Shown here: piece after piece, positions 1 through 27,930 of the stretch
How positions within the stretch are numbered: the first letter of the stretch is position 1
Layout: every line of letters begins with the position of its first letter
NCBI GenBank assembly: GCA_937888665.1
Contig: CALBET010000175.1
Location: 1 to 27,930, forward strand
Length of the DNA stretch: 27,930 nucleotides
Source: an uncultured Acidobacteriota bacterium
GTDB taxonomy: Bacteria; Acidobacteriota; Vicinamibacteria; Vicinamibacterales; UBA8438
Reading direction: 5' to 3'
Program-made: the position numbers and the translations under genes
The notes under the pieces: generated by a model
The model's database searches: none
Seen by the model: the letters and a program-made list of their open reading frames with translations, nothing else
Told to the model about the DNA's origin: nothing

Positions 1-260
1 CCGCGCAGTTCTCGAAAGTTGTAGATCTCGCCGTTGAACACCACGCGAATCGCGCCGTCTTCGTTCGCCATCGGCTGCGCGGCCCGATCGGACAAATCGA
101 TCACGGCCAGTCTGCGACTGCCAAGCCCAATGCCGCCGTCGGTCCAGACGCCCTGAGCATCCGGTCCCCGGTGCTCGAGGGCCGCCGTCATGCGGTGCAC
201 GAGCTCGGGCTCGACCCTGGCACCGGGACCGTCGACTAGTTTGCCTGCGATGCCGCACAT
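1..260 (-). CDS. asnB: Asparagine synthase (glutamine-hydrolysing)-type amidotransferase, N-terminal part; runs off the left edge of the window
   Basis: Not in the ORF track. Manual translation from the ATG at 260 gives MCGIAGKLVDGPGARVEPELVHRMTAALEHRGPDAQGVWTDGGIGLGSRRLAVIDLSDRAAQPMANEDGAIRVVFNGEIYNFRELR, with the class II GATase Cys2 and the HRGPD and NGEIYN motifs. Overlaps the upstream gene by 25 nt. Confidence 0.9.
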   Translation of the reverse strand, partial: MCGIAGKLVDGPGARVEPELVHRMTAALEHRGPDAQGVWTDGGIGLGSRRLAVIDLSDRAAQPMANEDGAIRVVFNGEIYNFRELR

Positions 261-1471
261 GAATCGGGACCCGTTCGCCGCGCCAGCCGGTCGTCGATCA
301 GCGACGACATCAACTCCAGACGCGCGGCCCAGCTGTTCTCCTTGGCGACCGCCACGCGACGGGCGACCGCATCCCGGTCCGCCTGAGAGAGTTCCGCCTC
401 GACCGCCGACTCGAACCCGGCCGCGTCGGCGCCCAGCCGGACAATGGGACCGTGGAAGCGATTGAAGCGCGTGATCTCTGACAGCGGTGTGGCCACGACG
501 CCGAGGCCCATGGCGAGATACTCGTTCAGCTTGGCCGGGTAGACATGCTCCGTGTACTCGGTCAGTCGGTACGGGATGATCGCCACATCGAACCCGCGCA
601 GATACCGCGGCACCTCGTCCGGTGCCCGAGTCCCCAGCGCATGCACGTTTGGCAATCGGGTCAACGCTGACGCGTCCGCCTGCAACGGTCCGACCAGTAC
701 CAGACTCCAGTCCGGCCGTCGCGCGGCCAACGCCGCCAGCAGGGGCTGGTCCACCCACTGGTGCACACCGCCGAGGTAGCCGACCACCGGGCGTGGGATG
801 GCCGCTAGATCCACCGGTAACGGCTCGTCAGACAGGCGCGCGCGCTCGAAGCGCGGAAAGTCGACACCGGAGGGCACCAGGTGGGCATGCGCATTCAGCG
901 CCGTGGCGCGGTCGAGTAACGACTGGGAGGTCGCAAAGACCAGGTCCGCTTCGGCGAAGCAAGCCGACTCGGTGTCGCTCAGACGCGCGGCCGCTGGCGA
1001 ACTGGCCGACAGATGGTCCACGCAGTGAAAGATGGACAGCGTCGGGTTTAGCGACCTGGCGATGGATCGGCTCAGCGGTGTCGGCAAGAAATTCCAGACG
1101 ATGGGACGCGCCGGACTCCAGTCTGCAGTGTGCCGCCGTATTGCGCGTCGCACGAGTGGGCGGTTGACCGCCTGGGCGGCCCGGGAATACGGAAACGGCA
1201 GCACCACCGGCGAGTAGACCCTGACGTTCTCGGGATGCCGGCGATGCCCCTTGCCCTTGGGGGCATCGCCGCCGCCCACCGGCCAGAGCGTCTTCACTCT
1301 TTTCCACAGGCGTGGCAGGTCGCGCGGGGCAGGGGCTCGCACGCCGGTTGATTCGACGAACAGGACCCGGTTGCCGTGGTCGGCGAGCGCCGACATGATC
1401 TGCTGGTGGCCTTGCCACAAGAAGTCCCAGTCGATCGACGAGAGACACACGATGTTGCGGTCACGCAGCAT
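236..1471 (-). CDS. GT-B glycosyltransferase, TuaH-like (GT4/Glyco_trans_1_4 type)
   Basis: N-terminal SSIDWDFLWQGHQQIM, GVDFPRF, VVGYLGG, and C-terminal YPAKLNEYLAMGLGVV typical of TuaH-like GTs. Confidence 0.8.
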   Translation of the reverse strand: MLRDRNIVCLSSIDWDFLWQGHQQIMSALADHGNRVLFVESTGVRAPAPRDLPRLWKRVKTLWPVGGGDAPKGKGHRRHPENVRVYSPVVLPFPYSRAAQAVNRPLVRRAIRRHTADWSPARPIVWNFLPTPLSRSIARSLNPTLSIFHCVDHLSASSPAAARLSDTESACFAEADLVFATSQSLLDRATALNAHAHLVPSGVDFPRFERARLSDEPLPVDLAAIPRPVVGYLGGVHQWVDQPLLAALAARRPDWSLVLVGPLQADASALTRLPNVHALGTRAPDEVPRYLRGFDVAIIPYRLTEYTEHVYPAKLNEYLAMGLGVVATPLSEITRFNRFHGPIVRLGADAAGFESAVEAELSQADRDAVARRVAVAKENSWAARLELMSSLIDDRLARRTGPDSCAASQAN

Positions 1472-1549
1472 CGATGTCAGGACCTTTTACCCTGTCCTTT
1501 TTTAGGGCTCCGCAGGGGCATTTCTGGGCGTCCAGGCGCCCGCCCAGCC

Positions 1550-1594
1550 AGGCGAGGAGCGCGCATACCTGGAGTATGTCAGGGACGGGCAACG
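1550..1594. repeat. Core of a degenerate MITE-like element (element D)
   Basis: AGGCGAGGAGCGCG-CATAC-CTGGA-GTATG followed 11 nt later by CAACG; same hairpin geometry as 7336-7371, and same geometry and CAACG spacing as 8554-8600. Confidence 0.55.
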
Positions 1595-1650
1595 GCGTCG
1601 CGCGGGATGCCTCGGCGGCCAGATTGGCGCTGCGATGTCGTGACGGACCC

Positions 1651-2868
1651 TCACCCGGCGTGGAGTCCGAGATAGAGCTCCTGCGTGCGCCGCACCATCC
1701 GCTCGGCTGAGAATCGTTCGCGGGCGACCACACTCGCCTGCGCGCCCATCCGATTCGCCAGCGTCCGGTCGGCCAGCAACTCCAGGATGGCGCCGGCCAG
1801 CGCCTCCGGATCACGCGGAGCCACCACGCGCGCGGTCATCCCGTCATCGACCACCTCGGGGATGCCGCCGACCGCGGTGGTCACCACGGGACGGCCGAGC
1901 GCCATCGCCTCGACCAGCGTGATCGGCAGCCCCTCCGAGATGGAGGGCAACACGACCAGATCGCTGGCTCGCATCAGTTCGAGCGCGTCCGGGATCTCGC
2001 CGGGAAACGTCACACGCGCGCTCACGCCGAGACGGTCGGCCAGCGCCTGCATGCTGGCTCGGCTGTCTCCCTCGCCAGCCAGCACGAACCTGGTGTCGGG
2101 ATGGGCCGCCAGCACCGCCGGCACGGCGCGAATCAGAAACTCATGCCCCTTGATCGGAAAAAAGTTGGCGACAACCGAGATGCGAGGACTGCCCTCTCCC
2201 CACCGACCGGACGAGCCGGCGCCGTCCGCGTATCGGGCCAGGCGCTCCTCGTCGTCCACGTCCACGCCGTTCTCGATGACGCACAGACGCTCGGCCAGAA
2301 CCCGAATACCGGGACGGGTCAGCAGATCGTCCGCCACGTAGTTCGACGGCGCGATGACGCGGTCGCAGCCGCGATAGATGGCCCGAAACAGGTGTGAGAC
2401 GCCCTGGCGTCTGACGCGTTTCACCCCGGAGACGCCGATCGGCAAGAAGTAGGCACCCGCGACGCTGCTCACCACGCGACGGATACCGGCGAGCCGAGCC
2501 GCCAACCCGCCAAGCACATCAGCGGTCCAGAGATGCGTGTGCACCAGATCACACCGCGACTCACGCATCAGCGCGGCCAGCTTGGTGATGGTGCGAGGCC
2601 GCCCCAGATCGACGAGGTCGAGGCTCCAGACCCGAGACGCATGGCGGCCGTAGGTCTCGGCCATCGAGCCACGCCCGTGACAGGCAACCACTACCTCGAA
2701 GCGTTCCGGGTCAAGCCCTTGCAAGAGCGTCGCGAAGACCTGTTCGGCGCCGCCGGCCCCGGAGGCCGCGATGACACTGAAGAGTCGGATGCGCTCCACG
2801 GGGTCGAACGTTTCAGCGGGCTCCAGTCGGCTCAACGGGCCGACGCGTCCACGGGCCGGACAGCCCAC
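1651..2868 (-). CDS. GT4 family glycosyltransferase
   Basis: GAGGAEQ, DLVHTH, IENGVD, KGHEFL, SISEGLPITLVEAMALGRPVV (EX7E motif). The GTG start at 2868, next to the upstream stop, is uncertain. Confidence 0.88.
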   Translation of the reverse strand: MGCPARGRVGPLSRLEPAETFDPVERIRLFSVIAASGAGGAEQVFATLLQGLDPERFEVVVACHGRGSMAETYGRHASRVWSLDLVDLGRPRTITKLAALMRESRCDLVHTHLWTADVLGGLAARLAGIRRVVSSVAGAYFLPIGVSGVKRVRRQGVSHLFRAIYRGCDRVIAPSNYVADDLLTRPGIRVLAERLCVIENGVDVDDEERLARYADGAGSSGRWGEGSPRISVVANFFPIKGHEFLIRAVPAVLAAHPDTRFVLAGEGDSRASMQALADRLGVSARVTFPGEIPDALELMRASDLVVLPSISEGLPITLVEAMALGRPVVTTAVGGIPEVVDDGMTARVVAPRDPEALAGAILELLADRTLANRMGAQASVVARERFSAERMVRRTQELYLGLHAG

Positions 2869-2869
2869 G

Positions 2870-4816
2870 TTACGGGGTCAGTGCCCCGGTCACGGACGCG
2901 ATCAGTCCCGCGATATCGAGCTGGTGGTACGCCAGCACCTCTTCGTTCGTGCCGCAAACCGGCAGTTCGCGGACACCGATCGCGGTCACCGGAACCGAGA
3001 GCCCGAGCTGGGCAATTCGGCTGGCGAGCATCTGGCCTTGCCCGCCATCGACGTAGTGGTTGTCGAGCGTGAAGACCCGCTGCGCATCGGCGACCGCCTC
3101 CTGGAGCCAGGCAGCGTCGACACGATTCAGCCATGGCATGTCGATGACGCGCGCATGCACCCCGTGCTCAGCCTCGAGGCGCTCGGCCGCATGGTACGCG
3201 TTGCTCAGCAGCCACGGTCCGGCGCCGATGAGCACGACGACGTTGTCGGAGCCGCCGGGCCGCACCACCGTGCCGACACCGAGTTCGAGCGCGTAGTCGG
3301 CCGGCAGGGTGAACGGTACCGGCCAGCCGAGCGACACCAGCCGGATGTAGCTGCTTTGGGTCGTCTGCTCAAGACAGAACGACAGCGTGGCCGCCGATTC
3401 GGCTTCGGTGCAGGGCTCGATGAGAATCAGATTCGGGATCGCAGCCAACGCCGAAATATCGCGGACCGCCTGGTGCGAATGCCCAGGGCCACCGGGCAGC
3501 AGCCCTGCCAGCGAGCCGACATAGATGACCTTCGTCCCCTCGCTGGCGTTGTTGTAGATCTGCTCGTTCGGCCGCGCCGAGAGGAAGCAGGCGAACGAAT
3601 GGGCTATCGGCACCAGCCCCTGACGCGCCATCGCCCCCGCCTGCGACACCATGTCTTGCTCGGCGATTCCGCATTCGATGAAGCGGTCGGGGAACTGGTC
3701 CCGAAACTCAAGCAAGCCACAGTCCTTGACCAGGTCGGCGTCGAGCGCGACGATAGCGGGGTTGCGCCGAGCGTGCTCGACAAGCGCGGTGCCATACGCG
3801 TTGACGAGACGCTCGACCTCCAGCACCGGTTTGCGGGGTGGTCGGCGGGCGGTCTCGAGCACCAGGTCGCCCAGACCCGCCTCGCGCAGGCGGTCGCGAG
3901 CGGCGGCGATCAACTCGGCCGCCCCTTTGGCGTACGCCTCCTCGTTGGGCGCGCCGCTATGGAAAAGATACAGCGAGTCCGCCGCGAGCGCCGCGGGCCC
4001 CTCCATGAACGAGACGCCCTTGCCCTTGACCGTGTCGGCGATGAGCACTTTCGGCACGCCGGGACTCGCGTTGAGCTGTGCGAGGGCAGCGTCGAGCGCC
4101 GCGAAGTCGTGACCGTCGCAGCGTGCGACCCGCCAGCCAAAGCTGGCGAACTTCGCCTCGAGATCGCCAAGAGGACCCACGTCTTCCACCCACGTGTCGG
4201 ACTGAATCTTGTTGTGGTCGACGATGACGGTGATCTCGTCGAGCCCCAATGCGACCGCCGATCCGAGCGACTCCCAGATCTGCCCTTCCTGCAACTCGCC
4301 GTCACCAGTCAGCACGAAGATCTGACGACGCTGACCGCGGAGCCGATTGGCTATCGCCATCCCCTTCGCTTTCGAGATCCCCATGCCGAGCGATCCGGTG
4401 TTCGCCTGGATGAAGGGCGTCTCGACGTGAGGATGCCCGGCCAGACCGTCCACCCGGCGCAGAGCGTGCAACAACTCGAAGTCGAGCAGCCCGAGCCCGG
4501 TCAGCACGGCGTAGAGCGCCGGGGCGTCGTGTCCCTTCGACGAGAAGAAGAGGTCGCACCGATCGTCGCCCTGGTCCACCCCCTGCATCTTCTGCAAGAA
4601 GAGCCAGGTCATGATATCGGTCGCGCTGAAGCAGGTGCCCGGATGCCCCGACCAGGCCCTGGCGATCGTGTAGAGGACGTTGATACGCGTGTAGGCCGCG
4701 AACACCGCGGCACGCGGCTGCGGGTCCAGGTGACGCTCGAGGAGCGACTCGAATGCCCTCCGCGGTACGTAGAACAGCTCGTCGGATTCGACCTGTTCGA
4801 GCTGCGATTCACCCAT
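2870..4816 (-). CDS. Single-chain ThDP-dependent transketolase-like enzyme (N- and C-terminal domains fused) with an atypical acceptor site
   Basis: SGHPG, SKGH, GHP, GSLGMG, ThDP motif GDGELQEG...DHN, TVKGKG, GIAEQ, SHQ; GGAGG Shine-Dalgarno upstream of the ATG. Confidence 0.9.
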   Translation of the reverse strand: MGESQLEQVESDELFYVPRRAFESLLERHLDPQPRAAVFAAYTRINVLYTIARAWSGHPGTCFSATDIMTWLFLQKMQGVDQGDDRCDLFFSSKGHDAPALYAVLTGLGLLDFELLHALRRVDGLAGHPHVETPFIQANTGSLGMGISKAKGMAIANRLRGQRRQIFVLTGDGELQEGQIWESLGSAVALGLDEITVIVDHNKIQSDTWVEDVGPLGDLEAKFASFGWRVARCDGHDFAALDAALAQLNASPGVPKVLIADTVKGKGVSFMEGPAALAADSLYLFHSGAPNEEAYAKGAAELIAAARDRLREAGLGDLVLETARRPPRKPVLEVERLVNAYGTALVEHARRNPAIVALDADLVKDCGLLEFRDQFPDRFIECGIAEQDMVSQAGAMARQGLVPIAHSFACFLSARPNEQIYNNASEGTKVIYVGSLAGLLPGGPGHSHQAVRDISALAAIPNLILIEPCTEAESAATLSFCLEQTTQSSYIRLVSLGWPVPFTLPADYALELGVGTVVRPGGSDNVVVLIGAGPWLLSNAYHAAERLEAEHGVHARVIDMPWLNRVDAAWLQEAVADAQRVFTLDNHYVDGGQGQMLASRIAQLGLSVPVTAIGVRELPVCGTNEEVLAYHQLDIAGLIASVTGALTP

Positions 4817-4822
4817 CTCGAT

Positions 4823-5578
4823 TCATCCTCCAAAGGCCGCCCGGTTCACAGGCGGCAGCGTCCAGTCCCCGCTGGCGACCAGCTCTTCGGCGAGCCGCCA
4901 ATCCCATGTGTCGTTGATGTCGAACCCCTCACGTTCGTCCGTCCTGAACGGCACGAGCGTGTGACCGGCGATGGTGCGCCCCTCGAGTGCCACCCGACTC
5001 CAGGCGATCTCCAGGCTCGCGTTCTGCACCCAGACCTCGGGCAGCGACGGCATCTGGCTGCTGTGCCACGGCTGCTCAGCCGGACCGAACGGGAGCAACG
5101 GCAGCAACCGGTCGCCCCGGATGACCCACATCTTCCCGGGGTGCTGACGCACCCGCTCCACGGCCCGGAGCGAATCGACGCCGTCCGCGCCCCGAAACAC
5201 GGACCAGGCCCGACGGATGGTGTCGGCGGTCCGGAACGGGCTGGTCGGTCTGAGAATAGCGAAGCAGTCAAAGGTTCTATCGGCGTCCCGCAGCGCGCCA
5301 AGCCCGTGCTCGACCCACTCGATGTCAGGTGACCGCGCCCCGGCTATCGTCGCCGGTCTACGGAACGGCACCTCGGCGCCGTAGTGTCGCGCGACCTCGG
5401 CGGTCGCTTCGTCATTTGTCGACACCACGACCGCCCCGAACACCCCGGAATCGCGCGCGCCCGCGATCGTGTACGCGATGAGCGGATGACCACCCAGCAC
5501 GCGGATGTTCTTGCCGGGCACTCGAATCGACCCACTGCGGGCCGGAATGAACGCGACACAGGACGGCTCGGTGGTCAT
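4823..5578 (-). CDS. neuA: Acylneuraminate/nonulosonate cytidylyltransferase (NeuA/CMAS family)
   Basis: IPARSGSIRVPGKNI, VVVSTND, LRPTSPFR, QNASL, FDIND. Start moved to the ATG at 5578 (MTTEPSC) because the longer ORF-track start lies inside a MITE. Confidence 0.88.
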   Translation of the reverse strand: MTTEPSCVAFIPARSGSIRVPGKNIRVLGGHPLIAYTIAGARDSGVFGAVVVSTNDEATAEVARHYGAEVPFRRPATIAGARSPDIEWVEHGLGALRDADRTFDCFAILRPTSPFRTADTIRRAWSVFRGADGVDSLRAVERVRQHPGKMWVIRGDRLLPLLPFGPAEQPWHSSQMPSLPEVWVQNASLEIAWSRVALEGRTIAGHTLVPFRTDEREGFDINDTWDWRLAEELVASGDWTLPPVNRAAFGG

Positions 5579-5598
5579 CGACGGCACGGCGCAGTAGT

Positions 5599-5756
5599 GC
5601 GTATCACAATGACGGTGACCTATTCGGTCGCCGAGGCGCCGAATCACCGGGCGCGAGGAGGGAGCCTACGGGAAGTCGACGCGTCGTCACAACGCCCAAC
5701 GCCGCGACGGGCGGGACGGCTCGGTGATCGAAAGCGGCGCCGTCATTGTGACACGC
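5599..5756. mobile_element. MITE-like element C (about 158 bp)
   Basis: Terminal inverted repeats GCGTATCACAATGACGG (5599-5615) and CCGTCATTGTGACACGC (5740-5756) match 16/17, with TA 2 nt outside each end; inner imperfect IR; contains the shared core start GGGCGCGAGGAGGGAGC (5649-5665). Confidence 0.7.
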
Positions 5757-5761
5757 GGTAC

Positions 5762-7237
5762 TCAGACGGCCCCCGGGTCGGCATGGATGTAAATCGTCTT
5801 CCAGTCGGAGTAGACGTCGAGCGCTTCGGTGCCAGCCTCGCGCCACCCGGTGCCCGACTGCCGTAGCCCCCCGAACGGCATGTGCGGCTCGCTGCCGTAG
5901 GTGCCCCCGTTGATGGACGCCACGCCCGACTTGATGCGGCTGAGGAAGGTCATCGCACGGTCGACGTTCGCGGTGTGGATGGCGGCGGTGAGCCCGAACG
6001 GTGAGGCGTTGGCCAGACTGATCGCCTCGTCGAAGTCGGCCACGCGGTACAGACAGGCGATCGGCCCGAACAACTCCGCCTGGGAAATCTCAGCCTCCGC
6101 GGCGGCGCCCTCGAGCAGCGTGGGTGTCATGTAGAACCCGTCGCGGTGCGCATCGTCCGTCATCCGTCCGCCACCGACCAACACCGTCGCGCCGGCGGCC
6201 CGTGCCCGGTCGACCGCCGAGACCATGTTGTCGAGCTGCCGCTGATTGATGACCGGACCTAGGTCGTCATCGTCGGCCGGGCCAAGCGTGAGGCTCCGCG
6301 TGTACTCCAACAACTGTTCCTTGAATCGGTCGTAGACCTGGTCGAACACGATCAGTCGGCTGCCGGATGCACATCGTTGCCCCGCGTTGCTGAACGCGGA
6401 CAGACCGGCAATCGTGACGGCTCGATCGAGATTTGCGTCGTCGCAGACGATAAGTGGGTTCTTGCCACCGAGCTCCAGGCAGACCTTGGCCAGACGCGCG
6501 CCGGCGGTCGCCTGAATCTGCCGACCCACGCCGCACGACCCGGTGAAGCTGATCAGGTCGACACCCGGGTGCTCCACCAGCGGCGCTCCCGCCTCGGGCC
6601 CGTATCCCTGGACGACATTGAACACCCCGGGCGGAATGCCGACGTCGTCGAACACCTTCGCCGCGGCCCACGCGGTGGCGGGTGTATCCTCCGACGCCTT
6701 CATCACCGCGGTGTTCCCGCAGAGCAGCGCCGGGTACGCCTTCCAGGCCACGTTCGCGATCGGCGTGTTGGCGGCGATGATCAGACCGGCGACCCCCAGC
6801 GGCTGCCTGACGATCAGGGCCGTCCGGTGCGGCACCGCGCTGGTCGTCGTCTTGCCATAAAACCGACGCCCCTCCCCGGCGACGAACAGCCCCATCTCGA
6901 CTGCTGCGCCCGTCTCGCCGCGAGCGTCCTGTCGGGACTTGCCCGTTTCGAGCGAGACGATCTCCGCAAACTGGTCGCTCCGCTCGCGCATCAGCAACGC
7001 CGCCTCGCGGAGCAGATCGCCGCGAGCGACCGGGGTCATCCCGGCCCAGTCCGGCTGCGCGCGTTGCGCTGCCGCAACCGCTGACTCCACATCGGCCGCG
7101 CCGGAGCGAGCGACGGTGCACAACTCGGCTCCGGTCGCCGGATTCAGATTCGGTAGCGTCTGCCCATCCTTCGCGGCATGCTCTCTACCGTCGATCCAGT
7201 TCGGTATCTGCGGCGGTATCAACGACGTTGGGTGCAT
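5762..7237 (-). CDS. NAD(P)-dependent aldehyde dehydrogenase
   Basis: FTGS, LELGGKNP (catalytic Glu), NAGQRCASG (catalytic Cys), ELFGP, PFGGLRQSG; AAAGGA SD upstream. Confidence 0.93.
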   Translation of the reverse strand: MHPTSLIPPQIPNWIDGREHAAKDGQTLPNLNPATGAELCTVARSGAADVESAVAAAQRAQPDWAGMTPVARGDLLREAALLMRERSDQFAEIVSLETGKSRQDARGETGAAVEMGLFVAGEGRRFYGKTTTSAVPHRTALIVRQPLGVAGLIIAANTPIANVAWKAYPALLCGNTAVMKASEDTPATAWAAAKVFDDVGIPPGVFNVVQGYGPEAGAPLVEHPGVDLISFTGSCGVGRQIQATAGARLAKVCLELGGKNPLIVCDDANLDRAVTIAGLSAFSNAGQRCASGSRLIVFDQVYDRFKEQLLEYTRSLTLGPADDDDLGPVINQRQLDNMVSAVDRARAAGATVLVGGGRMTDDAHRDGFYMTPTLLEGAAAEAEISQAELFGPIACLYRVADFDEAISLANASPFGLTAAIHTANVDRAMTFLSRIKSGVASINGGTYGSEPHMPFGGLRQSGTGWREAGTEALDVYSDWKTIYIHADPGAV

Positions 7238-7306
7238 CTCGATGAGATCCTTTTCGTGCTATGGGCTCTTGGTGTGGGCCAGCAGCCCACTAAGAAACCG
7301 CGTGCC

Positions 7307-7425
7307 GGGTTTCCTGGCGAGGCGTTCGTCTGGCCAGGCGCGACGAGGGAGCATGCAGGTGGCATGTGACCCCGCTGAGCCGAAGCCGCGACGTCCGCCC
7401 TTGCGGACGCCTCGCCAGGAAACCC
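7307..7425. mobile_element. MITE-like element A (119 bp)
   Basis: Perfect 19-bp terminal inverted repeats GGGTTTCCTGGCGAGGCGT (7307-7325) and ACGCCTCGCCAGGAAACCC (7407-7425); directly abuts the SDR stop codon; contains the shared core at 7336-7371. Confidence 0.8.
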
Positions 7426-8262
7426 CTACCAGGCGGTGAAGCCGCCGTCGACCCGCAACTCCGTACCGGTGACGTACGTCGACGCGTCGGACGCGAGAAA
7501 GCGGAGCGGGCCCGTCAGGTCGCTGGCCTCCGCCATGCGACCCAGCGGCACTCGATCGTTGAACTTGCGCTGGAACTCCGGGTCCTGGCCACCCAGCACG
7601 CCTCCGGGGGACAATGTGTTGACCCGGACACCATACGGTCCCCACGCCGTCGCCAGATACCGGGTCAAGTTCACCACCGCTGCCTTCGAGGCGCCGTAGG
7701 CCGGTGGCTTCAAGAACGGCGGGTCCAGGTTCATATGAGCGTAGAGGCGGAGGTCCGGCGACACGCTGGCGTAGAGCGACCCGATGTTGATGATCGAGCC
7801 ACGTCGCGCTTTGACCATCTCGGCCCCGAATACCTGGGACACCTGGAACATCCCCAGGGTGTTGACCTCGAGAATCGCACGACTGGCGTCCAGTGGGACA
7901 TCTTCCATCCGATGGTATGTCGCGCCATCCGTGGAGGCCGGCTGGTCGATGCCGGCATTGTTCACCAGCACCGAAGCCACACCCATGAGTTCGGCGCTGG
8001 CCGCCTGGGCCGCCACAAGCGAGGCCCGATCCATCACATCGGCGCGATGCAGGCGGAGTCGCGGTGCGCCGGTCGAATGGATCGACTGCGCATACCGATC
8101 GAGCAACGACTGCAGGCCCGGGCTCACCGGCGCCCGCTCCAGGTCGAGCGCGAATACCCGCGCGCCGGCATCCAGGAGCGCACCCACCCAGATCGGTCCT
8201 AGCCGGCCGGACGCGCCGGTCACCACGGCGACCGTATCATCGAGACGAAACTGGTCTTTCAT
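7426..8262 (-). CDS. Classical short-chain dehydrogenase/reductase
   Basis: VVTGASGRLG, VNNAG, catalytic YGASK, VRVNTLSPGG, LRVDGG. Start moved to the ATG at 8262 (MKDQFRLDD); the longer ORF-track N-terminus is read from a repeat. Confidence 0.92.
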   Translation of the reverse strand: MKDQFRLDDTVAVVTGASGRLGPIWVGALLDAGARVFALDLERAPVSPGLQSLLDRYAQSIHSTGAPRLRLHRADVMDRASLVAAQAASAELMGVASVLVNNAGIDQPASTDGATYHRMEDVPLDASRAILEVNTLGMFQVSQVFGAEMVKARRGSIINIGSLYASVSPDLRLYAHMNLDPPFLKPPAYGASKAAVVNLTRYLATAWGPYGVRVNTLSPGGVLGGQDPEFQRKFNDRVPLGRMAEASDLTGPLRFLASDASTYVTGTELRVDGGFTAW

Positions 8263-8264
8263 TA

Positions 8265-8475
8265 GACGGGGCTGCGCCCCGAACCCCCGCGGGCCCTTCG
8301 CGGGGACCCCGCAACGCCCCACGCCGGACCCGCGAGGCGCGCACGTGCGCGCCTTGCCCTGACGGGGCTACGCGTCCATTCTTTGACGGGGTTACGCCCC
8401 GAACCCCACGCGACGGCTACGCGGGGACCCCGAGTGCCCCACTCCGCCGCCGCGGGGCGCGCATTGTCGCGCGCC
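8265..8475. repeat. Two REP-like multi-hairpin direct repeats of about 90 bp with a 120-bp period
   Basis: Copy 1 (8265-8353) begins GACGGGGCTGCGCCCCGAACCCC; copy 2 (8385-8475) begins GACGGGGTTACGCCCCGAACCCC. Both contain CGCGGGGACCCCG and end in a GGCGCGC/GCGCGCC hairpin. A partial third start GACGGGGCTACGC lies at 8361. Confidence 0.8.
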
Positions 8476-8497
8476 GTGGCCGGACACGATGCACTAT

Positions 8498-8655
8498 CAG
8501 TCCTTGGTGAAATTCCCGCGTTGCACGGAGACCGACGCTGGTTCGGTCGAGCAAGGCGAGAAGAGGGAAAATACCGGCAATATTTGACCGGTGAACAACG
8601 CGGATCGGCCGGATTCAGCGACGGTCGAATGCAGCGGGACTTTTGCCACGGGCTG
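8498..8655. mobile_element. MITE-like element B (158 bp)
   Basis: Imperfect TIRs CAGTCCTTGGTGAAATTCCCGC and GCGGGACTTTTGCCACGGGCTG (17/22), TA one base outside each end, nested inner IR (8531-8550 vs 8605-8625), and the shared core at 8554-8589. Confidence 0.72.
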
Positions 8656-8660
8656 CTAGC

Positions 8661-9722
8661 CTACTGGCCGGCCAACTCGAGTTGGTCAAGCGAGAGGGGG
8701 TCGTCCACGGACAGCGCCACCTTTGTCACCGCCCCGATCACGCGTTGGATCTCGACCGGGGCAAGCCCGTCGCCCGGCGACTTGACCGCTATGTCATCCA
8801 CGGTCAGCGTCTGACCGGCCGGCACGTCGCGGGCCGCGACCAGCTTCTTGCCCATCTTCAGCACCGGCCCGGCCTCACTCGGAAAGACGACCTTCGTCCC
8901 GTCGCCCATGCTCCGTCGGGCTCGCTCGAGGTCGCGGGTCATCTTGCGCATGCCGACCGGTTCAAGCGAGAAGACGTTGTCGGTTCCCTTCATCGCCCGG
9001 TTCAGCGTGAAGTGCTTCTCGATGACCCGCGCGCCCAGCACATAGGACACGACCGGCATCGCAATGCCGTTGTCGTGCCCCGAGTAGCCAATCACGATGT
9101 CTGGGAATCGCTGACGATAGGTGTCGATGACCCGCAGGTTGAGCTCGTCGAACTCCACCGGATAGCCGCAGGTGCACTGCATGATGCAGAGTTGCGTGTT
9201 GATGGCCATCACCGTCTCGTAGGCGCGTTCGACGTCTTCCATGGTCCCGCCGCCGGTGCTCACGATGATCGGTTTCCCGAACGCGGCCACGTGCGCCAAC
9301 AGCGGTAGGTTCCGCAGGTCGCCCGAGGCGATCTTGTAGGCGGGCATGTCCAGCGCCTCGAGAAAGTCGGCACTGAGTACGTCGAACGCGGTGGCAAAGA
9401 AATCCAACCCCAGTTCGGCGGCATACGCCTTCAGTTCGACATACTCCTCGTTGCCGAATTCGAGCGCCTCGCGATGTTCGCCGTAGGTCGCGCCGAAACT
9501 GTTCTCGTTCTCGTACGGCTTGTCGAAGGCGGTCTGGGTAAAGAGGGTCCGATTGTCCCGCTTCTGCAGCTTCACCGCGCTCACCCCGCAGGACTGCGCC
9601 TGGCGGAACATCTCTTTCGCCGTCTCGAGGTTGCCTTGGTGGTTATGCCCGACCTCCGCAATGACGTAGGCAGGGTTGTCGTCGCTGACGACGTGCCCTC
9701 CCAGCTTCAATTCGCGTGACAT
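8661..9722 (-). CDS. neuB: NeuB-family nonulosonate synthase with C-terminal SAF/antifreeze-like domain; 9-phosphate (NANS/Kdn9P-synthase-like) type
   Basis: IAEVGHNHQG, VKLQK, TYGEH, YKIASGD, IVSTGG, IGYSGH, IEKHFTL, SLEP. GGAGGAGG SD supports the ATG at 9722 (MSRELK). Confidence 0.93.
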   Translation of the reverse strand: MSRELKLGGHVVSDDNPAYVIAEVGHNHQGNLETAKEMFRQAQSCGVSAVKLQKRDNRTLFTQTAFDKPYENENSFGATYGEHREALEFGNEEYVELKAYAAELGLDFFATAFDVLSADFLEALDMPAYKIASGDLRNLPLLAHVAAFGKPIIVSTGGGTMEDVERAYETVMAINTQLCIMQCTCGYPVEFDELNLRVIDTYRQRFPDIVIGYSGHDNGIAMPVVSYVLGARVIEKHFTLNRAMKGTDNVFSLEPVGMRKMTRDLERARRSMGDGTKVVFPSEAGPVLKMGKKLVAARDVPAGQTLTVDDIAVKSPGDGLAPVEIQRVIGAVTKVALSVDDPLSLDQLELAGQ

Positions 9723-9765
9723 CGTCCGGTCCTCCTCCACGAGGTAAATGAAGAACTGTGGGCGG

Positions 9766-10716
9766 CTAGCCGCGTATGCGGGACACCAGCGCGTCCCAGC
9801 CCAGTGCGCCGGATGCGGTCGCCCGCGCGCTGTCGGCGATCGACTGCAGTGTGTCCGGCTCCGTCGGTAGTGCCTCGCACCGGTGGATGTCGATCACGTT
9901 GTGCATGTGGTCGAAGACCCCGGGCGAGTGCTCGTCGAAATTGGTGAGCACCACCGACCCGCAGTCCATGGCGGCATTGACGGTGGTGTTGTTGGCCCGC
10001 ACCCCTTTGTCGAAGAAGGCGGCGAAGAACGTCGTGTCGATCAAATAGTTGTACACCGCCGTGTCAGACATGTACCCCAGAAAATAAATATGCTCGCCGT
10101 AGATCTCCCGCAACTCGTCGAAGACCACCGTGAACCGCTCATCAAACGCGGTGCCCTCATGCAACGCCGTGGAGAGATAGACGGAATACGGCCGGCCCGT
10201 CTGCTCCAGCAGCGCGTGCACCGTCCGGTGCAGCTCCGACCGCACCTTGTGCGCCATCCCGAACGCGAACACGGAGAGCCCCTCCAACCGGAAGCGCTGC
10301 GGCTCGAGCAAGGTCGATGGGCACCAGGAGTCCTGTACGTCTGGACGCTGCACCCGCAGCTCGGCGACGAGCTCGGCGTTGCCGCAATACACTGTCGCGG
10401 CCCGAGACAGCAGCGACCGCTCCACATCCGTGTCGGTCCACGCGTGCAGAAACAGACTGAACCCGCCACGCCACGACGCCGTGCCGAGCAATGACACCAG
10501 TGCGGCGCTGTCAGTGTCGGAAAACTCGGACTGCTTGAGCGATAGCACGGGATGCGCCATCAACGCGGCCCGGTCGTCGAACACGCTGAGCATCGGCACC
10601 TCCAGATGACGCGCAAGCAGCAGGTTGAACTTTGCCACTCCGCAGGTCAGGGGATTGAGGTGATATCCGAGCACGCCGTCGGCGCGCCCGGTTCCGACGG
10701 CGGGCTGCTCGCTCAC
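9766..10716 (-). CDS. Short, atypical GT-B-like protein (putative glycosyltransferase)
   Basis: CGVAKFN, AFGMAHK, YFLGYMSD and GVRANNTTVNAAMDCG resemble a GT4-like C-terminal domain. The GTG start at 10716 overlaps the upstream TGA (GTGA). Confidence 0.55.
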   Translation of the reverse strand: MSEQPAVGTGRADGVLGYHLNPLTCGVAKFNLLLARHLEVPMLSVFDDRAALMAHPVLSLKQSEFSDTDSAALVSLLGTASWRGGFSLFLHAWTDTDVERSLLSRAATVYCGNAELVAELRVQRPDVQDSWCPSTLLEPQRFRLEGLSVFAFGMAHKVRSELHRTVHALLEQTGRPYSVYLSTALHEGTAFDERFTVVFDELREIYGEHIYFLGYMSDTAVYNYLIDTTFFAAFFDKGVRANNTTVNAAMDCGSVVLTNFDEHSPGVFDHMHNVIDIHRCEALPTEPDTLQSIADSARATASGALGWDALVSRIRG

Positions 10717-11831
10717 GCTGCCGGCCCCGGTTTCTCGTATACGAGTACCCGGCCCTTGCCCATCCAGTCGATGGTCGACTCCAAGTCGAGCCGCCGCCGT
10801 AACCCCTCGAGCACAAACATCACTCGAAGGAAGTCCTTGTTGAGCAGCGTGATGTGCGAGGGATCGACCTCGAACTGAGTCGTCACGTCGAGCAACCCAG
10901 CGGGGTCCGGGTGAAACCGCGTCGTGACATAGACGTAGCGCGAGGTGACCCGGCACAAGTTGCGCACGGTGTCCCGTACCTGGAGCACAGTCAAGTGCTC
11001 CATCACCTCACGGCAGATGACGAGGTCGTAGGAATTGTCGGCAAACAGACCCGGGTCCGCCGTGGTGCCGGTCTTGATCCGCTCCTTGACCTCGGGCGGC
11101 GCCAGCTCCCTGCAGCTCGGGCTGAAGTCGACACCGTCAGCCACGATGCCTTGTTCCTGCAGCAGGAATAGCAGCATGCCGGGACCGCACCCCACGTCCA
11201 GCACGCGTGTCGGTTGAAATGTCTCCTTGATGACGGCCGGATGGCGTCCCTCGATTCTACGTCGCGCCTCGATCGTGTAGTCGTTGTTTTCCTCGCGCCA
11301 GTCGCTCACGAAATACTCGGCGTCGTAGTGGCCCGACTCCACCGGTCGCTGGTCCGCGACGAGCTGTTCGAACACGCTGACCTCTCCCTCGCCGTCGGGT
11401 GAGGGCGGGCGGTATCTGCGTAACCGTGCCGACGACGAATCGAGCAGGGTGTCCAGCAGGACGATTTCGATGCCCAGTTCCGAACAGACCCGCTCCTGCT
11501 CGGGCGGAAGACACCCCGCCCAATCCTTCCCCTTGATGAAGTGGGTAGGACGCAGTTCGCGCAGCACCGTTTCGGTCTCTGAGTGACTGACGTGGGTGTA
11601 GTCGATATCGGCGAGCGCGTCGATGACCTGGGCGCGCCGAGACGATTCGAGCAGCACCGGATGCTTCGTCGAGACATAGCTGTCTGGGGCAATGTTGCAC
11701 AACAGCTTCGTCCCCAGCGCGCGCGCCGCGCGAAAGTAGGCGATGTGGCCGTGATGGAGCGGGTCGAACGCGCCGTCGACCATGGCCACGCGGCCGTGAT
11801 AGTTCTTCAGTTCATCTGTTGTCAGAATCAT
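10713..11831 (-). CDS. Fusion: HxGH nucleotidyltransferase (RfaE/TagD cytidylyltransferase-like) + class I SAM-dependent methyltransferase
   Basis: N-terminal DGAFDPLHHGH, IKGKDW, DSSSARL; C-terminal VLDVGCGPG, GVDFS, DLVICREVMEHL. Start moved to the ATG at 11831 (MILTTDEL). Confidence 0.85.
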   Translation of the reverse strand: MILTTDELKNYHGRVAMVDGAFDPLHHGHIAYFRAARALGTKLLCNIAPDSYVSTKHPVLLESSRRAQVIDALADIDYTHVSHSETETVLRELRPTHFIKGKDWAGCLPPEQERVCSELGIEIVLLDTLLDSSSARLRRYRPPSPDGEGEVSVFEQLVADQRPVESGHYDAEYFVSDWREENNDYTIEARRRIEGRHPAVIKETFQPTRVLDVGCGPGMLLFLLQEQGIVADGVDFSPSCRELAPPEVKERIKTGTTADPGLFADNSYDLVICREVMEHLTVLQVRDTVRNLCRVTSRYVYVTTRFHPDPAGLLDVTTQFEVDPSHITLLNKDFLRVMFVLEGLRRRLDLESTIDWMGKGRVLVYEKPGPAA

Positions 11832-11871
11832 ACGCAGTGCTGGTTCAGTGTCAGAGTGAGTGATGCCAGTG

Positions 11872-14082
11872 TCACGACGTCGACGATGCCGGGATGACGG
11901 GGACGATCGGTGTCTCGATGTCCCGACCCAGGGTATCGAACAGCATCTCGACCATCGCAAGCTCCCGCACATCGAGTGTGACGAGTGGGGCTCCGAGGCG
12001 GCGGGACAGTCGCCGAGACACGTCCAGATGGGTCGAAACGAGCTCGGCTTCATCCGAAAAGAGTCCGATGGACGGTACCCCATAGAAGGGCCCCAGATAC
12101 GACAGCCCTCCGTAGGTGCCGACGAAGGCCCGCGCATGGGCGATGACAGCGCTCTGCACCTCCAGATTCGTCGTCGGCGTCATCAGATGGTCGAGCTTGT
12201 GCACACCCATCCCGGTCCCGGGGTCGAAGTCTTCGTGGTCGTCCAGGCTGAGACCAGGGTTCAGCAAGACGACCGGCGTCCGCCGCGCGAGCGCGCGGAT
12301 GAGCCGAGCAATAAGGGTGCGATTCTCCGGCGTATCGGGGAAGGAGGGCCGGAAGTAGAACCGGACCGCCACATATTCCTTGGGTAGCGTCTTGAGCATG
12401 GACGCAGCATCCATCGCCGGCATCCGCCTGTAGACCGCATGCTTCTGTAGCAGGCTGATCGCGCCCTTCTCGTACCAGTAATATCGCAGCAGGCGATACA
12501 TGACGGCGGGGTGCAAAACCGTGACGTCGTTCAACCCCTGCCGTGCCTTCACCAACTCGACGATCCGATCGTCGAAGTCACCGACGGCCATCTGCTTCTG
12601 ATTGCCGCCGTCCTGCCAGCGAGACTCGTTGCGCCGCCTGAATTGTTTCACCGACATCAGATCGAAGATATCGACGTAGTGACCCGCCAGGTCCCGATAC
12701 CATGCACGAGCGCCGCCCCGGGAGACGACGACCAGCCGGTCCGAACTCAGCTCGAACTCCTTGACAGCCCAGGTCAGAAACGGAATCCAGTAGAGCACCT
12801 CGAAACCCACTTCCGACAACCAGGGACCGACGATGATCGGCTTGCCACTCTGCGCCACCCGGCGCAGCTCCCGTCGCATCAAGCCCACCTCCCGCCCAGC
12901 CGGCACCTCTTCGATCTCCTGTCGGACGAGCCACGGTATGATGCGACTCTGCATGAGCGGCAGCGACCGCACCGCTCGCAAGAAAAACCGCCCAGGAGGC
13001 GCAATCGCCTCGCTGGCTGCCTTACCGGCCTTGCGTCTAGTGCGCTGCACGAGTTTCTGTCTCCTCTCGGCATTGCCGAACCACTTGTGCCATCGCGCCC
13101 TGAGGCGGCCGATGGTTGACCGCCGCCTGAACCCGCGATAGTACCCCCGCGCGCGGAGGTAGATCGGCTTCAGAAACGTGGCGTGCTCGAAAAGGTCCAA
13201 TCGTAGCTGCCTCAATTCCTGCCGAAGGTGCAGCCGTCCGGCCAAACGGAGGTAGCGCCCCCCGAGCCGAAGCCCGGCCCAACGGCTGATGCCGGGCGAC
13301 CGCTCGCCACGCACCCCGAGCGTCCACGTGAGCACGGTCGCATGGCTGATCCACCATGGAACGAAGGAGTAAAAGGGCCGGCCGTTCGGAAAGAAGGCGA
13401 GTCGCTGGCGGTGCAAACTGAAGATCGGCCCATACCAACGCCGGAACCAGAGAATGTCCGGTACTTGTCGGAACTGTCCCTCCAGTGCCAACTCCATCAA
13501 CAGCAGGCGGTCCGGCACCAGGACGTGACGAAACACCCCGGCACGCCTGATGGCGCCGACGCGCCCGAGCCCGTAGATCATATTCCCGGCCGACATGTGG
13601 CGCATCGTCCGCCGGAACCGGGCGCGTCGATCGTCCACCCCGGCCGTGGCGAACTCCCACGGGCGCTTGTCGTTCATCACCCCGTCCGGTCCGATTCGCC
13701 GGTTTCGCGGGTACGCCAGTACCGCCTCCGGATGCGCATCCAGCTCCGCCACCAGAGTGGCCAGCCAGTGAGGGTGCCAGATATCGTGGTCGCTGGCCCA
13801 GGCGAAGTACTCGGCATCCGGTGCGTCCTCGAGCGCGACTTCGAAGGCGAGACGCCAGTTGTCGATCATCCCCAACCGGCTCGGGTTCCTGGTGTAGACG
13901 ACCCGAGGGTCTCGTGCCGCGTAGCGCAGGACGATCTCTCCCGTCGCGTCCGTCGATTGGTCGTCCACACATACCAATCGAAAATCTCGATACGACTGGA
14001 TGAGCAACGACTCGAGCGTCTCCAGAAGATCGTCGGCGTGGTTGTACATCGGAGCGCCGATGACGACCCGCGGTCCGCTCAT
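11872..14082 (-). CDS. GT2 glycosyltransferase fused to an unnamed C-terminal domain ('GPWLSEVGFE' domain)
   Basis: N-terminal GAPMYN, VCVDDQSTD, RLGMIDNW, FAWASDHD (GT-A); C-terminal domain paralogous to the C-terminus of 16738-19461. The ATG at 14082 overlaps the upstream TGA (TGATG). Confidence 0.85.
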   Translation of the reverse strand: MSGPRVVIGAPMYNHADDLLETLESLLIQSYRDFRLVCVDDQSTDATGEIVLRYAARDPRVVYTRNPSRLGMIDNWRLAFEVALEDAPDAEYFAWASDHDIWHPHWLATLVAELDAHPEAVLAYPRNRRIGPDGVMNDKRPWEFATAGVDDRRARFRRTMRHMSAGNMIYGLGRVGAIRRAGVFRHVLVPDRLLLMELALEGQFRQVPDILWFRRWYGPIFSLHRQRLAFFPNGRPFYSFVPWWISHATVLTWTLGVRGERSPGISRWAGLRLGGRYLRLAGRLHLRQELRQLRLDLFEHATFLKPIYLRARGYYRGFRRRSTIGRLRARWHKWFGNAERRQKLVQRTRRKAGKAASEAIAPPGRFFLRAVRSLPLMQSRIIPWLVRQEIEEVPAGREVGLMRRELRRVAQSGKPIIVGPWLSEVGFEVLYWIPFLTWAVKEFELSSDRLVVVSRGGARAWYRDLAGHYVDIFDLMSVKQFRRRNESRWQDGGNQKQMAVGDFDDRIVELVKARQGLNDVTVLHPAVMYRLLRYYWYEKGAISLLQKHAVYRRMPAMDAASMLKTLPKEYVAVRFYFRPSFPDTPENRTLIARLIRALARRTPVVLLNPGLSLDDHEDFDPGTGMGVHKLDHLMTPTTNLEVQSAVIAHARAFVGTYGGLSYLGPFYGVPSIGLFSDEAELVSTHLDVSRRLSRRLGAPLVTLDVRELAMVEMLFDTLGRDIETPIVPVIPASSTS

Positions 14083-15170
14083 CAAGCGAGTTCCGACTCG
14101 AACACACGACGCCATCCCACTACATGCTTGTACCCACTGTCCTTTGGGGTGGGGTCGGCGTCCAGCATCTTGGTGTAGCTAACCGGCAGCACGTCGATCC
14201 CGTGCGGCCAGTAGTACTGCCCGATAATCGAGCGAACGTTGCTCAGTTCCTGATTGTGATGCGACCGGTCCCGGTTGAGGCTATAGAGGTAGGGGCACTC
14301 CAGTTCAAATGCGTGACGGACGTATCCCTCGACCTGCTGGGTCGTCATCTCCTGAAAAGACACCATGTTAATCATCAGATCGACCTGCTCTGGACGAGCC
14401 GCGGCGTGAAACGTGTCAGGGAGGAAGATGAAGTCGAGATCCCGCCAGTCGTTGAACGTCTCCTGCGGGGCGACTTCTCCGTAAAACCGCACTTTGGCGT
14501 CGGGAAAGGCCGCCATCAGATAGGTGGCCGAGAACAGGAACAACTCGGGGAAGTCCGTGATGACGTAGGTGACATTGGGGCACAGCTTCTTGAACTGGTA
14601 GGGGAACCCGCCCCACCCGGCGCCGATCTCCCACACGAGTTTCCGCTCAGTCGCTTGGCGCATCTCGCTGAGCACTGCCCCCATCCGCATGGCGATCAGC
14701 ACTTCGTAGAACTTCAAGGTGTCGATATTGACGAGGTCGCCCTCGATGTCGAACCCAAAACCTCCGAGGAGCGTCGCCTCGGGTACCCAGAGATCCGCGT
14801 CGTCTAGCGCACGCAGGGCCGCAAGCTTCTCGGTGAACCGTTCGCGCTGACGATTCAAACTCTGCCGGTAGTGATTGGCATGAAGCCCGGTGAGATTGTG
14901 GGTATGGTGGCGCAGCTTCTCGATGATCAGTGGCGACGCGTCGAGCATATACTCGAATTTGGCCAGTTCACCTGACCAGTAGTCGCTGGGCGCGTGACCG
15001 ATCAGTCGGCGGTTCCGCCCCAGCGCCATGAGACCAAGCACCTGTCGTCGGACCCGCAGGTAGGCCTGGTAGGCGGCCGCCGTGCGGCGGACGCGGAGCT
15101 GCGCGTCCCACGCGTCGGCCGCAGCGTGGGGAGTAGCCGACAACTCTTCGGTTGGGGTCTGCTCGCTCAT
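14082..15170 (-). CDS. Putative sugar O-methyltransferase (NanM-like family)
   Basis: VWEIGAGWGG, ITDFPELFLFSATYL and DLMINMVSFQEM match the NanM/Leptospira-type sugar O-methyltransferase pattern. The ATG at 15170 forms an ATGA overlap. Confidence 0.75.
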   Translation of the reverse strand: MSEQTPTEELSATPHAAADAWDAQLRVRRTAAAYQAYLRVRRQVLGLMALGRNRRLIGHAPSDYWSGELAKFEYMLDASPLIIEKLRHHTHNLTGLHANHYRQSLNRQRERFTEKLAALRALDDADLWVPEATLLGGFGFDIEGDLVNIDTLKFYEVLIAMRMGAVLSEMRQATERKLVWEIGAGWGGFPYQFKKLCPNVTYVITDFPELFLFSATYLMAAFPDAKVRFYGEVAPQETFNDWRDLDFIFLPDTFHAAARPEQVDLMINMVSFQEMTTQQVEGYVRHAFELECPYLYSLNRDRSHHNQELSNVRSIIGQYYWPHGIDVLPVSYTKMLDADPTPKDSGYKHVVGWRRVFESELA

Positions 15171-16741
15171 AGAACTGCACCACGTGAGCGGAAGCGCTTG
15201 CGGGCCTTCCCTAGGCGCTCGCGCCACTTCCAGAACTGCCAAGCCGCCATTGATAGTGATGCCACAGTGTTCGCAAACCGCTGCGCGCGGCGCGCGTCGA
15301 AAACCACCAGGAAAACCGCCAGGGTCCACAAGCCGGCTCGCAGCGGCCACAGGCGTACGGGAAGCACGTGGTCCGCCTCCGGGACGGTGCCGGCCAGTTG
15401 CTCAAGCGCCGCCACAAGTCGCGGCGTTGCCGCGACATCCAGCCCGTGAGGCCGCACGAACGTCTTCGTGAACGCGCGGGCCGACGGGGCCTGCCCTCCG
15501 TCTATGGTCGCCGAGAGCTGACGCGTGTGTTCCTTGAGGCTGGTCGCGCGCTGGAGGTGGCCTCCGTTCTCCGGCAGCAGATATCTGAAGTGCAGGGTGC
15601 CGGTCTGTGTCTCGTCGAATGATGAGTCGACAATGGTGAATACTGGCCGGTCTTGAATACCGGACTCGATCATGGCCGACGTGTTGATGCCGACGATGCC
15701 GGCACCGTGGTGCAACGTGTCGTAGTAATCGGCCCGATCGTCGTTGTCGACCGGATTCGCGCCACTCCTCGGATAGACCGCCACGTTGGCATAGCTCGAC
15801 AGATCCACCGATTCCCAATGCGCGCAATTGTATGGATGCGGGCGGATCAAGATGCCCAGCTCTTTTAACGAACCGGGCCCGCTACGCACCGCCTCGATCC
15901 AGCGTTTGACGAACCGCACCTCCGGTGAGGGTGCGGAAATCGAGGCCGTAGAACCGGTGAACACGACGAACGGACGGTCTGGGGACAGACCAACCCGTCG
16001 GCAGAAATCGTCGCGCGACCGACGTGGGGTCCGATCGAACCATCGGTCGAAGCACTGGGCCCCGGTCACGACGATCCGCTCGGCAACCGCACCGTGAAAA
16101 TCGAGTGCCTCCCGACGCTGATCGTGGTTCCACACAGCCACCAGGTCGGGCTGGATACGCATCAGCCCCTTCGTGGTCAGGTGATCCCAGGAGGCCACGC
16201 ACAAGGCGCTGCGCACCCCAACCCGCCGAGCGGCTTTGATGAGATCAACTTGGGGGCACTGATCGGTCACGAGCGGCGACACGACAAGCACGTCTGGGGC
16301 AATCCGTCGCAGATACGTTTCCAACGCCCTGCTGCTGGGCACCGCCCGCTCGCACGCCAACAGGACCCGCACGATGCGGGCGGTGCGCTCCGCGGTGGTC
16401 GTCGTCCACCGGCCCAGAAACCGGGTCAGTGGCGGCAGGACGGTGCGCATTCGATCCCGCAGATAGGATGAATGCTCGAACCGCGGGTGCAAATACCGCG
16501 CGTAGTCGATGGTACCCCGTATGCCGCGTGCCACGGGGTTCCAGATGTCTGGGCGCCGCGGCACCGCATCGAGCACCTCGACGTCACCGTCGATGCTCTC
16601 CAGCGCCGCCAGTCCTTCCGGTTGCTTGTGCGGCTGGTCGAAGGCCACCAACACCTGGTGCCCGCGTTGACTCAGCGCTTCGAGGGCCGAATCGAAGTAC
16701 CGCAGATAGCCCGGGTACTGCAGGACGAAGAGCACTCTCAC
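15167..16741 (-). CDS. GT-B-like protein ('WDNL/HP' type; TagF/KpsS-like superfamily), paralog 2
   Basis: SWDHLTTKG, VWNHDQ, TGAQCFDRWF, ILIRPHPYN, GINTSAMIESGI. The GTG start overlaps the upstream stop. Confidence 0.65.
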   Translation of the reverse strand: MRVLFVLQYPGYLRYFDSALEALSQRGHQVLVAFDQPHKQPEGLAALESIDGDVEVLDAVPRRPDIWNPVARGIRGTIDYARYLHPRFEHSSYLRDRMRTVLPPLTRFLGRWTTTTAERTARIVRVLLACERAVPSSRALETYLRRIAPDVLVVSPLVTDQCPQVDLIKAARRVGVRSALCVASWDHLTTKGLMRIQPDLVAVWNHDQRREALDFHGAVAERIVVTGAQCFDRWFDRTPRRSRDDFCRRVGLSPDRPFVVFTGSTASISAPSPEVRFVKRWIEAVRSGPGSLKELGILIRPHPYNCAHWESVDLSSYANVAVYPRSGANPVDNDDRADYYDTLHHGAGIVGINTSAMIESGIQDRPVFTIVDSSFDETQTGTLHFRYLLPENGGHLQRATSLKEHTRQLSATIDGGQAPSARAFTKTFVRPHGLDVAATPRLVAALEQLAGTVPEADHVLPVRLWPLRAGLWTLAVFLVVFDARRAQRFANTVASLSMAAWQFWKWRERLGKARKRFRSRGAVL

Positions 16742-19461
16742 CGTACGGACTCGCTCGGCGCCGGATCGCCGGCCCAGGGCTCGGTCACGCGTCCGGGGCT
16801 TCCCGGAGTGTCGGGCGCTGTCGATGACGCATCCAACGCATGTCCCTCCACGACCAGGCTCAGCAGGTCGAGCGAGTGCACGTCGAGCGCGACGAAGGAC
16901 CCGCGCTTCAGCGTGGCGGCCGCGCGATACATCAGGTCAAGATGATGAGGCGCCACATGCTCCGGGTTCGAATAGAAGGCCAGCGACCGGACGCCGTAGA
17001 ACGGAGCGACATACGACAGGCCGCCGTAATTACCGACGTAGGCGCGGGCGCCACTGATGACTTTCGTCTGCACCTCCAGGTTGTTCCTGGGCTCCAACAA
17101 CTGGTCGATGCTGTGCACGCGTCGCGTCACATCCGGCTTCAGGTCCCAGTGATCATCCACAAGGAATCCGGGGTTGAGCAGCACGACGTCGGTGATTTCA
17201 GTGACCCGCGTCAGGAGACGGCGAACAAAGTCCATGTTCTCCACGGTCTCTGGGAACGGATTGTTGTAGTAGAAGCGGACGGCCACGTAGTCGTCGGGGA
17301 GCTTGGACGTCACGTCCGAGGCGTCGATCGCCGGCAACCGCTCGAAAGAGGAAAACGACTCGATGAGGTTGATGGACGCGCGGCTCTTCCAATAGGGGTA
17401 GAACAGTCGATACATGTACATCGGGTGGAACAGCTCCGCGTCCCGACGTTCAATGGCGAGTTTGACGAGCTTGACCACGTCGCGGTCGAACTCCGTCAGC
17501 GCCCGTTGTTTTACCTCGCCTTCCGCGAGCCGCTGGTCGTGGCGCTGCTTGATCTGCGACGGCGTGAAGAAGTCGAACACGTCGATGTACCGCGCGCCGA
17601 TACCCTCGTACCAGGCGGCGACGCCGCCGCGCGAGACGATGACCAGTCGCTCCGGGTCGAAGTGCCGATAGGTCTTCACCCAACGCAGGAACGGCACCCA
17701 GTACAAAATCTCGAACCCGACCTCACTCAGCCATGGACCGACGATCAGCGGGCGATCGCTCTTGTGCAACTTGTCGATGATGCGTGGAATCGCGACCATT
17801 TCCTCGGTCGGTTCATCCGTACTCATCCGCGGCACAACCCGCGGCACCACGTACTTCTTGACGAAGGTCTTGGCCGGCCGCCAGCGGAGGCACACATCGA
17901 GCCCGGAGAAGATGGGCTTCAGCATCATCCCGCTCAGCGTCAACGGTCGCAGCTGGCGCTGCCGCTTGCGCGACGTTCGAGTAAATTCCCGGACCACCTT
18001 CAGGCCGATCGCCACCGGATACAGCAACCATCTCAGCGGGTACAGCCACCCCGGAGTGCCGGCGGCTGACGGGCGCGGGAGACGTCCGAGCTCCTCGATA
18101 GCGTCCGCGATGAGCGGGGTCGCGGCCACGTCGAGGCCCTTCGGTCGCACGAACGCCTCGATGAACCCCCTGAGCTTCGCTTCCTCGTTGGACCGCTGGT
18201 CGAACACGTGCCCGAGTTGCGCGACATGTTCAGCGAAGTCGTGCGCGTTGTGCACGAGCCCACCGCCGGCCTCGAGCAAGTGCTTGAAGTGCAGGGTGCC
18301 TTCCTGTGTCCCGATATGCTCGTCGGTCTGGATCGTGAAGACCGGCCGCCCGACGATACCCGCCTCGATCTGCGCGCTGGTGTTCACCCCGACGGCCGCC
18401 ACGCTGTGAAACAACGAATCGTAGAAATCGTTCTTGGAGCCGGCGTCCACGGGGTTGTCGCCACCAGCCGGCCAGACCGAGACGTGATCGAACTCGGCGA
18501 AGTCGTGTTTGTGCCACGGCTGCAGGTTCTGCGGGTGCGGCCGCACCAGGATGGACGCGTTACGCACCCCCTCAGCATCTTTGCCTGGGGCCTCGCCCAG
18601 CGCGCGAACCCAGCGCTCCACGAACGCCGCCTCGTTCGGCGCGATGAAGCCAGACGAACAGAGATACACCACGAACGGGCGATCGGCGGGCAACCCGACC
18701 TTCGCGCAGAATTCCTCACGAGTGGTGCTCGGGGTCCGATCGAACCACTGGTCGTAGACCGGCGCCCCCGTCGCGAGGACGTGCTCTGGCGGCAGGCCGT
18801 GCATGGCGACCGCCTCCTGTCTCTGCAGCTCGTTCCACACATACACACGGTCGGGCTTGATCCGGATGAGGCCCTTGTTGGTGAGGTTGTCCCAGCTGTG
18901 CACGCACAGCCCGGTCCGGATCCCAAGGGCGCGGGCGCTCTTGAGATAGTCGGCCTGGTCTGACCCGAGGTCAACGAGCGGCGTGACCAGCACGACATCG
19001 GGGTTCTGTGACGCTATGAGCGTATTGACCCACGTGTCCGCCGGAATCGCCTGTTCGATCCAGAGCAGCAACCTGGACAGCCCACGGCGTCCGAGGCCGC
19101 TATTGATCAGTGGCAATTTACTGAAACCAACCAGCGACCGAGGCAACCGCAACTGCGCCCGCTCGCGAAGCTTGTCGGCGTCCCGGTACTCTGGACCGAG
19201 ATACCGCAGGAAATCGGCCCAGAAACGGACCCCTCGAGCGAGCCCGAGCCAGAAGCGATACGGGGTTTTCTTCGTGGCCAGTTCCGAATGCGTAATCGTC
19301 GCGTAGTCGTCCGTGAGGTCCCACAGAAGACGCCCGTCGCCCAGCTTGTCCTGCATGACAAACGTGAGATGCACGTGGTGCCCCCGGTCGGCGAGTTCCC
19401 GCACCGTGGACGCGAAGTTCCGGAGCGCGCCCGGGTGCCGCATCGAAAACAGAATCTTCAT
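16738..19461 (-). CDS. Two-module putative glycosyltransferase/polymerase: WDNL/HP GT-B-like module + 'GPWLSEVGFE' domain
   Basis: 907 aa. N-terminal half paralogous to 15167-16741 (SWDNLTNKG, ILVRPHPQN, GVNTSAQIEAGI); C-terminal third paralogous to the C-terminus of 11872-14082. Confidence 0.75.
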   Translation of the reverse strand: MKILFSMRHPGALRNFASTVRELADRGHHVHLTFVMQDKLGDGRLLWDLTDDYATITHSELATKKTPYRFWLGLARGVRFWADFLRYLGPEYRDADKLRERAQLRLPRSLVGFSKLPLINSGLGRRGLSRLLLWIEQAIPADTWVNTLIASQNPDVVLVTPLVDLGSDQADYLKSARALGIRTGLCVHSWDNLTNKGLIRIKPDRVYVWNELQRQEAVAMHGLPPEHVLATGAPVYDQWFDRTPSTTREEFCAKVGLPADRPFVVYLCSSGFIAPNEAAFVERWVRALGEAPGKDAEGVRNASILVRPHPQNLQPWHKHDFAEFDHVSVWPAGGDNPVDAGSKNDFYDSLFHSVAAVGVNTSAQIEAGIVGRPVFTIQTDEHIGTQEGTLHFKHLLEAGGGLVHNAHDFAEHVAQLGHVFDQRSNEEAKLRGFIEAFVRPKGLDVAATPLIADAIEELGRLPRPSAAGTPGWLYPLRWLLYPVAIGLKVVREFTRTSRKRQRQLRPLTLSGMMLKPIFSGLDVCLRWRPAKTFVKKYVVPRVVPRMSTDEPTEEMVAIPRIIDKLHKSDRPLIVGPWLSEVGFEILYWVPFLRWVKTYRHFDPERLVIVSRGGVAAWYEGIGARYIDVFDFFTPSQIKQRHDQRLAEGEVKQRALTEFDRDVVKLVKLAIERRDAELFHPMYMYRLFYPYWKSRASINLIESFSSFERLPAIDASDVTSKLPDDYVAVRFYYNNPFPETVENMDFVRRLLTRVTEITDVVLLNPGFLVDDHWDLKPDVTRRVHSIDQLLEPRNNLEVQTKVISGARAYVGNYGGLSYVAPFYGVRSLAFYSNPEHVAPHHLDLMYRAAATLKRGSFVALDVHSLDLLSLVVEGHALDASSTAPDTPGSPGRVTEPWAGDPAPSESVR

Positions 19462-19604
19462 GACAGCATCCGGTCGACCCAGGCACCCAGCAGGTGCGCC
19501 GGATCGACATCGATTGTTCTCGTCAATTCCGCGGGCACGCCCAGCATGACGCCGGCTACAGCGTGCGAGACCGCCAGAGAGAGGTACTGCAGGTCACCCT
19601 TCTG
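19458..19604 (-). pseudogene. 3' remnant of a deleted gene (possibly wzt)
   Basis: Open frame QKGDLQYLSLAVSHAVAGVMLGVPAELTRTIDVDPAHLLGAWVDRMLS*. About 78% GC at third positions (38/49 codons, counted by hand); its TGA overlaps the next gene's ATG (ATGA); the 5' side is bounded by a MITE end. Confidence 0.55.
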
Positions 19605-19633
19605 GAATGCAGCGGGACTTTCACCACGGGCTG
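19605..19633. mobile_element. Solo terminal inverted repeat of the element B family
   Basis: GAATGCAGCGGGACTTTCACCACGGGCTG matches 8627-8655 at 27/29; no partner end found nearby. Confidence 0.75.
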
Positions 19634-19667
19634 TCAAGCCACGTCGATCCGGTGTCGACCGCGGACA

Positions 19668-20474
19668 CTACGGCAGGCTCTCCACCGCCAGCGGCATGGC
19701 GCGGCGCAGGAACCGCAGCGCCAACCAGAACAGCGCGCCGAACACCAGCGCGCAGATCAGAAACACCAGCTCGTCACCTGTCGTGCCTCGCACGAGCCAC
19801 TGACGTGGGATGTTGATCAGATAGGTCAGCGGGTTCCAACGGTTGACGACGGCCAGGACCCCCGCCTTCGGTGACGCGTAGAGAATCGGCGCGGTCCAGA
19901 GCAAGAATGGCGACAACAGCGGCAGCCCGAAACGGAAGTCGAGATACACGAACGTCAGGGGCACGAAGAAGGCACCGATGGCCAGCCCGCCGAGGACGAT
20001 AACCGGAAAGGCCAGCAACGCCAGCCACAGTGTGGCCGGTGGCGCGGTCCTGGTCAGGGCCGAGGCCAGAACAAAGATCGCGGCGTAGAACGAGGCGTTG
20101 AACAGCACCAGTCCGGCCCCGGCCGCCACCACCGCTTCAGGTCGAAGCGGCGCCTCCTTGAAGGTACGCCGAAGCCGGCGGGCGAGCCACTGCGGGGAAA
20201 TGACCGAGTCCCAAAACATCTGCCACAACAGGAACCCGGCCAGCGCGAAGAGTGCGTATTCGGTCGCGTCCATCTCGCCCCCGAGACCAAAGGCATTGCC
20301 AACCAGGATCAACGGCAGCATGCTCGCTACGGGGCGAGCGACCGCCCAGATGTACCCCAGATAGGCTTGCCGGTAGCGAAACCGGAAGTCGCGGAGCACG
20401 AGCAGCCGGGCCTGCTGGACGAGCTGGGCGAAGCTTCGGCCTCGGCCCGAGCGGCGGTACGTGCCCCCCCTCAC
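19668..20474 (-). CDS. wzm: ABC-2 polysaccharide exporter permease (Wzm/KpsM-like)
   Basis: RDFRFRYRQAYLGYIWAVARP, several hydrophobic TM segments, YLDFRFGLP, APILY, RWNPLTYLI. The GTG start at 20474 overlaps the upstream TGA. Confidence 0.88.
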   Translation of the reverse strand: MRGGTYRRSGRGRSFAQLVQQARLLVLRDFRFRYRQAYLGYIWAVARPVASMLPLILVGNAFGLGGEMDATEYALFALAGFLLWQMFWDSVISPQWLARRLRRTFKEAPLRPEAVVAAGAGLVLFNASFYAAIFVLASALTRTAPPATLWLALLAFPVIVLGGLAIGAFFVPLTFVYLDFRFGLPLLSPFLLWTAPILYASPKAGVLAVVNRWNPLTYLINIPRQWLVRGTTGDELVFLICALVFGALFWLALRFLRRAMPLAVESLP

Positions 20475-21973
20475 GACGGGGCTCCGGCGGGCGGCGTCGC
20501 CGCGAGCGTGTCGAGCACCCACTGCCCGAGCCGTGCGCCGGCCTGGCCATCGGTAAACGCGCAGCACCGCCGCGCGAGCGCACGACGTCCCACACCATCC
20601 CTCGCCGGGTCGGCCAGATAGCGCGCCACAGCACGCACGAGATCGATGGCGCTCACGGCTACATGCGCCGCACCGGTCTCCACCACCGGCTGATAGTGTT
20701 CAAACTGGTAATACCGGGTGATGGAGAGTGGCAGCGGCAAGTCGGGCGTCTCGTCGAAACCGATATTTACAACCGGCGTGTCAAAGAGCGCCGCCTCTAC
20801 GGTCGTCGTGGAGGCAAAGTTCACGATCACGTCGCTGTGGGCTAGCGTCGCGGCCAGCCGACGTCGATCCTCGGTCCCTGGGGTGAACGAATCGAGCTCC
20901 GGCGACCCGTGGCTCCACTCAAGTTGCTGGAACGGCTTCTCGACGAAGACGTGTCGACCGTCGTGGAACCTCGAGTACAGGTCCACGTGGTCGCGCGGAT
21001 GCACGCGCACCAGGAGCTGGGCCTCGTTGCCAAATGCCCCCTCGTCGATCGCTCGCACGAGAATCTCGACCACCCGATCGGTGGTCGGATACACCAGCGC
21101 GGGGGCGGTGGCCAGTGTGACCAGTGGGCGAGCAGGGTCGGCGCCGACCGATGCACACAGCTCGGCTCTGGTCGGAATGGGCTCGCCACCGAAATAGGCG
21201 TCGAAGGGCAGCGCTCCGGTCACCCGGACGTGGTCAGCCCGGAAGCCGTGGTAGCGAACCGCTTCATCACGCATCGTCTCGTTCCAGACGGCCAGTTGGT
21301 CGACCGGCAGGACAGTGTGATATTTCGACGACAGATTGTCCCACCCGAGGTCGACACCCATCTGCGGCACGCCGAAGCGCTTGGCCGCATAAATCAGCGG
21401 TACCTCGATCGGGAGAAAGCCGGCGGTTGCGGTCACGAGCAGATCAGGCCGATGGGTCTGGAACAGCGTCCGATAGCCGGACACGTCGGTGATCCGCTGT
21501 GCCACCCGAAACCAGCCGCGTCGGGACACCGGCAGCCGACACACCGCCGCCTTGAGCGCGATGAGGGCGCCACGCCCCCGCCATTTCTCCATCAACCGCG
21601 CGCGGTCACGCTGGATCCGGACCGCCCGCAAGCGGGACTCAAGGAGAAACCGTTCGCTCAGAATCGAATCGACCACCCGTGCGCCGAGGCTGGGTGGCGG
21701 CGCGAACATCGGGACACAACGCACATCCTGTCGCTCAAGCTCCGACACCAGCTGGGGATCCGAAGCGAACGGAGACAACACCACGATCCGAGGTCGCGGT
21801 TGCGCGTCGAGCAACGCTCGCAGAAACGACCCGCGCGTGAGGTCCGCCACGTGGTGGCCGGCCGGCACGGAGAGGAACATCGTCCGCCACGGCGCCGCGT
21901 CCAAACTGACCGGCGGCGACGGGTGACCTAGGGCGGGAGCGGCGCGGACGACCAAGGTGGGCGCCGCGCTCAC
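20471..21973 (-). CDS. GT-B-like protein ('WDNL/HP' type), paralog 3 (more divergent)
   Basis: GWDNLSSK, VWNETM, TGALPFDAYF, LLVRVHP, NFASTTTVEAALFDTPVVN. The GTG at 21973 overlaps the upstream TGA. Confidence 0.65.
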   Translation of the reverse strand: MSAAPTLVVRAAPALGHPSPPVSLDAAPWRTMFLSVPAGHHVADLTRGSFLRALLDAQPRPRIVVLSPFASDPQLVSELERQDVRCVPMFAPPPSLGARVVDSILSERFLLESRLRAVRIQRDRARLMEKWRGRGALIALKAAVCRLPVSRRGWFRVAQRITDVSGYRTLFQTHRPDLLVTATAGFLPIEVPLIYAAKRFGVPQMGVDLGWDNLSSKYHTVLPVDQLAVWNETMRDEAVRYHGFRADHVRVTGALPFDAYFGGEPIPTRAELCASVGADPARPLVTLATAPALVYPTTDRVVEILVRAIDEGAFGNEAQLLVRVHPRDHVDLYSRFHDGRHVFVEKPFQQLEWSHGSPELDSFTPGTEDRRRLAATLAHSDVIVNFASTTTVEAALFDTPVVNIGFDETPDLPLPLSITRYYQFEHYQPVVETGAAHVAVSAIDLVRAVARYLADPARDGVGRRALARRCCAFTDGQAGARLGQWVLDTLAATPPAGAPS

Positions 21974-22473
21974 GCTGGCGAGCCCTCGTGCGCCTCCACC
22001 AGCAAGTCGCACACCTCACGCACCGCGCCCAGCCCGCCTGACCGCTCAGTTACGTAGCGCGCCACGACCAGGGCGGCCGGATACGCGTCAGCCACGCAGA
22101 TGGAGACCCCCACATTGCGCAGACAGTCCACGTCGTTGATGTCGTTGCCGACGTAGGCGACCTGGTCAGTTGCGAGGTCGCGGTCCGCGAGAATCTGGCG
22201 GAGCGCAGCCCACTTGGTGTCGCCCAGCCCCTGGACACACTCGATGCCCAGCTTCGCGGCCCTGGCCGAAACCACCGGATTCGTCTCCGTGGACAGCACG
22301 AGCGAGCCGAGGCCTAGACGACGCAACGCCTGGAGGCCCAGTCCGTCAGCACGCGAGCAGAACACCGCCTCTTTGCCGTCTTGATCGACCAGCACGCGGT
22401 TATCGGTGAAGACCCCGTCGAAGTCGAACACCACGAACGTGACGGGCCTGAGATGTTCAGCGGTGAGTCGCAT
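21970..22473 (-). CDS. KdsC/YrbI-family HAD phosphatase, probably nonulosonate-9-phosphate (Kdn9P-type) phosphatase
   Basis: FDFDGVFTD, ADGLG, STETNPVVSARAAKLGI (Glu and Lys 11 residues apart), YVGNDINDV, GGLGAVREVCD. Confidence 0.88.
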   Translation of the reverse strand: MRLTAEHLRPVTFVVFDFDGVFTDNRVLVDQDGKEAVFCSRADGLGLQALRRLGLGSLVLSTETNPVVSARAAKLGIECVQGLGDTKWAALRQILADRDLATDQVAYVGNDINDVDCLRNVGVSICVADAYPAALVVARYVTERSGGLGAVREVCDLLVEAHEGSPA

Positions 22474-22929
22474 GAGTGGAAACAGGTTTTTGATACAACT
22501 CCGCCCTCTCAGTCACGACCGGAATACACCAGTCCGTCGGACTGCGCGAGCGTCTCTGCGCGTGTGTTCGTGCGCCGGACCCACGGACGCCAGAGCGAGC
22601 CGTCAGTCACCGGCCTTCGATCAATCGGCCCCGAACGGCGAACCGGACCTCACCCCCGCAATCCACCGCTCGCTTGACTCCACGGCGCGCTCTGCCCGGT
22701 TCCGGTAACTACTCACCGGGACTAGTAACACATCTTTGCAGGGATGCCTGTGGGCAAGCGAAAAATGAGGCAATAATGCGGGGCTGACAACGGCCAAGTT
22801 TCGCGAATTGTACAACATGCGAGGATCCCAATCAACAGACTGGGCGGTGTTGAAGTCGCAGCTTCAGGCTTATGACCTAAAATCATCCAGAAGCGGTTTC
22901 GGCGCACCTGGAGGAGCCGAAACGCGGCC

Positions 22930-23130
22930 TCCGGCGTGCAGGCCGGAATAGACGGCTCGAGGTGGTTTCGCAGGAAACAGGCATTGACGCCGGTCGGCGC
23001 GGTGGTCACCAGCCGATCCCCTTCGACTTCGACTGGCGGGCGGTTGCACCGCTGGTCGACCTGCATCGCATCGTGCGGTCGGGGATGGCAACACCGACCG
23101 CGCGTAGGAACGTGGTCGAGGCCCAGTCGC
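22930..23130 (-). pseudogene. Possible degraded DnaA N-terminal-domain-like fragment
   Basis: PPVEVEGDRLVTTAPTGVNACFLRNHLEPSI resembles the DnaA domain I pattern; a W...IPDRT segment lies upstream in another frame. By-eye resemblance only. Confidence 0.3.
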
Positions 23131-23147
23131 CGGCGGTGTGGCCCGCC

Positions 23148-23161
23148 CTAGCAGCCCGTGG
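23148..23161. repeat. Remnant end of the element B family
   Basis: CTAGCAGCCCGTGG is the exact reverse complement of 8646-8659 (14/14). Confidence 0.55.
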
Positions 23162-23207
23162 TAGACCCCCGTGTCACCGAGACGGGTGATTTGCCCGGCT
23201 GCGAGGC

Positions 23208-24200
23208 TCAGCGTGCCGCCGACCGGTCCTCGGCGTGCAGGTCGTATTCTGACTGGGGGACGAGCGCATCAAGCGGGTCGCCATGAAGAAACGCGACCAC
23301 GTTCTGAGCCGCGCCCTGCTCCATACGCTGGCGACAGTCCGCCGCCATCGACCCTATGTGCGGGGTGATCAGGCAGGTCTCGATGCCGACGAGCTCCCCG
23401 TCATACGGCTCGTGAGTGAACGTGTCGACGCCGGCACCCCCGAGGCGTCCATCCCGCAAGGCCGCCGCCAGTGCCCCCTCATCGACGACACCGCCACGGC
23501 AGGTATTGATCAGCAACGCGCCGGGTCGCATCGTGGCCAGCTCTGCGGCACCGACCAAACGCCGAGTGCGACGAGTTAGCGGCACATGTAACGTGACGAG
23601 ATCCGACTCACGGAGCAGAGTGGCGAGATCGACCCATTCGACGTGGCCGTGCGGAGCATCCAGCGACACCGGCCTCACGTCGTTGGCCAGAACCCGGCAC
23701 CCGAAGACCGACAGCAGCGTGATCACGCGACGACCGATCCGCCCCACTCCCACCACTCCAACCGTGACGCGAGCCAGACGCCGGCCCTGCAGTCGCTGCC
23801 ACACGCCTGCCCGGACCGCCTGGTTGGCCAGATGCACGCCGCGCAGGAGCGAAAGCGCCATCCCAATCGTCAGTTCGGCCACGGCGTCGGCCGGCGCTTC
23901 CGGTGTATAGGCGACCGGAATTCCTCGCCGGCGGGCGGCGGCAAGATCGACGCTGTCGAGACCGACACCCACCCGGGAAATCAGCCGCAACCGGTCCGCT
24001 GCCTCGATGGCCCTCTCGGTGATCGGTTCCGTCCCGGCAATCAGCAGGTCGTAGCCTGGAATGAGGGAGACCAGTTCCTCAGCCGTCAGCTTCCGGCCGA
24101 GCGGGTTGAGATCGAATGGCACGCCGGCCGCGCGGAGAAGATCCAGCGACGACCGGTCCACTTCGCCGAACGGCACGGCCGTGATCAACGCTCGTGACAT
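23208..24200 (-). CDS. D-isomer-specific 2-hydroxyacid dehydrogenase (SerA-catalytic-domain-like, no ACT domain)
   Basis: SRVGVGLDSVD, AVAELT, VGVGRIG, HVPLT, INTCRGGVVDE, DTFTHEP, TPHIG. Start moved to the ATG at 24200 (MSRALIT). Confidence 0.9.
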   Translation of the reverse strand: MSRALITAVPFGEVDRSSLDLLRAAGVPFDLNPLGRKLTAEELVSLIPGYDLLIAGTEPITERAIEAADRLRLISRVGVGLDSVDLAAARRRGIPVAYTPEAPADAVAELTIGMALSLLRGVHLANQAVRAGVWQRLQGRRLARVTVGVVGVGRIGRRVITLLSVFGCRVLANDVRPVSLDAPHGHVEWVDLATLLRESDLVTLHVPLTRRTRRLVGAAELATMRPGALLINTCRGGVVDEGALAAALRDGRLGGAGVDTFTHEPYDGELVGIETCLITPHIGSMAADCRQRMEQGAAQNVVAFLHGDPLDALVPQSEYDLHAEDRSAAR

Positions 24201-24321
24201 GGGGGAACGGCCTGTTCCGACCGTGGTCGGAGCCTGCGGTAGGGGTGGTCCTGTCCCCAACGCAACAGAGAGCGACGCTTCGGACCCGAGCTTCCGATGG
24301 CCATACGTGTGACCGGGGTCC

Positions 24322-25308
24322 CTAGTACACGGACACGGGAGCCCGGCCGGACTGGTGCCGCTCGAGGTCAGCGTCGACCATCATCGTGACGAGTCTCGTG
24401 AAGTCGACGTTCGGCTGCCAGCCAAGCTGTGCCCGCGCCCTGGATGAGTCGCCGATCAGATGGTCGACCTCGGCCGGGCGCAGGAATTTGGGGTCGGTCT
24501 TGACGTGCTCCTGCCAGTCCAATCCGACATGGTCGAACGCCGTCTGCACCAGTTCCTGGACCGAGTGACTGACACCGGTCGCGATCACGTAGTCGCTGGG
24601 CGTCTCCTGTTGCAGCATCAACCACATCGCGCGCACGTAGTCCCCCGCGAAGCCCCAGTCGCGGTGCGCGTCCAAATTGCCCAAAGACAGACTCTTCGCG
24701 AGACCGAGCTTGATCCGGGCTACCCCATCTGTGACCTTGCGGGTCACGAATTCAAGACCGCGCCGGGGCGATTCGTGGTTAAACAGGATACCGGACGCCG
24801 CAAAGAGATCGTAGCTCTCGCGGTAGTTTACGGTGATGTAGTGCGCGAACACCTTCGAGACGCCGTACGGGCTACGCGGATAGAACGGCGTGTCCTCGCT
24901 TTGTGGGGTCTCCCGCACCTTGCCGTACATCTCACTCGATGACGCCTGGTACAACCGAATCGACGTGTCGACACGACGGATGGCCTCGAGCACCCGGGTC
25001 ACCCCTTGGGCATTGAACTCGCCGGTCAGCAGCGGCTGATCCCAGGACGCCGGCACGAACGACATGGCCGCCAGGTTGTAGAACTCGTGCGGACGCACCT
25101 CGTCGACGACTGTCATCAACGACAGCTGATCGAGCAGATCGGCCGGTCGCAGCTCGATCCGTCCCAGCAGATGCTCGATGCGCCCGGTGTTCGGCGCGCT
25201 CAGACGACGAGTGACCCCGACAACCTCATACCCCTTGTCGAGCAACAACTCAGCGAGATAAGAACCGTCTTGCCCGGTAATCCCGGTAATGATTGCGCGT
25301 TTAGACAT
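24322..25308 (-). CDS. gmd: GDP-mannose 4,6-dehydratase
   Basis: [67 protein letters not shown]. Confidence 0.96.
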
Positions 25309-25362
25309 CGTCAGTCGAAGGATGACTCAGGCGTTGACGAAAATCGGCCGTGCCGCCCACTG

Positions 25363-26673
25363 CTACAACCGATGAATGTGAGCCCCCGAGAGCCCCTTAA
25401 GGGCGTTGCGTGTGTCGACCAGACAGTCTGACCGCTCCACAATCGCAACATAGTCGAACTCGGGATGCCCGGTCGTGATGACACCGCAGTCGAACCCCTG
25501 TTCGAGCGCCGCCTCGCACGGCACGGTCTCGAGGTCGAGGTCGCCATGTTTCACAATGGGCACGTGCGGGTCGGTGTACGACACCGTGGCCCCGCCCCGC
25601 TGCAACAAGTGGGCGATATCGACCGCGGGTGACTCGCGGATGTCGCCCACGCTCGGCTTGTACGCCATGCCGAACAGATGCACCCGGGCGTCGTGCAGCG
25701 GCTTACGTCGCTCGCTCAACGCCGCGACCACGAGCTCGACGACAAACCGGGGCATACCCGAGTTGATGTGACCGGCCAATTCGATGAAACGGCTCTCGAA
25801 GCCGCTCTGCTTCGCCTTCCAGCTCAGGTAGAACGGGTCAATCGGAATACAGTGCCCACCCAGTCCAGGCCCGGGGTAGAACGGCATGAATCCGAATGGC
25901 TTCGTGCTGGCGGCGTCAATGACCTCCCAGACGTCGACACCGAGCCGATGACTCATAAGCGCCAGTTCGTTGACCAACCCGATGTTGACCGCGCGGAACG
26001 TGTTCTCCAGCAGCTTCACCATTTCGGCCACGCTCGGCGACGAGACCGGTACCACGGTGCTGACCACCTGCTCGTATAGGGCCTGGGCCACGGCGGTCGA
26101 GTCGGGGTCGATGCCACCCACGACCTTGGGAATGTTGGCGGTGGTCCACTTGGTGTTGCCCGGGTCTACCCGTTCGGGAGAAAACGCGAGAAAGAAATCG
26201 TCGCCGCCCCGGAGCCCGGTCGCTTCGAGCATCGGACGCACCACCTCATCGACGGTGCCGGGGTAGGTCGTCGATTCGAGAATCACGAGCTGGCCCGCGT
26301 GTAGATGGGTGGCGATCGCCTCCACGGCCGACACCACGTGTGAGAGATCAGGATCCTTCGTCTTCCTGAGGGGGGTAGGCACACAGATATTGACGCTGTC
26401 GAGACCCTCCAGTTGGGCGAAATCGGTCGTCGCGACGAGCCGCCCGGACGCCGTCATCGCTTCGATCTCGGCCCGCGACACATCGATGCCGCACGGGTCT
26501 CCGGAGGAAATTCGGCGAACCTTCGCCTCGTCGAGATCGATCCCCACCGTCTCGAATCCCGCTTTGGCGAACTCGAGAGCCAGCGGCAACCCGACATACC
26601 CGAGTCCGATCACGCCGACGCGGGCCTGCCGGGCACGCAGGCGTTCGATAAGGTCGTCGCGGAATCTGGGCAT
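25363..26673 (-). CDS. UDP-N-acetylhexosamine 6-dehydrogenase (WbpA/TviB/WecC family)
   Basis: GLGYVGLPLA, ICVPTP, ESTTYPGT, SPERVDPG, KLLENTFRAVNIG, GPGLGGHCIPIDP, AYKPSVGDIRESP. Start is the ATG at 26673 or the GTG at 26676. Confidence 0.92.
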   Translation of the reverse strand: MPRFRDDLIERLRARQARVGVIGLGYVGLPLALEFAKAGFETVGIDLDEAKVRRISSGDPCGIDVSRAEIEAMTASGRLVATTDFAQLEGLDSVNICVPTPLRKTKDPDLSHVVSAVEAIATHLHAGQLVILESTTYPGTVDEVVRPMLEATGLRGGDDFFLAFSPERVDPGNTKWTTANIPKVVGGIDPDSTAVAQALYEQVVSTVVPVSSPSVAEMVKLLENTFRAVNIGLVNELALMSHRLGVDVWEVIDAASTKPFGFMPFYPGPGLGGHCIPIDPFYLSWKAKQSGFESRFIELAGHINSGMPRFVVELVVAALSERRKPLHDARVHLFGMAYKPSVGDIRESPAVDIAHLLQRGGATVSYTDPHVPIVKHGDLDLETVPCEAALEQGFDCGVITTGHPEFDYVAIVERSDCLVDTRNALKGLSGAHIHRL

Positions 26674-26714
26674 CACTCACACGGTGGCGCGAACGGCTCG
26701 CGCCCAAGCCGCTC

Positions 26715-26723
26715 AATATAGCA
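26715..26723 (-). promoter_or_regulatory. Candidate extended -10 promoter for the cluster (TG-C-TATATT)
   Basis: Minus-strand TGCTATATT about 40 nt upstream of the first cluster gene; no good -35 element. Confidence 0.45.
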
Positions 26724-26731
26724 CGCGGTCA

Positions 26732-26740
26732 TGGTAGGGT
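26732..26740 (+). promoter_or_regulatory. Candidate extended -10 promoter for the divergent oxidoreductase (TG-G-TAGGGT)
   Basis: TGGTAGGGT ending 18 nt before the ATG at 26759. Confidence 0.3.
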
Positions 26741-26758
26741 TCGACGACGGCGAACCCC

Positions 26759-27865
26759 ATGGAAGAAGTCGACGTGGTGATTGTGGGAGGCGGGGTCGTC
26801 GGCCTGGCATGCGCGCGCGAAACGGCCCGCCCCGGTCGCACCGTGTGCCTGCTTGAGCGACACCCGCGCCTGGGCACTGAAACCAGCACGCACAACAGCG
26901 GCGTCGTGCATGCCGGCATCTACTATCCGCCTGGCTCGCTGAAGGCGCGGCTGTGCGTGGAAGGCCGCGACGCCTTGTATCGGTTCTGTGAGACCCATGG
27001 TGTCCCCCACCGGCGGTGCGGTAAATTGATCGTGGCTGGACCGGAGGACGACGATACGCGATTGCAGGATCTCCTGGCTCGCGGGCGGGCGAACGCGGTC
27101 AACGACCTGGAACTGGTCGACCGGGATTTCGTCCGACGGCTGGAACCGAACGTTACCGCGGAAGCCGCCATCTGGTCACCGTCGTCCGGCATCGTCGACA
27201 CAGAGGCACTCGTGCGCGCGCTGCACCGGAACGCCTGCTCTCGCGACGCCATCGCGCTGCCGGCCATGCCGCTCGTTGACGCCCATGCCGATGCGGGCGG
27301 GGAGTGGCTCGACCTGCGGACGCCGGCCGAAACGATCAGGGCGCGCGCGGTTGTCAACGCGGCCGGCCTGTACGCCGACGACGTGTCGGCGGCGCTCGGA
27401 GGCCGAGCCTTCACCATTCATCCGTGTCGCGGCGAGTACGCCGAACTCGTCGGCGCCAGTCGCAGCCTCGTCACGAGACCGGTGTACCCACTACCCGCGC
27501 GCGCCGGCGAACACCTTGGCGTCCACCTGACACCCACGACCTGGGGCAGTGTCATGGTCGGCCCCACGACCCGCTACCAGCAGCACAAGCGCGATCATGA
27601 AGGAGACCGGCTCCCGGCCGCGGCGTTCGTCGAACCGACCCGGCGGCTCCTCCCCACGATCCGGCCCGACGATGTGCGGCTGGGCGGCACCGGCATCCGC
27701 GCCAAGCTCAGCCCCGATGCCACCGCCTTCTCGGACTTCCTAATCGAACGTGATGCCGAACAGCCGCGGCTTGTCCAGGCCGCAGGCATCGACTCGCCCG
27801 GCCTGACCGCGTGCCTGTCAATCGCGCGGCTCGTCTCGGTGCTCGTGGACGAAATCTTGACCTAG
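26759..27865 (+). CDS. FAD-dependent oxidoreductase, L-2-hydroxyglutarate oxidase (LhgO)-like / DAO family
   Basis: IVGGGVVG, TSTHNSGVVHAGIYY, SLKARLCVEG, RCGKLIVA, VNAAGLYAD, RGEY, LGVHLT, GIRAK, GIDSPGLTACL. Confidence 0.88.
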   Translation: MEEVDVVIVGGGVVGLACARETARPGRTVCLLERHPRLGTETSTHNSGVVHAGIYYPPGSLKARLCVEGRDALYRFCETHGVPHRRCGKLIVAGPEDDDTRLQDLLARGRANAVNDLELVDRDFVRRLEPNVTAEAAIWSPSSGIVDTEALVRALHRNACSRDAIALPAMPLVDAHADAGGEWLDLRTPAETIRARAVVNAAGLYADDVSAALGGRAFTIHPCRGEYAELVGASRSLVTRPVYPLPARAGEHLGVHLTPTTWGSVMVGPTTRYQQHKRDHEGDRLPAAAFVEPTRRLLPTIRPDDVRLGGTGIRAKLSPDATAFSDFLIERDAEQPRLVQAAGIDSPGLTACLSIARLVSVLVDEILT

Positions 27866-27881
27866 TACTACTTTGTGTACC

Positions 27882-27930
27882 GTGGCGCAGGCCTTCAGGC
27901 CTGCGAGGCAAGGCTGAAGCCTTGCCCCAC
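27882..27930. repeat. Inverted REP-like doublet (GTGG foot + 8-bp hairpin)
   Basis: GTGG-CGCAGGCC-TTCA-GGCCTGCG (27882-27905) and, on the minus strand, GTGG-GGCAAGGC-TTCA-GCCTTGCC (27907-27930). Confidence 0.75.

Follow-up and report, generated by a model that had tools for sequence, protein, structure and literature searches.

The described systems closest to the locus analysed here are the 9-phosphate routes to Kdn and sialic acid, represented by BT1714/BT1713 of Bacteroides thetaiotaomicron (Kdn-9-P synthase and Kdn-9-P phosphatase, respectively) and by vertebrate NANS-NANP-CMAS. The resemblance lies in a NeuB-family synthase, a KdsC/HAD-type phosphatase and a CTP_transf_3 protein within one locus, and in the lack of NeuC or other dedicated precursor genes; the difference lies in three further conserved enzymes inside the block, i.e., an SDR, an aldehyde dehydrogenase (ALDH) and a transketolase (TK)-like enzyme. 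A second parallel is the Shewanella Kdo8N pathway, in which a completed ulosonic acid likewise has its tail oxidised once the synthase has acted, followed by conversion of the carbonyl: KdnB, a metal-dependent alcohol dehydrogenase, oxidises the C8 hydroxyl of Kdo and KdnA then transaminates the product. KdnB, however, acts on a primary carbon, and that pathway involves no ThDP enzyme, C-C cleavage or ALDH.

Among ThDP enzymes, YerE acts on a sugar, as proposed for the TK-like enzyme, and attaches a C2 branch to a nucleotide-linked keto-sugar, although it belongs to the acetolactate-synthase-type branch. Human TKT (4kxu), split-chain TK (6yak/6yaj) and DXP synthase have the same three-domain fold as our enzyme and, like it, the ThDP motif GDG...N, the Glu that activates the cofactor and all the active-site His. 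Transketolase proper serves the pentose phosphate pathway, whereas the TK-like enzyme is encoded in a surface-sugar operon.

Organisation of the Locus

The window, i.e., the whole stretch of 27,930 nucleotides that was analysed, comes from an uncultured member of the Acidobacteriota (contig CALBET010000175.1), an acidobacterium of soil or sediment. Five genes form a single intact block on its minus strand in the coding order NeuB, SDR, ALDH, NeuA and TK, and domain and motif matches confirm the block as delineated in an earlier sequence-only reading. All the pathway proteins of the window that match an NCBIfam model score under the curated cut-offs. No RNA run contains the stretch.

The first gene encodes a NeuB-family, PEP-condensing ulosonic acid synthase (8661..9740, probably starting at the ATG at 9722) with PF03102 (E 6.5e-76) and a C-terminal SAF domain, whose closest structure is N. 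meningitidis NeuB and which reaches 285 bits against TIGR03569 (cut-off 399). The classical NAD-type SDR (7426..8322, likely true start M21, at 8262; adh_short_C2, E 1e-35) carries the motifs TGASGRLG and YGASK and the NAD-type Asp after strand β2. The NAD(P)-dependent ALDH (5762..7237; PF00171, E 1.6e-152) has the catalytic motif ELGGK255 and the Cys of GQRCAS, its closest named families, under cut-off, being 2,5-dioxovalerate and α-ketoglutarate-semialdehyde dehydrogenases. The NeuA/PseF-like CMP-ulosonic acid synthetase (4823..5647, likely true start M24, at 5578; PF02348 CTP_transf_3, E 4.7e-18) matches TIGR03584 PseF with 117 bits over residues 31-254 (cut-off 205.7). The last gene (2870..4816) encodes a fused, human-type (short) TK-like ThDP enzyme with all three TK Pfam domains (Transketolase_N, Transket_pyr and Transketolase_C) in a single 648-aa chain, which scores 401 bits against NF004559 (cut-off 488) and 223 bits against human TK 4kxu, its closest structure.

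In the same gene string, 12 kb upstream, lies a KdsC-family HAD phosphatase (21970..22473, minus strand), a candidate ulosonate-9-phosphate phosphatase matching NF007019 KdsC (116 bits) and NF058599 Kdn-9-P phosphatase (82 bits), both under cut-off. It is 78% identical to a copy that in another locus (L001) lies three genes upstream of NeuB, and in 9-15 related loci a KdsC-type phosphatase is placed directly 3' of NeuB. It is a real gene that fits the pathway as suggested earlier, and we infer that the product of NeuB is a 9-phosphorylated nonulosonic acid of the Kdn-9-P type. Also confirmed as real is a D-2-hydroxyacid dehydrogenase (23208..24260, minus strand; 2-Hacid_dh_C, E 7e-53), with matches under cut-off to the PGDH and glyoxylate reductase families.

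A compact 316-aa glycosyltransferase with a GT-B/GT4-like fold is encoded at 9766..10716 (minus strand, start fixed by alignment), and in 23 loci its gene immediately precedes NeuB. The protein has no Pfam or NCBIfam match; its AlphaFold model (pLDDT 84) retrieves BshA (3mbo, E 3.7e-9, TM 0.67), as well as HepE and PimA, in Foldseek searches and indicates that it is a transferase and not a sugar-synthesis enzyme. Three paralogous proteins of GT-B fold in the model (15167-16741, 16738-19461 and 20471-22012, minus strand) cluster with proteins from 13 other loci and accompany the cassette in 14 loci. No Pfam match was found for them, and a model with pLDDT 82 resembles UDP-GlcNAc 2-epimerases (Z 25), TarL (Z 20.7) and WaaA (Z 20.5). 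They are candidate CMP-sugar transferases or polymerases. Their span (15167..22012) also holds an unrelated 299-aa gene. As for the two methyltransferases named earlier, the nucleotidyltransferase::MTase fusion (10713-12137) is solid, while the putative second one (14082-15350) has a sub-threshold Methyltransf_12 match only (E 2.4e-4). The methyltransferases and the 2-hydroxyacid dehydrogenase are found in a minority of cassettes and are accessory.

Conservation of the Cassette

The co-occurrence of the five genes elsewhere was evaluated in 49 non-duplicate loci containing a TK homologue with at least 6 kb of flank on each side. All four TK partners are present in 33 of these fully flanked loci, 29 of the 49 showing identical gene order and strand; the genes are not grouped by chance. 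The cassette extends over about ten phyla, among them Acidobacteriota, Pseudomonadota, Chloroflexota, Gemmatimonadota, Verrucomicrobiota, Planctomycetota, Actinomycetota, Melainabacteria and Myxococcota, and a reduced, four-gene version that retains the TK is found on phage contigs. For the SDR, at an orthologue threshold of E <= 1e-80, matches occur in 12 of 401 Acidobacteriota genomes (400 plus that of the window), and all 12 are TK-positive, with 3-4 kb between SDR and TK.

The sequence-only reading had proposed an undescribed pathway that remodels the carbon skeleton, with a lack of co-occurrence of the five genes elsewhere among the grounds for refuting it. The cross-phylum conservation decisively contradicts such a lack, and the searchable literature yielded no description of the cassette; taken together, both results support the general proposal well. 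The interpretation as a whole is supported in part.

A Proposed Route by Removal of a C2 Unit

The TK-like enzyme falls in a clade of its own, separated by a long branch from the other TK homologue of the genome. Across 84 homologues, every residue that binds ThDP or takes part in catalysis is invariant, among them the two His contacting the donor C1-OH (the pattern retained comprises H37, H77, H110, D155, N185, H258 and E366). In contrast, the phosphate ligands Arg318, Ser345, His416 and Arg474 and the ligand of the acceptor 2-OH, Asp424, are replaced in 84 of 84 sequences: in our enzyme by V, D, L, S and P, respectively, and family-wide by V/I (Arg318), D (Ser345), L/Y (His416), S/N/I (Arg474) and P (Asp424). 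Such losses would fit a non-phosphorylated substrate in which the pyranose ring oxygen is the oxygen of the α-carbon.

The best NCBIfam matches of the SDR, all under cut-off, are D-mannonate oxidoreductase, gluconate 5-DH and KduD. Among named structures it is closest to galactitol DH (2wdz), gluconate 5-DH (1vl8) and polyol DH (3awd); the best match overall (6uh2) is an unnamed SDR. These best-scoring characterised relatives are (omega-1) dehydrogenases that convert -CHOH-CH2OH into -CO-CH2OH in sugar acids or polyols, all making a terminal ketol beside CH2OH; they are, though, catabolic enzymes with C6 substrates, about 30-35% similar to the window SDR and under every curated cut-off.

The chemistry that we favour, to which we give an even chance, would run from a Kdn-type sugar through its 8-keto form and a C7 aldehyde to a C7 ulosaric acid and its CMP-sugar. 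NeuB would join PEP and a hexose 6-phosphate, most simply Man-6-P, to give Kdn-9-P, and the KdsC-type phosphatase would release the free sugar. The NAD-dependent SDR would then oxidise the penultimate C8 hydroxyl, so that the glycerol tail would end in a ketol (-CHOH-CO-CH2OH). This is the donor motif of transketolases, and the C7/C6 configuration of Kdn and Neu5Ac is the D-threo configuration of their normal donors. The TK-like enzyme would split the C7-C8 bond of this 8-keto sugar and remove a C2 unit, and the ALDH would oxidise the resulting C7 aldehyde to the carboxylate, yielding a 3-deoxy-hept-2-ulosaric acid (the L-arabino isomer if derived from Kdn). Before or after this tailoring, NeuA would form the CMP-sugar, and the neighbouring GT-B proteins would transfer it to a surface polymer.

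Several observations count against C2 removal. A transketolase normally requires an aldose acceptor, which here would have to bind at a site stripped of its phosphate ligands; the family similarities of SDR and ALDH all lie under curated cut-offs; and distant SDR homologues (38-40% identity) occur in two NeuB/KdsC/NeuA loci (L102 and L103) with no transketolase nearby.

Natural Variants and Other Readings

In six loci (three Myxococcota, three Acidobacteriota), a class-III aminotransferase, 63-70% identical among one another, takes the place of the ALDH. A split transketolase of another lineage (30-41% identity) is present in two of the three Acidobacteriota loci, which means that TK chemistry was recruited twice; the remaining Acidobacteriota locus is truncated upstream of its aminotransferase gene. 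The swap indicates that SDR and TK deliver a carbonyl compound, to be oxidised in some loci and aminated in others, and implies an aldehyde product, these variants being the closest counterpart of the Kdo8N pathway. It would fit equally well if the SDR oxidised the primary C9 hydroxyl to an aldehyde, leading to a nine-carbon ulosaric acid (ALDH) or a 9-amino sugar (aminotransferase) as KdnB and KdnA do for Kdo8N, with a separate role for the TK-like enzyme; dehydrogenase plus ALDH and dehydrogenase plus aminotransferase are indeed classical two-step pairs. Nevertheless, the gene that defines the module would then have no role, despite its recruitment from two lineages into the same aminotransferase-SDR-KdsC-NeuB set and its retention even in the four-gene phage version, and the nearest characterised SDR relatives act on the penultimate, not the terminal, carbon. 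We rate such oxidation without cleavage as quite unlikely.

Other cassettes are of the NeuC (ManNAc) type, with the order 2-Hacid_dh, SDR, TK, ALDH, NeuC and NeuA. Since the SDR-ALDH-TK triad also accompanies these, it appears to act on the tail common to Kdn and Neu5Ac and not on precursor supply. The latter would have SDR, TK and ALDH make an unusual aldose for NeuB to condense with PEP, in line with the usual role of transketolases upstream of such synthases and with the absence of NeuC or other dedicated precursor genes from the window. We consider it improbable, the weakest of the readings weighed: the NeuC-type cassettes own a precursor enzyme and still keep the triad, the TK lacks phosphate ligands whereas adjacent KdsC-type/HAD phosphatases imply a phosphorylated NeuB substrate, and the ALDH yields an acid where NeuB needs an aldehyde. 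The residue at the former Arg474 position follows the precursor type: the NeuC-type loci have Asn (7 of 7), the others Ser or Ile. Because the NeuC-type loci form one clade, this is weak evidence.

Homologues of the 2-hydroxyacid dehydrogenase adjoin SDR-TK in L037, L041, L061, L063, L106 and L107; they are frequent in NeuC-type cassettes and absent from most NeuB-type ones. Most NeuC-type loci with this arrangement lack NeuB in cis (none within 10 kb at L037, L041, L063 and L046), and a C2-adding role fits equally well there. The TK-like enzyme would then move a glycolaldehyde unit, possibly from hydroxypyruvate made by the dehydrogenase, onto a sugar aldehyde; the CH2OH-CO- end created in this way would be converted by SDR and ALDH into a 2-keto acid, by analogy with L-sorbose > sorbosone > 2-keto-gulonate, or else its ketone would be reduced by the SDR. 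Either way, an extended sugar would result. In loci without NeuB, this would amount to a PEP-independent route to a 2-ulosonic acid and would give every gene a role. The window too has a 2-hydroxyacid dehydrogenase, and the loss of phosphate ligands also suits hydroxypyruvate and a free aldose. On the other side, NeuB-family genes occur elsewhere in 5 of 5 NeuC-type genomes tested, and L062 has NeuC, NeuB and NeuA in line. NeuB in the block (in the window and 29 other loci) makes a second route to the keto-acid head redundant, a completed ulosonic acid has no aldehyde that could serve as acceptor, and most NeuB-type cassettes lack the 2-hydroxyacid dehydrogenase. Moreover, the SDR relatives act on secondary, not primary, hydroxyls, and ALDH or aminotransferase would compete with TK for whatever aldehyde served as acceptor. 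C2 addition, the other option put forward earlier, is thereby weakened and seems unlikely, if somewhat less so than the two readings above, and the comparison with YerE is reduced to a cofactor analogy. C2 removal, the option put forward alongside it, is favoured by the (omega-1) SDR kinship, the ALDH/aminotransferase swap and the triad in NeuC-type loci.

Implications

The C4 of Dha lies on the side made by KdsA-type enzymes, in the D-lyxo configuration. Dha is likewise a C7 ulosaric acid, and how it is made is still given as unknown (PMC12168206). If a NeuB-derived sugar were cut at C7, the product would instead be L-arabino, so the pathway is not expected to make plant Dha. Nor would a single compound be expected from all cassettes: the ALDH is absent altogether from phage contigs, Saccharibacteria and actinomycete natural-product clusters, which counts against C2 cleavage and suggests that the end product differs between variants. 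With the odds evenly balanced in our estimation, the block may be one representative of a widespread tailoring module added to a nonulosonic acid pathway of the 9-phosphate type.

Gene content and surroundings of the block

The window belongs to a MAG of 6.0 Mb (1243 contigs, 83% complete, 4.9% contamination), its closest relatives are MAGs of Vicinamibacteria (Acidobacteriota), and every gene between 236 and 26676 lies on the minus strand. The sequence-only reading had claimed that five genes form one block in it, and this proved right: in coding order they encode a NeuB with a SAF domain (8661-9740), a classical short-chain dehydrogenase (SDR, 7426-8322), an aldehyde dehydrogenase (ALDH, 5762-7237), a NeuA/PseF-like cytidylyltransferase (4823-5647) and a single-chain transketolase-like (TK-like) protein of 648 aa (2870-4816), all with open frames, lengths that agree with those of their homologues and their catalytic motifs present. 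The gaps within the block are unusually long because dispersed repeats occupy them (7307-7425, 8263-8660 and 5579-5761). One repeat unit measures about 118 nt and has 22-nt inverted arms that are 95% complementary, while two others measure about 165-220 nt, each of the three being present in this genome in more than 40 copies of 76-97% identity. These elements are MITE/REP-like and interrupt no reading frame. Several of their copies sit at contig ends, and the gap between NeuA and ALDH holds a 46-nt inverted repeat.

The same strand carries, after the block in coding order, two GT4 genes. Upstream of it is a fusion (10713-12137) of a cytidylyl/adenylyltransferase-like domain to a class I methyltransferase, which also stands beside the cassette in five compared loci (L001, L005, L006, L013 and L025) and is split into two genes in a sixth (L004). 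A GT2 gene, the KdsC-type phosphatase gene (21970-22473), one for a D-2-hydroxyacid dehydrogenase and members of the GDP-mannose-dehydratase and UDP-glucose/GDP-mannose dehydrogenase families lie upstream as well. The gene preceding NeuB (9766-10716, true start about 10716) encodes a 316-aa protein without a Pfam or NCBIfam match, whose model resembles a compact GT-B/GT4-like glycosyltransferase (pLDDT 84; BshA at E 3.7e-9, TM 0.67); it has an invariant H19 and a HEN/AHK-rich core, and precedes NeuB in 23 loci. Three paralogous proteins (15167-16741, 16738-19461 and 20471-22012) have a GT-B fold, share SWDNLT and RxHP motifs and accompany the cassette in 14 loci, the paralogue of 907 aa having an additional C-terminal module. 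Fold searches did not assign them to a specific CMP-sugar transferase family, with UDP-GlcNAc 2-epimerases scoring best and WaaA/TarL lower; they are candidate transferases of the proposed new CMP-sugar. A separate protein of 576 aa, which shows a weak signal of the KpsC/KpsS type, accompanies the cassette in 24 loci. A catabolic role of the block was considered and rejected, since NeuB and the cytidylyltransferase are biosynthetic and glycosyltransferases lie all round.

Conservation and spread of the cassette

In Acidobacteriota assemblies, proteins close to the TK-like one (60-91% identity) are plentiful, and the gene run recurs on three long contigs that encode them. A scan with one genome per species extended the set to 80 loci (46-91% identity) in many phyla. 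Partner genes were counted by tblastn with the window proteins in the 49 non-duplicate loci that have at least 6 kb on each side of the TK gene: SDR was found in 44, NeuB in 42, NeuA in 40 and ALDH in 38. All four occur in 33/49, and in 29/49 they keep the order NeuB > SDR > ALDH > NeuA > TK on one strand, so that the co-occurrence of the five genes in other genomes, on which the sequence-only reading depended, was borne out. Carriers include Sideroxyarcus, Methylobacter, Thiohalomonadaceae, Xanthobacteraceae, Chloroflexaceae, Gemmatimonadales, Verrucomicrobiota, Phycisphaerales, Thermoleophilia, Gaiellaceae and Melainabacteria, as well as a cultured rhizobium, Ciceribacter sichuanensis S101. 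About ten phyla are represented, with lineages from soil, sediment, fresh water and the sea.

Of 401 Acidobacteriota species genomes searched (400 besides that of the window), 15, from 10 of 228 genera, have the TK-like gene. Taking a match at E <= 1e-80 as an orthologue, the SDR is present in 12 of the 401, all of them among the 15 TK-like carriers and each with 3-4 kb between SDR and TK. This patchy occurrence, together with the intermixing of phyla in the TK-like tree (FastTree), is in keeping with a surface-glycan module that moves horizontally. The plasmid collection holds one member of the TK-like family, in a record of Streptomyces sp. NBC_01237 without annotation. No RNA run contains the window stretch, and DNA runs contain at most 15% of its sampled words.

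Family assignment of the enzymes

The window NeuB has the layout of its family, with a TIM barrel (PF03102, 255 bits over the whole profile) and a SAF domain (PF08666), and falls below the models of Neu5Ac and Pse synthases (285 bits with TIGR03569, whose cut-off is 399.65, and 225 bits with TIGR03586, whose cut-off is 340.25). The NeuA-like protein exceeds the cut-off of PF02348, its best stretch covering only profile positions 2-73, and reaches 117 bits with the PseF model TIGR03584 over residues 31-254, under the cut-off of 205.7. The possible use of a 6-phosphorylated hexose by NeuB (9-phosphate type) was judged from gene context: many related loci have a KdsC-type or HAD_2 phosphatase inside the cassette, and the window has its KdsC-like gene, which lies outside the Kdn-9-P phosphatase equivalog (NF058599, 81.6 bits against 180) and scores higher with the KdsC model NF007019 (115.9 bits), yet under that model's own cut-off.

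The SDR is a classical one: it contains the cofactor motif TGASGRLG and the Ser-Tyr-Lys set (YGASK209), and both adh_short and adh_short_C2 are above cut-off. Its best curated families, all under cut-off, are D-mannonate oxidoreductase, gluconate 5-dehydrogenase and KduD, and among the structures closest to it are those of galactitol dehydrogenase, gluconate 5-dehydrogenase and a polyol dehydrogenase. These relatives oxidise the carbon adjoining a terminal CH2OH to give -CO-CH2OH, which points to an equivalent carbon as the target of the SDR, although at this modest similarity it is a lead and not a proof. An Asp after strand beta2 suggests NAD+ as the cofactor, in agreement with an oxidative role. 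The ALDH matches the full profile of its superfamily (PF00171, 509 bits) and has ELGGK255 and GQRCAS, the motifs of the general-base Glu and the catalytic Cys; it reaches no equivalog cut-off and is generic, its nearest named families acting on keto-acid semialdehydes.

Among solved structures, the one closest to the TK-like enzyme is that of human transketolase (4kxu; 223 bits, with an alignment over the whole length), and the enzyme contains the transketolase motif set, i.e., GDG-x(25-30)-N with the cofactor-activating Glu and the active-site His residues. In that alignment, the ThDP motif (D172, N202), the activating E386 and the residues H58, H96, H128, H286 and H448, the last at the position of yeast His481 and human Gln428, are all kept and are invariant in 83-84 of 84 homologues. 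The protein is thus probably a competent ThDP catalyst of ketol transfer, and appears nearer to TK than to DXS because the two His residues that hold the dihydroxyethyl C1-OH are kept. Nevertheless, the phosphate-binding and acceptor-binding residues of transketolase (EC 2.2.1.1) are lost family-wide. The human phosphate ligands R318, S345, H416 and R474 correspond to V338 (V/I in the family), D365 (D in 83/84), L436 (L/Y) and S495 (S/N/I), and the stereo-determining D424, which binds the acceptor 2-OH, corresponds to P444 (P in 84/84). No transketolase equivalog model reaches its cut-off with the window protein. To judge from these residues, the enzyme would be unable to bind ordinary sugar phosphates; it lacks one of the features by which transketolase proper is defined, and is best kept out of that class.

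A proposed route to C7 sugars

What would such an enzyme do between NeuB and NeuA? The known frame is the 9-phosphate route to Kdn and sialic acid, and the closest functional parallel for tailoring of the tail is Kdo8N. In the route that we favour, NeuB would form a 9-phosphorylated nonulosonic acid (Kdn-9-P if its substrate is Man-6-P) from which the phosphatase would release the free sugar; the SDR would oxidise the C8-OH, the TK-like enzyme would use the resulting ketol as donor and break the C7-C8 bond, and the ALDH would turn the C7 aldehyde into a carboxylate. NeuA would activate the product, perhaps after these steps, and the adjacent GT-B proteins would install it. In both Kdn and Neu5Ac, the arrangement at C7 and C6, viewed from the side of the ketol, would be the D-threo one of normal transketolase donors. 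The Asp for the acceptor 2-OH would be useless here, since the C6 oxygen is the pyranose ring oxygen, and this accords with the Pro at that position in every family member.

The product derived from Kdn would be 3-deoxy-L-arabino-hept-2-ulosaric acid, in agreement with the L-arabino name carried by the C7 periodate analogue of Neu5Ac. An identity with Dha, a C7 ulosaric acid of plants and rhizobia, was rejected on stereochemistry: the products of the NeuB family have C4 on the side opposite to that of Dha, and a C7 cut of Kdn leads to the L-arabino diastereomer. The biosynthesis of plant Dha is itself still unknown (PMC12168206).

Natural variants of the cassette

Seven loci with a gene for the ManNAc precursor (NeuC-type; L037, L041, L063, L046, L062, L106 and L107) have the order SDR-TK-ALDH-NeuC-(NeuB)-NeuA. 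The triad of SDR, TK and ALDH therefore accompanies phosphatase-type and ManNAc-type precursor routes alike, which argues for an action on the glycerol tail (C7-C9) that the products share and against one in precursor supply. Where Arg474 formerly stood, 7/7 of these loci have Asn and the others Ser or Ile, as might be expected if the sugar ring, with its 5-NHAc or 5-OH, occupied the old phosphate pocket; as the seven loci form one clade, this pattern counts as a single event. It is also here that the strongest rival, a C2 addition from hydroxypyruvate, finds its footing: a 2-hydroxyacid dehydrogenase adjoins SDR-TK in most NeuC-type loci, most of these have no NeuB in cis, and there, in a bolder reading, the triad together with a dehydrogenase that forms hydroxypyruvate might make a 2-ulosonic acid with no need of PEP. 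However, each of the five such genomes that were tested has NeuB genes elsewhere, NeuB stands in line in L062, and the window has NeuB inside the block, which leaves a C2 addition without an obvious aldehyde acceptor.

Removal of the tail is also consistent with loci in which a class-III aminotransferase takes the place of the ALDH, in Myxococcota (L038, L040 and L056) and Acidobacteriota (L100, L101 and L104). These aminotransferases are 63-70% identical among themselves, and their loci have SDR, NeuB, mostly KdsC and, in 5/6, a fatty-acid-hydroxylase-like gene, the operon order being (split or fused) transketolase, class-III aminotransferase, SDR, KdsC, NeuB and fatty-acid-hydroxylase-like gene (e.g., L100:6562-12856). 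The simplest common intermediate is an aldehyde open to oxidation or amination, and from the variant one would expect a C7 sugar with a terminal amine. L100 and L101 have, instead of the fused TK, a split transketolase from a different lineage (30-41% identity) that is coupled in translation to the aminotransferase; transketolase chemistry was thus recruited twice, and TK can be regarded as integral to the pathway. Of five genomes that have a related SDR and seemed to lack TK, two (L100 and L101) carry the split enzyme directly upstream, and the contig of a third (L104) ends before the TK position. Only L102 and L103 have truly no TK in the neighbourhood; they have a distant SDR (38-40% identity) and an added oxidoreductase, in the order GFO/IDH/MocA, SDR, NeuA::KdsC fusion (414 aa), short NeuB, TylF and FkbM methyltransferases and a Capsule_synth-like gene (L102:8402-15569). 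Apparent fusions of SDR with TK (L078) and with ALDH (L065) were rejected as read-through of overlapping frames in ORF calling.

Other variants lack the ALDH and must reach a different end product. IMG/VR phage contigs (L087:5728-15359, also L086, L088, L089, L091 and L093) carry, between the large terminase and the portal/capsid genes, NeuB-SDR-NeuA-short TK followed by an FkbM methyltransferase, a minimal four-gene set without ALDH or phosphatase; their TKs have 424 aa, have no C-terminal domain and form a separate clade. Actinokineospora enzanensis DSM 44649 and two Streptomyces genomes (L071:3956-21864, L078 and L085:12108-15881) have NeuB-SDR-TK without ALDH or NeuA. The Actinokineospora trio is followed by an RmlD-like reductase, a HAD_2 hydrolase and a class-IV aminotransferase, and lies near an ATP-grasp amino-acid ligase, an MFS pump and an NRPS condensation domain. 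Such neighbours are those of a natural-product cluster, for which the trio may supply a polyhydroxy amino-acid building block. A Saccharibacteria locus (L066) with NeuB-SDR-TK-NeuA also has a 514-aa fusion of NeuB to a sugar isomerase-like cupin (12737-14281), two more NeuB-like genes and a second NeuC-NeuA pair.

Implications

Taken as a whole, and with slightly more doubt than belief, we read the module as making a new family of acidic sugars, bacterial and phage-encoded: C7 analogues of sialic acid or Kdn whose terminal group is a carboxylate, an amine or an aldehyde, formed by an enzymatic, periodate-like truncation in which an 8-keto-nonulosonic acid is the donor for a transketolase-fold enzyme that makes no use of sugar phosphates. 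We know of no such donor for the transketolase superfamily. No paper tying a transketolase to a nonulosonic acid pathway was found in the literature searched, which left out most subscription journals, and the SDR-TK-ALDH (or aminotransferase) insert is without a described counterpart in searchable papers.

Nonulosonic acids shape the encounters of bacteria with hosts, phages and minerals, and the known routes (Neu5Ac, Kdn, Leg, Pse and their epimers) all retain, to our knowledge, the nine-carbon skeleton. If ThDP chemistry shortens it, doubly charged, or amino, sugars would form a new class at the cell surface, and the transketolase superfamily would gain a new type of reaction and the CMP-sugar transferases new families. 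The module is ecologically broad, reaching about ten phyla, phage genomes and actinomycete natural-product clusters, and the sialidase-resistant, DMB-reactive C7 keto acids predicted from it would escape present surveys of nonulosonic acids or be misassigned in them.

What the first reader, a model, noticed from the sequence alone, without database searches (positions are those of the whole stretch)
3330..3815. Transketolase-like enzyme has lost all four acceptor-phosphate residues and the stereoselectivity Asp
Seen: C-domain motifs read LVNAYG, DADLVKDC, SLAGLLPGGPGHSHQ and YIRLVS. Established: typical transketolase C-domains read TRDAYG, DADLSKST, THAG..VGEDGASHQ and YIRLGR; yeast R359/S386/H469/R528 bind the acceptor phosphate and D477 binds the acceptor 2-OH. 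By-eye alignment gives R>V, S>D, H>L, R>S and D>P. The donor/cofactor side (SGHPG, SKGH, GHP, GDGE..N, FHS, GIAEQ, SHQ) is intact. Inference: a specialised ketol transferase or lyase acting on a non-phosphorylated or nucleotide-activated substrate rather than a pentose-phosphate enzyme.
Basis: partly seen in the sequence, partly recalled or inferred. Interest (0 to 1): 0.8.

Follow-up and report, generated by a model that had tools for sequence, protein, structure and literature searches.

The report
Phosphate-blind transketolase in sialic-like operon
This gene encodes a transketolase relative that keeps all its catalytic parts but has lost every residue that holds a sugar phosphate. It belongs to a gene set found in at least 13 bacterial phyla that probably makes an undescribed acidic surface sugar.

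Summary
The gene lies at 2870-4816 on the minus strand and encodes 648 aa. Formal alignments to human TK and E. coli TktA give R358>V338, S385>D365, H461>L436, D469>P444 and R520>S495. The five catalytic His, the cofactor Glu and the Mg2+ motif are kept.

This is not decay. The same pattern, x-D-[LFYM]-[PA]-H-x, marks a monophyletic clade (SH-aLRT 99) that reaches down to about 34% identity. A canonical TK lies elsewhere in this genome.

In 35 of 41 clade loci, at least one of NeuB-type synthase, SDR, aldehyde dehydrogenase or CMP-sugar synthetase lies within 10 kb (20 carry all four). A KdsC-type phosphatase is also present in 14.

Best reading (about 0.45):
- The SDR oxidises the next-to-last carbon of a Kdn-like nonulosonate.
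- This enzyme clips off the two-carbon ketol.
- The ALDH oxidises the new aldehyde to a heptulosaric acid, which is then CMP-activated.

The broader claim, a dedicated enzyme for a non-phosphorylated substrate of this pathway, is about 0.85.

New here: AlphaFold2 places the domains as in DXS, not as in TK. A canonical TK control folded the TK way.

I found no paper on this. The scan has noted the cassette before on other genomes.

The parts
2870..4816 (-). Fused transketolase-family gene, 648 aa (P0002). ATG at 4816 follows a GGAGGA Shine-Dalgarno sequence, 6 bp after the neuA-like stop. The TAA stop at 2870-2872 is followed after 1 bp by the GTG start of the GT4 gene.
   Evidence: full-length matches to homologues at 100% coverage
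3998..4699 (-). ThDP (PP) binding domain, residues 40-273. Holds H58, H96, H128 and the Mg2+ motif GDG...N (D172, N202).
   Evidence: Pfam PF00456, 108 bits
3962..3997 (-). Clade-specific insertion of about 8-10 residues just before catalytic H286. It carries the nearly invariant Y283 and is absent from canonical TKs.
   Evidence: alignment blocks; Y283 98% in the clade versus E/H in canonical TKs; invariant in A1
3338..3802 (-). Pyrimidine-binding (Pyr) domain, residues 339-493. Holds E386 and H448 and four of the five substitutions (D365, L436, P444, S495 just beyond its end).
   Evidence: Pfam PF02779, 90.8 bits
3803..3805 (-). V338 codon (GTC), in place of E. coli R358 / human R318 / yeast R359 (phosphate binding)
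3722..3724 (-). D365 codon (GAC), in place of E. coli S385 / human S345. Invariant Asp in the clade.
3509..3511 (-). L436 codon (CTG), in place of E. coli H461 / human H416
3485..3487 (-). P444 codon (CCT), in place of E. coli D469 / human D424 / yeast D477 (binds the acceptor 2-OH and donor 4-OH)
3332..3334 (-). S495 codon (TCG), in place of E. coli R520 / human R474 / yeast R528
2912..3241 (-). Transketolase C-terminal domain, residues 526-635
   Evidence: Pfam PF02780, 60.4 bits
4823..5647 (-). CMP-ulosonate synthetase-like gene (CTP_transf_3; best NCBIfam match PseF, below cut-off), directly upstream of the TK gene
   Evidence: conserved neighbour
5762..7237 (-). Aldehyde dehydrogenase, 491 aa. 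Best NCBIfam matches are 2,5-dioxovalerate / alpha-ketoglutarate-semialdehyde dehydrogenases, both below cut-off.
   Evidence: conserved neighbour
7426..8322 (-). Classical SDR. The ORF is 298 aa, but homologues are 270 aa, so the start is probably the Met at 8262. Best matches are D-mannonate oxidoreductase, gluconate 5-dehydrogenase and galactitol dehydrogenase types.
   Evidence: conserved neighbour
8661..9740 (-). NeuB-family ulosonate synthase with SAF domain
   Evidence: conserved neighbour
21970..22473 (-). KdsC-family (HAD-IIIA) ulosonate-phosphate phosphatase. It lies 12 kb from neuB here, but between neuB and the SDR gene in many other loci.
1651..2868 (-). GT4 glycosyltransferase gene starting 1 bp after the TK stop codon

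Best explanation
The gene encodes an active ThDP enzyme of the transketolase superfamily. It has been re-tooled to act on a non-phosphorylated intermediate of a nonulosonic-acid (Kdn-like) pathway, and most likely works as a side-chain 'trimming' ketolase.

Proposed route:
1. The NeuB-type synthase and the KdsC-type phosphatase make a free 3-deoxy-nonulosonate from PEP and a hexose phosphate.
2. The SDR oxidises the next-to-last carbon (C8). The tail becomes a terminal ketol, HOCH2-CO-CHOH-, which is the group a transketolase donor carries.
3. The TK-like enzyme attacks the C8 carbonyl with ThDP and breaks the C7-C8 bond. It uses the retained His pair (H58/H286) on the C7 hydroxyl and H128/H448 on the C9 hydroxyl. 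The C2 unit is released as glycolaldehyde or passed to an unknown acceptor.
4. The aldehyde dehydrogenase oxidises the new C7 aldehyde to a carboxylate, giving a 3-deoxy-hept-2-ulosaric acid.
5. The NeuA-like enzyme activates that acid with CMP for the glycosyltransferases of the locus.

What is shown:
- the residue pattern and its conservation;
- the clade;
- the cassette;
- the paralogous canonical TK.

What is inferred:
- that the enzyme is active;
- the substrate;
- the order of steps;
- the fate of the C2 unit;
- the product.
For: 1. The catalytic set is intact and invariant: H58, H96, H128, H286, E386, H448, GDG...N. The phosphate-binding positions and D469 are replaced by a conserved alternative set: D365 100%, L436 90%, P444 94%. 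This indicates purifying selection for a new specificity.

2. The clade is monophyletic (45 rows, SH-aLRT 99; core of 36 rows, 99) and separate from canonical TKs and from E. coli DXS.

3. Gene neighbourhood in 41 clade loci carrying 14 phylum labels:
- NeuB within 10 kb in 28 loci, SDR in 29, ALDH in 29, NeuA in 28, KdsC-like in 14.
- All four of NeuB, SDR, ALDH and NeuA in 20 loci; at least one partner in 35.
- The outer subclades are in the same cassette (P0144 and P0131).

4. The partners fit the proposed chemistry.
- The SDR's best family and PDB matches are enzymes that, by established knowledge, oxidise the next-to-last carbon of sugar acids or polyols to a ketose-type end: D-mannonate oxidoreductase, gluconate 5-dehydrogenase, KduD, galactitol dehydrogenase.
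- The ALDH's best matches act on the far-end aldehyde of a 2-keto acid: 2,5-dioxovalerate / KGSA dehydrogenase.
- All of these matches are below the curated cut-offs.

5. Of the schemes I considered, only this one gives the SDR, the TK and the ALDH consecutive, non-competing roles.

6. Stereochemistry, by my own reasoning from the defined D-glycero-D-galacto configuration of Kdn. Read from C9, 8-keto-Kdn has the 3-OH on the left and the 4-O on the right. That is the D-threo arrangement of natural TK donors. In the pyranose form the '4-OH' is the ring oxygen, so the Asp that binds it (D469) would not be needed.

7. A canonical TK (R-S-H-D-Q-R) is present on contig C7 of the same genome.

8. The gene is accessory, as expected for a glycan locus. 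It was found in all 6 genomes of the same genus but in only 2 of 12 other genera of the family that were searched.

9. Laboratory variants of E. coli TK altered at the same positions exist: PDB 5hht is S385Y/D469T/R520Q (title). From my own knowledge these were made to accept non-phosphorylated substrates.
Against: - There is no biochemical or glycan-composition evidence for any member.
- The SDR and ALDH matches are all below the curated cut-offs, and ALDH subfamilies score close together (betaine-aldehyde dehydrogenase 401 bits versus 433).
- No conserved new Arg or Lys was found to hold the C1 carboxylate. The one conserved replacement at a phosphate-binding position is an Asp (D365), which would suit a hydroxyl or an amine better than an anion.
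- The fate of the ThDP-bound C2 unit has no assigned acceptor or enzyme.
- The gene order (synthase, SDR, ALDH, CMP synthetase, TK) does not follow the proposed reaction order.
- Six clade loci show no cassette partner within 10 kb: the Ignavibacteriota loci L031, L033 and L038, the short contig L039, and the Gaiellales loci L044 and L080.
- The predicted DXS-like architecture leaves room for DXS-like decarboxylative chemistry.
Confidence: 0.45

Rival explanations
1. Chain extension or branching (carboligase). The enzyme decarboxylates pyruvate or hydroxypyruvate, or takes a ketol from a free ketose, and adds the C2 unit to an aldehyde on the ulosonate or its precursor. The product would be a longer or branched acidic sugar. 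The chemistry would resemble DXS or the two-carbon branch-adding ThDP enzymes of deoxysugar pathways.
For: - The AlphaFold2 model superposes as a whole chain on DXS, not on TK.
- A D-2-hydroxyacid dehydrogenase that could supply hydroxypyruvate lies in this window (23208-24260), in the locus of P0010, and in L020 and L021.
- By established knowledge, transketolases accept hydroxypyruvate as an irreversible donor.
Against: - The 2-hydroxyacid dehydrogenase is not part of the conserved core. It appears in only 2 of the 41 tabulated loci, plus this window and the P0010 locus.
- An ALDH and a carboligase would compete for the same aldehyde, so this scheme gives no consecutive roles to the three conserved enzymes.
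- The DXS acceptor residues R420, D427 and R478 are also replaced.
Confidence: 0.2
2. The enzyme acts upstream of NeuB. It cleaves or builds a non-phosphorylated ketose to supply the unusual aldose that the synthase condenses with PEP. The SDR and ALDH would tailor that precursor.
For: No dedicated precursor genes such as neuC, or the leg or pse sets, are in the core cassette, so a precursor-forming role is conceivable.
Against: - A KdsC-type phosphatase is a frequent cassette member, placed directly after NeuB. This implies a phosphorylated aldose substrate, which this enzyme has lost the means to bind.
- An ALDH product (a carboxylate) is not an aldose for NeuB.
Confidence: 0.1
3. The same trimming or transfer chemistry takes place on the CMP-activated sugar rather than on the free ulosonate.
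For: - The TK gene follows the CMP synthetase gene directly in most loci.
- The loss of the compact phosphate pocket and the clade-specific insertion next to H286 could open room for a larger ligand.
Against: - No recognisable nucleotide-binding element was found, and no conserved basic residues appeared.
- In several loci the synthetase gene comes after the TK gene or lies apart from it (L026, L035, L041, L092).
Confidence: 0.12
4. Ordinary or decaying transketolase: either a second pentose-phosphate enzyme or an inactive remnant that happens to sit in a glycan locus.
For: It has the full three-domain TK architecture, and its best sequence matches in the PDB are human transketolase.
Against: - All four phosphate-binding residues and D469 are replaced.
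- The replacements and all catalytic residues are conserved over a clade spanning 14 phylum labels.
- It scores below every NCBIfam transketolase cut-off.
- A canonical TK exists elsewhere in the genome.
Confidence: 0.03

Closest known systems
Mammalian-type (short, about 620 aa) transketolase, e.g. human TKT (PDB 4kxu, 3mos)
   Same: - Best sequence match: E 4.5e-65, about 27-30% identity over the full length.
- Same three Pfam domains.
- Same ThDP/Mg2+ motif and cofactor Glu.
- Same His set for ketol chemistry.
   Different: - R318, S345, H416, D424 and R474 are all replaced.
- An 8-10 residue insertion carrying Y283 precedes the H261-equivalent.
- The predicted whole-chain arrangement does not superpose (rmsd about 19.7 A, TM 0.46).
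- It lies in a glycan cassette, not in central metabolism.
[quoted passage not shown] PDB 8a4d, 2o1s, 2o1x
   Same: The predicted arrangement of the three domains within one chain matches: VIA Z 38-39, rmsd 2.4-2.7 A over 520-550 residues; Foldseek TM 0.72-0.79. By established knowledge, DXS forms its active site within one monomer.
   Different: - Only 22-28% identity.
- TIGR00204 scores 165 bits against a cut-off of 466.
- The DXS acceptor residues R420, D427 and R478 align with L436, P444 and S495.
- The sequence motifs around the ThDP loop are TK-like.
Kdn / 9-phosphate route to nonulosonic acids (Kdn-9-P synthase, KdsC-type Kdn-9-P phosphatase, CMP-Kdn synthetase, as in Bacteroides thetaiotaomicron; recalled from the literature)
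   Same: The cassette holds a NeuB-family synthase, a KdsC-family phosphatase and a CTP_transf_3 synthetase, and has no amino-sugar genes in its core.
   Different: The known route has no SDR, ALDH or ThDP enzyme. All three proteins here score below the NCBIfam equivalog cut-offs (NeuB 285 versus 400, PseF 117 versus 206, KDN-9-P phosphatase 82 versus 180).
Engineered E. coli TktA variants altered at S385, D469 and R520 (PDB 5hht: S385Y/D469T/R520Q)
   Same: The natural clade has changed the same positions. From my own knowledge, these are the positions that laboratory evolution alters to move TK away from phosphorylated substrates.
   Different: The residues chosen differ (D, P, S), and R358 and H461 are changed as well. 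The natural clade is old, and its new residues are conserved.
Sulfoquinovose-pathway transketolase SqwGH, which acts on 6-deoxy-6-sulfofructose (recalled from the literature, not tested here)
   Same: It is a precedent for a TK-family enzyme recruited to a non-phosphate sugar in a dedicated pathway.
   Different: It is a split enzyme of a catabolic pathway that binds a sulfonate.

Membership tests
Transketolase, EC 2.2.1.1 (canonical pentose-phosphate enzyme) | Three-domain architecture: Transketolase_N, Transket_pyr, Transketolase_C | tested here: met
   Pfam 108.4, 90.8 and 60.4 bits, all above the gathering scores
Transketolase, EC 2.2.1.1 (canonical pentose-phosphate enzyme) | ThDP/Mg2+ motif GDG...N, cofactor-activating Glu (E. 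coli E411), and catalytic His 26, 66, 100, 261 and 473 | tested here: met
   D172/N202, E386, H58, H96, H128, H286, H448; invariant in the clade
Transketolase, EC 2.2.1.1 (canonical pentose-phosphate enzyme) | Substrate-phosphate site: R358, S385, H461, R520 (E. coli numbering) | tested here: not met
   V338, D365, L436, S495
Transketolase, EC 2.2.1.1 (canonical pentose-phosphate enzyme) | Asp that sets stereoselectivity (E. coli D469 / yeast D477) | tested here: not met
   P444; Pro or Ala throughout the clade
Transketolase, EC 2.2.1.1 (canonical pentose-phosphate enzyme) | Score above a curated NCBIfam transketolase equivalog cut-off | tested here: not met
   NF004559 401 versus 488; NF004556 264 versus 575; TIGR00232 162 versus 682
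Transketolase, EC 2.2.1.1 (canonical pentose-phosphate enzyme) | TK-type chain arrangement, with the active site formed between the PP domain of one subunit and the Pyr domain of the other | tested here: inconclusive
   The AlphaFold2 monomer model does not superpose on TK chains (rmsd about 19.7 A). A canonical TK control folded by the same pipeline does (1.8-2.0 A). This is a prediction only, and no dimer could be modelled (over the size limit).
[quoted passage not shown] | Score above the TIGR00204 / NF003933 cut-offs | tested here: not met
   165 versus 466; 107 versus 395
[quoted passage not shown] | Glyceraldehyde-3-phosphate binding residues R420, D427 and R478 (E. coli DXS) | tested here: not met
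   They align with L436, P444 and S495
[quoted passage not shown] | Packing of domains I and II within one monomer | tested here: met
   Met in the model only: Z 38-39, rmsd 2.4-2.7 A over 520-550 residues on DXS chains; TM 0.72-0.79
Unnamed TK clade of the NeuB-(KdsC)-SDR-ALDH-NeuA cassette | Residue signature x-D-[LFYM]-[PA]-H-x at E. coli positions 358, 385, 461, 469, 473 and 520, with all catalytic His kept | tested here: met
   V-D-L-P-H-S; falls inside the core group of 36 rows
Unnamed TK clade of the NeuB-(KdsC)-SDR-ALDH-NeuA cassette | Placement inside the monophyletic clade | tested here: met
   SH-aLRT 99 for the 45-row clade and 99 for the 36-row core; quick IQ-TREE, LG+G4
Unnamed TK clade of the NeuB-(KdsC)-SDR-ALDH-NeuA cassette | Adjacent NeuB-type synthase, SDR, ALDH and CTP_transf_3 genes | tested here: met
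   Window genes at 4823-9740; the same block
Unnamed TK clade of the NeuB-(KdsC)-SDR-ALDH-NeuA cassette | Ketol cleavage of an oxidised ulosonate (the proposed activity) | not testable with these tools
   Needs an enzyme assay

The most novel reading that the evidence does not exclude
A widespread, undescribed route trims the glycerol-like tail of a Kdn-type nonulosonate by SDR oxidation, ThDP-dependent removal of a two-carbon ketol, and ALDH oxidation, and yields a CMP-activated seven-carbon ulosaric (two-acid) sugar for bacterial surfaces. The ThDP enzyme would be a new kind of transketolase: TK catalytic residues, no phosphate site, and a DXS-type active site formed within one monomer.
Probability: 0.4. 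Interest if true: 0.85.

Novelty: new variant of a known kind. Interest (0 to 1): 0.72.

Why it matters
Transketolases are textbook enzymes of phosphorylated sugars. This clade would be a natural, ancient and widespread branch that keeps the ketol chemistry but works on a non-phosphorylated acidic sugar. It has changed the very positions that enzyme engineers mutate for that purpose.

The clade also marks a conserved cassette, seen in at least 13 phyla, that should make an unknown CMP-activated surface sugar. That would add a new building block and a new tailoring logic (carbon-chain trimming by ThDP) to the biology of nonulosonic acids.

How heptulosaric acids are made is, to my knowledge, unsettled, so this cassette offers a testable route to that class of sugar. 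If the precursor is Kdn, the product would be an isomer of the plant sugar Dha, not Dha itself.

The predicted DXS-like domain arrangement, if real, would link the TK and DXS architectures within one lineage.

Tried and rejected
- Plus-strand ORF 2771-5332 (853 aa). It is Arg-rich and lies antisense to the real gene, so I rejected it as an artefact of the high G+C content.
- Literature. Seven full-text searches were run. The five aimed at a transketolase or ThDP enzyme in ulosonate or nonulosonate clusters found no description. The library does not cover subscription journals, so this is not proof of absence.
- Dha (3-deoxy-D-lyxo-heptulosaric acid) as the product. By my own stereochemical reasoning, trimming Kdn would give the L-arabino isomer, not D-lyxo, so I make no claim of identity with Dha.
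- Hydroxypyruvate as the dedicated donor. The D-2-hydroxyacid dehydrogenase is present here but is not part of the conserved core.
- The unknown protein at 9766-10692 as a core partner. It has no Pfam or NCBIfam match and was found in only 5 related loci. My first context scan used an out-of-frame query for it; this was corrected.
- Phage records. The only matches (33-36% identity, in two pieces each, on 'human fecal' phage contigs) are no closer than canonical TKs. I did not confirm clade members in phages.
- Clade loci without a cassette. L031 has a histidine kinase, a transposase and a transporter nearby. L044 has an enolase-superfamily gene, a methyltransferase and a PMT_2 gene. Neither suggested an alternative function.
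- Search for a new conserved basic residue that could hold a carboxylate. None was found among the clade-specific columns, apart from K149 on a helix after the ThDP loop.
- A dimer model is over the size limit of the complex tool, so none was run.
Full report
**1. What is at the coordinates**

The window has about 65% G+C, and most long frames are shadows of real genes. The plus-strand ORF across the finding (2771-5332) translates to an Arg-rich nonsense protein. The real gene is on the minus strand, 2870-4816, and encodes 648 aa (P0002).

- It has a GGAGGA Shine-Dalgarno sequence and starts 6 bp after the stop of the upstream CMP-synthetase-like gene.
- Its TAA stop is followed after 1 bp by the GTG start of a GT4 glycosyltransferase gene.
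- Pfam finds the three transketolase domains above threshold: N at residues 40-273, Pyr at 339-493, C at 526-635.
- Every NCBIfam transketolase or DXS equivalog scores below its cut-off. The best is NF004559, 401 bits against 488.
- The finding's span 3330-3815 corresponds to residues 334-496, which is the Pyr domain.

**2. Check of the observation**

HMMER aligns residues 43-647 to human transketolase (4kxu, E 4.5e-65). The numbering of that chain is native: L22, H37 and Q428 fall where expected. The alignment pairs:

- human R318 with V338
- S345 with D365
- H416 with L436
- D424 with P444
- R474 with S495
- Q428 (yeast H481) with H448

I took E. coli TktA from NC_000913.3. I verified that H26, H66, H100, H261, R358, S385, E411, H461, D469, H473 and R520 are where I recalled them. 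I then aligned it with the query and 92 relatives. The result is the same: R358>V, S385>D, H461>L, D469>P, R520>S. H58, H96, H128, H286, E386, H448 and the GDG...N motif are kept. The codons were read back from the DNA.

Two points need correcting:

- The motifs are in the middle Pyr domain, not in the C-terminal domain proper.
- By established structural knowledge of TK, the same Arg/Ser/His/Arg pocket holds the phosphate of the donor ketose as well as that of the acceptor. The classical donors are therefore as unlikely as the classical acceptors.

**3. The pattern is a family trait**

A word-indexed search found thousands of relatives. More than 100 clusters lie at 61-91% identity, and those that carry names are Acidobacteriota or Vicinamibacterales MAG proteins called 'transketolase C-terminal domain-containing protein'. 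An exhaustive HMMER search of 1.84 billion representatives gave 1207 proteins at E <= 1e-30.

In a 94-row alignment, every full-length relative down to about 34% identity carries [VIL..]-D-[L/F/Y/M]-[P/A]-H-[S/N..] at the six positions and keeps all catalytic His and the Glu. The classical R-S-H-D-H/Q-R pattern appears only in more distant rows.

Columns conserved in at least 90% of 63 clade rows, and rare in 18 canonical rows, include D365, L436, P441, P444, Y283, G288, N46, N139, M145, K149, S206 and N422. The clade also has an insertion of 8-10 residues, carrying Y283, just before the H261-equivalent.

A maximum-likelihood tree rooted on E. coli DXS recovers the clade as 45 rows with SH-aLRT 99. 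Its core of 36 rows, which holds the query, also has 99. Its sister group is a small non-canonical set with Trp at the H26 position.

The window's own genome (a MAG, 83% complete) has a canonical mammalian-type TK on contig C7 (R-S-H-D-Q-R) and a split TK on C102. This gene is therefore an extra, specialised paralogue.

Among 30 related genomes it was found in all 6 of the same genus, in 2 of 12 other genera of the family, and in 2 of 12 other families of the order. This patchiness is typical of surface-glycan loci.

**4. Genomic context**

In the window the order on the minus strand is:

- NeuB-type synthase (8661-9740)
- SDR (7426-8322)
- ALDH (5762-7237)
- CTP_transf_3 synthetase (4823-5647)
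- TK (2870-4816)
- GT4 (1651-2868)

Elsewhere in the locus are a KdsC-type phosphatase (21970-22473), a D-2-hydroxyacid dehydrogenase, a GDP-mannose 4,6-dehydratase and several transferases.

The same block was seen around homologues at 79%, 67% and 63% identity. A scan of one genome per species returned clade members from MAGs. I scored the window's proteins against all ORFs of 41 clade loci carrying 14 phylum labels. Within 10 kb:

| Partner | Loci (of 41) |
|---|---|
| NeuB | 28 |
| SDR | 29 |
| ALDH | 29 |
| NeuA | 28 |
| KdsC-like | 14 |
| All four of NeuB, SDR, ALDH, NeuA | 20 |
| At least one partner | 35 |

- Several of the remaining loci are short contigs.
- Where the KdsC-like gene is present it usually sits between NeuB and the SDR.
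- The partners are usually on the same strand as the TK gene.
- The outer subclades (K-D-L-P-H-H, P0144; V-D-Y-P-H-I, P0131) sit in the same cassette.
- Exceptions are three Ignavibacteriota and two Gaiellales loci. Their neighbours gave no alternative lead.

**5. What the partners suggest**

- The SDR's best NCBIfam matches are D-mannonate oxidoreductase, gluconate 5-dehydrogenase and KduD. Its PDB matches include galactitol dehydrogenase and gluconate 5-dehydrogenase. By established biochemistry, these enzymes oxidise the carbon next to a terminal CH2OH of a sugar acid or polyol, which creates a ketose-type end.
- The ALDH's best matches are 2,5-dioxovalerate / alpha-ketoglutarate-semialdehyde dehydrogenases. 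These oxidise the far-end aldehyde of a 2-keto acid. The PDB matches are generic.
- All these scores are below the curated cut-offs, so they are leads and not assignments.
- NeuB, the CMP synthetase and the phosphatase also fall below the equivalog cut-offs. The sugar is unlikely to be plain Neu5Ac, Pse or Kdo.

**6. Mechanism proposed**

A phosphorylated hexose and PEP give a nonulosonate 9-phosphate, which is then dephosphorylated. The SDR oxidises C8. The tail then reads HOCH2-CO-CHOH-, the defining group of a TK donor, but with no phosphate.

The TK-like enzyme keeps exactly the residues that act on that group. By established TK knowledge, H26/H261 act on the 3-OH, H100/H473 on the 1-OH, and E411 on the cofactor. 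It cleaves C7-C8.

The ALDH makes the step irreversible by oxidising the C7 aldehyde. The result is a heptulosaric acid, which the NeuA-like enzyme activates.

By my own reasoning from the D-glycero-D-galacto configuration, 8-keto-Kdn read from C9 has the D-threo pattern of natural TK donors. In the pyranose form the '4-OH' is the ring oxygen, which would make D469 redundant.

I wrote this idea down, before reading the scan's earlier notes. Other agents reached the same 'trimming' reading on other genomes. Those notes are not independent evidence.

I give the specific scheme about 0.45. I give the general statement, an active and dedicated ThDP enzyme for a non-phosphorylated intermediate of this pathway, about 0.85.

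Weak points:

- There is no assay.
- No conserved basic residue for the carboxylate was found.
- D365 is unexplained.
- The C2 unit has no assigned acceptor.

**7. A new structural prediction**

AlphaFold2 with a 33-row clade alignment gave a confident model (pLDDT 92.9, pTM 0.92).

- As a whole chain it superposes on DXS structures: VIA Z 38-39, rmsd 2.4-2.7 A over 520-550 residues; Foldseek TM 0.72-0.79.
- On transketolases it reaches only rmsd about 19.7 A and TM 0.46, although the single domains match both families.

As a control I folded a canonical short TK from the same search (P0205, 38% identical to the query, R-S-H-D-H-R) with 14 canonical rows. It superposes on human TK at 1.8-2.0 A over about 570 residues, and on DXS only at about 19 A.

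The pipeline can therefore produce either arrangement, and it chooses the DXS one for this clade. It does so even though the clade is no closer in sequence to DXS (22-28% identity) than to TK (27-30%).

By established knowledge, DXS builds its active site within one monomer and TK builds it across the dimer.

This remains a prediction. A monomer model may satisfy the interdomain contacts within one chain when the linker allows it, and the control is closer to solved TKs than the query is.

**8. Comparison with known systems and novelty**

By sequence and catalytic residues it works like a transketolase. It fails the defining substrate-site features of EC 2.2.1.1 and the curated cut-offs. It also fails those of DXS.

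The natural replacements fall on the positions altered in engineered E. coli TK variants such as 5hht (S385Y/D469T/R520Q; titles).

The synthase-phosphatase-synthetase part resembles the Kdn 9-phosphate route. The SDR-TK-ALDH part has no described counterpart that I could find in seven full-text searches.

I rate it a new variant of a known kind of enzyme, embedded in an undescribed conserved pathway.

Noticed in passing
window 2870-4816 (model m302329c365ec): AlphaFold2 predicts a DXS-type arrangement of the PP and Pyr domains within one chain for this TK-like protein. A canonical TK control folded the TK way.
   Followed up: partly
G007:C8:68050-68916 and 68919-69947 (genome of the same family): The orthologue there is in two adjacent frames (residues 11-298 and 299-642, at 58% and 56% identity). 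It is either a natural split into N and C subunits or a frameshift.
   Followed up: no
window 9766-10692 (-): Protein of about 308 aa with no Pfam or NCBIfam match, directly upstream of neuB. Homologues lie in the related loci L001, L002, L043, L019 and L023 but not in most cassettes.
   Followed up: partly
proteins P0207, P0219, P0229, P0266; also P0231, P0242, P0267: Two further non-canonical TK groups. The sister group of the clade has Trp at the H26 position and Tyr at H461. Another group reads R-S-S-[L/M]-H-R. Their functions are unknown.
   Followed up: no
L025:6500-10000: In this deltaproteobacterial MAG the SDR, ALDH and NeuA genes of the cassette each appear as two or three separate frames. 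This points to frameshifts or assembly errors.
   Followed up: no
L020:282-5546 and L021:6459-13415: A variant arrangement: D-2-hydroxyacid dehydrogenase, a GMD-like epimerase/dehydratase, SDR, then TK (followed by ALDH in L021), with no NeuB within reach.
   Followed up: no
window 2771-5332 (+): An 853-aa open frame antisense to the TK and neuA genes. It is Arg-rich and is a high-G+C shadow frame, not a gene.
   Followed up: yes
window 7426-8322 (-): The SDR ORF is 298 aa, but homologues are 270 aa. The real start is probably the Met at about 8262.
   Followed up: partly
PDB 9kpq (hit list): A recently released 'ThDP-dependent enzyme belonging to the DXPS-like subfamily' superposes on the model at Z 34.2, rmsd 3.3 A. 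I did not look up its function.
   Followed up: no

Follow-up and report, generated by a model that had tools for sequence, protein, structure and literature searches.

The window analysed here is a stretch of 27,930 nucleotides from an uncultured Acidobacteriota bacterium. Its GC content is about 65%, and nearly all long genes lie on the minus strand. The features described below are collected in Table 1. The 353-residue product of the neuB-family gene is identical to a database entry (P0002) and matches the Pfam NeuB family with 255 bits (E 6.5e-76) and the SAF domain at its carboxy terminus with 43 bits, scores that put the assignment far above chance. The closest solved structure is N. meningitidis NeuB (E 1e-44), and an alignment of the two proteins shows that the residues binding metal and PEP (Lys/Gln, Ser, His, and Asp) are retained. 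The protein is a member of the NeuB family (PF03102) with an SAF/AFP-like domain and intact metal and PEP ligands. The coding sequence starts with an ATG at position 9722 that has the Shine-Dalgarno sequence GGAGGAGGA before it, and the open frame extends upstream to a GTG at 9740; the ATG is the likely start.

Table 1. Positions of the synthase gene, its motifs, and other features of the window
Feature	Position (nt)	Strand	Remarks
neuB-family synthase, coding sequence	8661–9722	minus	353 aa plus stop; NeuB TIM-barrel and SAF/AFP-like domain; Thr79, Asp135, Lys289, Ser315
Motif 1, IAEVGHNHQGNLETAK	9615–9662	minus	residues 21–36
Middle motif, KPYENENSFGATYGEH	9474–9521	minus	residues 68–83; beta2-alpha2 loop; taken as diagnostic
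Motif 3, FPDIVIGYSGHDNGIA	9060–9107	minus	residues 206–221
Non-coding stretch	8323–8660		338 bp between neuB and the SDR ORF; typical spacing elsewhere 10–60 bp
Classical SDR	7426–8322	minus	directly downstream of neuB; nearest relatives are sugar-acid dehydrogenases (mannonate oxidoreductase, gluconate 5-DH, KduD)
Aldehyde dehydrogenase (ALDH)	5762–7237	minus	nearest relatives are 2,5-dioxovalerate / alpha-ketoglutarate-semialdehyde dehydrogenases
CMP-ulosonate cytidylyltransferase-like (CTP_transf_3)	4823–5647	minus	117 bits with the PseF model, cut-off 206
Transketolase-like ThDP enzyme	2870–4816	minus	catalytic residues kept, sugar-phosphate-binding residues replaced; His at the human Gln428 position, as in the yeast and E. 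coli enzymes
KdsC-family (HAD C0) phosphatase	21970–22473	minus	Glu63/Arg71/Lys74
GDP-mannose 4,6-dehydratase	24322–25308		15 kb from neuB

The gene set around the synthase

A scan of species-representative genomes gave 80 related loci with synthases 62–89% identical, and gene neighbourhoods were compared in these loci and in plasmid records only. The related loci are spread over Acidobacteriota, Desulfobacterota, Chloroflexota, Alpha- and Gammaproteobacteria, Gemmatimonadales, Gaiellaceae, Nitrospirae, Methylomirabilis, and others, and one of them (L072) belongs to the cultured Tistlia consotensis USBA 355. Fifty of the 80 are long loci, each of more than 15 kb. An SDR homologue adjoins neuB in 42 of these 50, an ALDH homologue and a cytidylyltransferase homologue are each present in 39, and a transketolase-like homologue is present in 37. 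The gene order neuB-SDR-ALDH-cytidylyltransferase-transketolase is nearly invariant, and the same order is found in Acidobacteriota, Desulfobacterota, Chloroflexota, Alpha- and Gammaproteobacteria, Gemmatimonadales, and Gaiellaceae. A literature search found no published description of this cassette.

The transketolase-like enzyme was aligned to human TKT (4KXU). The ThDP and catalytic residues are kept, and five positions differ: R318V, S345D, H416L, D424P, and R474S. The human residues Arg318, Ser345, His416, Asp424, and Arg474 are the ones that bind the sugar phosphate. A transketolase that has lost its phosphate-binding residues fits an action after dephosphorylation.

In two variants the ALDH gene is replaced by one for a class-III aminotransferase, and the HAD phosphatases are of other types. 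The first, on a linear plasmid of Streptomyces sp. NBC_01237 (L009, 11476–22330), has the order neuB-SDR-transketolase-RmlD-like-HAD_2-aminotransferase. The second, on a plasmid of Methylomagnum ishizawai (L096, 3086–9531), consists of a cytidylyltransferase-like gene, a split transketolase, the aminotransferase, an SDR, neuB, and a HAD-IIIA gene. The Streptomyces set adjoins hydroxyphenylglycine-synthesis-like genes and has a 2347-residue ORF upstream; this cassette may feed a natural product, not a surface polymer.

Other arrangements were also observed. A reduced form in one Vicinamibacterales/Acidobacteriota group has neuB-SDR with glycosyltransferase genes and no ALDH, cytidylyltransferase, or transketolase gene within 10 kb (L022–L025, L028–L030, L033, L040, and L054), and a reduced form in one group of Chloroflexota has neuB-ALDH-cytidylyltransferase-transketolase without the SDR (L045, L060, L067, L073, L075, L078, and L083). 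In L035, L037, L065, L072, L077, and L080, which are alphaproteobacterial, Gaiellaceae, and other loci, the gene next upstream of neuB, at about 8800–9990, encodes a GDP-mannose 4,6-dehydratase. One protein (P0184) is a fusion of HAD_2, cytidylyltransferase, and NeuB.

Family placement and substrate-site residues of the synthase

The synthase scores below the NCBIfam equivalog cut-offs for both TIGR03569 (NeuB_NnaB; 285.1 bits, cut-off 399.65) and TIGR03586 (PseI; 225.1 bits, cut-off 340.25). A HMMER search against all 1.84 billion cluster representatives returned 17,649 homologues. Among the best 150 are cricket, mosquito, aphid, pseudoscorpion, and clam proteins annotated at NCBI as sialic acid synthase or NANS. 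The classical references were E. coli K1 neuB, one neuB-neuC pair, two synthases within legB/legC/neuC operons, and three PGAP-named pseI. Trees were calculated with FastTree (155 rows) and with IQ-TREE under the LG+C20 PMSF mixture model (84 rows), and their topologies agree. The query and all cassette-linked homologues form a single clade (support 99), the animal enzymes form a clade of their own (support 92–94), and the classical NeuB, LegI, and PseI enzymes form a third, nested group (support 97–99). The preliminary description had proposed a phylogeny with LegI and PseI as the check on its assignment, and the synthase falls outside the classical enzymes, split from them with support 99 in both trees. 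The PseI references form their own clade within the classical group. We did not detect clustering with the LegI references in the trees; these were assigned by gene context, not by assay. Nesting of the synthase inside the eukaryotic NANS clade was not found either, and this split also has support 99 with FastTree and IQ-TREE. A short, weak branch (support 86) has the query and animal clades together on one side, so they may be sister groups if the root falls among the classical enzymes. The synthase is about 37.5% identical to the insect enzymes compared to 32–35% for the classical ones.

Two other matches were discarded. The third NeuB match in the genome (C679) is a DAHP synthase. An Alistipes plasmid match (H51), considered as a stand-in for the Bacteroides BT1713/BT1714 pair, is a classical cytidylyltransferase-NeuB-NeuC set.

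Three peptides of the synthase had been likened to segments of human NANS, and all three are exact matches in the synthase frame on the minus strand. Named arthropod and mollusc synthases contain nearly identical strings, such as RPYTGQHSWGKTYGEH in the cricket. The mean number of positions, out of 16, that motifs 1, 2, and 3 have in common with the named animal synthases is 11.0, 10.6, and 9.6, respectively, in a comparison set of insect, arachnid, and mollusc enzymes. The corresponding values for classical NeuB, LegI, and PseI are 8.1, 2.1, and 6.2. By these alignments the middle motif is the only one of diagnostic value. Motifs 1 and 3 were rejected as animal-type marks; they are largely family-wide and weakly diagnostic. 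A YGEH-like motif is present in 51 of 95 rows of the query clade, 14 of 18 of the animal clade, and none of the 14 classical rows. The idea that the diagnostic loop is longer than its classical counterpart was ruled out, as both have about 37 residues and differ in sequence alone.

The residues of the substrate site were examined in the same alignments. Eukaryotic NanS is distinguished from bacterial NeuB by the E134D substitution and the loss of Arg314 (PMC8208679), and Arg314, which binds the N-acetyl carbonyl, is missing from the mammalian enzyme (PMC11339185). The window's synthase has neither classical mark: Asp135 aligns at the Glu134 position and Ser315 at the Arg314 position. Arg is found at the 314 column in 9 of 14 classical rows versus 1 of 95 query-clade rows. 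The middle motif is the beta2-alpha2 loop. In the N. meningitidis enzyme this loop touches the C6-OH of ManNAc (PMC11339185), the place where a 6-phosphate would sit. According to PMC8208679, which cites Cotton 2014, a preference for ManNAc-6-P comes from the alpha2-beta2 loop in the human enzyme. Thr79 and Lys289 of the synthase align with the human Thr80 and Lys290 columns. These two human residues reportedly help to hold the substrate phosphate, a finding attributed to Cotton et al. 2014. The Thr80 column is Thr in 90 of 95 query-clade rows and 18 of 18 animal-clade rows and Ser in the classical enzymes; the Lys290 column is Lys in 84 of 95 and 17 of 18 rows, respectively, and Val or Leu in the classical enzymes. 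Judged by alignment, the synthase carries the animal-type NANS residue set, which comprises Thr80, Lys290, the beta2-alpha2 loop, E134D, and the loss of Arg314.

These animal-like marks are also common in members outside the query and animal clades and occur in most non-classical members, so they define "non-classical" more than "animal". They are present as well in P0210, a fusion of cytidylyltransferase, NeuB, and a UDP-GlcNAc 2-epimerase domain, and in view of this wide distribution they may not be specific for phosphate sugars. P0210 groups with P0189, a clam protein that combines cytidylyltransferase and NeuB. The description of the synthase as animal-type therefore holds in part. Its residue marks are animal-like, and by score, tree, and residues it is not classical, but the trees put it by descent in a large bacterial clade distinct from the animal one (support 99). 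The alignments and trees together place it on a separate bacterial branch that bears the sequence marks of the animal, sugar-phosphate-using type. The query clade extends over Acidobacteriota, Chloroflexota, Desulfobacterota, Proteobacteria, Gemmatimonadota, Actinomycetota, and others, and the database name "N-acetylneuraminate synthase" is probably wrong for all of it.

Precursor genes and the KdsC-family phosphatase

The genome is a MAG of 6.0 Mb in 1243 contigs and is 83% complete. Profile searches confirmed the absence of neuC, leg, and pse precursor genes from the window. The search for neuC in the rest of the genome, which had also been suggested, returned a sole Epimerase_2 protein that is a non-hydrolysing, WecB-type enzyme in an unrelated context. 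Neither the window nor the available 83% of the genome nor the cassette loci yielded a hydrolysing epimerase, a ManNAc kinase, or NanE. A NeuC homologue is absent from 75 of the 80 related loci. The remaining five each have a second, classical NeuB, and the confinement of NeuC to these loci serves well as an internal control. HAD phosphatases have been recruited to the cassette repeatedly, amino-sugar genes never.

The five loci with NeuC have a classical NeuB-NeuC-cytidylyltransferase set directly upstream of the cassette (L021:440–4251, L049, L067:2689–6527, L075, and L078:3083–7654). Two nonulosonate pathways adjoin in these loci, with one activating enzyme each.

The phosphatase gene of the window is 12 kb from neuB and is the sole KdsC-family gene found in the genome. 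Its best solved relative is the uncharacterised 3MMZ (132 bits), compared to 84–91 bits for true KdsC and 59 bits for BT1713, and it scores 81.6 bits with the NCBIfam KDN-9-P phosphatase equivalog NF058599, below the cut-off of 180. Residues 10–156 match residues 3–149 of 3E81 (BT1713) with an offset of 7. Since the two spans are of equal length the alignment was taken as gapless, and on this assumption Glu63, Arg71, and Lys74 correspond to Glu56, Arg64, and Lys67 of BT1713. This BT1713 triad is said to mark Kdn-9-P phosphatases, a proposal credited to Lu et al. 2009. In the same comparison, true KdsC structures carry Arg where the phosphatase has the Glu, and Ser, Ala, or Glu where it has the Lys. 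The Glu/Arg/Lys triad is present in all 19 of the cassette-linked phosphatase homologues. In 11 loci the phosphatase gene is inserted between neuB and the SDR gene, in another 4 it immediately precedes neuB, and a homologue is found within 10 kb in 14 of the 50 long loci. The location beside neuB in 15 related loci, together with the triad, suggests that the product of the synthase is likely to carry a terminal phosphate and that the phosphatase likely acts on this product. KdsA is also present in the genome, and the one KdsC-family gene could therefore have its role in making Kdo.

Proposed pathway, alternatives, and known systems

The best explanation of these data is that the synthase is a PEP:aldose condensing enzyme that uses a non-aminated aldose phosphate and carries out the first step of the cassette, with its product modified further. 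We give this reading a probability of about 0.6. It rests on comparison: homology, clade placement, the residue pattern, the absence of precursor genes, and the conservation of the cassette with its phosphatase linkage. From these we infer that the substrate is phosphorylated, which sugar it is, in what order the later steps proceed, and what is finally made. The combination of a non-classical synthase, animal-type marks, no amino-sugar precursor genes, and a cluster phosphatase makes a sugar phosphate the best reading of the substrate. The NeuB-family enzyme would condense PEP with a common non-aminated aldose phosphate, as the animal and Bacteroides 9-phosphate synthases do, and yield a 3-deoxy-2-ulosonate with a terminal phosphate. 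The simplest candidate substrate is D-mannose 6-phosphate, which would give Kdn-9-P; this choice is a guess. The KdsC-family phosphatase of the cluster would then strip the phosphate from the ulosonate, the SDR would oxidise the free ulosonate to a keto form, and the phosphate-blind transketolase would act on the keto form to give an aldehyde. The ALDH would oxidise the aldehyde, which would be aminated instead in the aminotransferase variants, and the final acid would be CMP-activated and moved onto a surface polymer. Against the proposed use of an aldose phosphate, 36 of the 50 long loci have no homologue of this phosphatase within 10 kb and 2 of 5 other cassette genomes have no match to it. 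The query clade is also not nested in the animal clade, and its identity to the insect enzymes is only slightly above that to the classical ones.

The same absences would be expected if the synthase used an unphosphorylated aldose, perhaps one built beforehand by the transketolase, SDR, and ALDH, and the phosphatase were a housekeeping KdsC. The presence of KdsA with one KdsC-family gene in the genome and the predicted inability of the transketolase to hold sugar phosphates agree with this alternative. It is nevertheless rather unlikely: the phosphatase is in the operon at 15 loci and has an invariant non-KdsC triad, the variants recruit unrelated HAD types, Thr and Lys occupy the human Thr80 and Lys290 positions, and the product of an ALDH is an acid, not an aldose.

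Another possibility is a plain Kdn route, in which synthase, phosphatase, and cytidylyltransferase give CMP-Kdn and the SDR, ALDH, and transketolase serve another sugar of the polymer. All three core enzymes of the Bacteroides/animal route are present, precursor genes are not needed, and the phosphatase triad fits the marks of Kdn-9-P phosphatases. The arrangement of the genes is difficult to reconcile with this route. The SDR and ALDH genes stand between neuB and the cytidylyltransferase gene and the transketolase gene follows right after, an order that is constant across phyla, and neuB, SDR, and transketolase are also together in Streptomyces and Methylomagnum. The placement of the SDR, ALDH, and transketolase before and around the cytidylyltransferase suggests that the first product is processed further. 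The conserved order, the transketolase without phosphate-holding residues, and the aminotransferase variants make plain Kdn unlikely as an end product, and the expectation that Kdn is the simple end product was not borne out, with neuB fixed beside the SDR, the ALDH, and a phosphate-blind transketolase. The synthase is the first enzyme of a widely conserved gene set, and this set probably makes a modified acidic surface sugar.

A more specific version of the proposed pathway, which we regard as tentative, involves chain shortening. The synthase would form Kdn-9-P or a similar 9-phosphate acid, the SDR would oxidise C8 of the dephosphorylated acid to give a terminal ketol, the transketolase would clip off C8-C9, and oxidation of the stump by the ALDH would lead to a CMP-activated seven-carbon dicarboxylic ulosaric acid; the aminotransferase variants would make a terminal-amino acid. 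Viewed from its C9 end, 8-keto-Kdn has the D-threo configuration needed by transketolase donors, according to our own stereochemical reasoning. A different role for the transketolase-like enzyme would be to add a two-carbon branch to the keto form made by the SDR with no shortening of the chain. There is precedent in the addition of two-carbon branches to 4-keto sugars by ThDP enzymes, which was proposed for the branched octoses of paulomycin (PMC4802897, PMC4753412). Branch addition yields no aldehyde, however, and would leave the conserved ALDH without a substrate, whereas the variants with a class-III aminotransferase instead of the ALDH are the main argument that the intermediate is an aldehyde, and they favour chain shortening. 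Branch addition is quite improbable. Least probable is a true NANS-like Neu5Ac-9-P synthase acting on ManNAc-6-P. The shared animal marks agree with it, but searches of the window, the 83%-complete genome, and the cassette loci found no hydrolysing epimerase, ManNAc kinase, or NanE, and NeuC, where present, pairs with a second classical NeuB.

The proposed pathway resembles known systems in part. The Kdn pathway of Bacteroides thetaiotaomicron, reported by Wang et al. (2008) and Lu et al. (2009), consists of the Kdn-9-P synthase BT1714, the Kdn-9-P phosphatase BT1713, and a CMP-Kdn synthetase. The likeness extends to a NeuB-family synthase without amino-sugar precursors, a KdsC-family phosphatase with Glu, Arg, and Lys at the BT1713 positions, and a cytidylyltransferase. 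In contrast, the window's phosphatase falls below the NF058599 cut-off and is much closer to 3MMZ, and SDR, ALDH, and transketolase-like genes are fixed in the window's cassette. With animal NANS, which works with NANP and CMAS, the synthase has in common Asp at Glu134, no Arg314, Thr and Lys at Thr80 and Lys290, and a PYxxxNS(F/W)GxTYGEH loop; it differs in its separate clade (99), the weak common branch (86), the identity of about 37.5%, and the lack of a GNE-type supply of ManNAc-6-P. Classical NeuB, LegI, and PseI have the same fold and PEP-condensing chemistry, but the synthase has sub-cut-off scores with their models, lies outside their clade, lacks Glu134 and Arg314, and has no NeuC, Leg, or Pse partners. 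In the Shewanella Kdo8N pathway, the tail of a finished ulosonic acid is oxidised to an aldehyde by the alcohol dehydrogenase KdnB and then converted by the aminotransferase KdnA. The aminotransferase variants L009 and L096 follow the logic of this tail editing. The cassette differs from the Shewanella system in having a transketolase-like enzyme, and its common variant ends with an ALDH instead of an aminotransferase.

The phosphorylated route is already known from animals and Bacteroides, and a NANS-like enzyme in bacteria was suggested earlier (PMC5811610, discussed in PMC8208679). If the query clade uses a common sugar phosphate, the phosphorylated route to nonulosonic acids would be widespread in environmental bacteria, with a bearing on the origin of the animal enzyme, and surveys of "sialic acid" capacity based on NeuB matches would need correction. 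Through the cassette, known envelope chemistry would gain a new acidic sugar as well as a transketolase acting on unphosphorylated sugar acids. If chain shortening is true, its product would belong to a new class of surface sugar in bacteria, and transketolase would have a new function.

The genome has a second NeuB paralogue at the end of another contig (C63; L001:1–1683, minus strand). It is at least 561 residues long and runs past the contig end, so its C-terminal extension is long. The TYGEH loop is missing from it, the Lys290 column has a classical-like Val, and the gene adjoins its own PseF-like cytidylyltransferase gene (L001:1702–2415, minus strand). The genome probably makes two different ulosonic acids.

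Follow-up and report, generated by a model that had tools for sequence, protein, structure and literature searches.

Three paralogous proteins of a soil acidobacterium, P1, P2 and P3, were found in a surface-sugar cluster of the window (the whole 27,930-nucleotide stretch of DNA analysed), and the WDNL/HP module of each is a candidate CMP-ulosonate transferase. The modules were the best candidates for attaching sialic-acid-like sugars, a role that was given roughly even chances. The motifs, the link to NeuB and elimination within annotated clusters spoke for this role, whereas arrays of up to about ten copies, co-amplified GT9-like domains and the negative precedent of SpsB called for caution. 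P3 had the strongest case, and that for P1 and P2 was weaker. The coding regions were as follows:

15167–16741, (−) strand: P1 (524 aa), stand-alone WDNL/HP module, presumably GT-B, with a hydrophobic and basic C-terminal tail
17992–19461, (−) strand: N-terminal WDNL/HP module of P2 (residues 1–490 of 907 aa)
16852–17841, (−) strand: P2C (residues 541–870 of P2), a second GT-B domain, GT9-like and not a WDNL module
20471–21973, (−) strand: P3 (500 aa from a GTG at 21973), diverged WDNL/HP module

The longest reading frame of P3 extended to 22012, and the 500-aa form was used. There was a 4-nt overlap between the start of P1 and the stop of P2, and another of 4 nt between the start of P3 and the stop of the KdsC-like gene. 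All motifs quoted in the preliminary description were present in the translations: SWDHLTTKG, IRPHP, and NTSAMIES in P1; SWDNLTNKG, VRPHP, and NTSAQIEA in P2 (16738–19461, (−) strand); and GWDNLSSK, VRVHP, and STTTVEA in P3, with the string W-N..EA..HG..TG..FD common to all three. P1 was 41% identical to the N-terminal 490 residues of P2 (E 2e-113), and P3 was about 30–31% identical to P1 and P2 over 230–270 residues (E 5e-22 and 5e-24, respectively). These similarities were far above chance, and P1, P2, and P3 are true paralogs, as had been described. Across 67 sequences of both subfamilies, residues W185, D186, W204, N205, H216, G227, D232, R300, H302, and E359 (P1 numbering) were invariant and K191 and P303 nearly so; the invariant residues corresponded to W190, D191, W209, N210, H221, G232, D237, R307, H309, and E366 of P2. 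This set traces the same motifs, and every invariant active-site residue is common to the P1/P2 and P3 subfamilies.

The region 16738–19461 had been taken as one such module, which held for residues 1–490, whereas residues ~541–870 formed a separate GT9-like GT-B domain. The AlphaFold model of P2C (pLDDT 90.4) matched the GT9 heptosyltransferases 3tov and 1psw with a VIA Z of 13.5, and 3tov in Foldseek (8e-7), while Pfam GT9 was matched by only 2/24 P2C members (E 0.01). A second copy of this domain was located in the window:

11872–14115, (−) strand: GT2 domain (PF00535, 3.6e-25) followed by a GT9-like domain, 44% identical to P2C in its C-terminal part

Fusions of the WDNL module were common, whether with itself, with a GT9-like domain or with a methyltransferase; the W-P2C architecture occurred in 25/150 family representatives and the fusion with a NanM-like methyltransferase in 7/150. 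Each locus carried from 1 to about 10 copies, with P1-type arrays reaching 9–10, and the GT9-like domain was co-amplified with P1/P2-type modules. With such copy numbers and frequent fusions, the suggestion that three copies reflect priming and elongation was too simple. Nine or ten paralogs per locus also exceed the apparent need of one or two ulosonates, which counts against the transferase role. In one relative (G018:C8:67946-69853), a GT9-like domain was fused to a NeuA-like domain; judged from this fusion, the GT9-like domain could be the user of the CMP-sugar instead.

Other genes of the cluster were annotated as follows:

19668–20567, (−) strand: KpsM/Wzm-like ABC-2 permease between P2 and P3, with a weak NCBIfam KpsM match (5.1e-5); context of glycan export
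21970–22473, (−) strand: KdsC / Kdn-9-P phosphatase-like HAD hydrolase (Pfam Hydrolase_3), directly upstream of P3
8661–9740, (−) strand: NeuB-family ulosonate synthase, presumed maker of the donor sugar (PF03102, 6.5e-76; TIGR03569, 6.2e-85)
4823–5647, (−) strand: CTP_transf_3 (NeuA/PseF/KdsB-like) cytidylyltransferase (PF02348, 4.7e-18; TIGR03584 PseF, 8.7e-34, under cut-off)
14082–15350, (−) strand: NanM-like sugar O-methyltransferase, directly downstream of P1 (TIGR04371, 4e-23)
10713–12137, (−) strand: fusion of a CTP_transf_like (TagD/RfaE-type) nucleotidyltransferase and a methyltransferase (PF01467, 1.2e-10)

The hydrolase matched NCBIfam KdsC (1.7e-33) and KDN-9-P phosphatase (6.9e-23), both under the cut-offs, and the cytidylyltransferase would be the maker of the CMP-activated donor. 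In 44/79 loci, a NanM-like methyltransferase lay no more than 10 kb from the module. The TagD/RfaE-type gene is a possible source of a CDP- or ADP-donor and therefore matters for the rival readings; it travelled with the NeuB block, was within 10 kb of the module in only 18/79 P1-type loci, and had no blastp match in five P3-type loci. A GDP-mannose dehydratase and a UDP-glucose/GDP-mannose dehydrogenase were also encoded. A Pfam search of the window gave no sialyltransferase, Kdo-transferase or KpsC/S family match, in agreement with the earlier remark that no recognised sialyltransferase gene accompanies the CMP-ulosonate pathway.

A distribution independent of NeuB had been named as evidence against the proposed role. 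Instead, a strong NeuB match was present in 44/44 genomes behind related loci, and in a phylum sample of 251 genomes NeuB occurred in 19/19 carriers against 51/232 others (22%). The Fisher p values (4e-12, and 5e-9 by genus) overstate the significance because kin are not independent. The P1-type carriers with NeuB comprised eight strong matches in the phylum sample and all 44 locus genomes. NeuB was located within 30 kb of the module in at least 29/45 loci, and the closest P1 orthologs in two complete chromosomes were 0.64 and 1.5 Mb from it. This co-occurrence is evidence of pathway membership, not of the donor used.

In other acidobacterial families, all five P3-type loci examined paired the gene with KpsM-like, NeuB, and NeuA genes, and the KpsM-like gene adjoined NeuB in 5/5. 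The two fully annotated loci had the order wzm-neuB-neuC-neuA-...-wzt-W3; their other transferases were only GT2, plus one GT4-like gene in L102, and neither CDP-polyol genes nor an IspD/TarI-type gene were found in them. In L104, neuC-neuB-neuA was the only sugar-nucleotide route in a 20-kb stretch, with housekeeping UDP-sugars still possible. The GT9-like domain was absent from P3-type clusters with NeuB, NeuC, and NeuA. A search of 72,556 plasmids gave a single match, on a plasmid of Rhizobium sp. WL3 directly after neuB, neuC, and neuA; this homolog, FVA81_RS03400, is annotated 'hypothetical protein' and keeps WD...K, HG, G....D, and R-x-H-P. In L102, in L104, and on the Rhizobium plasmid, bona fide NeuC genes (~250 bits to PF02350) stood next to the P3-type genes.

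The AlphaFold model of P3 (pLDDT 89.6, pTM 0.88) adopted the GT-B fold, in agreement with fold searches, and P1 and P2 would share it by homology; to this extent the description of all three as GT-B modules was supported. The model matched NeuC, TarL with CDP-ribitol, the Kdo transferase WaaA, and TagF with VIA Z values of 23.3, 20.4, 19.0, and 18.9, respectively, and UDP-GlcNAc 2-epimerases with values of 20–22. UDP-sugar enzymes (2-epimerases, MshA, MGD1, and MurG) matched as well as TagF/TarL, and the polysialyltransferase (5wc6) scored 14.7, below both. TagF, GT107, GT99, and GT38 had been named for comparison of the fold, and likeness was found to TagF. By the sequence tests used, the paralogs are not GT107-, GT38- or GT99-type enzymes: no Pfam sialyltransferase-family model (GT38, GT52, GT80) was matched by any of 66 family members at E ≤ 0.1, and PF05159 (KpsC/KpsS) had no match among them or in the window. 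The listed top 50 structural matches of P3 included none from GT107, GT99, GT118, or GT140, which does not exclude these families.

The WDNL/HP family is large and unnamed, has no model in Pfam, and represents a remote offshoot of the TagF/TagB clan. PF04464 was matched by 30/30 members of the P3 subfamily at E ≤ 0.1 (best 6.4e-12) and by 2/36 P1-type proteins. P3 of the window itself gave an E of 0.056 (12.8 bits, cut-off 22.1), and the Atlas neighbours were PF04464 clusters; P1 was without any Pfam match, and both P1 and P2 had a PF04464 score of nil. The P3 subfamily is the closer of the two to TagF-type enzymes, and the paralogs are probably membrane-associated GT-B transferases that branched from TagF/TagB-type cytidine-nucleotide-dependent transferases.

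Five TagF motifs aligned collinearly with the family, which keeps the [KR]-x-H-P and SS..D / ST..E of the TagF type. An HP motif with a downstream S/T-rich ..EA motif had been described as binding the CMP moiety in KpsC/KpsS, bacterial sialyltransferases, and TagF; the R-x-H-P and S/T..E half-site was invariant in the paralogs and lined up with the motifs by which TagF-type enzymes bind the nucleotide. Two Arg residues, in GYPR-D and in PT-R, were not conserved, whereas both are invariant in the bona fide PF04464 members compared. In TagF, the WHG histidine H444 serves as the base, and the pyrophosphate is contacted by H584 (PMC11666461). The WDN...K spacing (W+6) equalled that of WHG...K, and trimmed hhalign placed WDN on WHG with a non-significant E of 0.2; MAFFT did not place it there, and the profile link of the N-terminal lobe was non-significant. 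On this alignment, the base His of TagF appears to be replaced by Asp in all 67 sequences.

From these features we infer which donor is used, which residues act in catalysis, and how the work is shared among P1, P2, and P3. A CMP-activated ulosonic acid would be supplied by the NeuB, phosphatase, and NeuA enzymes of the cluster, each module would add it to a growing glycan, and the glycan would leave by the Wzm-type ABC route. The CMP would be held in the C-terminal Rossmann lobe by R-x-H-P and S/T..E, and the HP His would stabilise the phosphate as it leaves. In the N-terminal lobe, the invariant W-D-N Asp, seemingly at the position of the TagF base His, would activate the acceptor hydroxyl, giving an Asp-plus-HP pair as in bacterial GT-B sialyltransferases. 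With its fused GT9-like domain, P2 would build a repeat of two sugars, whereas P1 and P3 would form additional ulosonate linkages or else serve to cap or prime the chain.

The best named match of all three paralogs was NF046086, the Pse/Leg transferases of Tannerella forsythia (Tanf_01245 / TFUB4_00887 / BFO_1060), whose nonulosonate transfer was proven by knockout and complementation (PMC5420450). The match was weak (23–43 bits against a cut-off of 200, over ~70 residues; E 3.2e-11 for P3 and 1.9e-6 for P1). Like the paralogs, these enzymes are TagB/GT-B-like, have an HP motif, and lie beside a CMP-nonulosonate pathway and a methyltransferase; unlike them, they have ~445 aa, add a single cap to a protein O-glycan, and are described with DXD and D/E-D/E-G motifs, whereas the paralogs have W-D-N, multi-copy arrays, and an ABC-transporter-dependent pathway. 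TagF/TarL/TagB (PF04464) share the GT-B fold (Z 18.9–20.4), collinear [KR]-x-H-P, SS/ST..D/E, and G....D, the C-terminal DG..A..R (with P3), membrane association, and polymerases with fused glycosyltransferase domains. They differ in the WHG His and the two Arg residues, and in having TagD/TarI rather than NeuB/NeuA as genomic partner. GT38 polysialyltransferase, GT52, and GT80 also place an acidic residue in the N-terminal lobe and the HP His in the C-terminal lobe and use the CMP-ulosonate donor proposed here, but their acidic motif is D/E-D/E-G instead of W-D-N. GT107 (KpsC/KpsS), GT99 (WbbB), GT118 (KpsS1, Pse), and GT140 (KrkA, Kdo) use CMP-Kdo or CMP-Pse in ABC-transporter-dependent capsule or O-antigen assembly, and the tandem modules of KpsC resemble W-W fusions; in contrast to the paralogs, these are retaining enzymes with a highly modified GT-B fold, an Asp nucleophile, and double displacement. 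New retaining ulosonate transferase families are still being defined (PMC12887879). SpsB of B. subtilis (TagB/SpsB family, COG1887), likened by description only, is TagB-like GT-B with HP motifs beside CMP-legionaminic acid genes, yet its deletion leaves Leg on the spore surface and it is dispensable for Leg transfer (PMC7439481), so that an argument from gene context can fail. The proposal that the modules are the missing ulosonate transferases was backed by the P3 fold, the half-site, NeuB dependence, and the lack of a rival Pfam family in the window, and was weakened by the NF046086 score and the SpsB precedent.

Four other readings were weighed. It is possible, although rather unlikely, that only the P3 subfamily transfers a CMP-ulosonate and that P1 and P2 use other donors for the same glycan. 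P3-type genes lie in minimal wzm-neuB-neuC-neuA-wzt clusters, and beside neuA in Rhizobium, and have the stronger PF04464 and NF046086 matches; the P1-type arrays, their GT9-like and methyltransferase fusions, and the P1 orthologs distant from NeuB also fit this division. It conflicts with the active-site residues common to both subfamilies and with NeuB in every P1-type genome examined, mostly within 30 kb. Improbable, too, are ordinary transferases with UDP-, GDP- or ADP-sugar donors, for example adding the ulosonate acceptor, while another protein, perhaps the GT9-like one, transfers the ulosonate. The generic GT-B fold, the NeuA-like fusion and the GDP-mannose and UDP-glucose genes of the window agree with such donors; the P3-type clusters devoid of the GT9-like domain, the single route found in L104, the half-site shared with cytidine-nucleotide enzymes, and the complete genome-level NeuB dependence (19/19 and 44/44) argue against them.

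There is a small likelihood that the modules are TagF-like phosphotransferases, passing a polyol-phosphate or phospho-alcohol from a CDP-donor, which the TagD-like enzyme could make, into a teichoic-acid-like phosphodiester polymer that also contains ulosonate. PF04464 kinship, structural likeness to TarL and TagF, the CTP_transf_like gene in the window and 18/79 related loci, and capsule polymerases known to fuse TagF-like modules to GT domains (PMC11666461) favour this chemistry, against which stand the Asp in 67/67 sequences, the two lost Arg residues, a TagD-like gene that follows the NeuB block rather than the module, and the IspD/TarI-type gene missing from the two annotated loci. Since the window is without neuC, it was also considered that the modules are not transferases but NeuC/WecB-like nucleotide-sugar 2-epimerases or hydrolases that provide NeuB with its hexose precursor, and this is very improbable. 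The top structural matches were such enzymes, and PF02350 was weakly matched by 8/30 P3-subfamily and 4/36 P1-type members; nevertheless, true NeuC genes stand beside the P3-type genes, and arrays of up to ten copies, GT9-like and methyltransferase fusions, and hydrophobic tails are unsuited to a soluble precursor enzyme.

The window (27.9 kb, ~65% G+C) was occupied by one long glycan cluster, encoded almost entirely on the minus strand; the source MAG was fragmented (1,243 contigs) and 83% complete. The gene order, obtained from Pfam and NCBIfam scans, was as follows.

Genes of the cluster in order
Two GT4 genes
Transketolase-like gene, CTP_transf_3 (NeuA/PseF-like) cytidylyltransferase, aldehyde dehydrogenase (ALDH), SDR, NeuB
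Membrane protein, no Pfam match
TagD/RfaE-type nucleotidyltransferase fused to a methyltransferase
GT2 with a C-terminal domain unknown to the Pfam and NCBIfam scans
NanM-like sugar O-methyltransferase
15167-16741 (-), P1, 524 aa
16738-19461 (-), P2, 907 aa
KpsM-like permease
20471-21973 (-), P3, 500 aa
KdsC/Kdn-9-P-phosphatase-like hydrolase, 2-hydroxyacid dehydrogenase
GDP-mannose 4,6-dehydratase, UDP-glucose/GDP-mannose dehydrogenase

These scans matched no Pfam family of sialyltransferases, Kdo transferases or KpsC/S proteins in the window, in agreement with the preliminary description, in which the cluster was said to hold no gene of a recognised sialyltransferase family. Four-base start/stop overlaps joined P2 to P1 (16738-16741) and the KdsC-like gene to P3 (21970-21973), which suggests translational coupling within an operon. 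An ABC-transporter ATPase gene (wzt/kpsT) was absent among the 20 window ORFs scanned, both at 19461-20567 and over the whole window. In contrast, in two loci with P3-type genes (L102 and L104) a gene for an ABC ATPase of 427-441 aa lay a short way upstream of these genes, with one methyltransferase gene in between in L102. Further P1-type copies were located on short contigs of the same genome (G000:C548:219-1705 and G000:C657:3-548); the C548 copy spanned two adjoining frames (residues 1-209 and 202-493) and may represent a frameshift, an assembly error or a split gene.

P1, residues 1-490 of P2, and P3 shared one predicted GT-B unit, the WDNL/HP module. P1 and P2 residues 1-490 were 41% identical (E 2e-113), and P3 matched P1 and P2 with 30-31% identity over 230-270 residues (E 5e-22 and 5e-24), far above chance, so that the three genes were paralogous as proposed. 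When 67 sequences of both subfamilies (P1-type and P3-type) were aligned jointly, W185-D186, W204-N205, H216, G227, D232, R300, H302, and E359 (P1 numbering) were invariant, and K191 and P303 were nearly invariant. These invariant columns coincided with the motif set of the preliminary description, all motifs of which were found in the three translations; a chance origin of the motifs was ruled out by the columns together with the BLAST E-values. Directly after the module, the C-terminus of P1 (15167-15400) and the linker of P2 (about 17990-18060) carried a hydrophobic segment and then basic residues, which together are probably a membrane anchor; P3, for which no membrane segment was predicted, lacked this stretch.

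The P3 model, folded with 30 homologs (pLDDT 89.6, pTM 0.88), adopted a GT-B fold with two Rossmann-like lobes and a cleft. The GT-B assignment made earlier for all three modules is supported by this predicted model for P3, and extends to P1 and P2 through their homology to P3. At least 500 GT-B matches were obtained with Foldseek, and VIA Z values reached 23 over 320-340 aligned residues. The values were 20-23 for NeuC and UDP-GlcNAc 2-epimerases, 20.4 for TarL with CDP-ribitol, 19.0 for WaaA, 18.9 for TagF, 15.8 for the capsule enzyme Bcs3 with CMP, and 14.7 for the polysialyltransferase 5wc6 (GT38), which lay below TagF and TarL. This ranking of the predicted fold does not single out any function.

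No Pfam family was matched by the three proteins at E<=0.01, and nothing meaningful was found in the PDB by phmmer with P1, P2, and P3 or by hmmsearch with the family profile alignments A1, A2, and A3 (A3 representing the C-terminal domain of P2); the lone signal was TALE-repeat noise (E about 0.02). With PF04464, whose gathering score of 22.1 bits was taken as the membership threshold, P1 and P2 gave no match and the window P3 reached 12.8 bits (E 0.056). At E<=0.1 the same model was matched by 30 of 30 P3-subfamily members (best 6.4e-12) and by 2 of 36 P1-type members. Since the window P3 fell below the threshold but some other P3-subfamily members passed it (23.5 bits for an L104 copy), the subfamily lies at the edge of the clan. 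In the ESM Atlas, P3 had PF04464 clusters as its neighbours and P1 had 'hypothetical' proteins; no PF04464 protein was detected in the window's own genome at E<=0.01. The sole NCBIfam family matched by all three was NF046086 (27.3, 23.4, and 43.0 bits for P1, P2, and P3), far from its cut-off of 200 bits and over profile positions about 101-179 of 365, so the relation is one of remote sequence similarity only. NF046086 holds the Tannerella forsythia transferases of Pse and Leg derivatives, whose role was proven by knockout and complementation (PMC5420450).

PF05159 (Capsule_synth, GT107 KpsC/KpsS) was not matched by the three proteins at E<=0.01 or by 66 relatives at E<=0.1, and neither set matched the Pfam models of the GT38, GT42, GT52, and GT80 sialyltransferases. 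Membership of GT107, GT99 or GT38 was rejected, having no sequence support. Ulosonate transferases also occur in GT30, 38, 42, 52, and 80, the Maf proteins, and the Tannerella family. Other such families include GT99, GT107, GT118, and GT140 (PMC12887879). The WDNL/HP family is none of these known families; the three proteins fell outside PF04464 by score, by the WHG His and by two Arg residues, outside NF046086 by score, and outside PF05159/GT107 and the Pfam sialyltransferase families. P1, used as the query of an exhaustive search, gave 4,931 representative proteins (clusters at 50% identity) at E<=1e-3, 1,455 of them at E<=1e-30.

Four bona fide PF04464 proteins of the same phylum (171-210 bits) served as the TagF-type reference. 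They carried QLWHGVGFK, GYPRND, PTFR, K-x-H-P, DYSS...D, and a C-terminal DG..S.R, and five of these six motifs lined up with both WDNL subfamilies in a joint MAFFT alignment.

TagF-type motifs and their counterparts in the WDNL/HP family
GYPRND: TGA..FD, Arg lost (non-basic in P1-type and P3-type sequences)
PTFR: TAP / STA, Arg lost (non-basic in P1-type and P3-type sequences)
K-x-H-P: R-x-H-P, kept and invariant in both subfamilies
SS..D: ST..E, kept
DG..S.R: DG..A.R, P3 only

All 67 family sequences had W-D where the reference proteins have WHG, an equivalence taken from the spacing, the order of the strands, and an hhalign match without significance. The W+6 spacing of W-D-N...K and W-H-G...K was identical and trimmed hhalign superposed them (E 0.2, non-significant), whereas MAFFT set WHG one strand away from WDN. 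Between A1 and the TagF-type alignment A4, hhalign aligned only 109 C-terminal columns (E 0.013, probability 3%; C-terminal part, P3), and no alignment was found between A2 and A4. In TagF, the base is probably H444 of the WHG motif, and H584 makes contact with the CDP-glycerol pyrophosphate (PMC11666461). Of the TagF-type catalytic His residues, the second ([KR]-x-H-P) was retained in the family and the first (WHG), at the position taken as equivalent, was not; the conserved Arg residues of GYPR-D and PT-R were not retained either. On this reading the cytidine-nucleotide half-site would be kept, the base His would be replaced by Asp, and the residues serving the second phosphate would be gone, a combination that would fit a CMP-sugar donor. 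The pair of Asp and HP would then be reminiscent of bacterial GT-B sialyltransferases, which pair an acidic residue with HP. Compared by sequence with the D/E-D/E-G and HP motifs of GT38/GT52/GT80, HP was invariant in the family and the acidic motif was W-D-N instead of D/E-D/E-G. In their working, the three proteins appear most like HP-motif, cytidine-nucleotide-dependent GT-B enzymes.

The scan of species genomes gave more than 579 related stretches, mostly in Vicinamibacterales and other Acidobacteriota, with others in Planctomycetota, Alphaproteobacteria (including the cultured Tistlia consotensis USBA 355, which has module genes near NeuB), Chloroflexota, Nitrospinota, and Actinomycetota (Solirubrobacterales, Gaiellaceae, and Acidimicrobiia); the family occurred in at least six phyla. 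NeuB was encoded in all 44 genomes behind 45 loci (E 4.5e-65 or better, ~220 bits or more). If contig numbers are assumed to follow accession order, at least 29 of these 45 loci had it no more than 30 kb away; the identity of the contig was checked by length for two loci (G018:C8 and G044:C84), and the G044 number departed from accession order. In two complete chromosomes NeuB was clearly unlinked (0.64 and 1.5 Mb apart). Of 251 genomes sampled evenly from the phylum (family E<=1e-20, NeuB E<=1e-40), 19 genomes (17 genera) carried the family and 70 carried NeuB. NeuB occurred in 19/19 carriers as against 51/232 non-carriers (50/231 without the unpublished genome G093), with Fisher p values of 4e-12 and, by genus, 5e-9, both overstated as relatives are non-independent. 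A distribution independent of neuB, which would have spoken against the preliminary description, was therefore not seen.

When own ORF calls were compared with the window's proteins, the 79 loci of P1-type genes had within 10 kb a NanM-like methyltransferase in 44, a NeuA-like gene in 21, and NeuB in 18. Among 150 representatives, 88 had a single module, 25 a module with a GT9-like domain, 24 a double module, and a few longer chains. Fusion of the module to a NanM-like sugar O-methyltransferase was seen in 7 of the 150 (P0160, P0177, P0178, and P0212 among the proteins) and matches the adjoining P1 and NanM-like genes of the window. Tandem arrays reached 9-10 diverged copies in about 21 kb (L035 and L039). 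On contig G018:C8 (50-110 kb), a window-type transketolase-NeuA-ALDH-SDR-NeuB block was followed by five to eight GT9-like proteins, one of them with the domain fused to a NeuA-like part, and then by another NeuB gene, some nine modules, and a KpsM-like permease. Some modules of the array at G018:C8:74836-97613 were in pieces, which may be frameshift errors or pseudogenes; this MAG was Nanopore-derived. A Pfam scan of eight long multi-module relatives for NeuA-type fusions gave GT4-like and GT2 signals only. KpsM-like, NeuB, and NeuA genes were present at every one of five P3-type loci, each of which came from a different further acidobacterial family. The two fully annotated ones (L102 and L104) had the order wzm-neuB-neuC-neuA-methyltransferase-...-AsnB-like amidotransferase-wzt-P3-type (one or two copies)-GT2, with a single additional GT4-like gene in L102, and contained neither CDP-polyol genes nor a GT9-like domain.

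The preliminary description had treated 16738-19461 as one WDNL module, which holds for residues 1-490; residues ~541-870 (16852-17841, -) formed a separate domain that recurred behind GT2 at 11881-12858 (-). The AlphaFold model of this domain (pLDDT 90.4) was GT-B, with GT9 heptosyltransferases as the nearest matches (VIA Z 13.5; Foldseek 8e-7); the 'IVGPWLSEVGFE' domain of P2 had no usable Pfam match. It was found within 10 kb of P1-type genes in 59 of 79 loci. A need for it in ulosonate transfer was rejected, as its profile matched none of the five P3-type NeuB/NeuA loci. The fusion on G018:C8 (L086:17947-19854, equal to G018:C8:67946-69853, -) was a 635-aa protein with an N-terminal NeuA-like (CTP_transf_3) part, and hints that the GT9-like domain, instead of or besides the module, may use a CMP-sugar. 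The TagD/RfaE-like nucleotidyltransferase went with the NeuB block, not with the modules, and may serve the GT9-like domains, which typically would use ADP-sugars.

Among 72,556 plasmids one match was found, a 464-aa 'hypothetical protein' of Rhizobium sp. WL3 (FVA81_RS03400) that kept WD...K, HG, G....D, and R-x-H-P; the search with P1 gave no plasmid match. Its gene came immediately behind a run of neuB, a KpsF-like gene, the gene of a small glycosyltransferase, neuC, and a NeuA-family gene.

On the most parsimonious reading, the ulosonate-transfer step would be supplied by the WDNL/HP family, most clearly by the P3 subfamily. Use of a CMP-ulosonate donor is supported indirectly, by the NeuB co-occurrence (19/19 and 44/44), the minimal clusters adjacent to neuC-neuB-neuA, and the Rhizobium locus. 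That the members are CMP-ulosonate transferases, as first suggested, is an evenly balanced proposition. The link of the three proteins to the Tannerella transferases is weak, and the precedent of SpsB, a TagB-like B. subtilis protein encoded beside CMP-Leg genes and dispensable for Leg transfer, counts against certainty (PMC7439481). The large arrays, together with the amplification of the GT9-like domain alongside the modules, would also accommodate other donors, and the window encodes a TagD/RfaE-like nucleotidyltransferase. A split-function variant is weighed as unlikely, though not negligible.

Ordinary NDP-sugar glycosyltransferases would be compatible with a fold that singles out no function; beside the NeuB-bound distribution, they are considered rather improbable. 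CDP-dependent phosphotransferases would accord with the TarL and TagF similarity, and less with the two lost Arg residues and the lack of CDP-polyol genes in the two annotated P3-type loci; they are expected slightly less again. An epimerase-like, non-transferase role, towards which the Z values of NeuC and the 2-epimerases lean, is very improbable. For the CMP-ulosonate transferase reading, a wider form is tentatively put forward as possible rather than expected: a new CAZy-level family of CMP-nonulosonate transferases and polymerases would have arisen from TagF-type phosphotransferases by exchange of the base His for Asp and loss of the second-phosphate Arg. Soil Acidobacteriota and members of other phyla would then use tandem arrays of up to ten diverged modules, interspersed with methyltransferase and GT9-like domains, to make surface polymers that are rich in ulosonate and highly variable.

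In very few bacteria have the enzymes that attach sialic-acid-like sugars been identified. The WDNL/HP family is large, is covered by no Pfam model, and carries 'hypothetical' annotations. Should it transfer CMP-ulosonates, a missing transferase step would be filled in many nonulosonate clusters, and the family would illustrate how a phosphotransferase scaffold became a glycosyltransferase and offer a toolbox of linkage-specific enzymes for making ulosonate-containing glycans. Should it not, the complete NeuB dependence still marks the family as a core component of an unstudied glycan assembly line. Ulosonate transferase families are still being defined, with GT118 in 2024 and GT140 in 2026 (PMC12887879).

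In viral contigs, the P3 profile matched nothing, and the P1 profile gave five distant relatives from IMG/VR (L105-L109; 25-30% identity, four contigs with 41-46% G+C); neither NeuB nor NeuA was encoded within 8 kb of these. In L107 a GDP-mannose dehydratase-like gene adjoined the relative. On the Rhizobium sp. WL3 plasmid (NZ_CP042825.1; L110:3469-9318), four 'hypothetical proteins' of 449-513 aa, none clearly of the WDNL family, were encoded immediately upstream of neuB. Three, of 513, 475, and 449 aa, were mutually 23-24% identical and formed another unnamed paralog family, and the fourth, of 509 aa, had two [KR]-x-H-P motifs.
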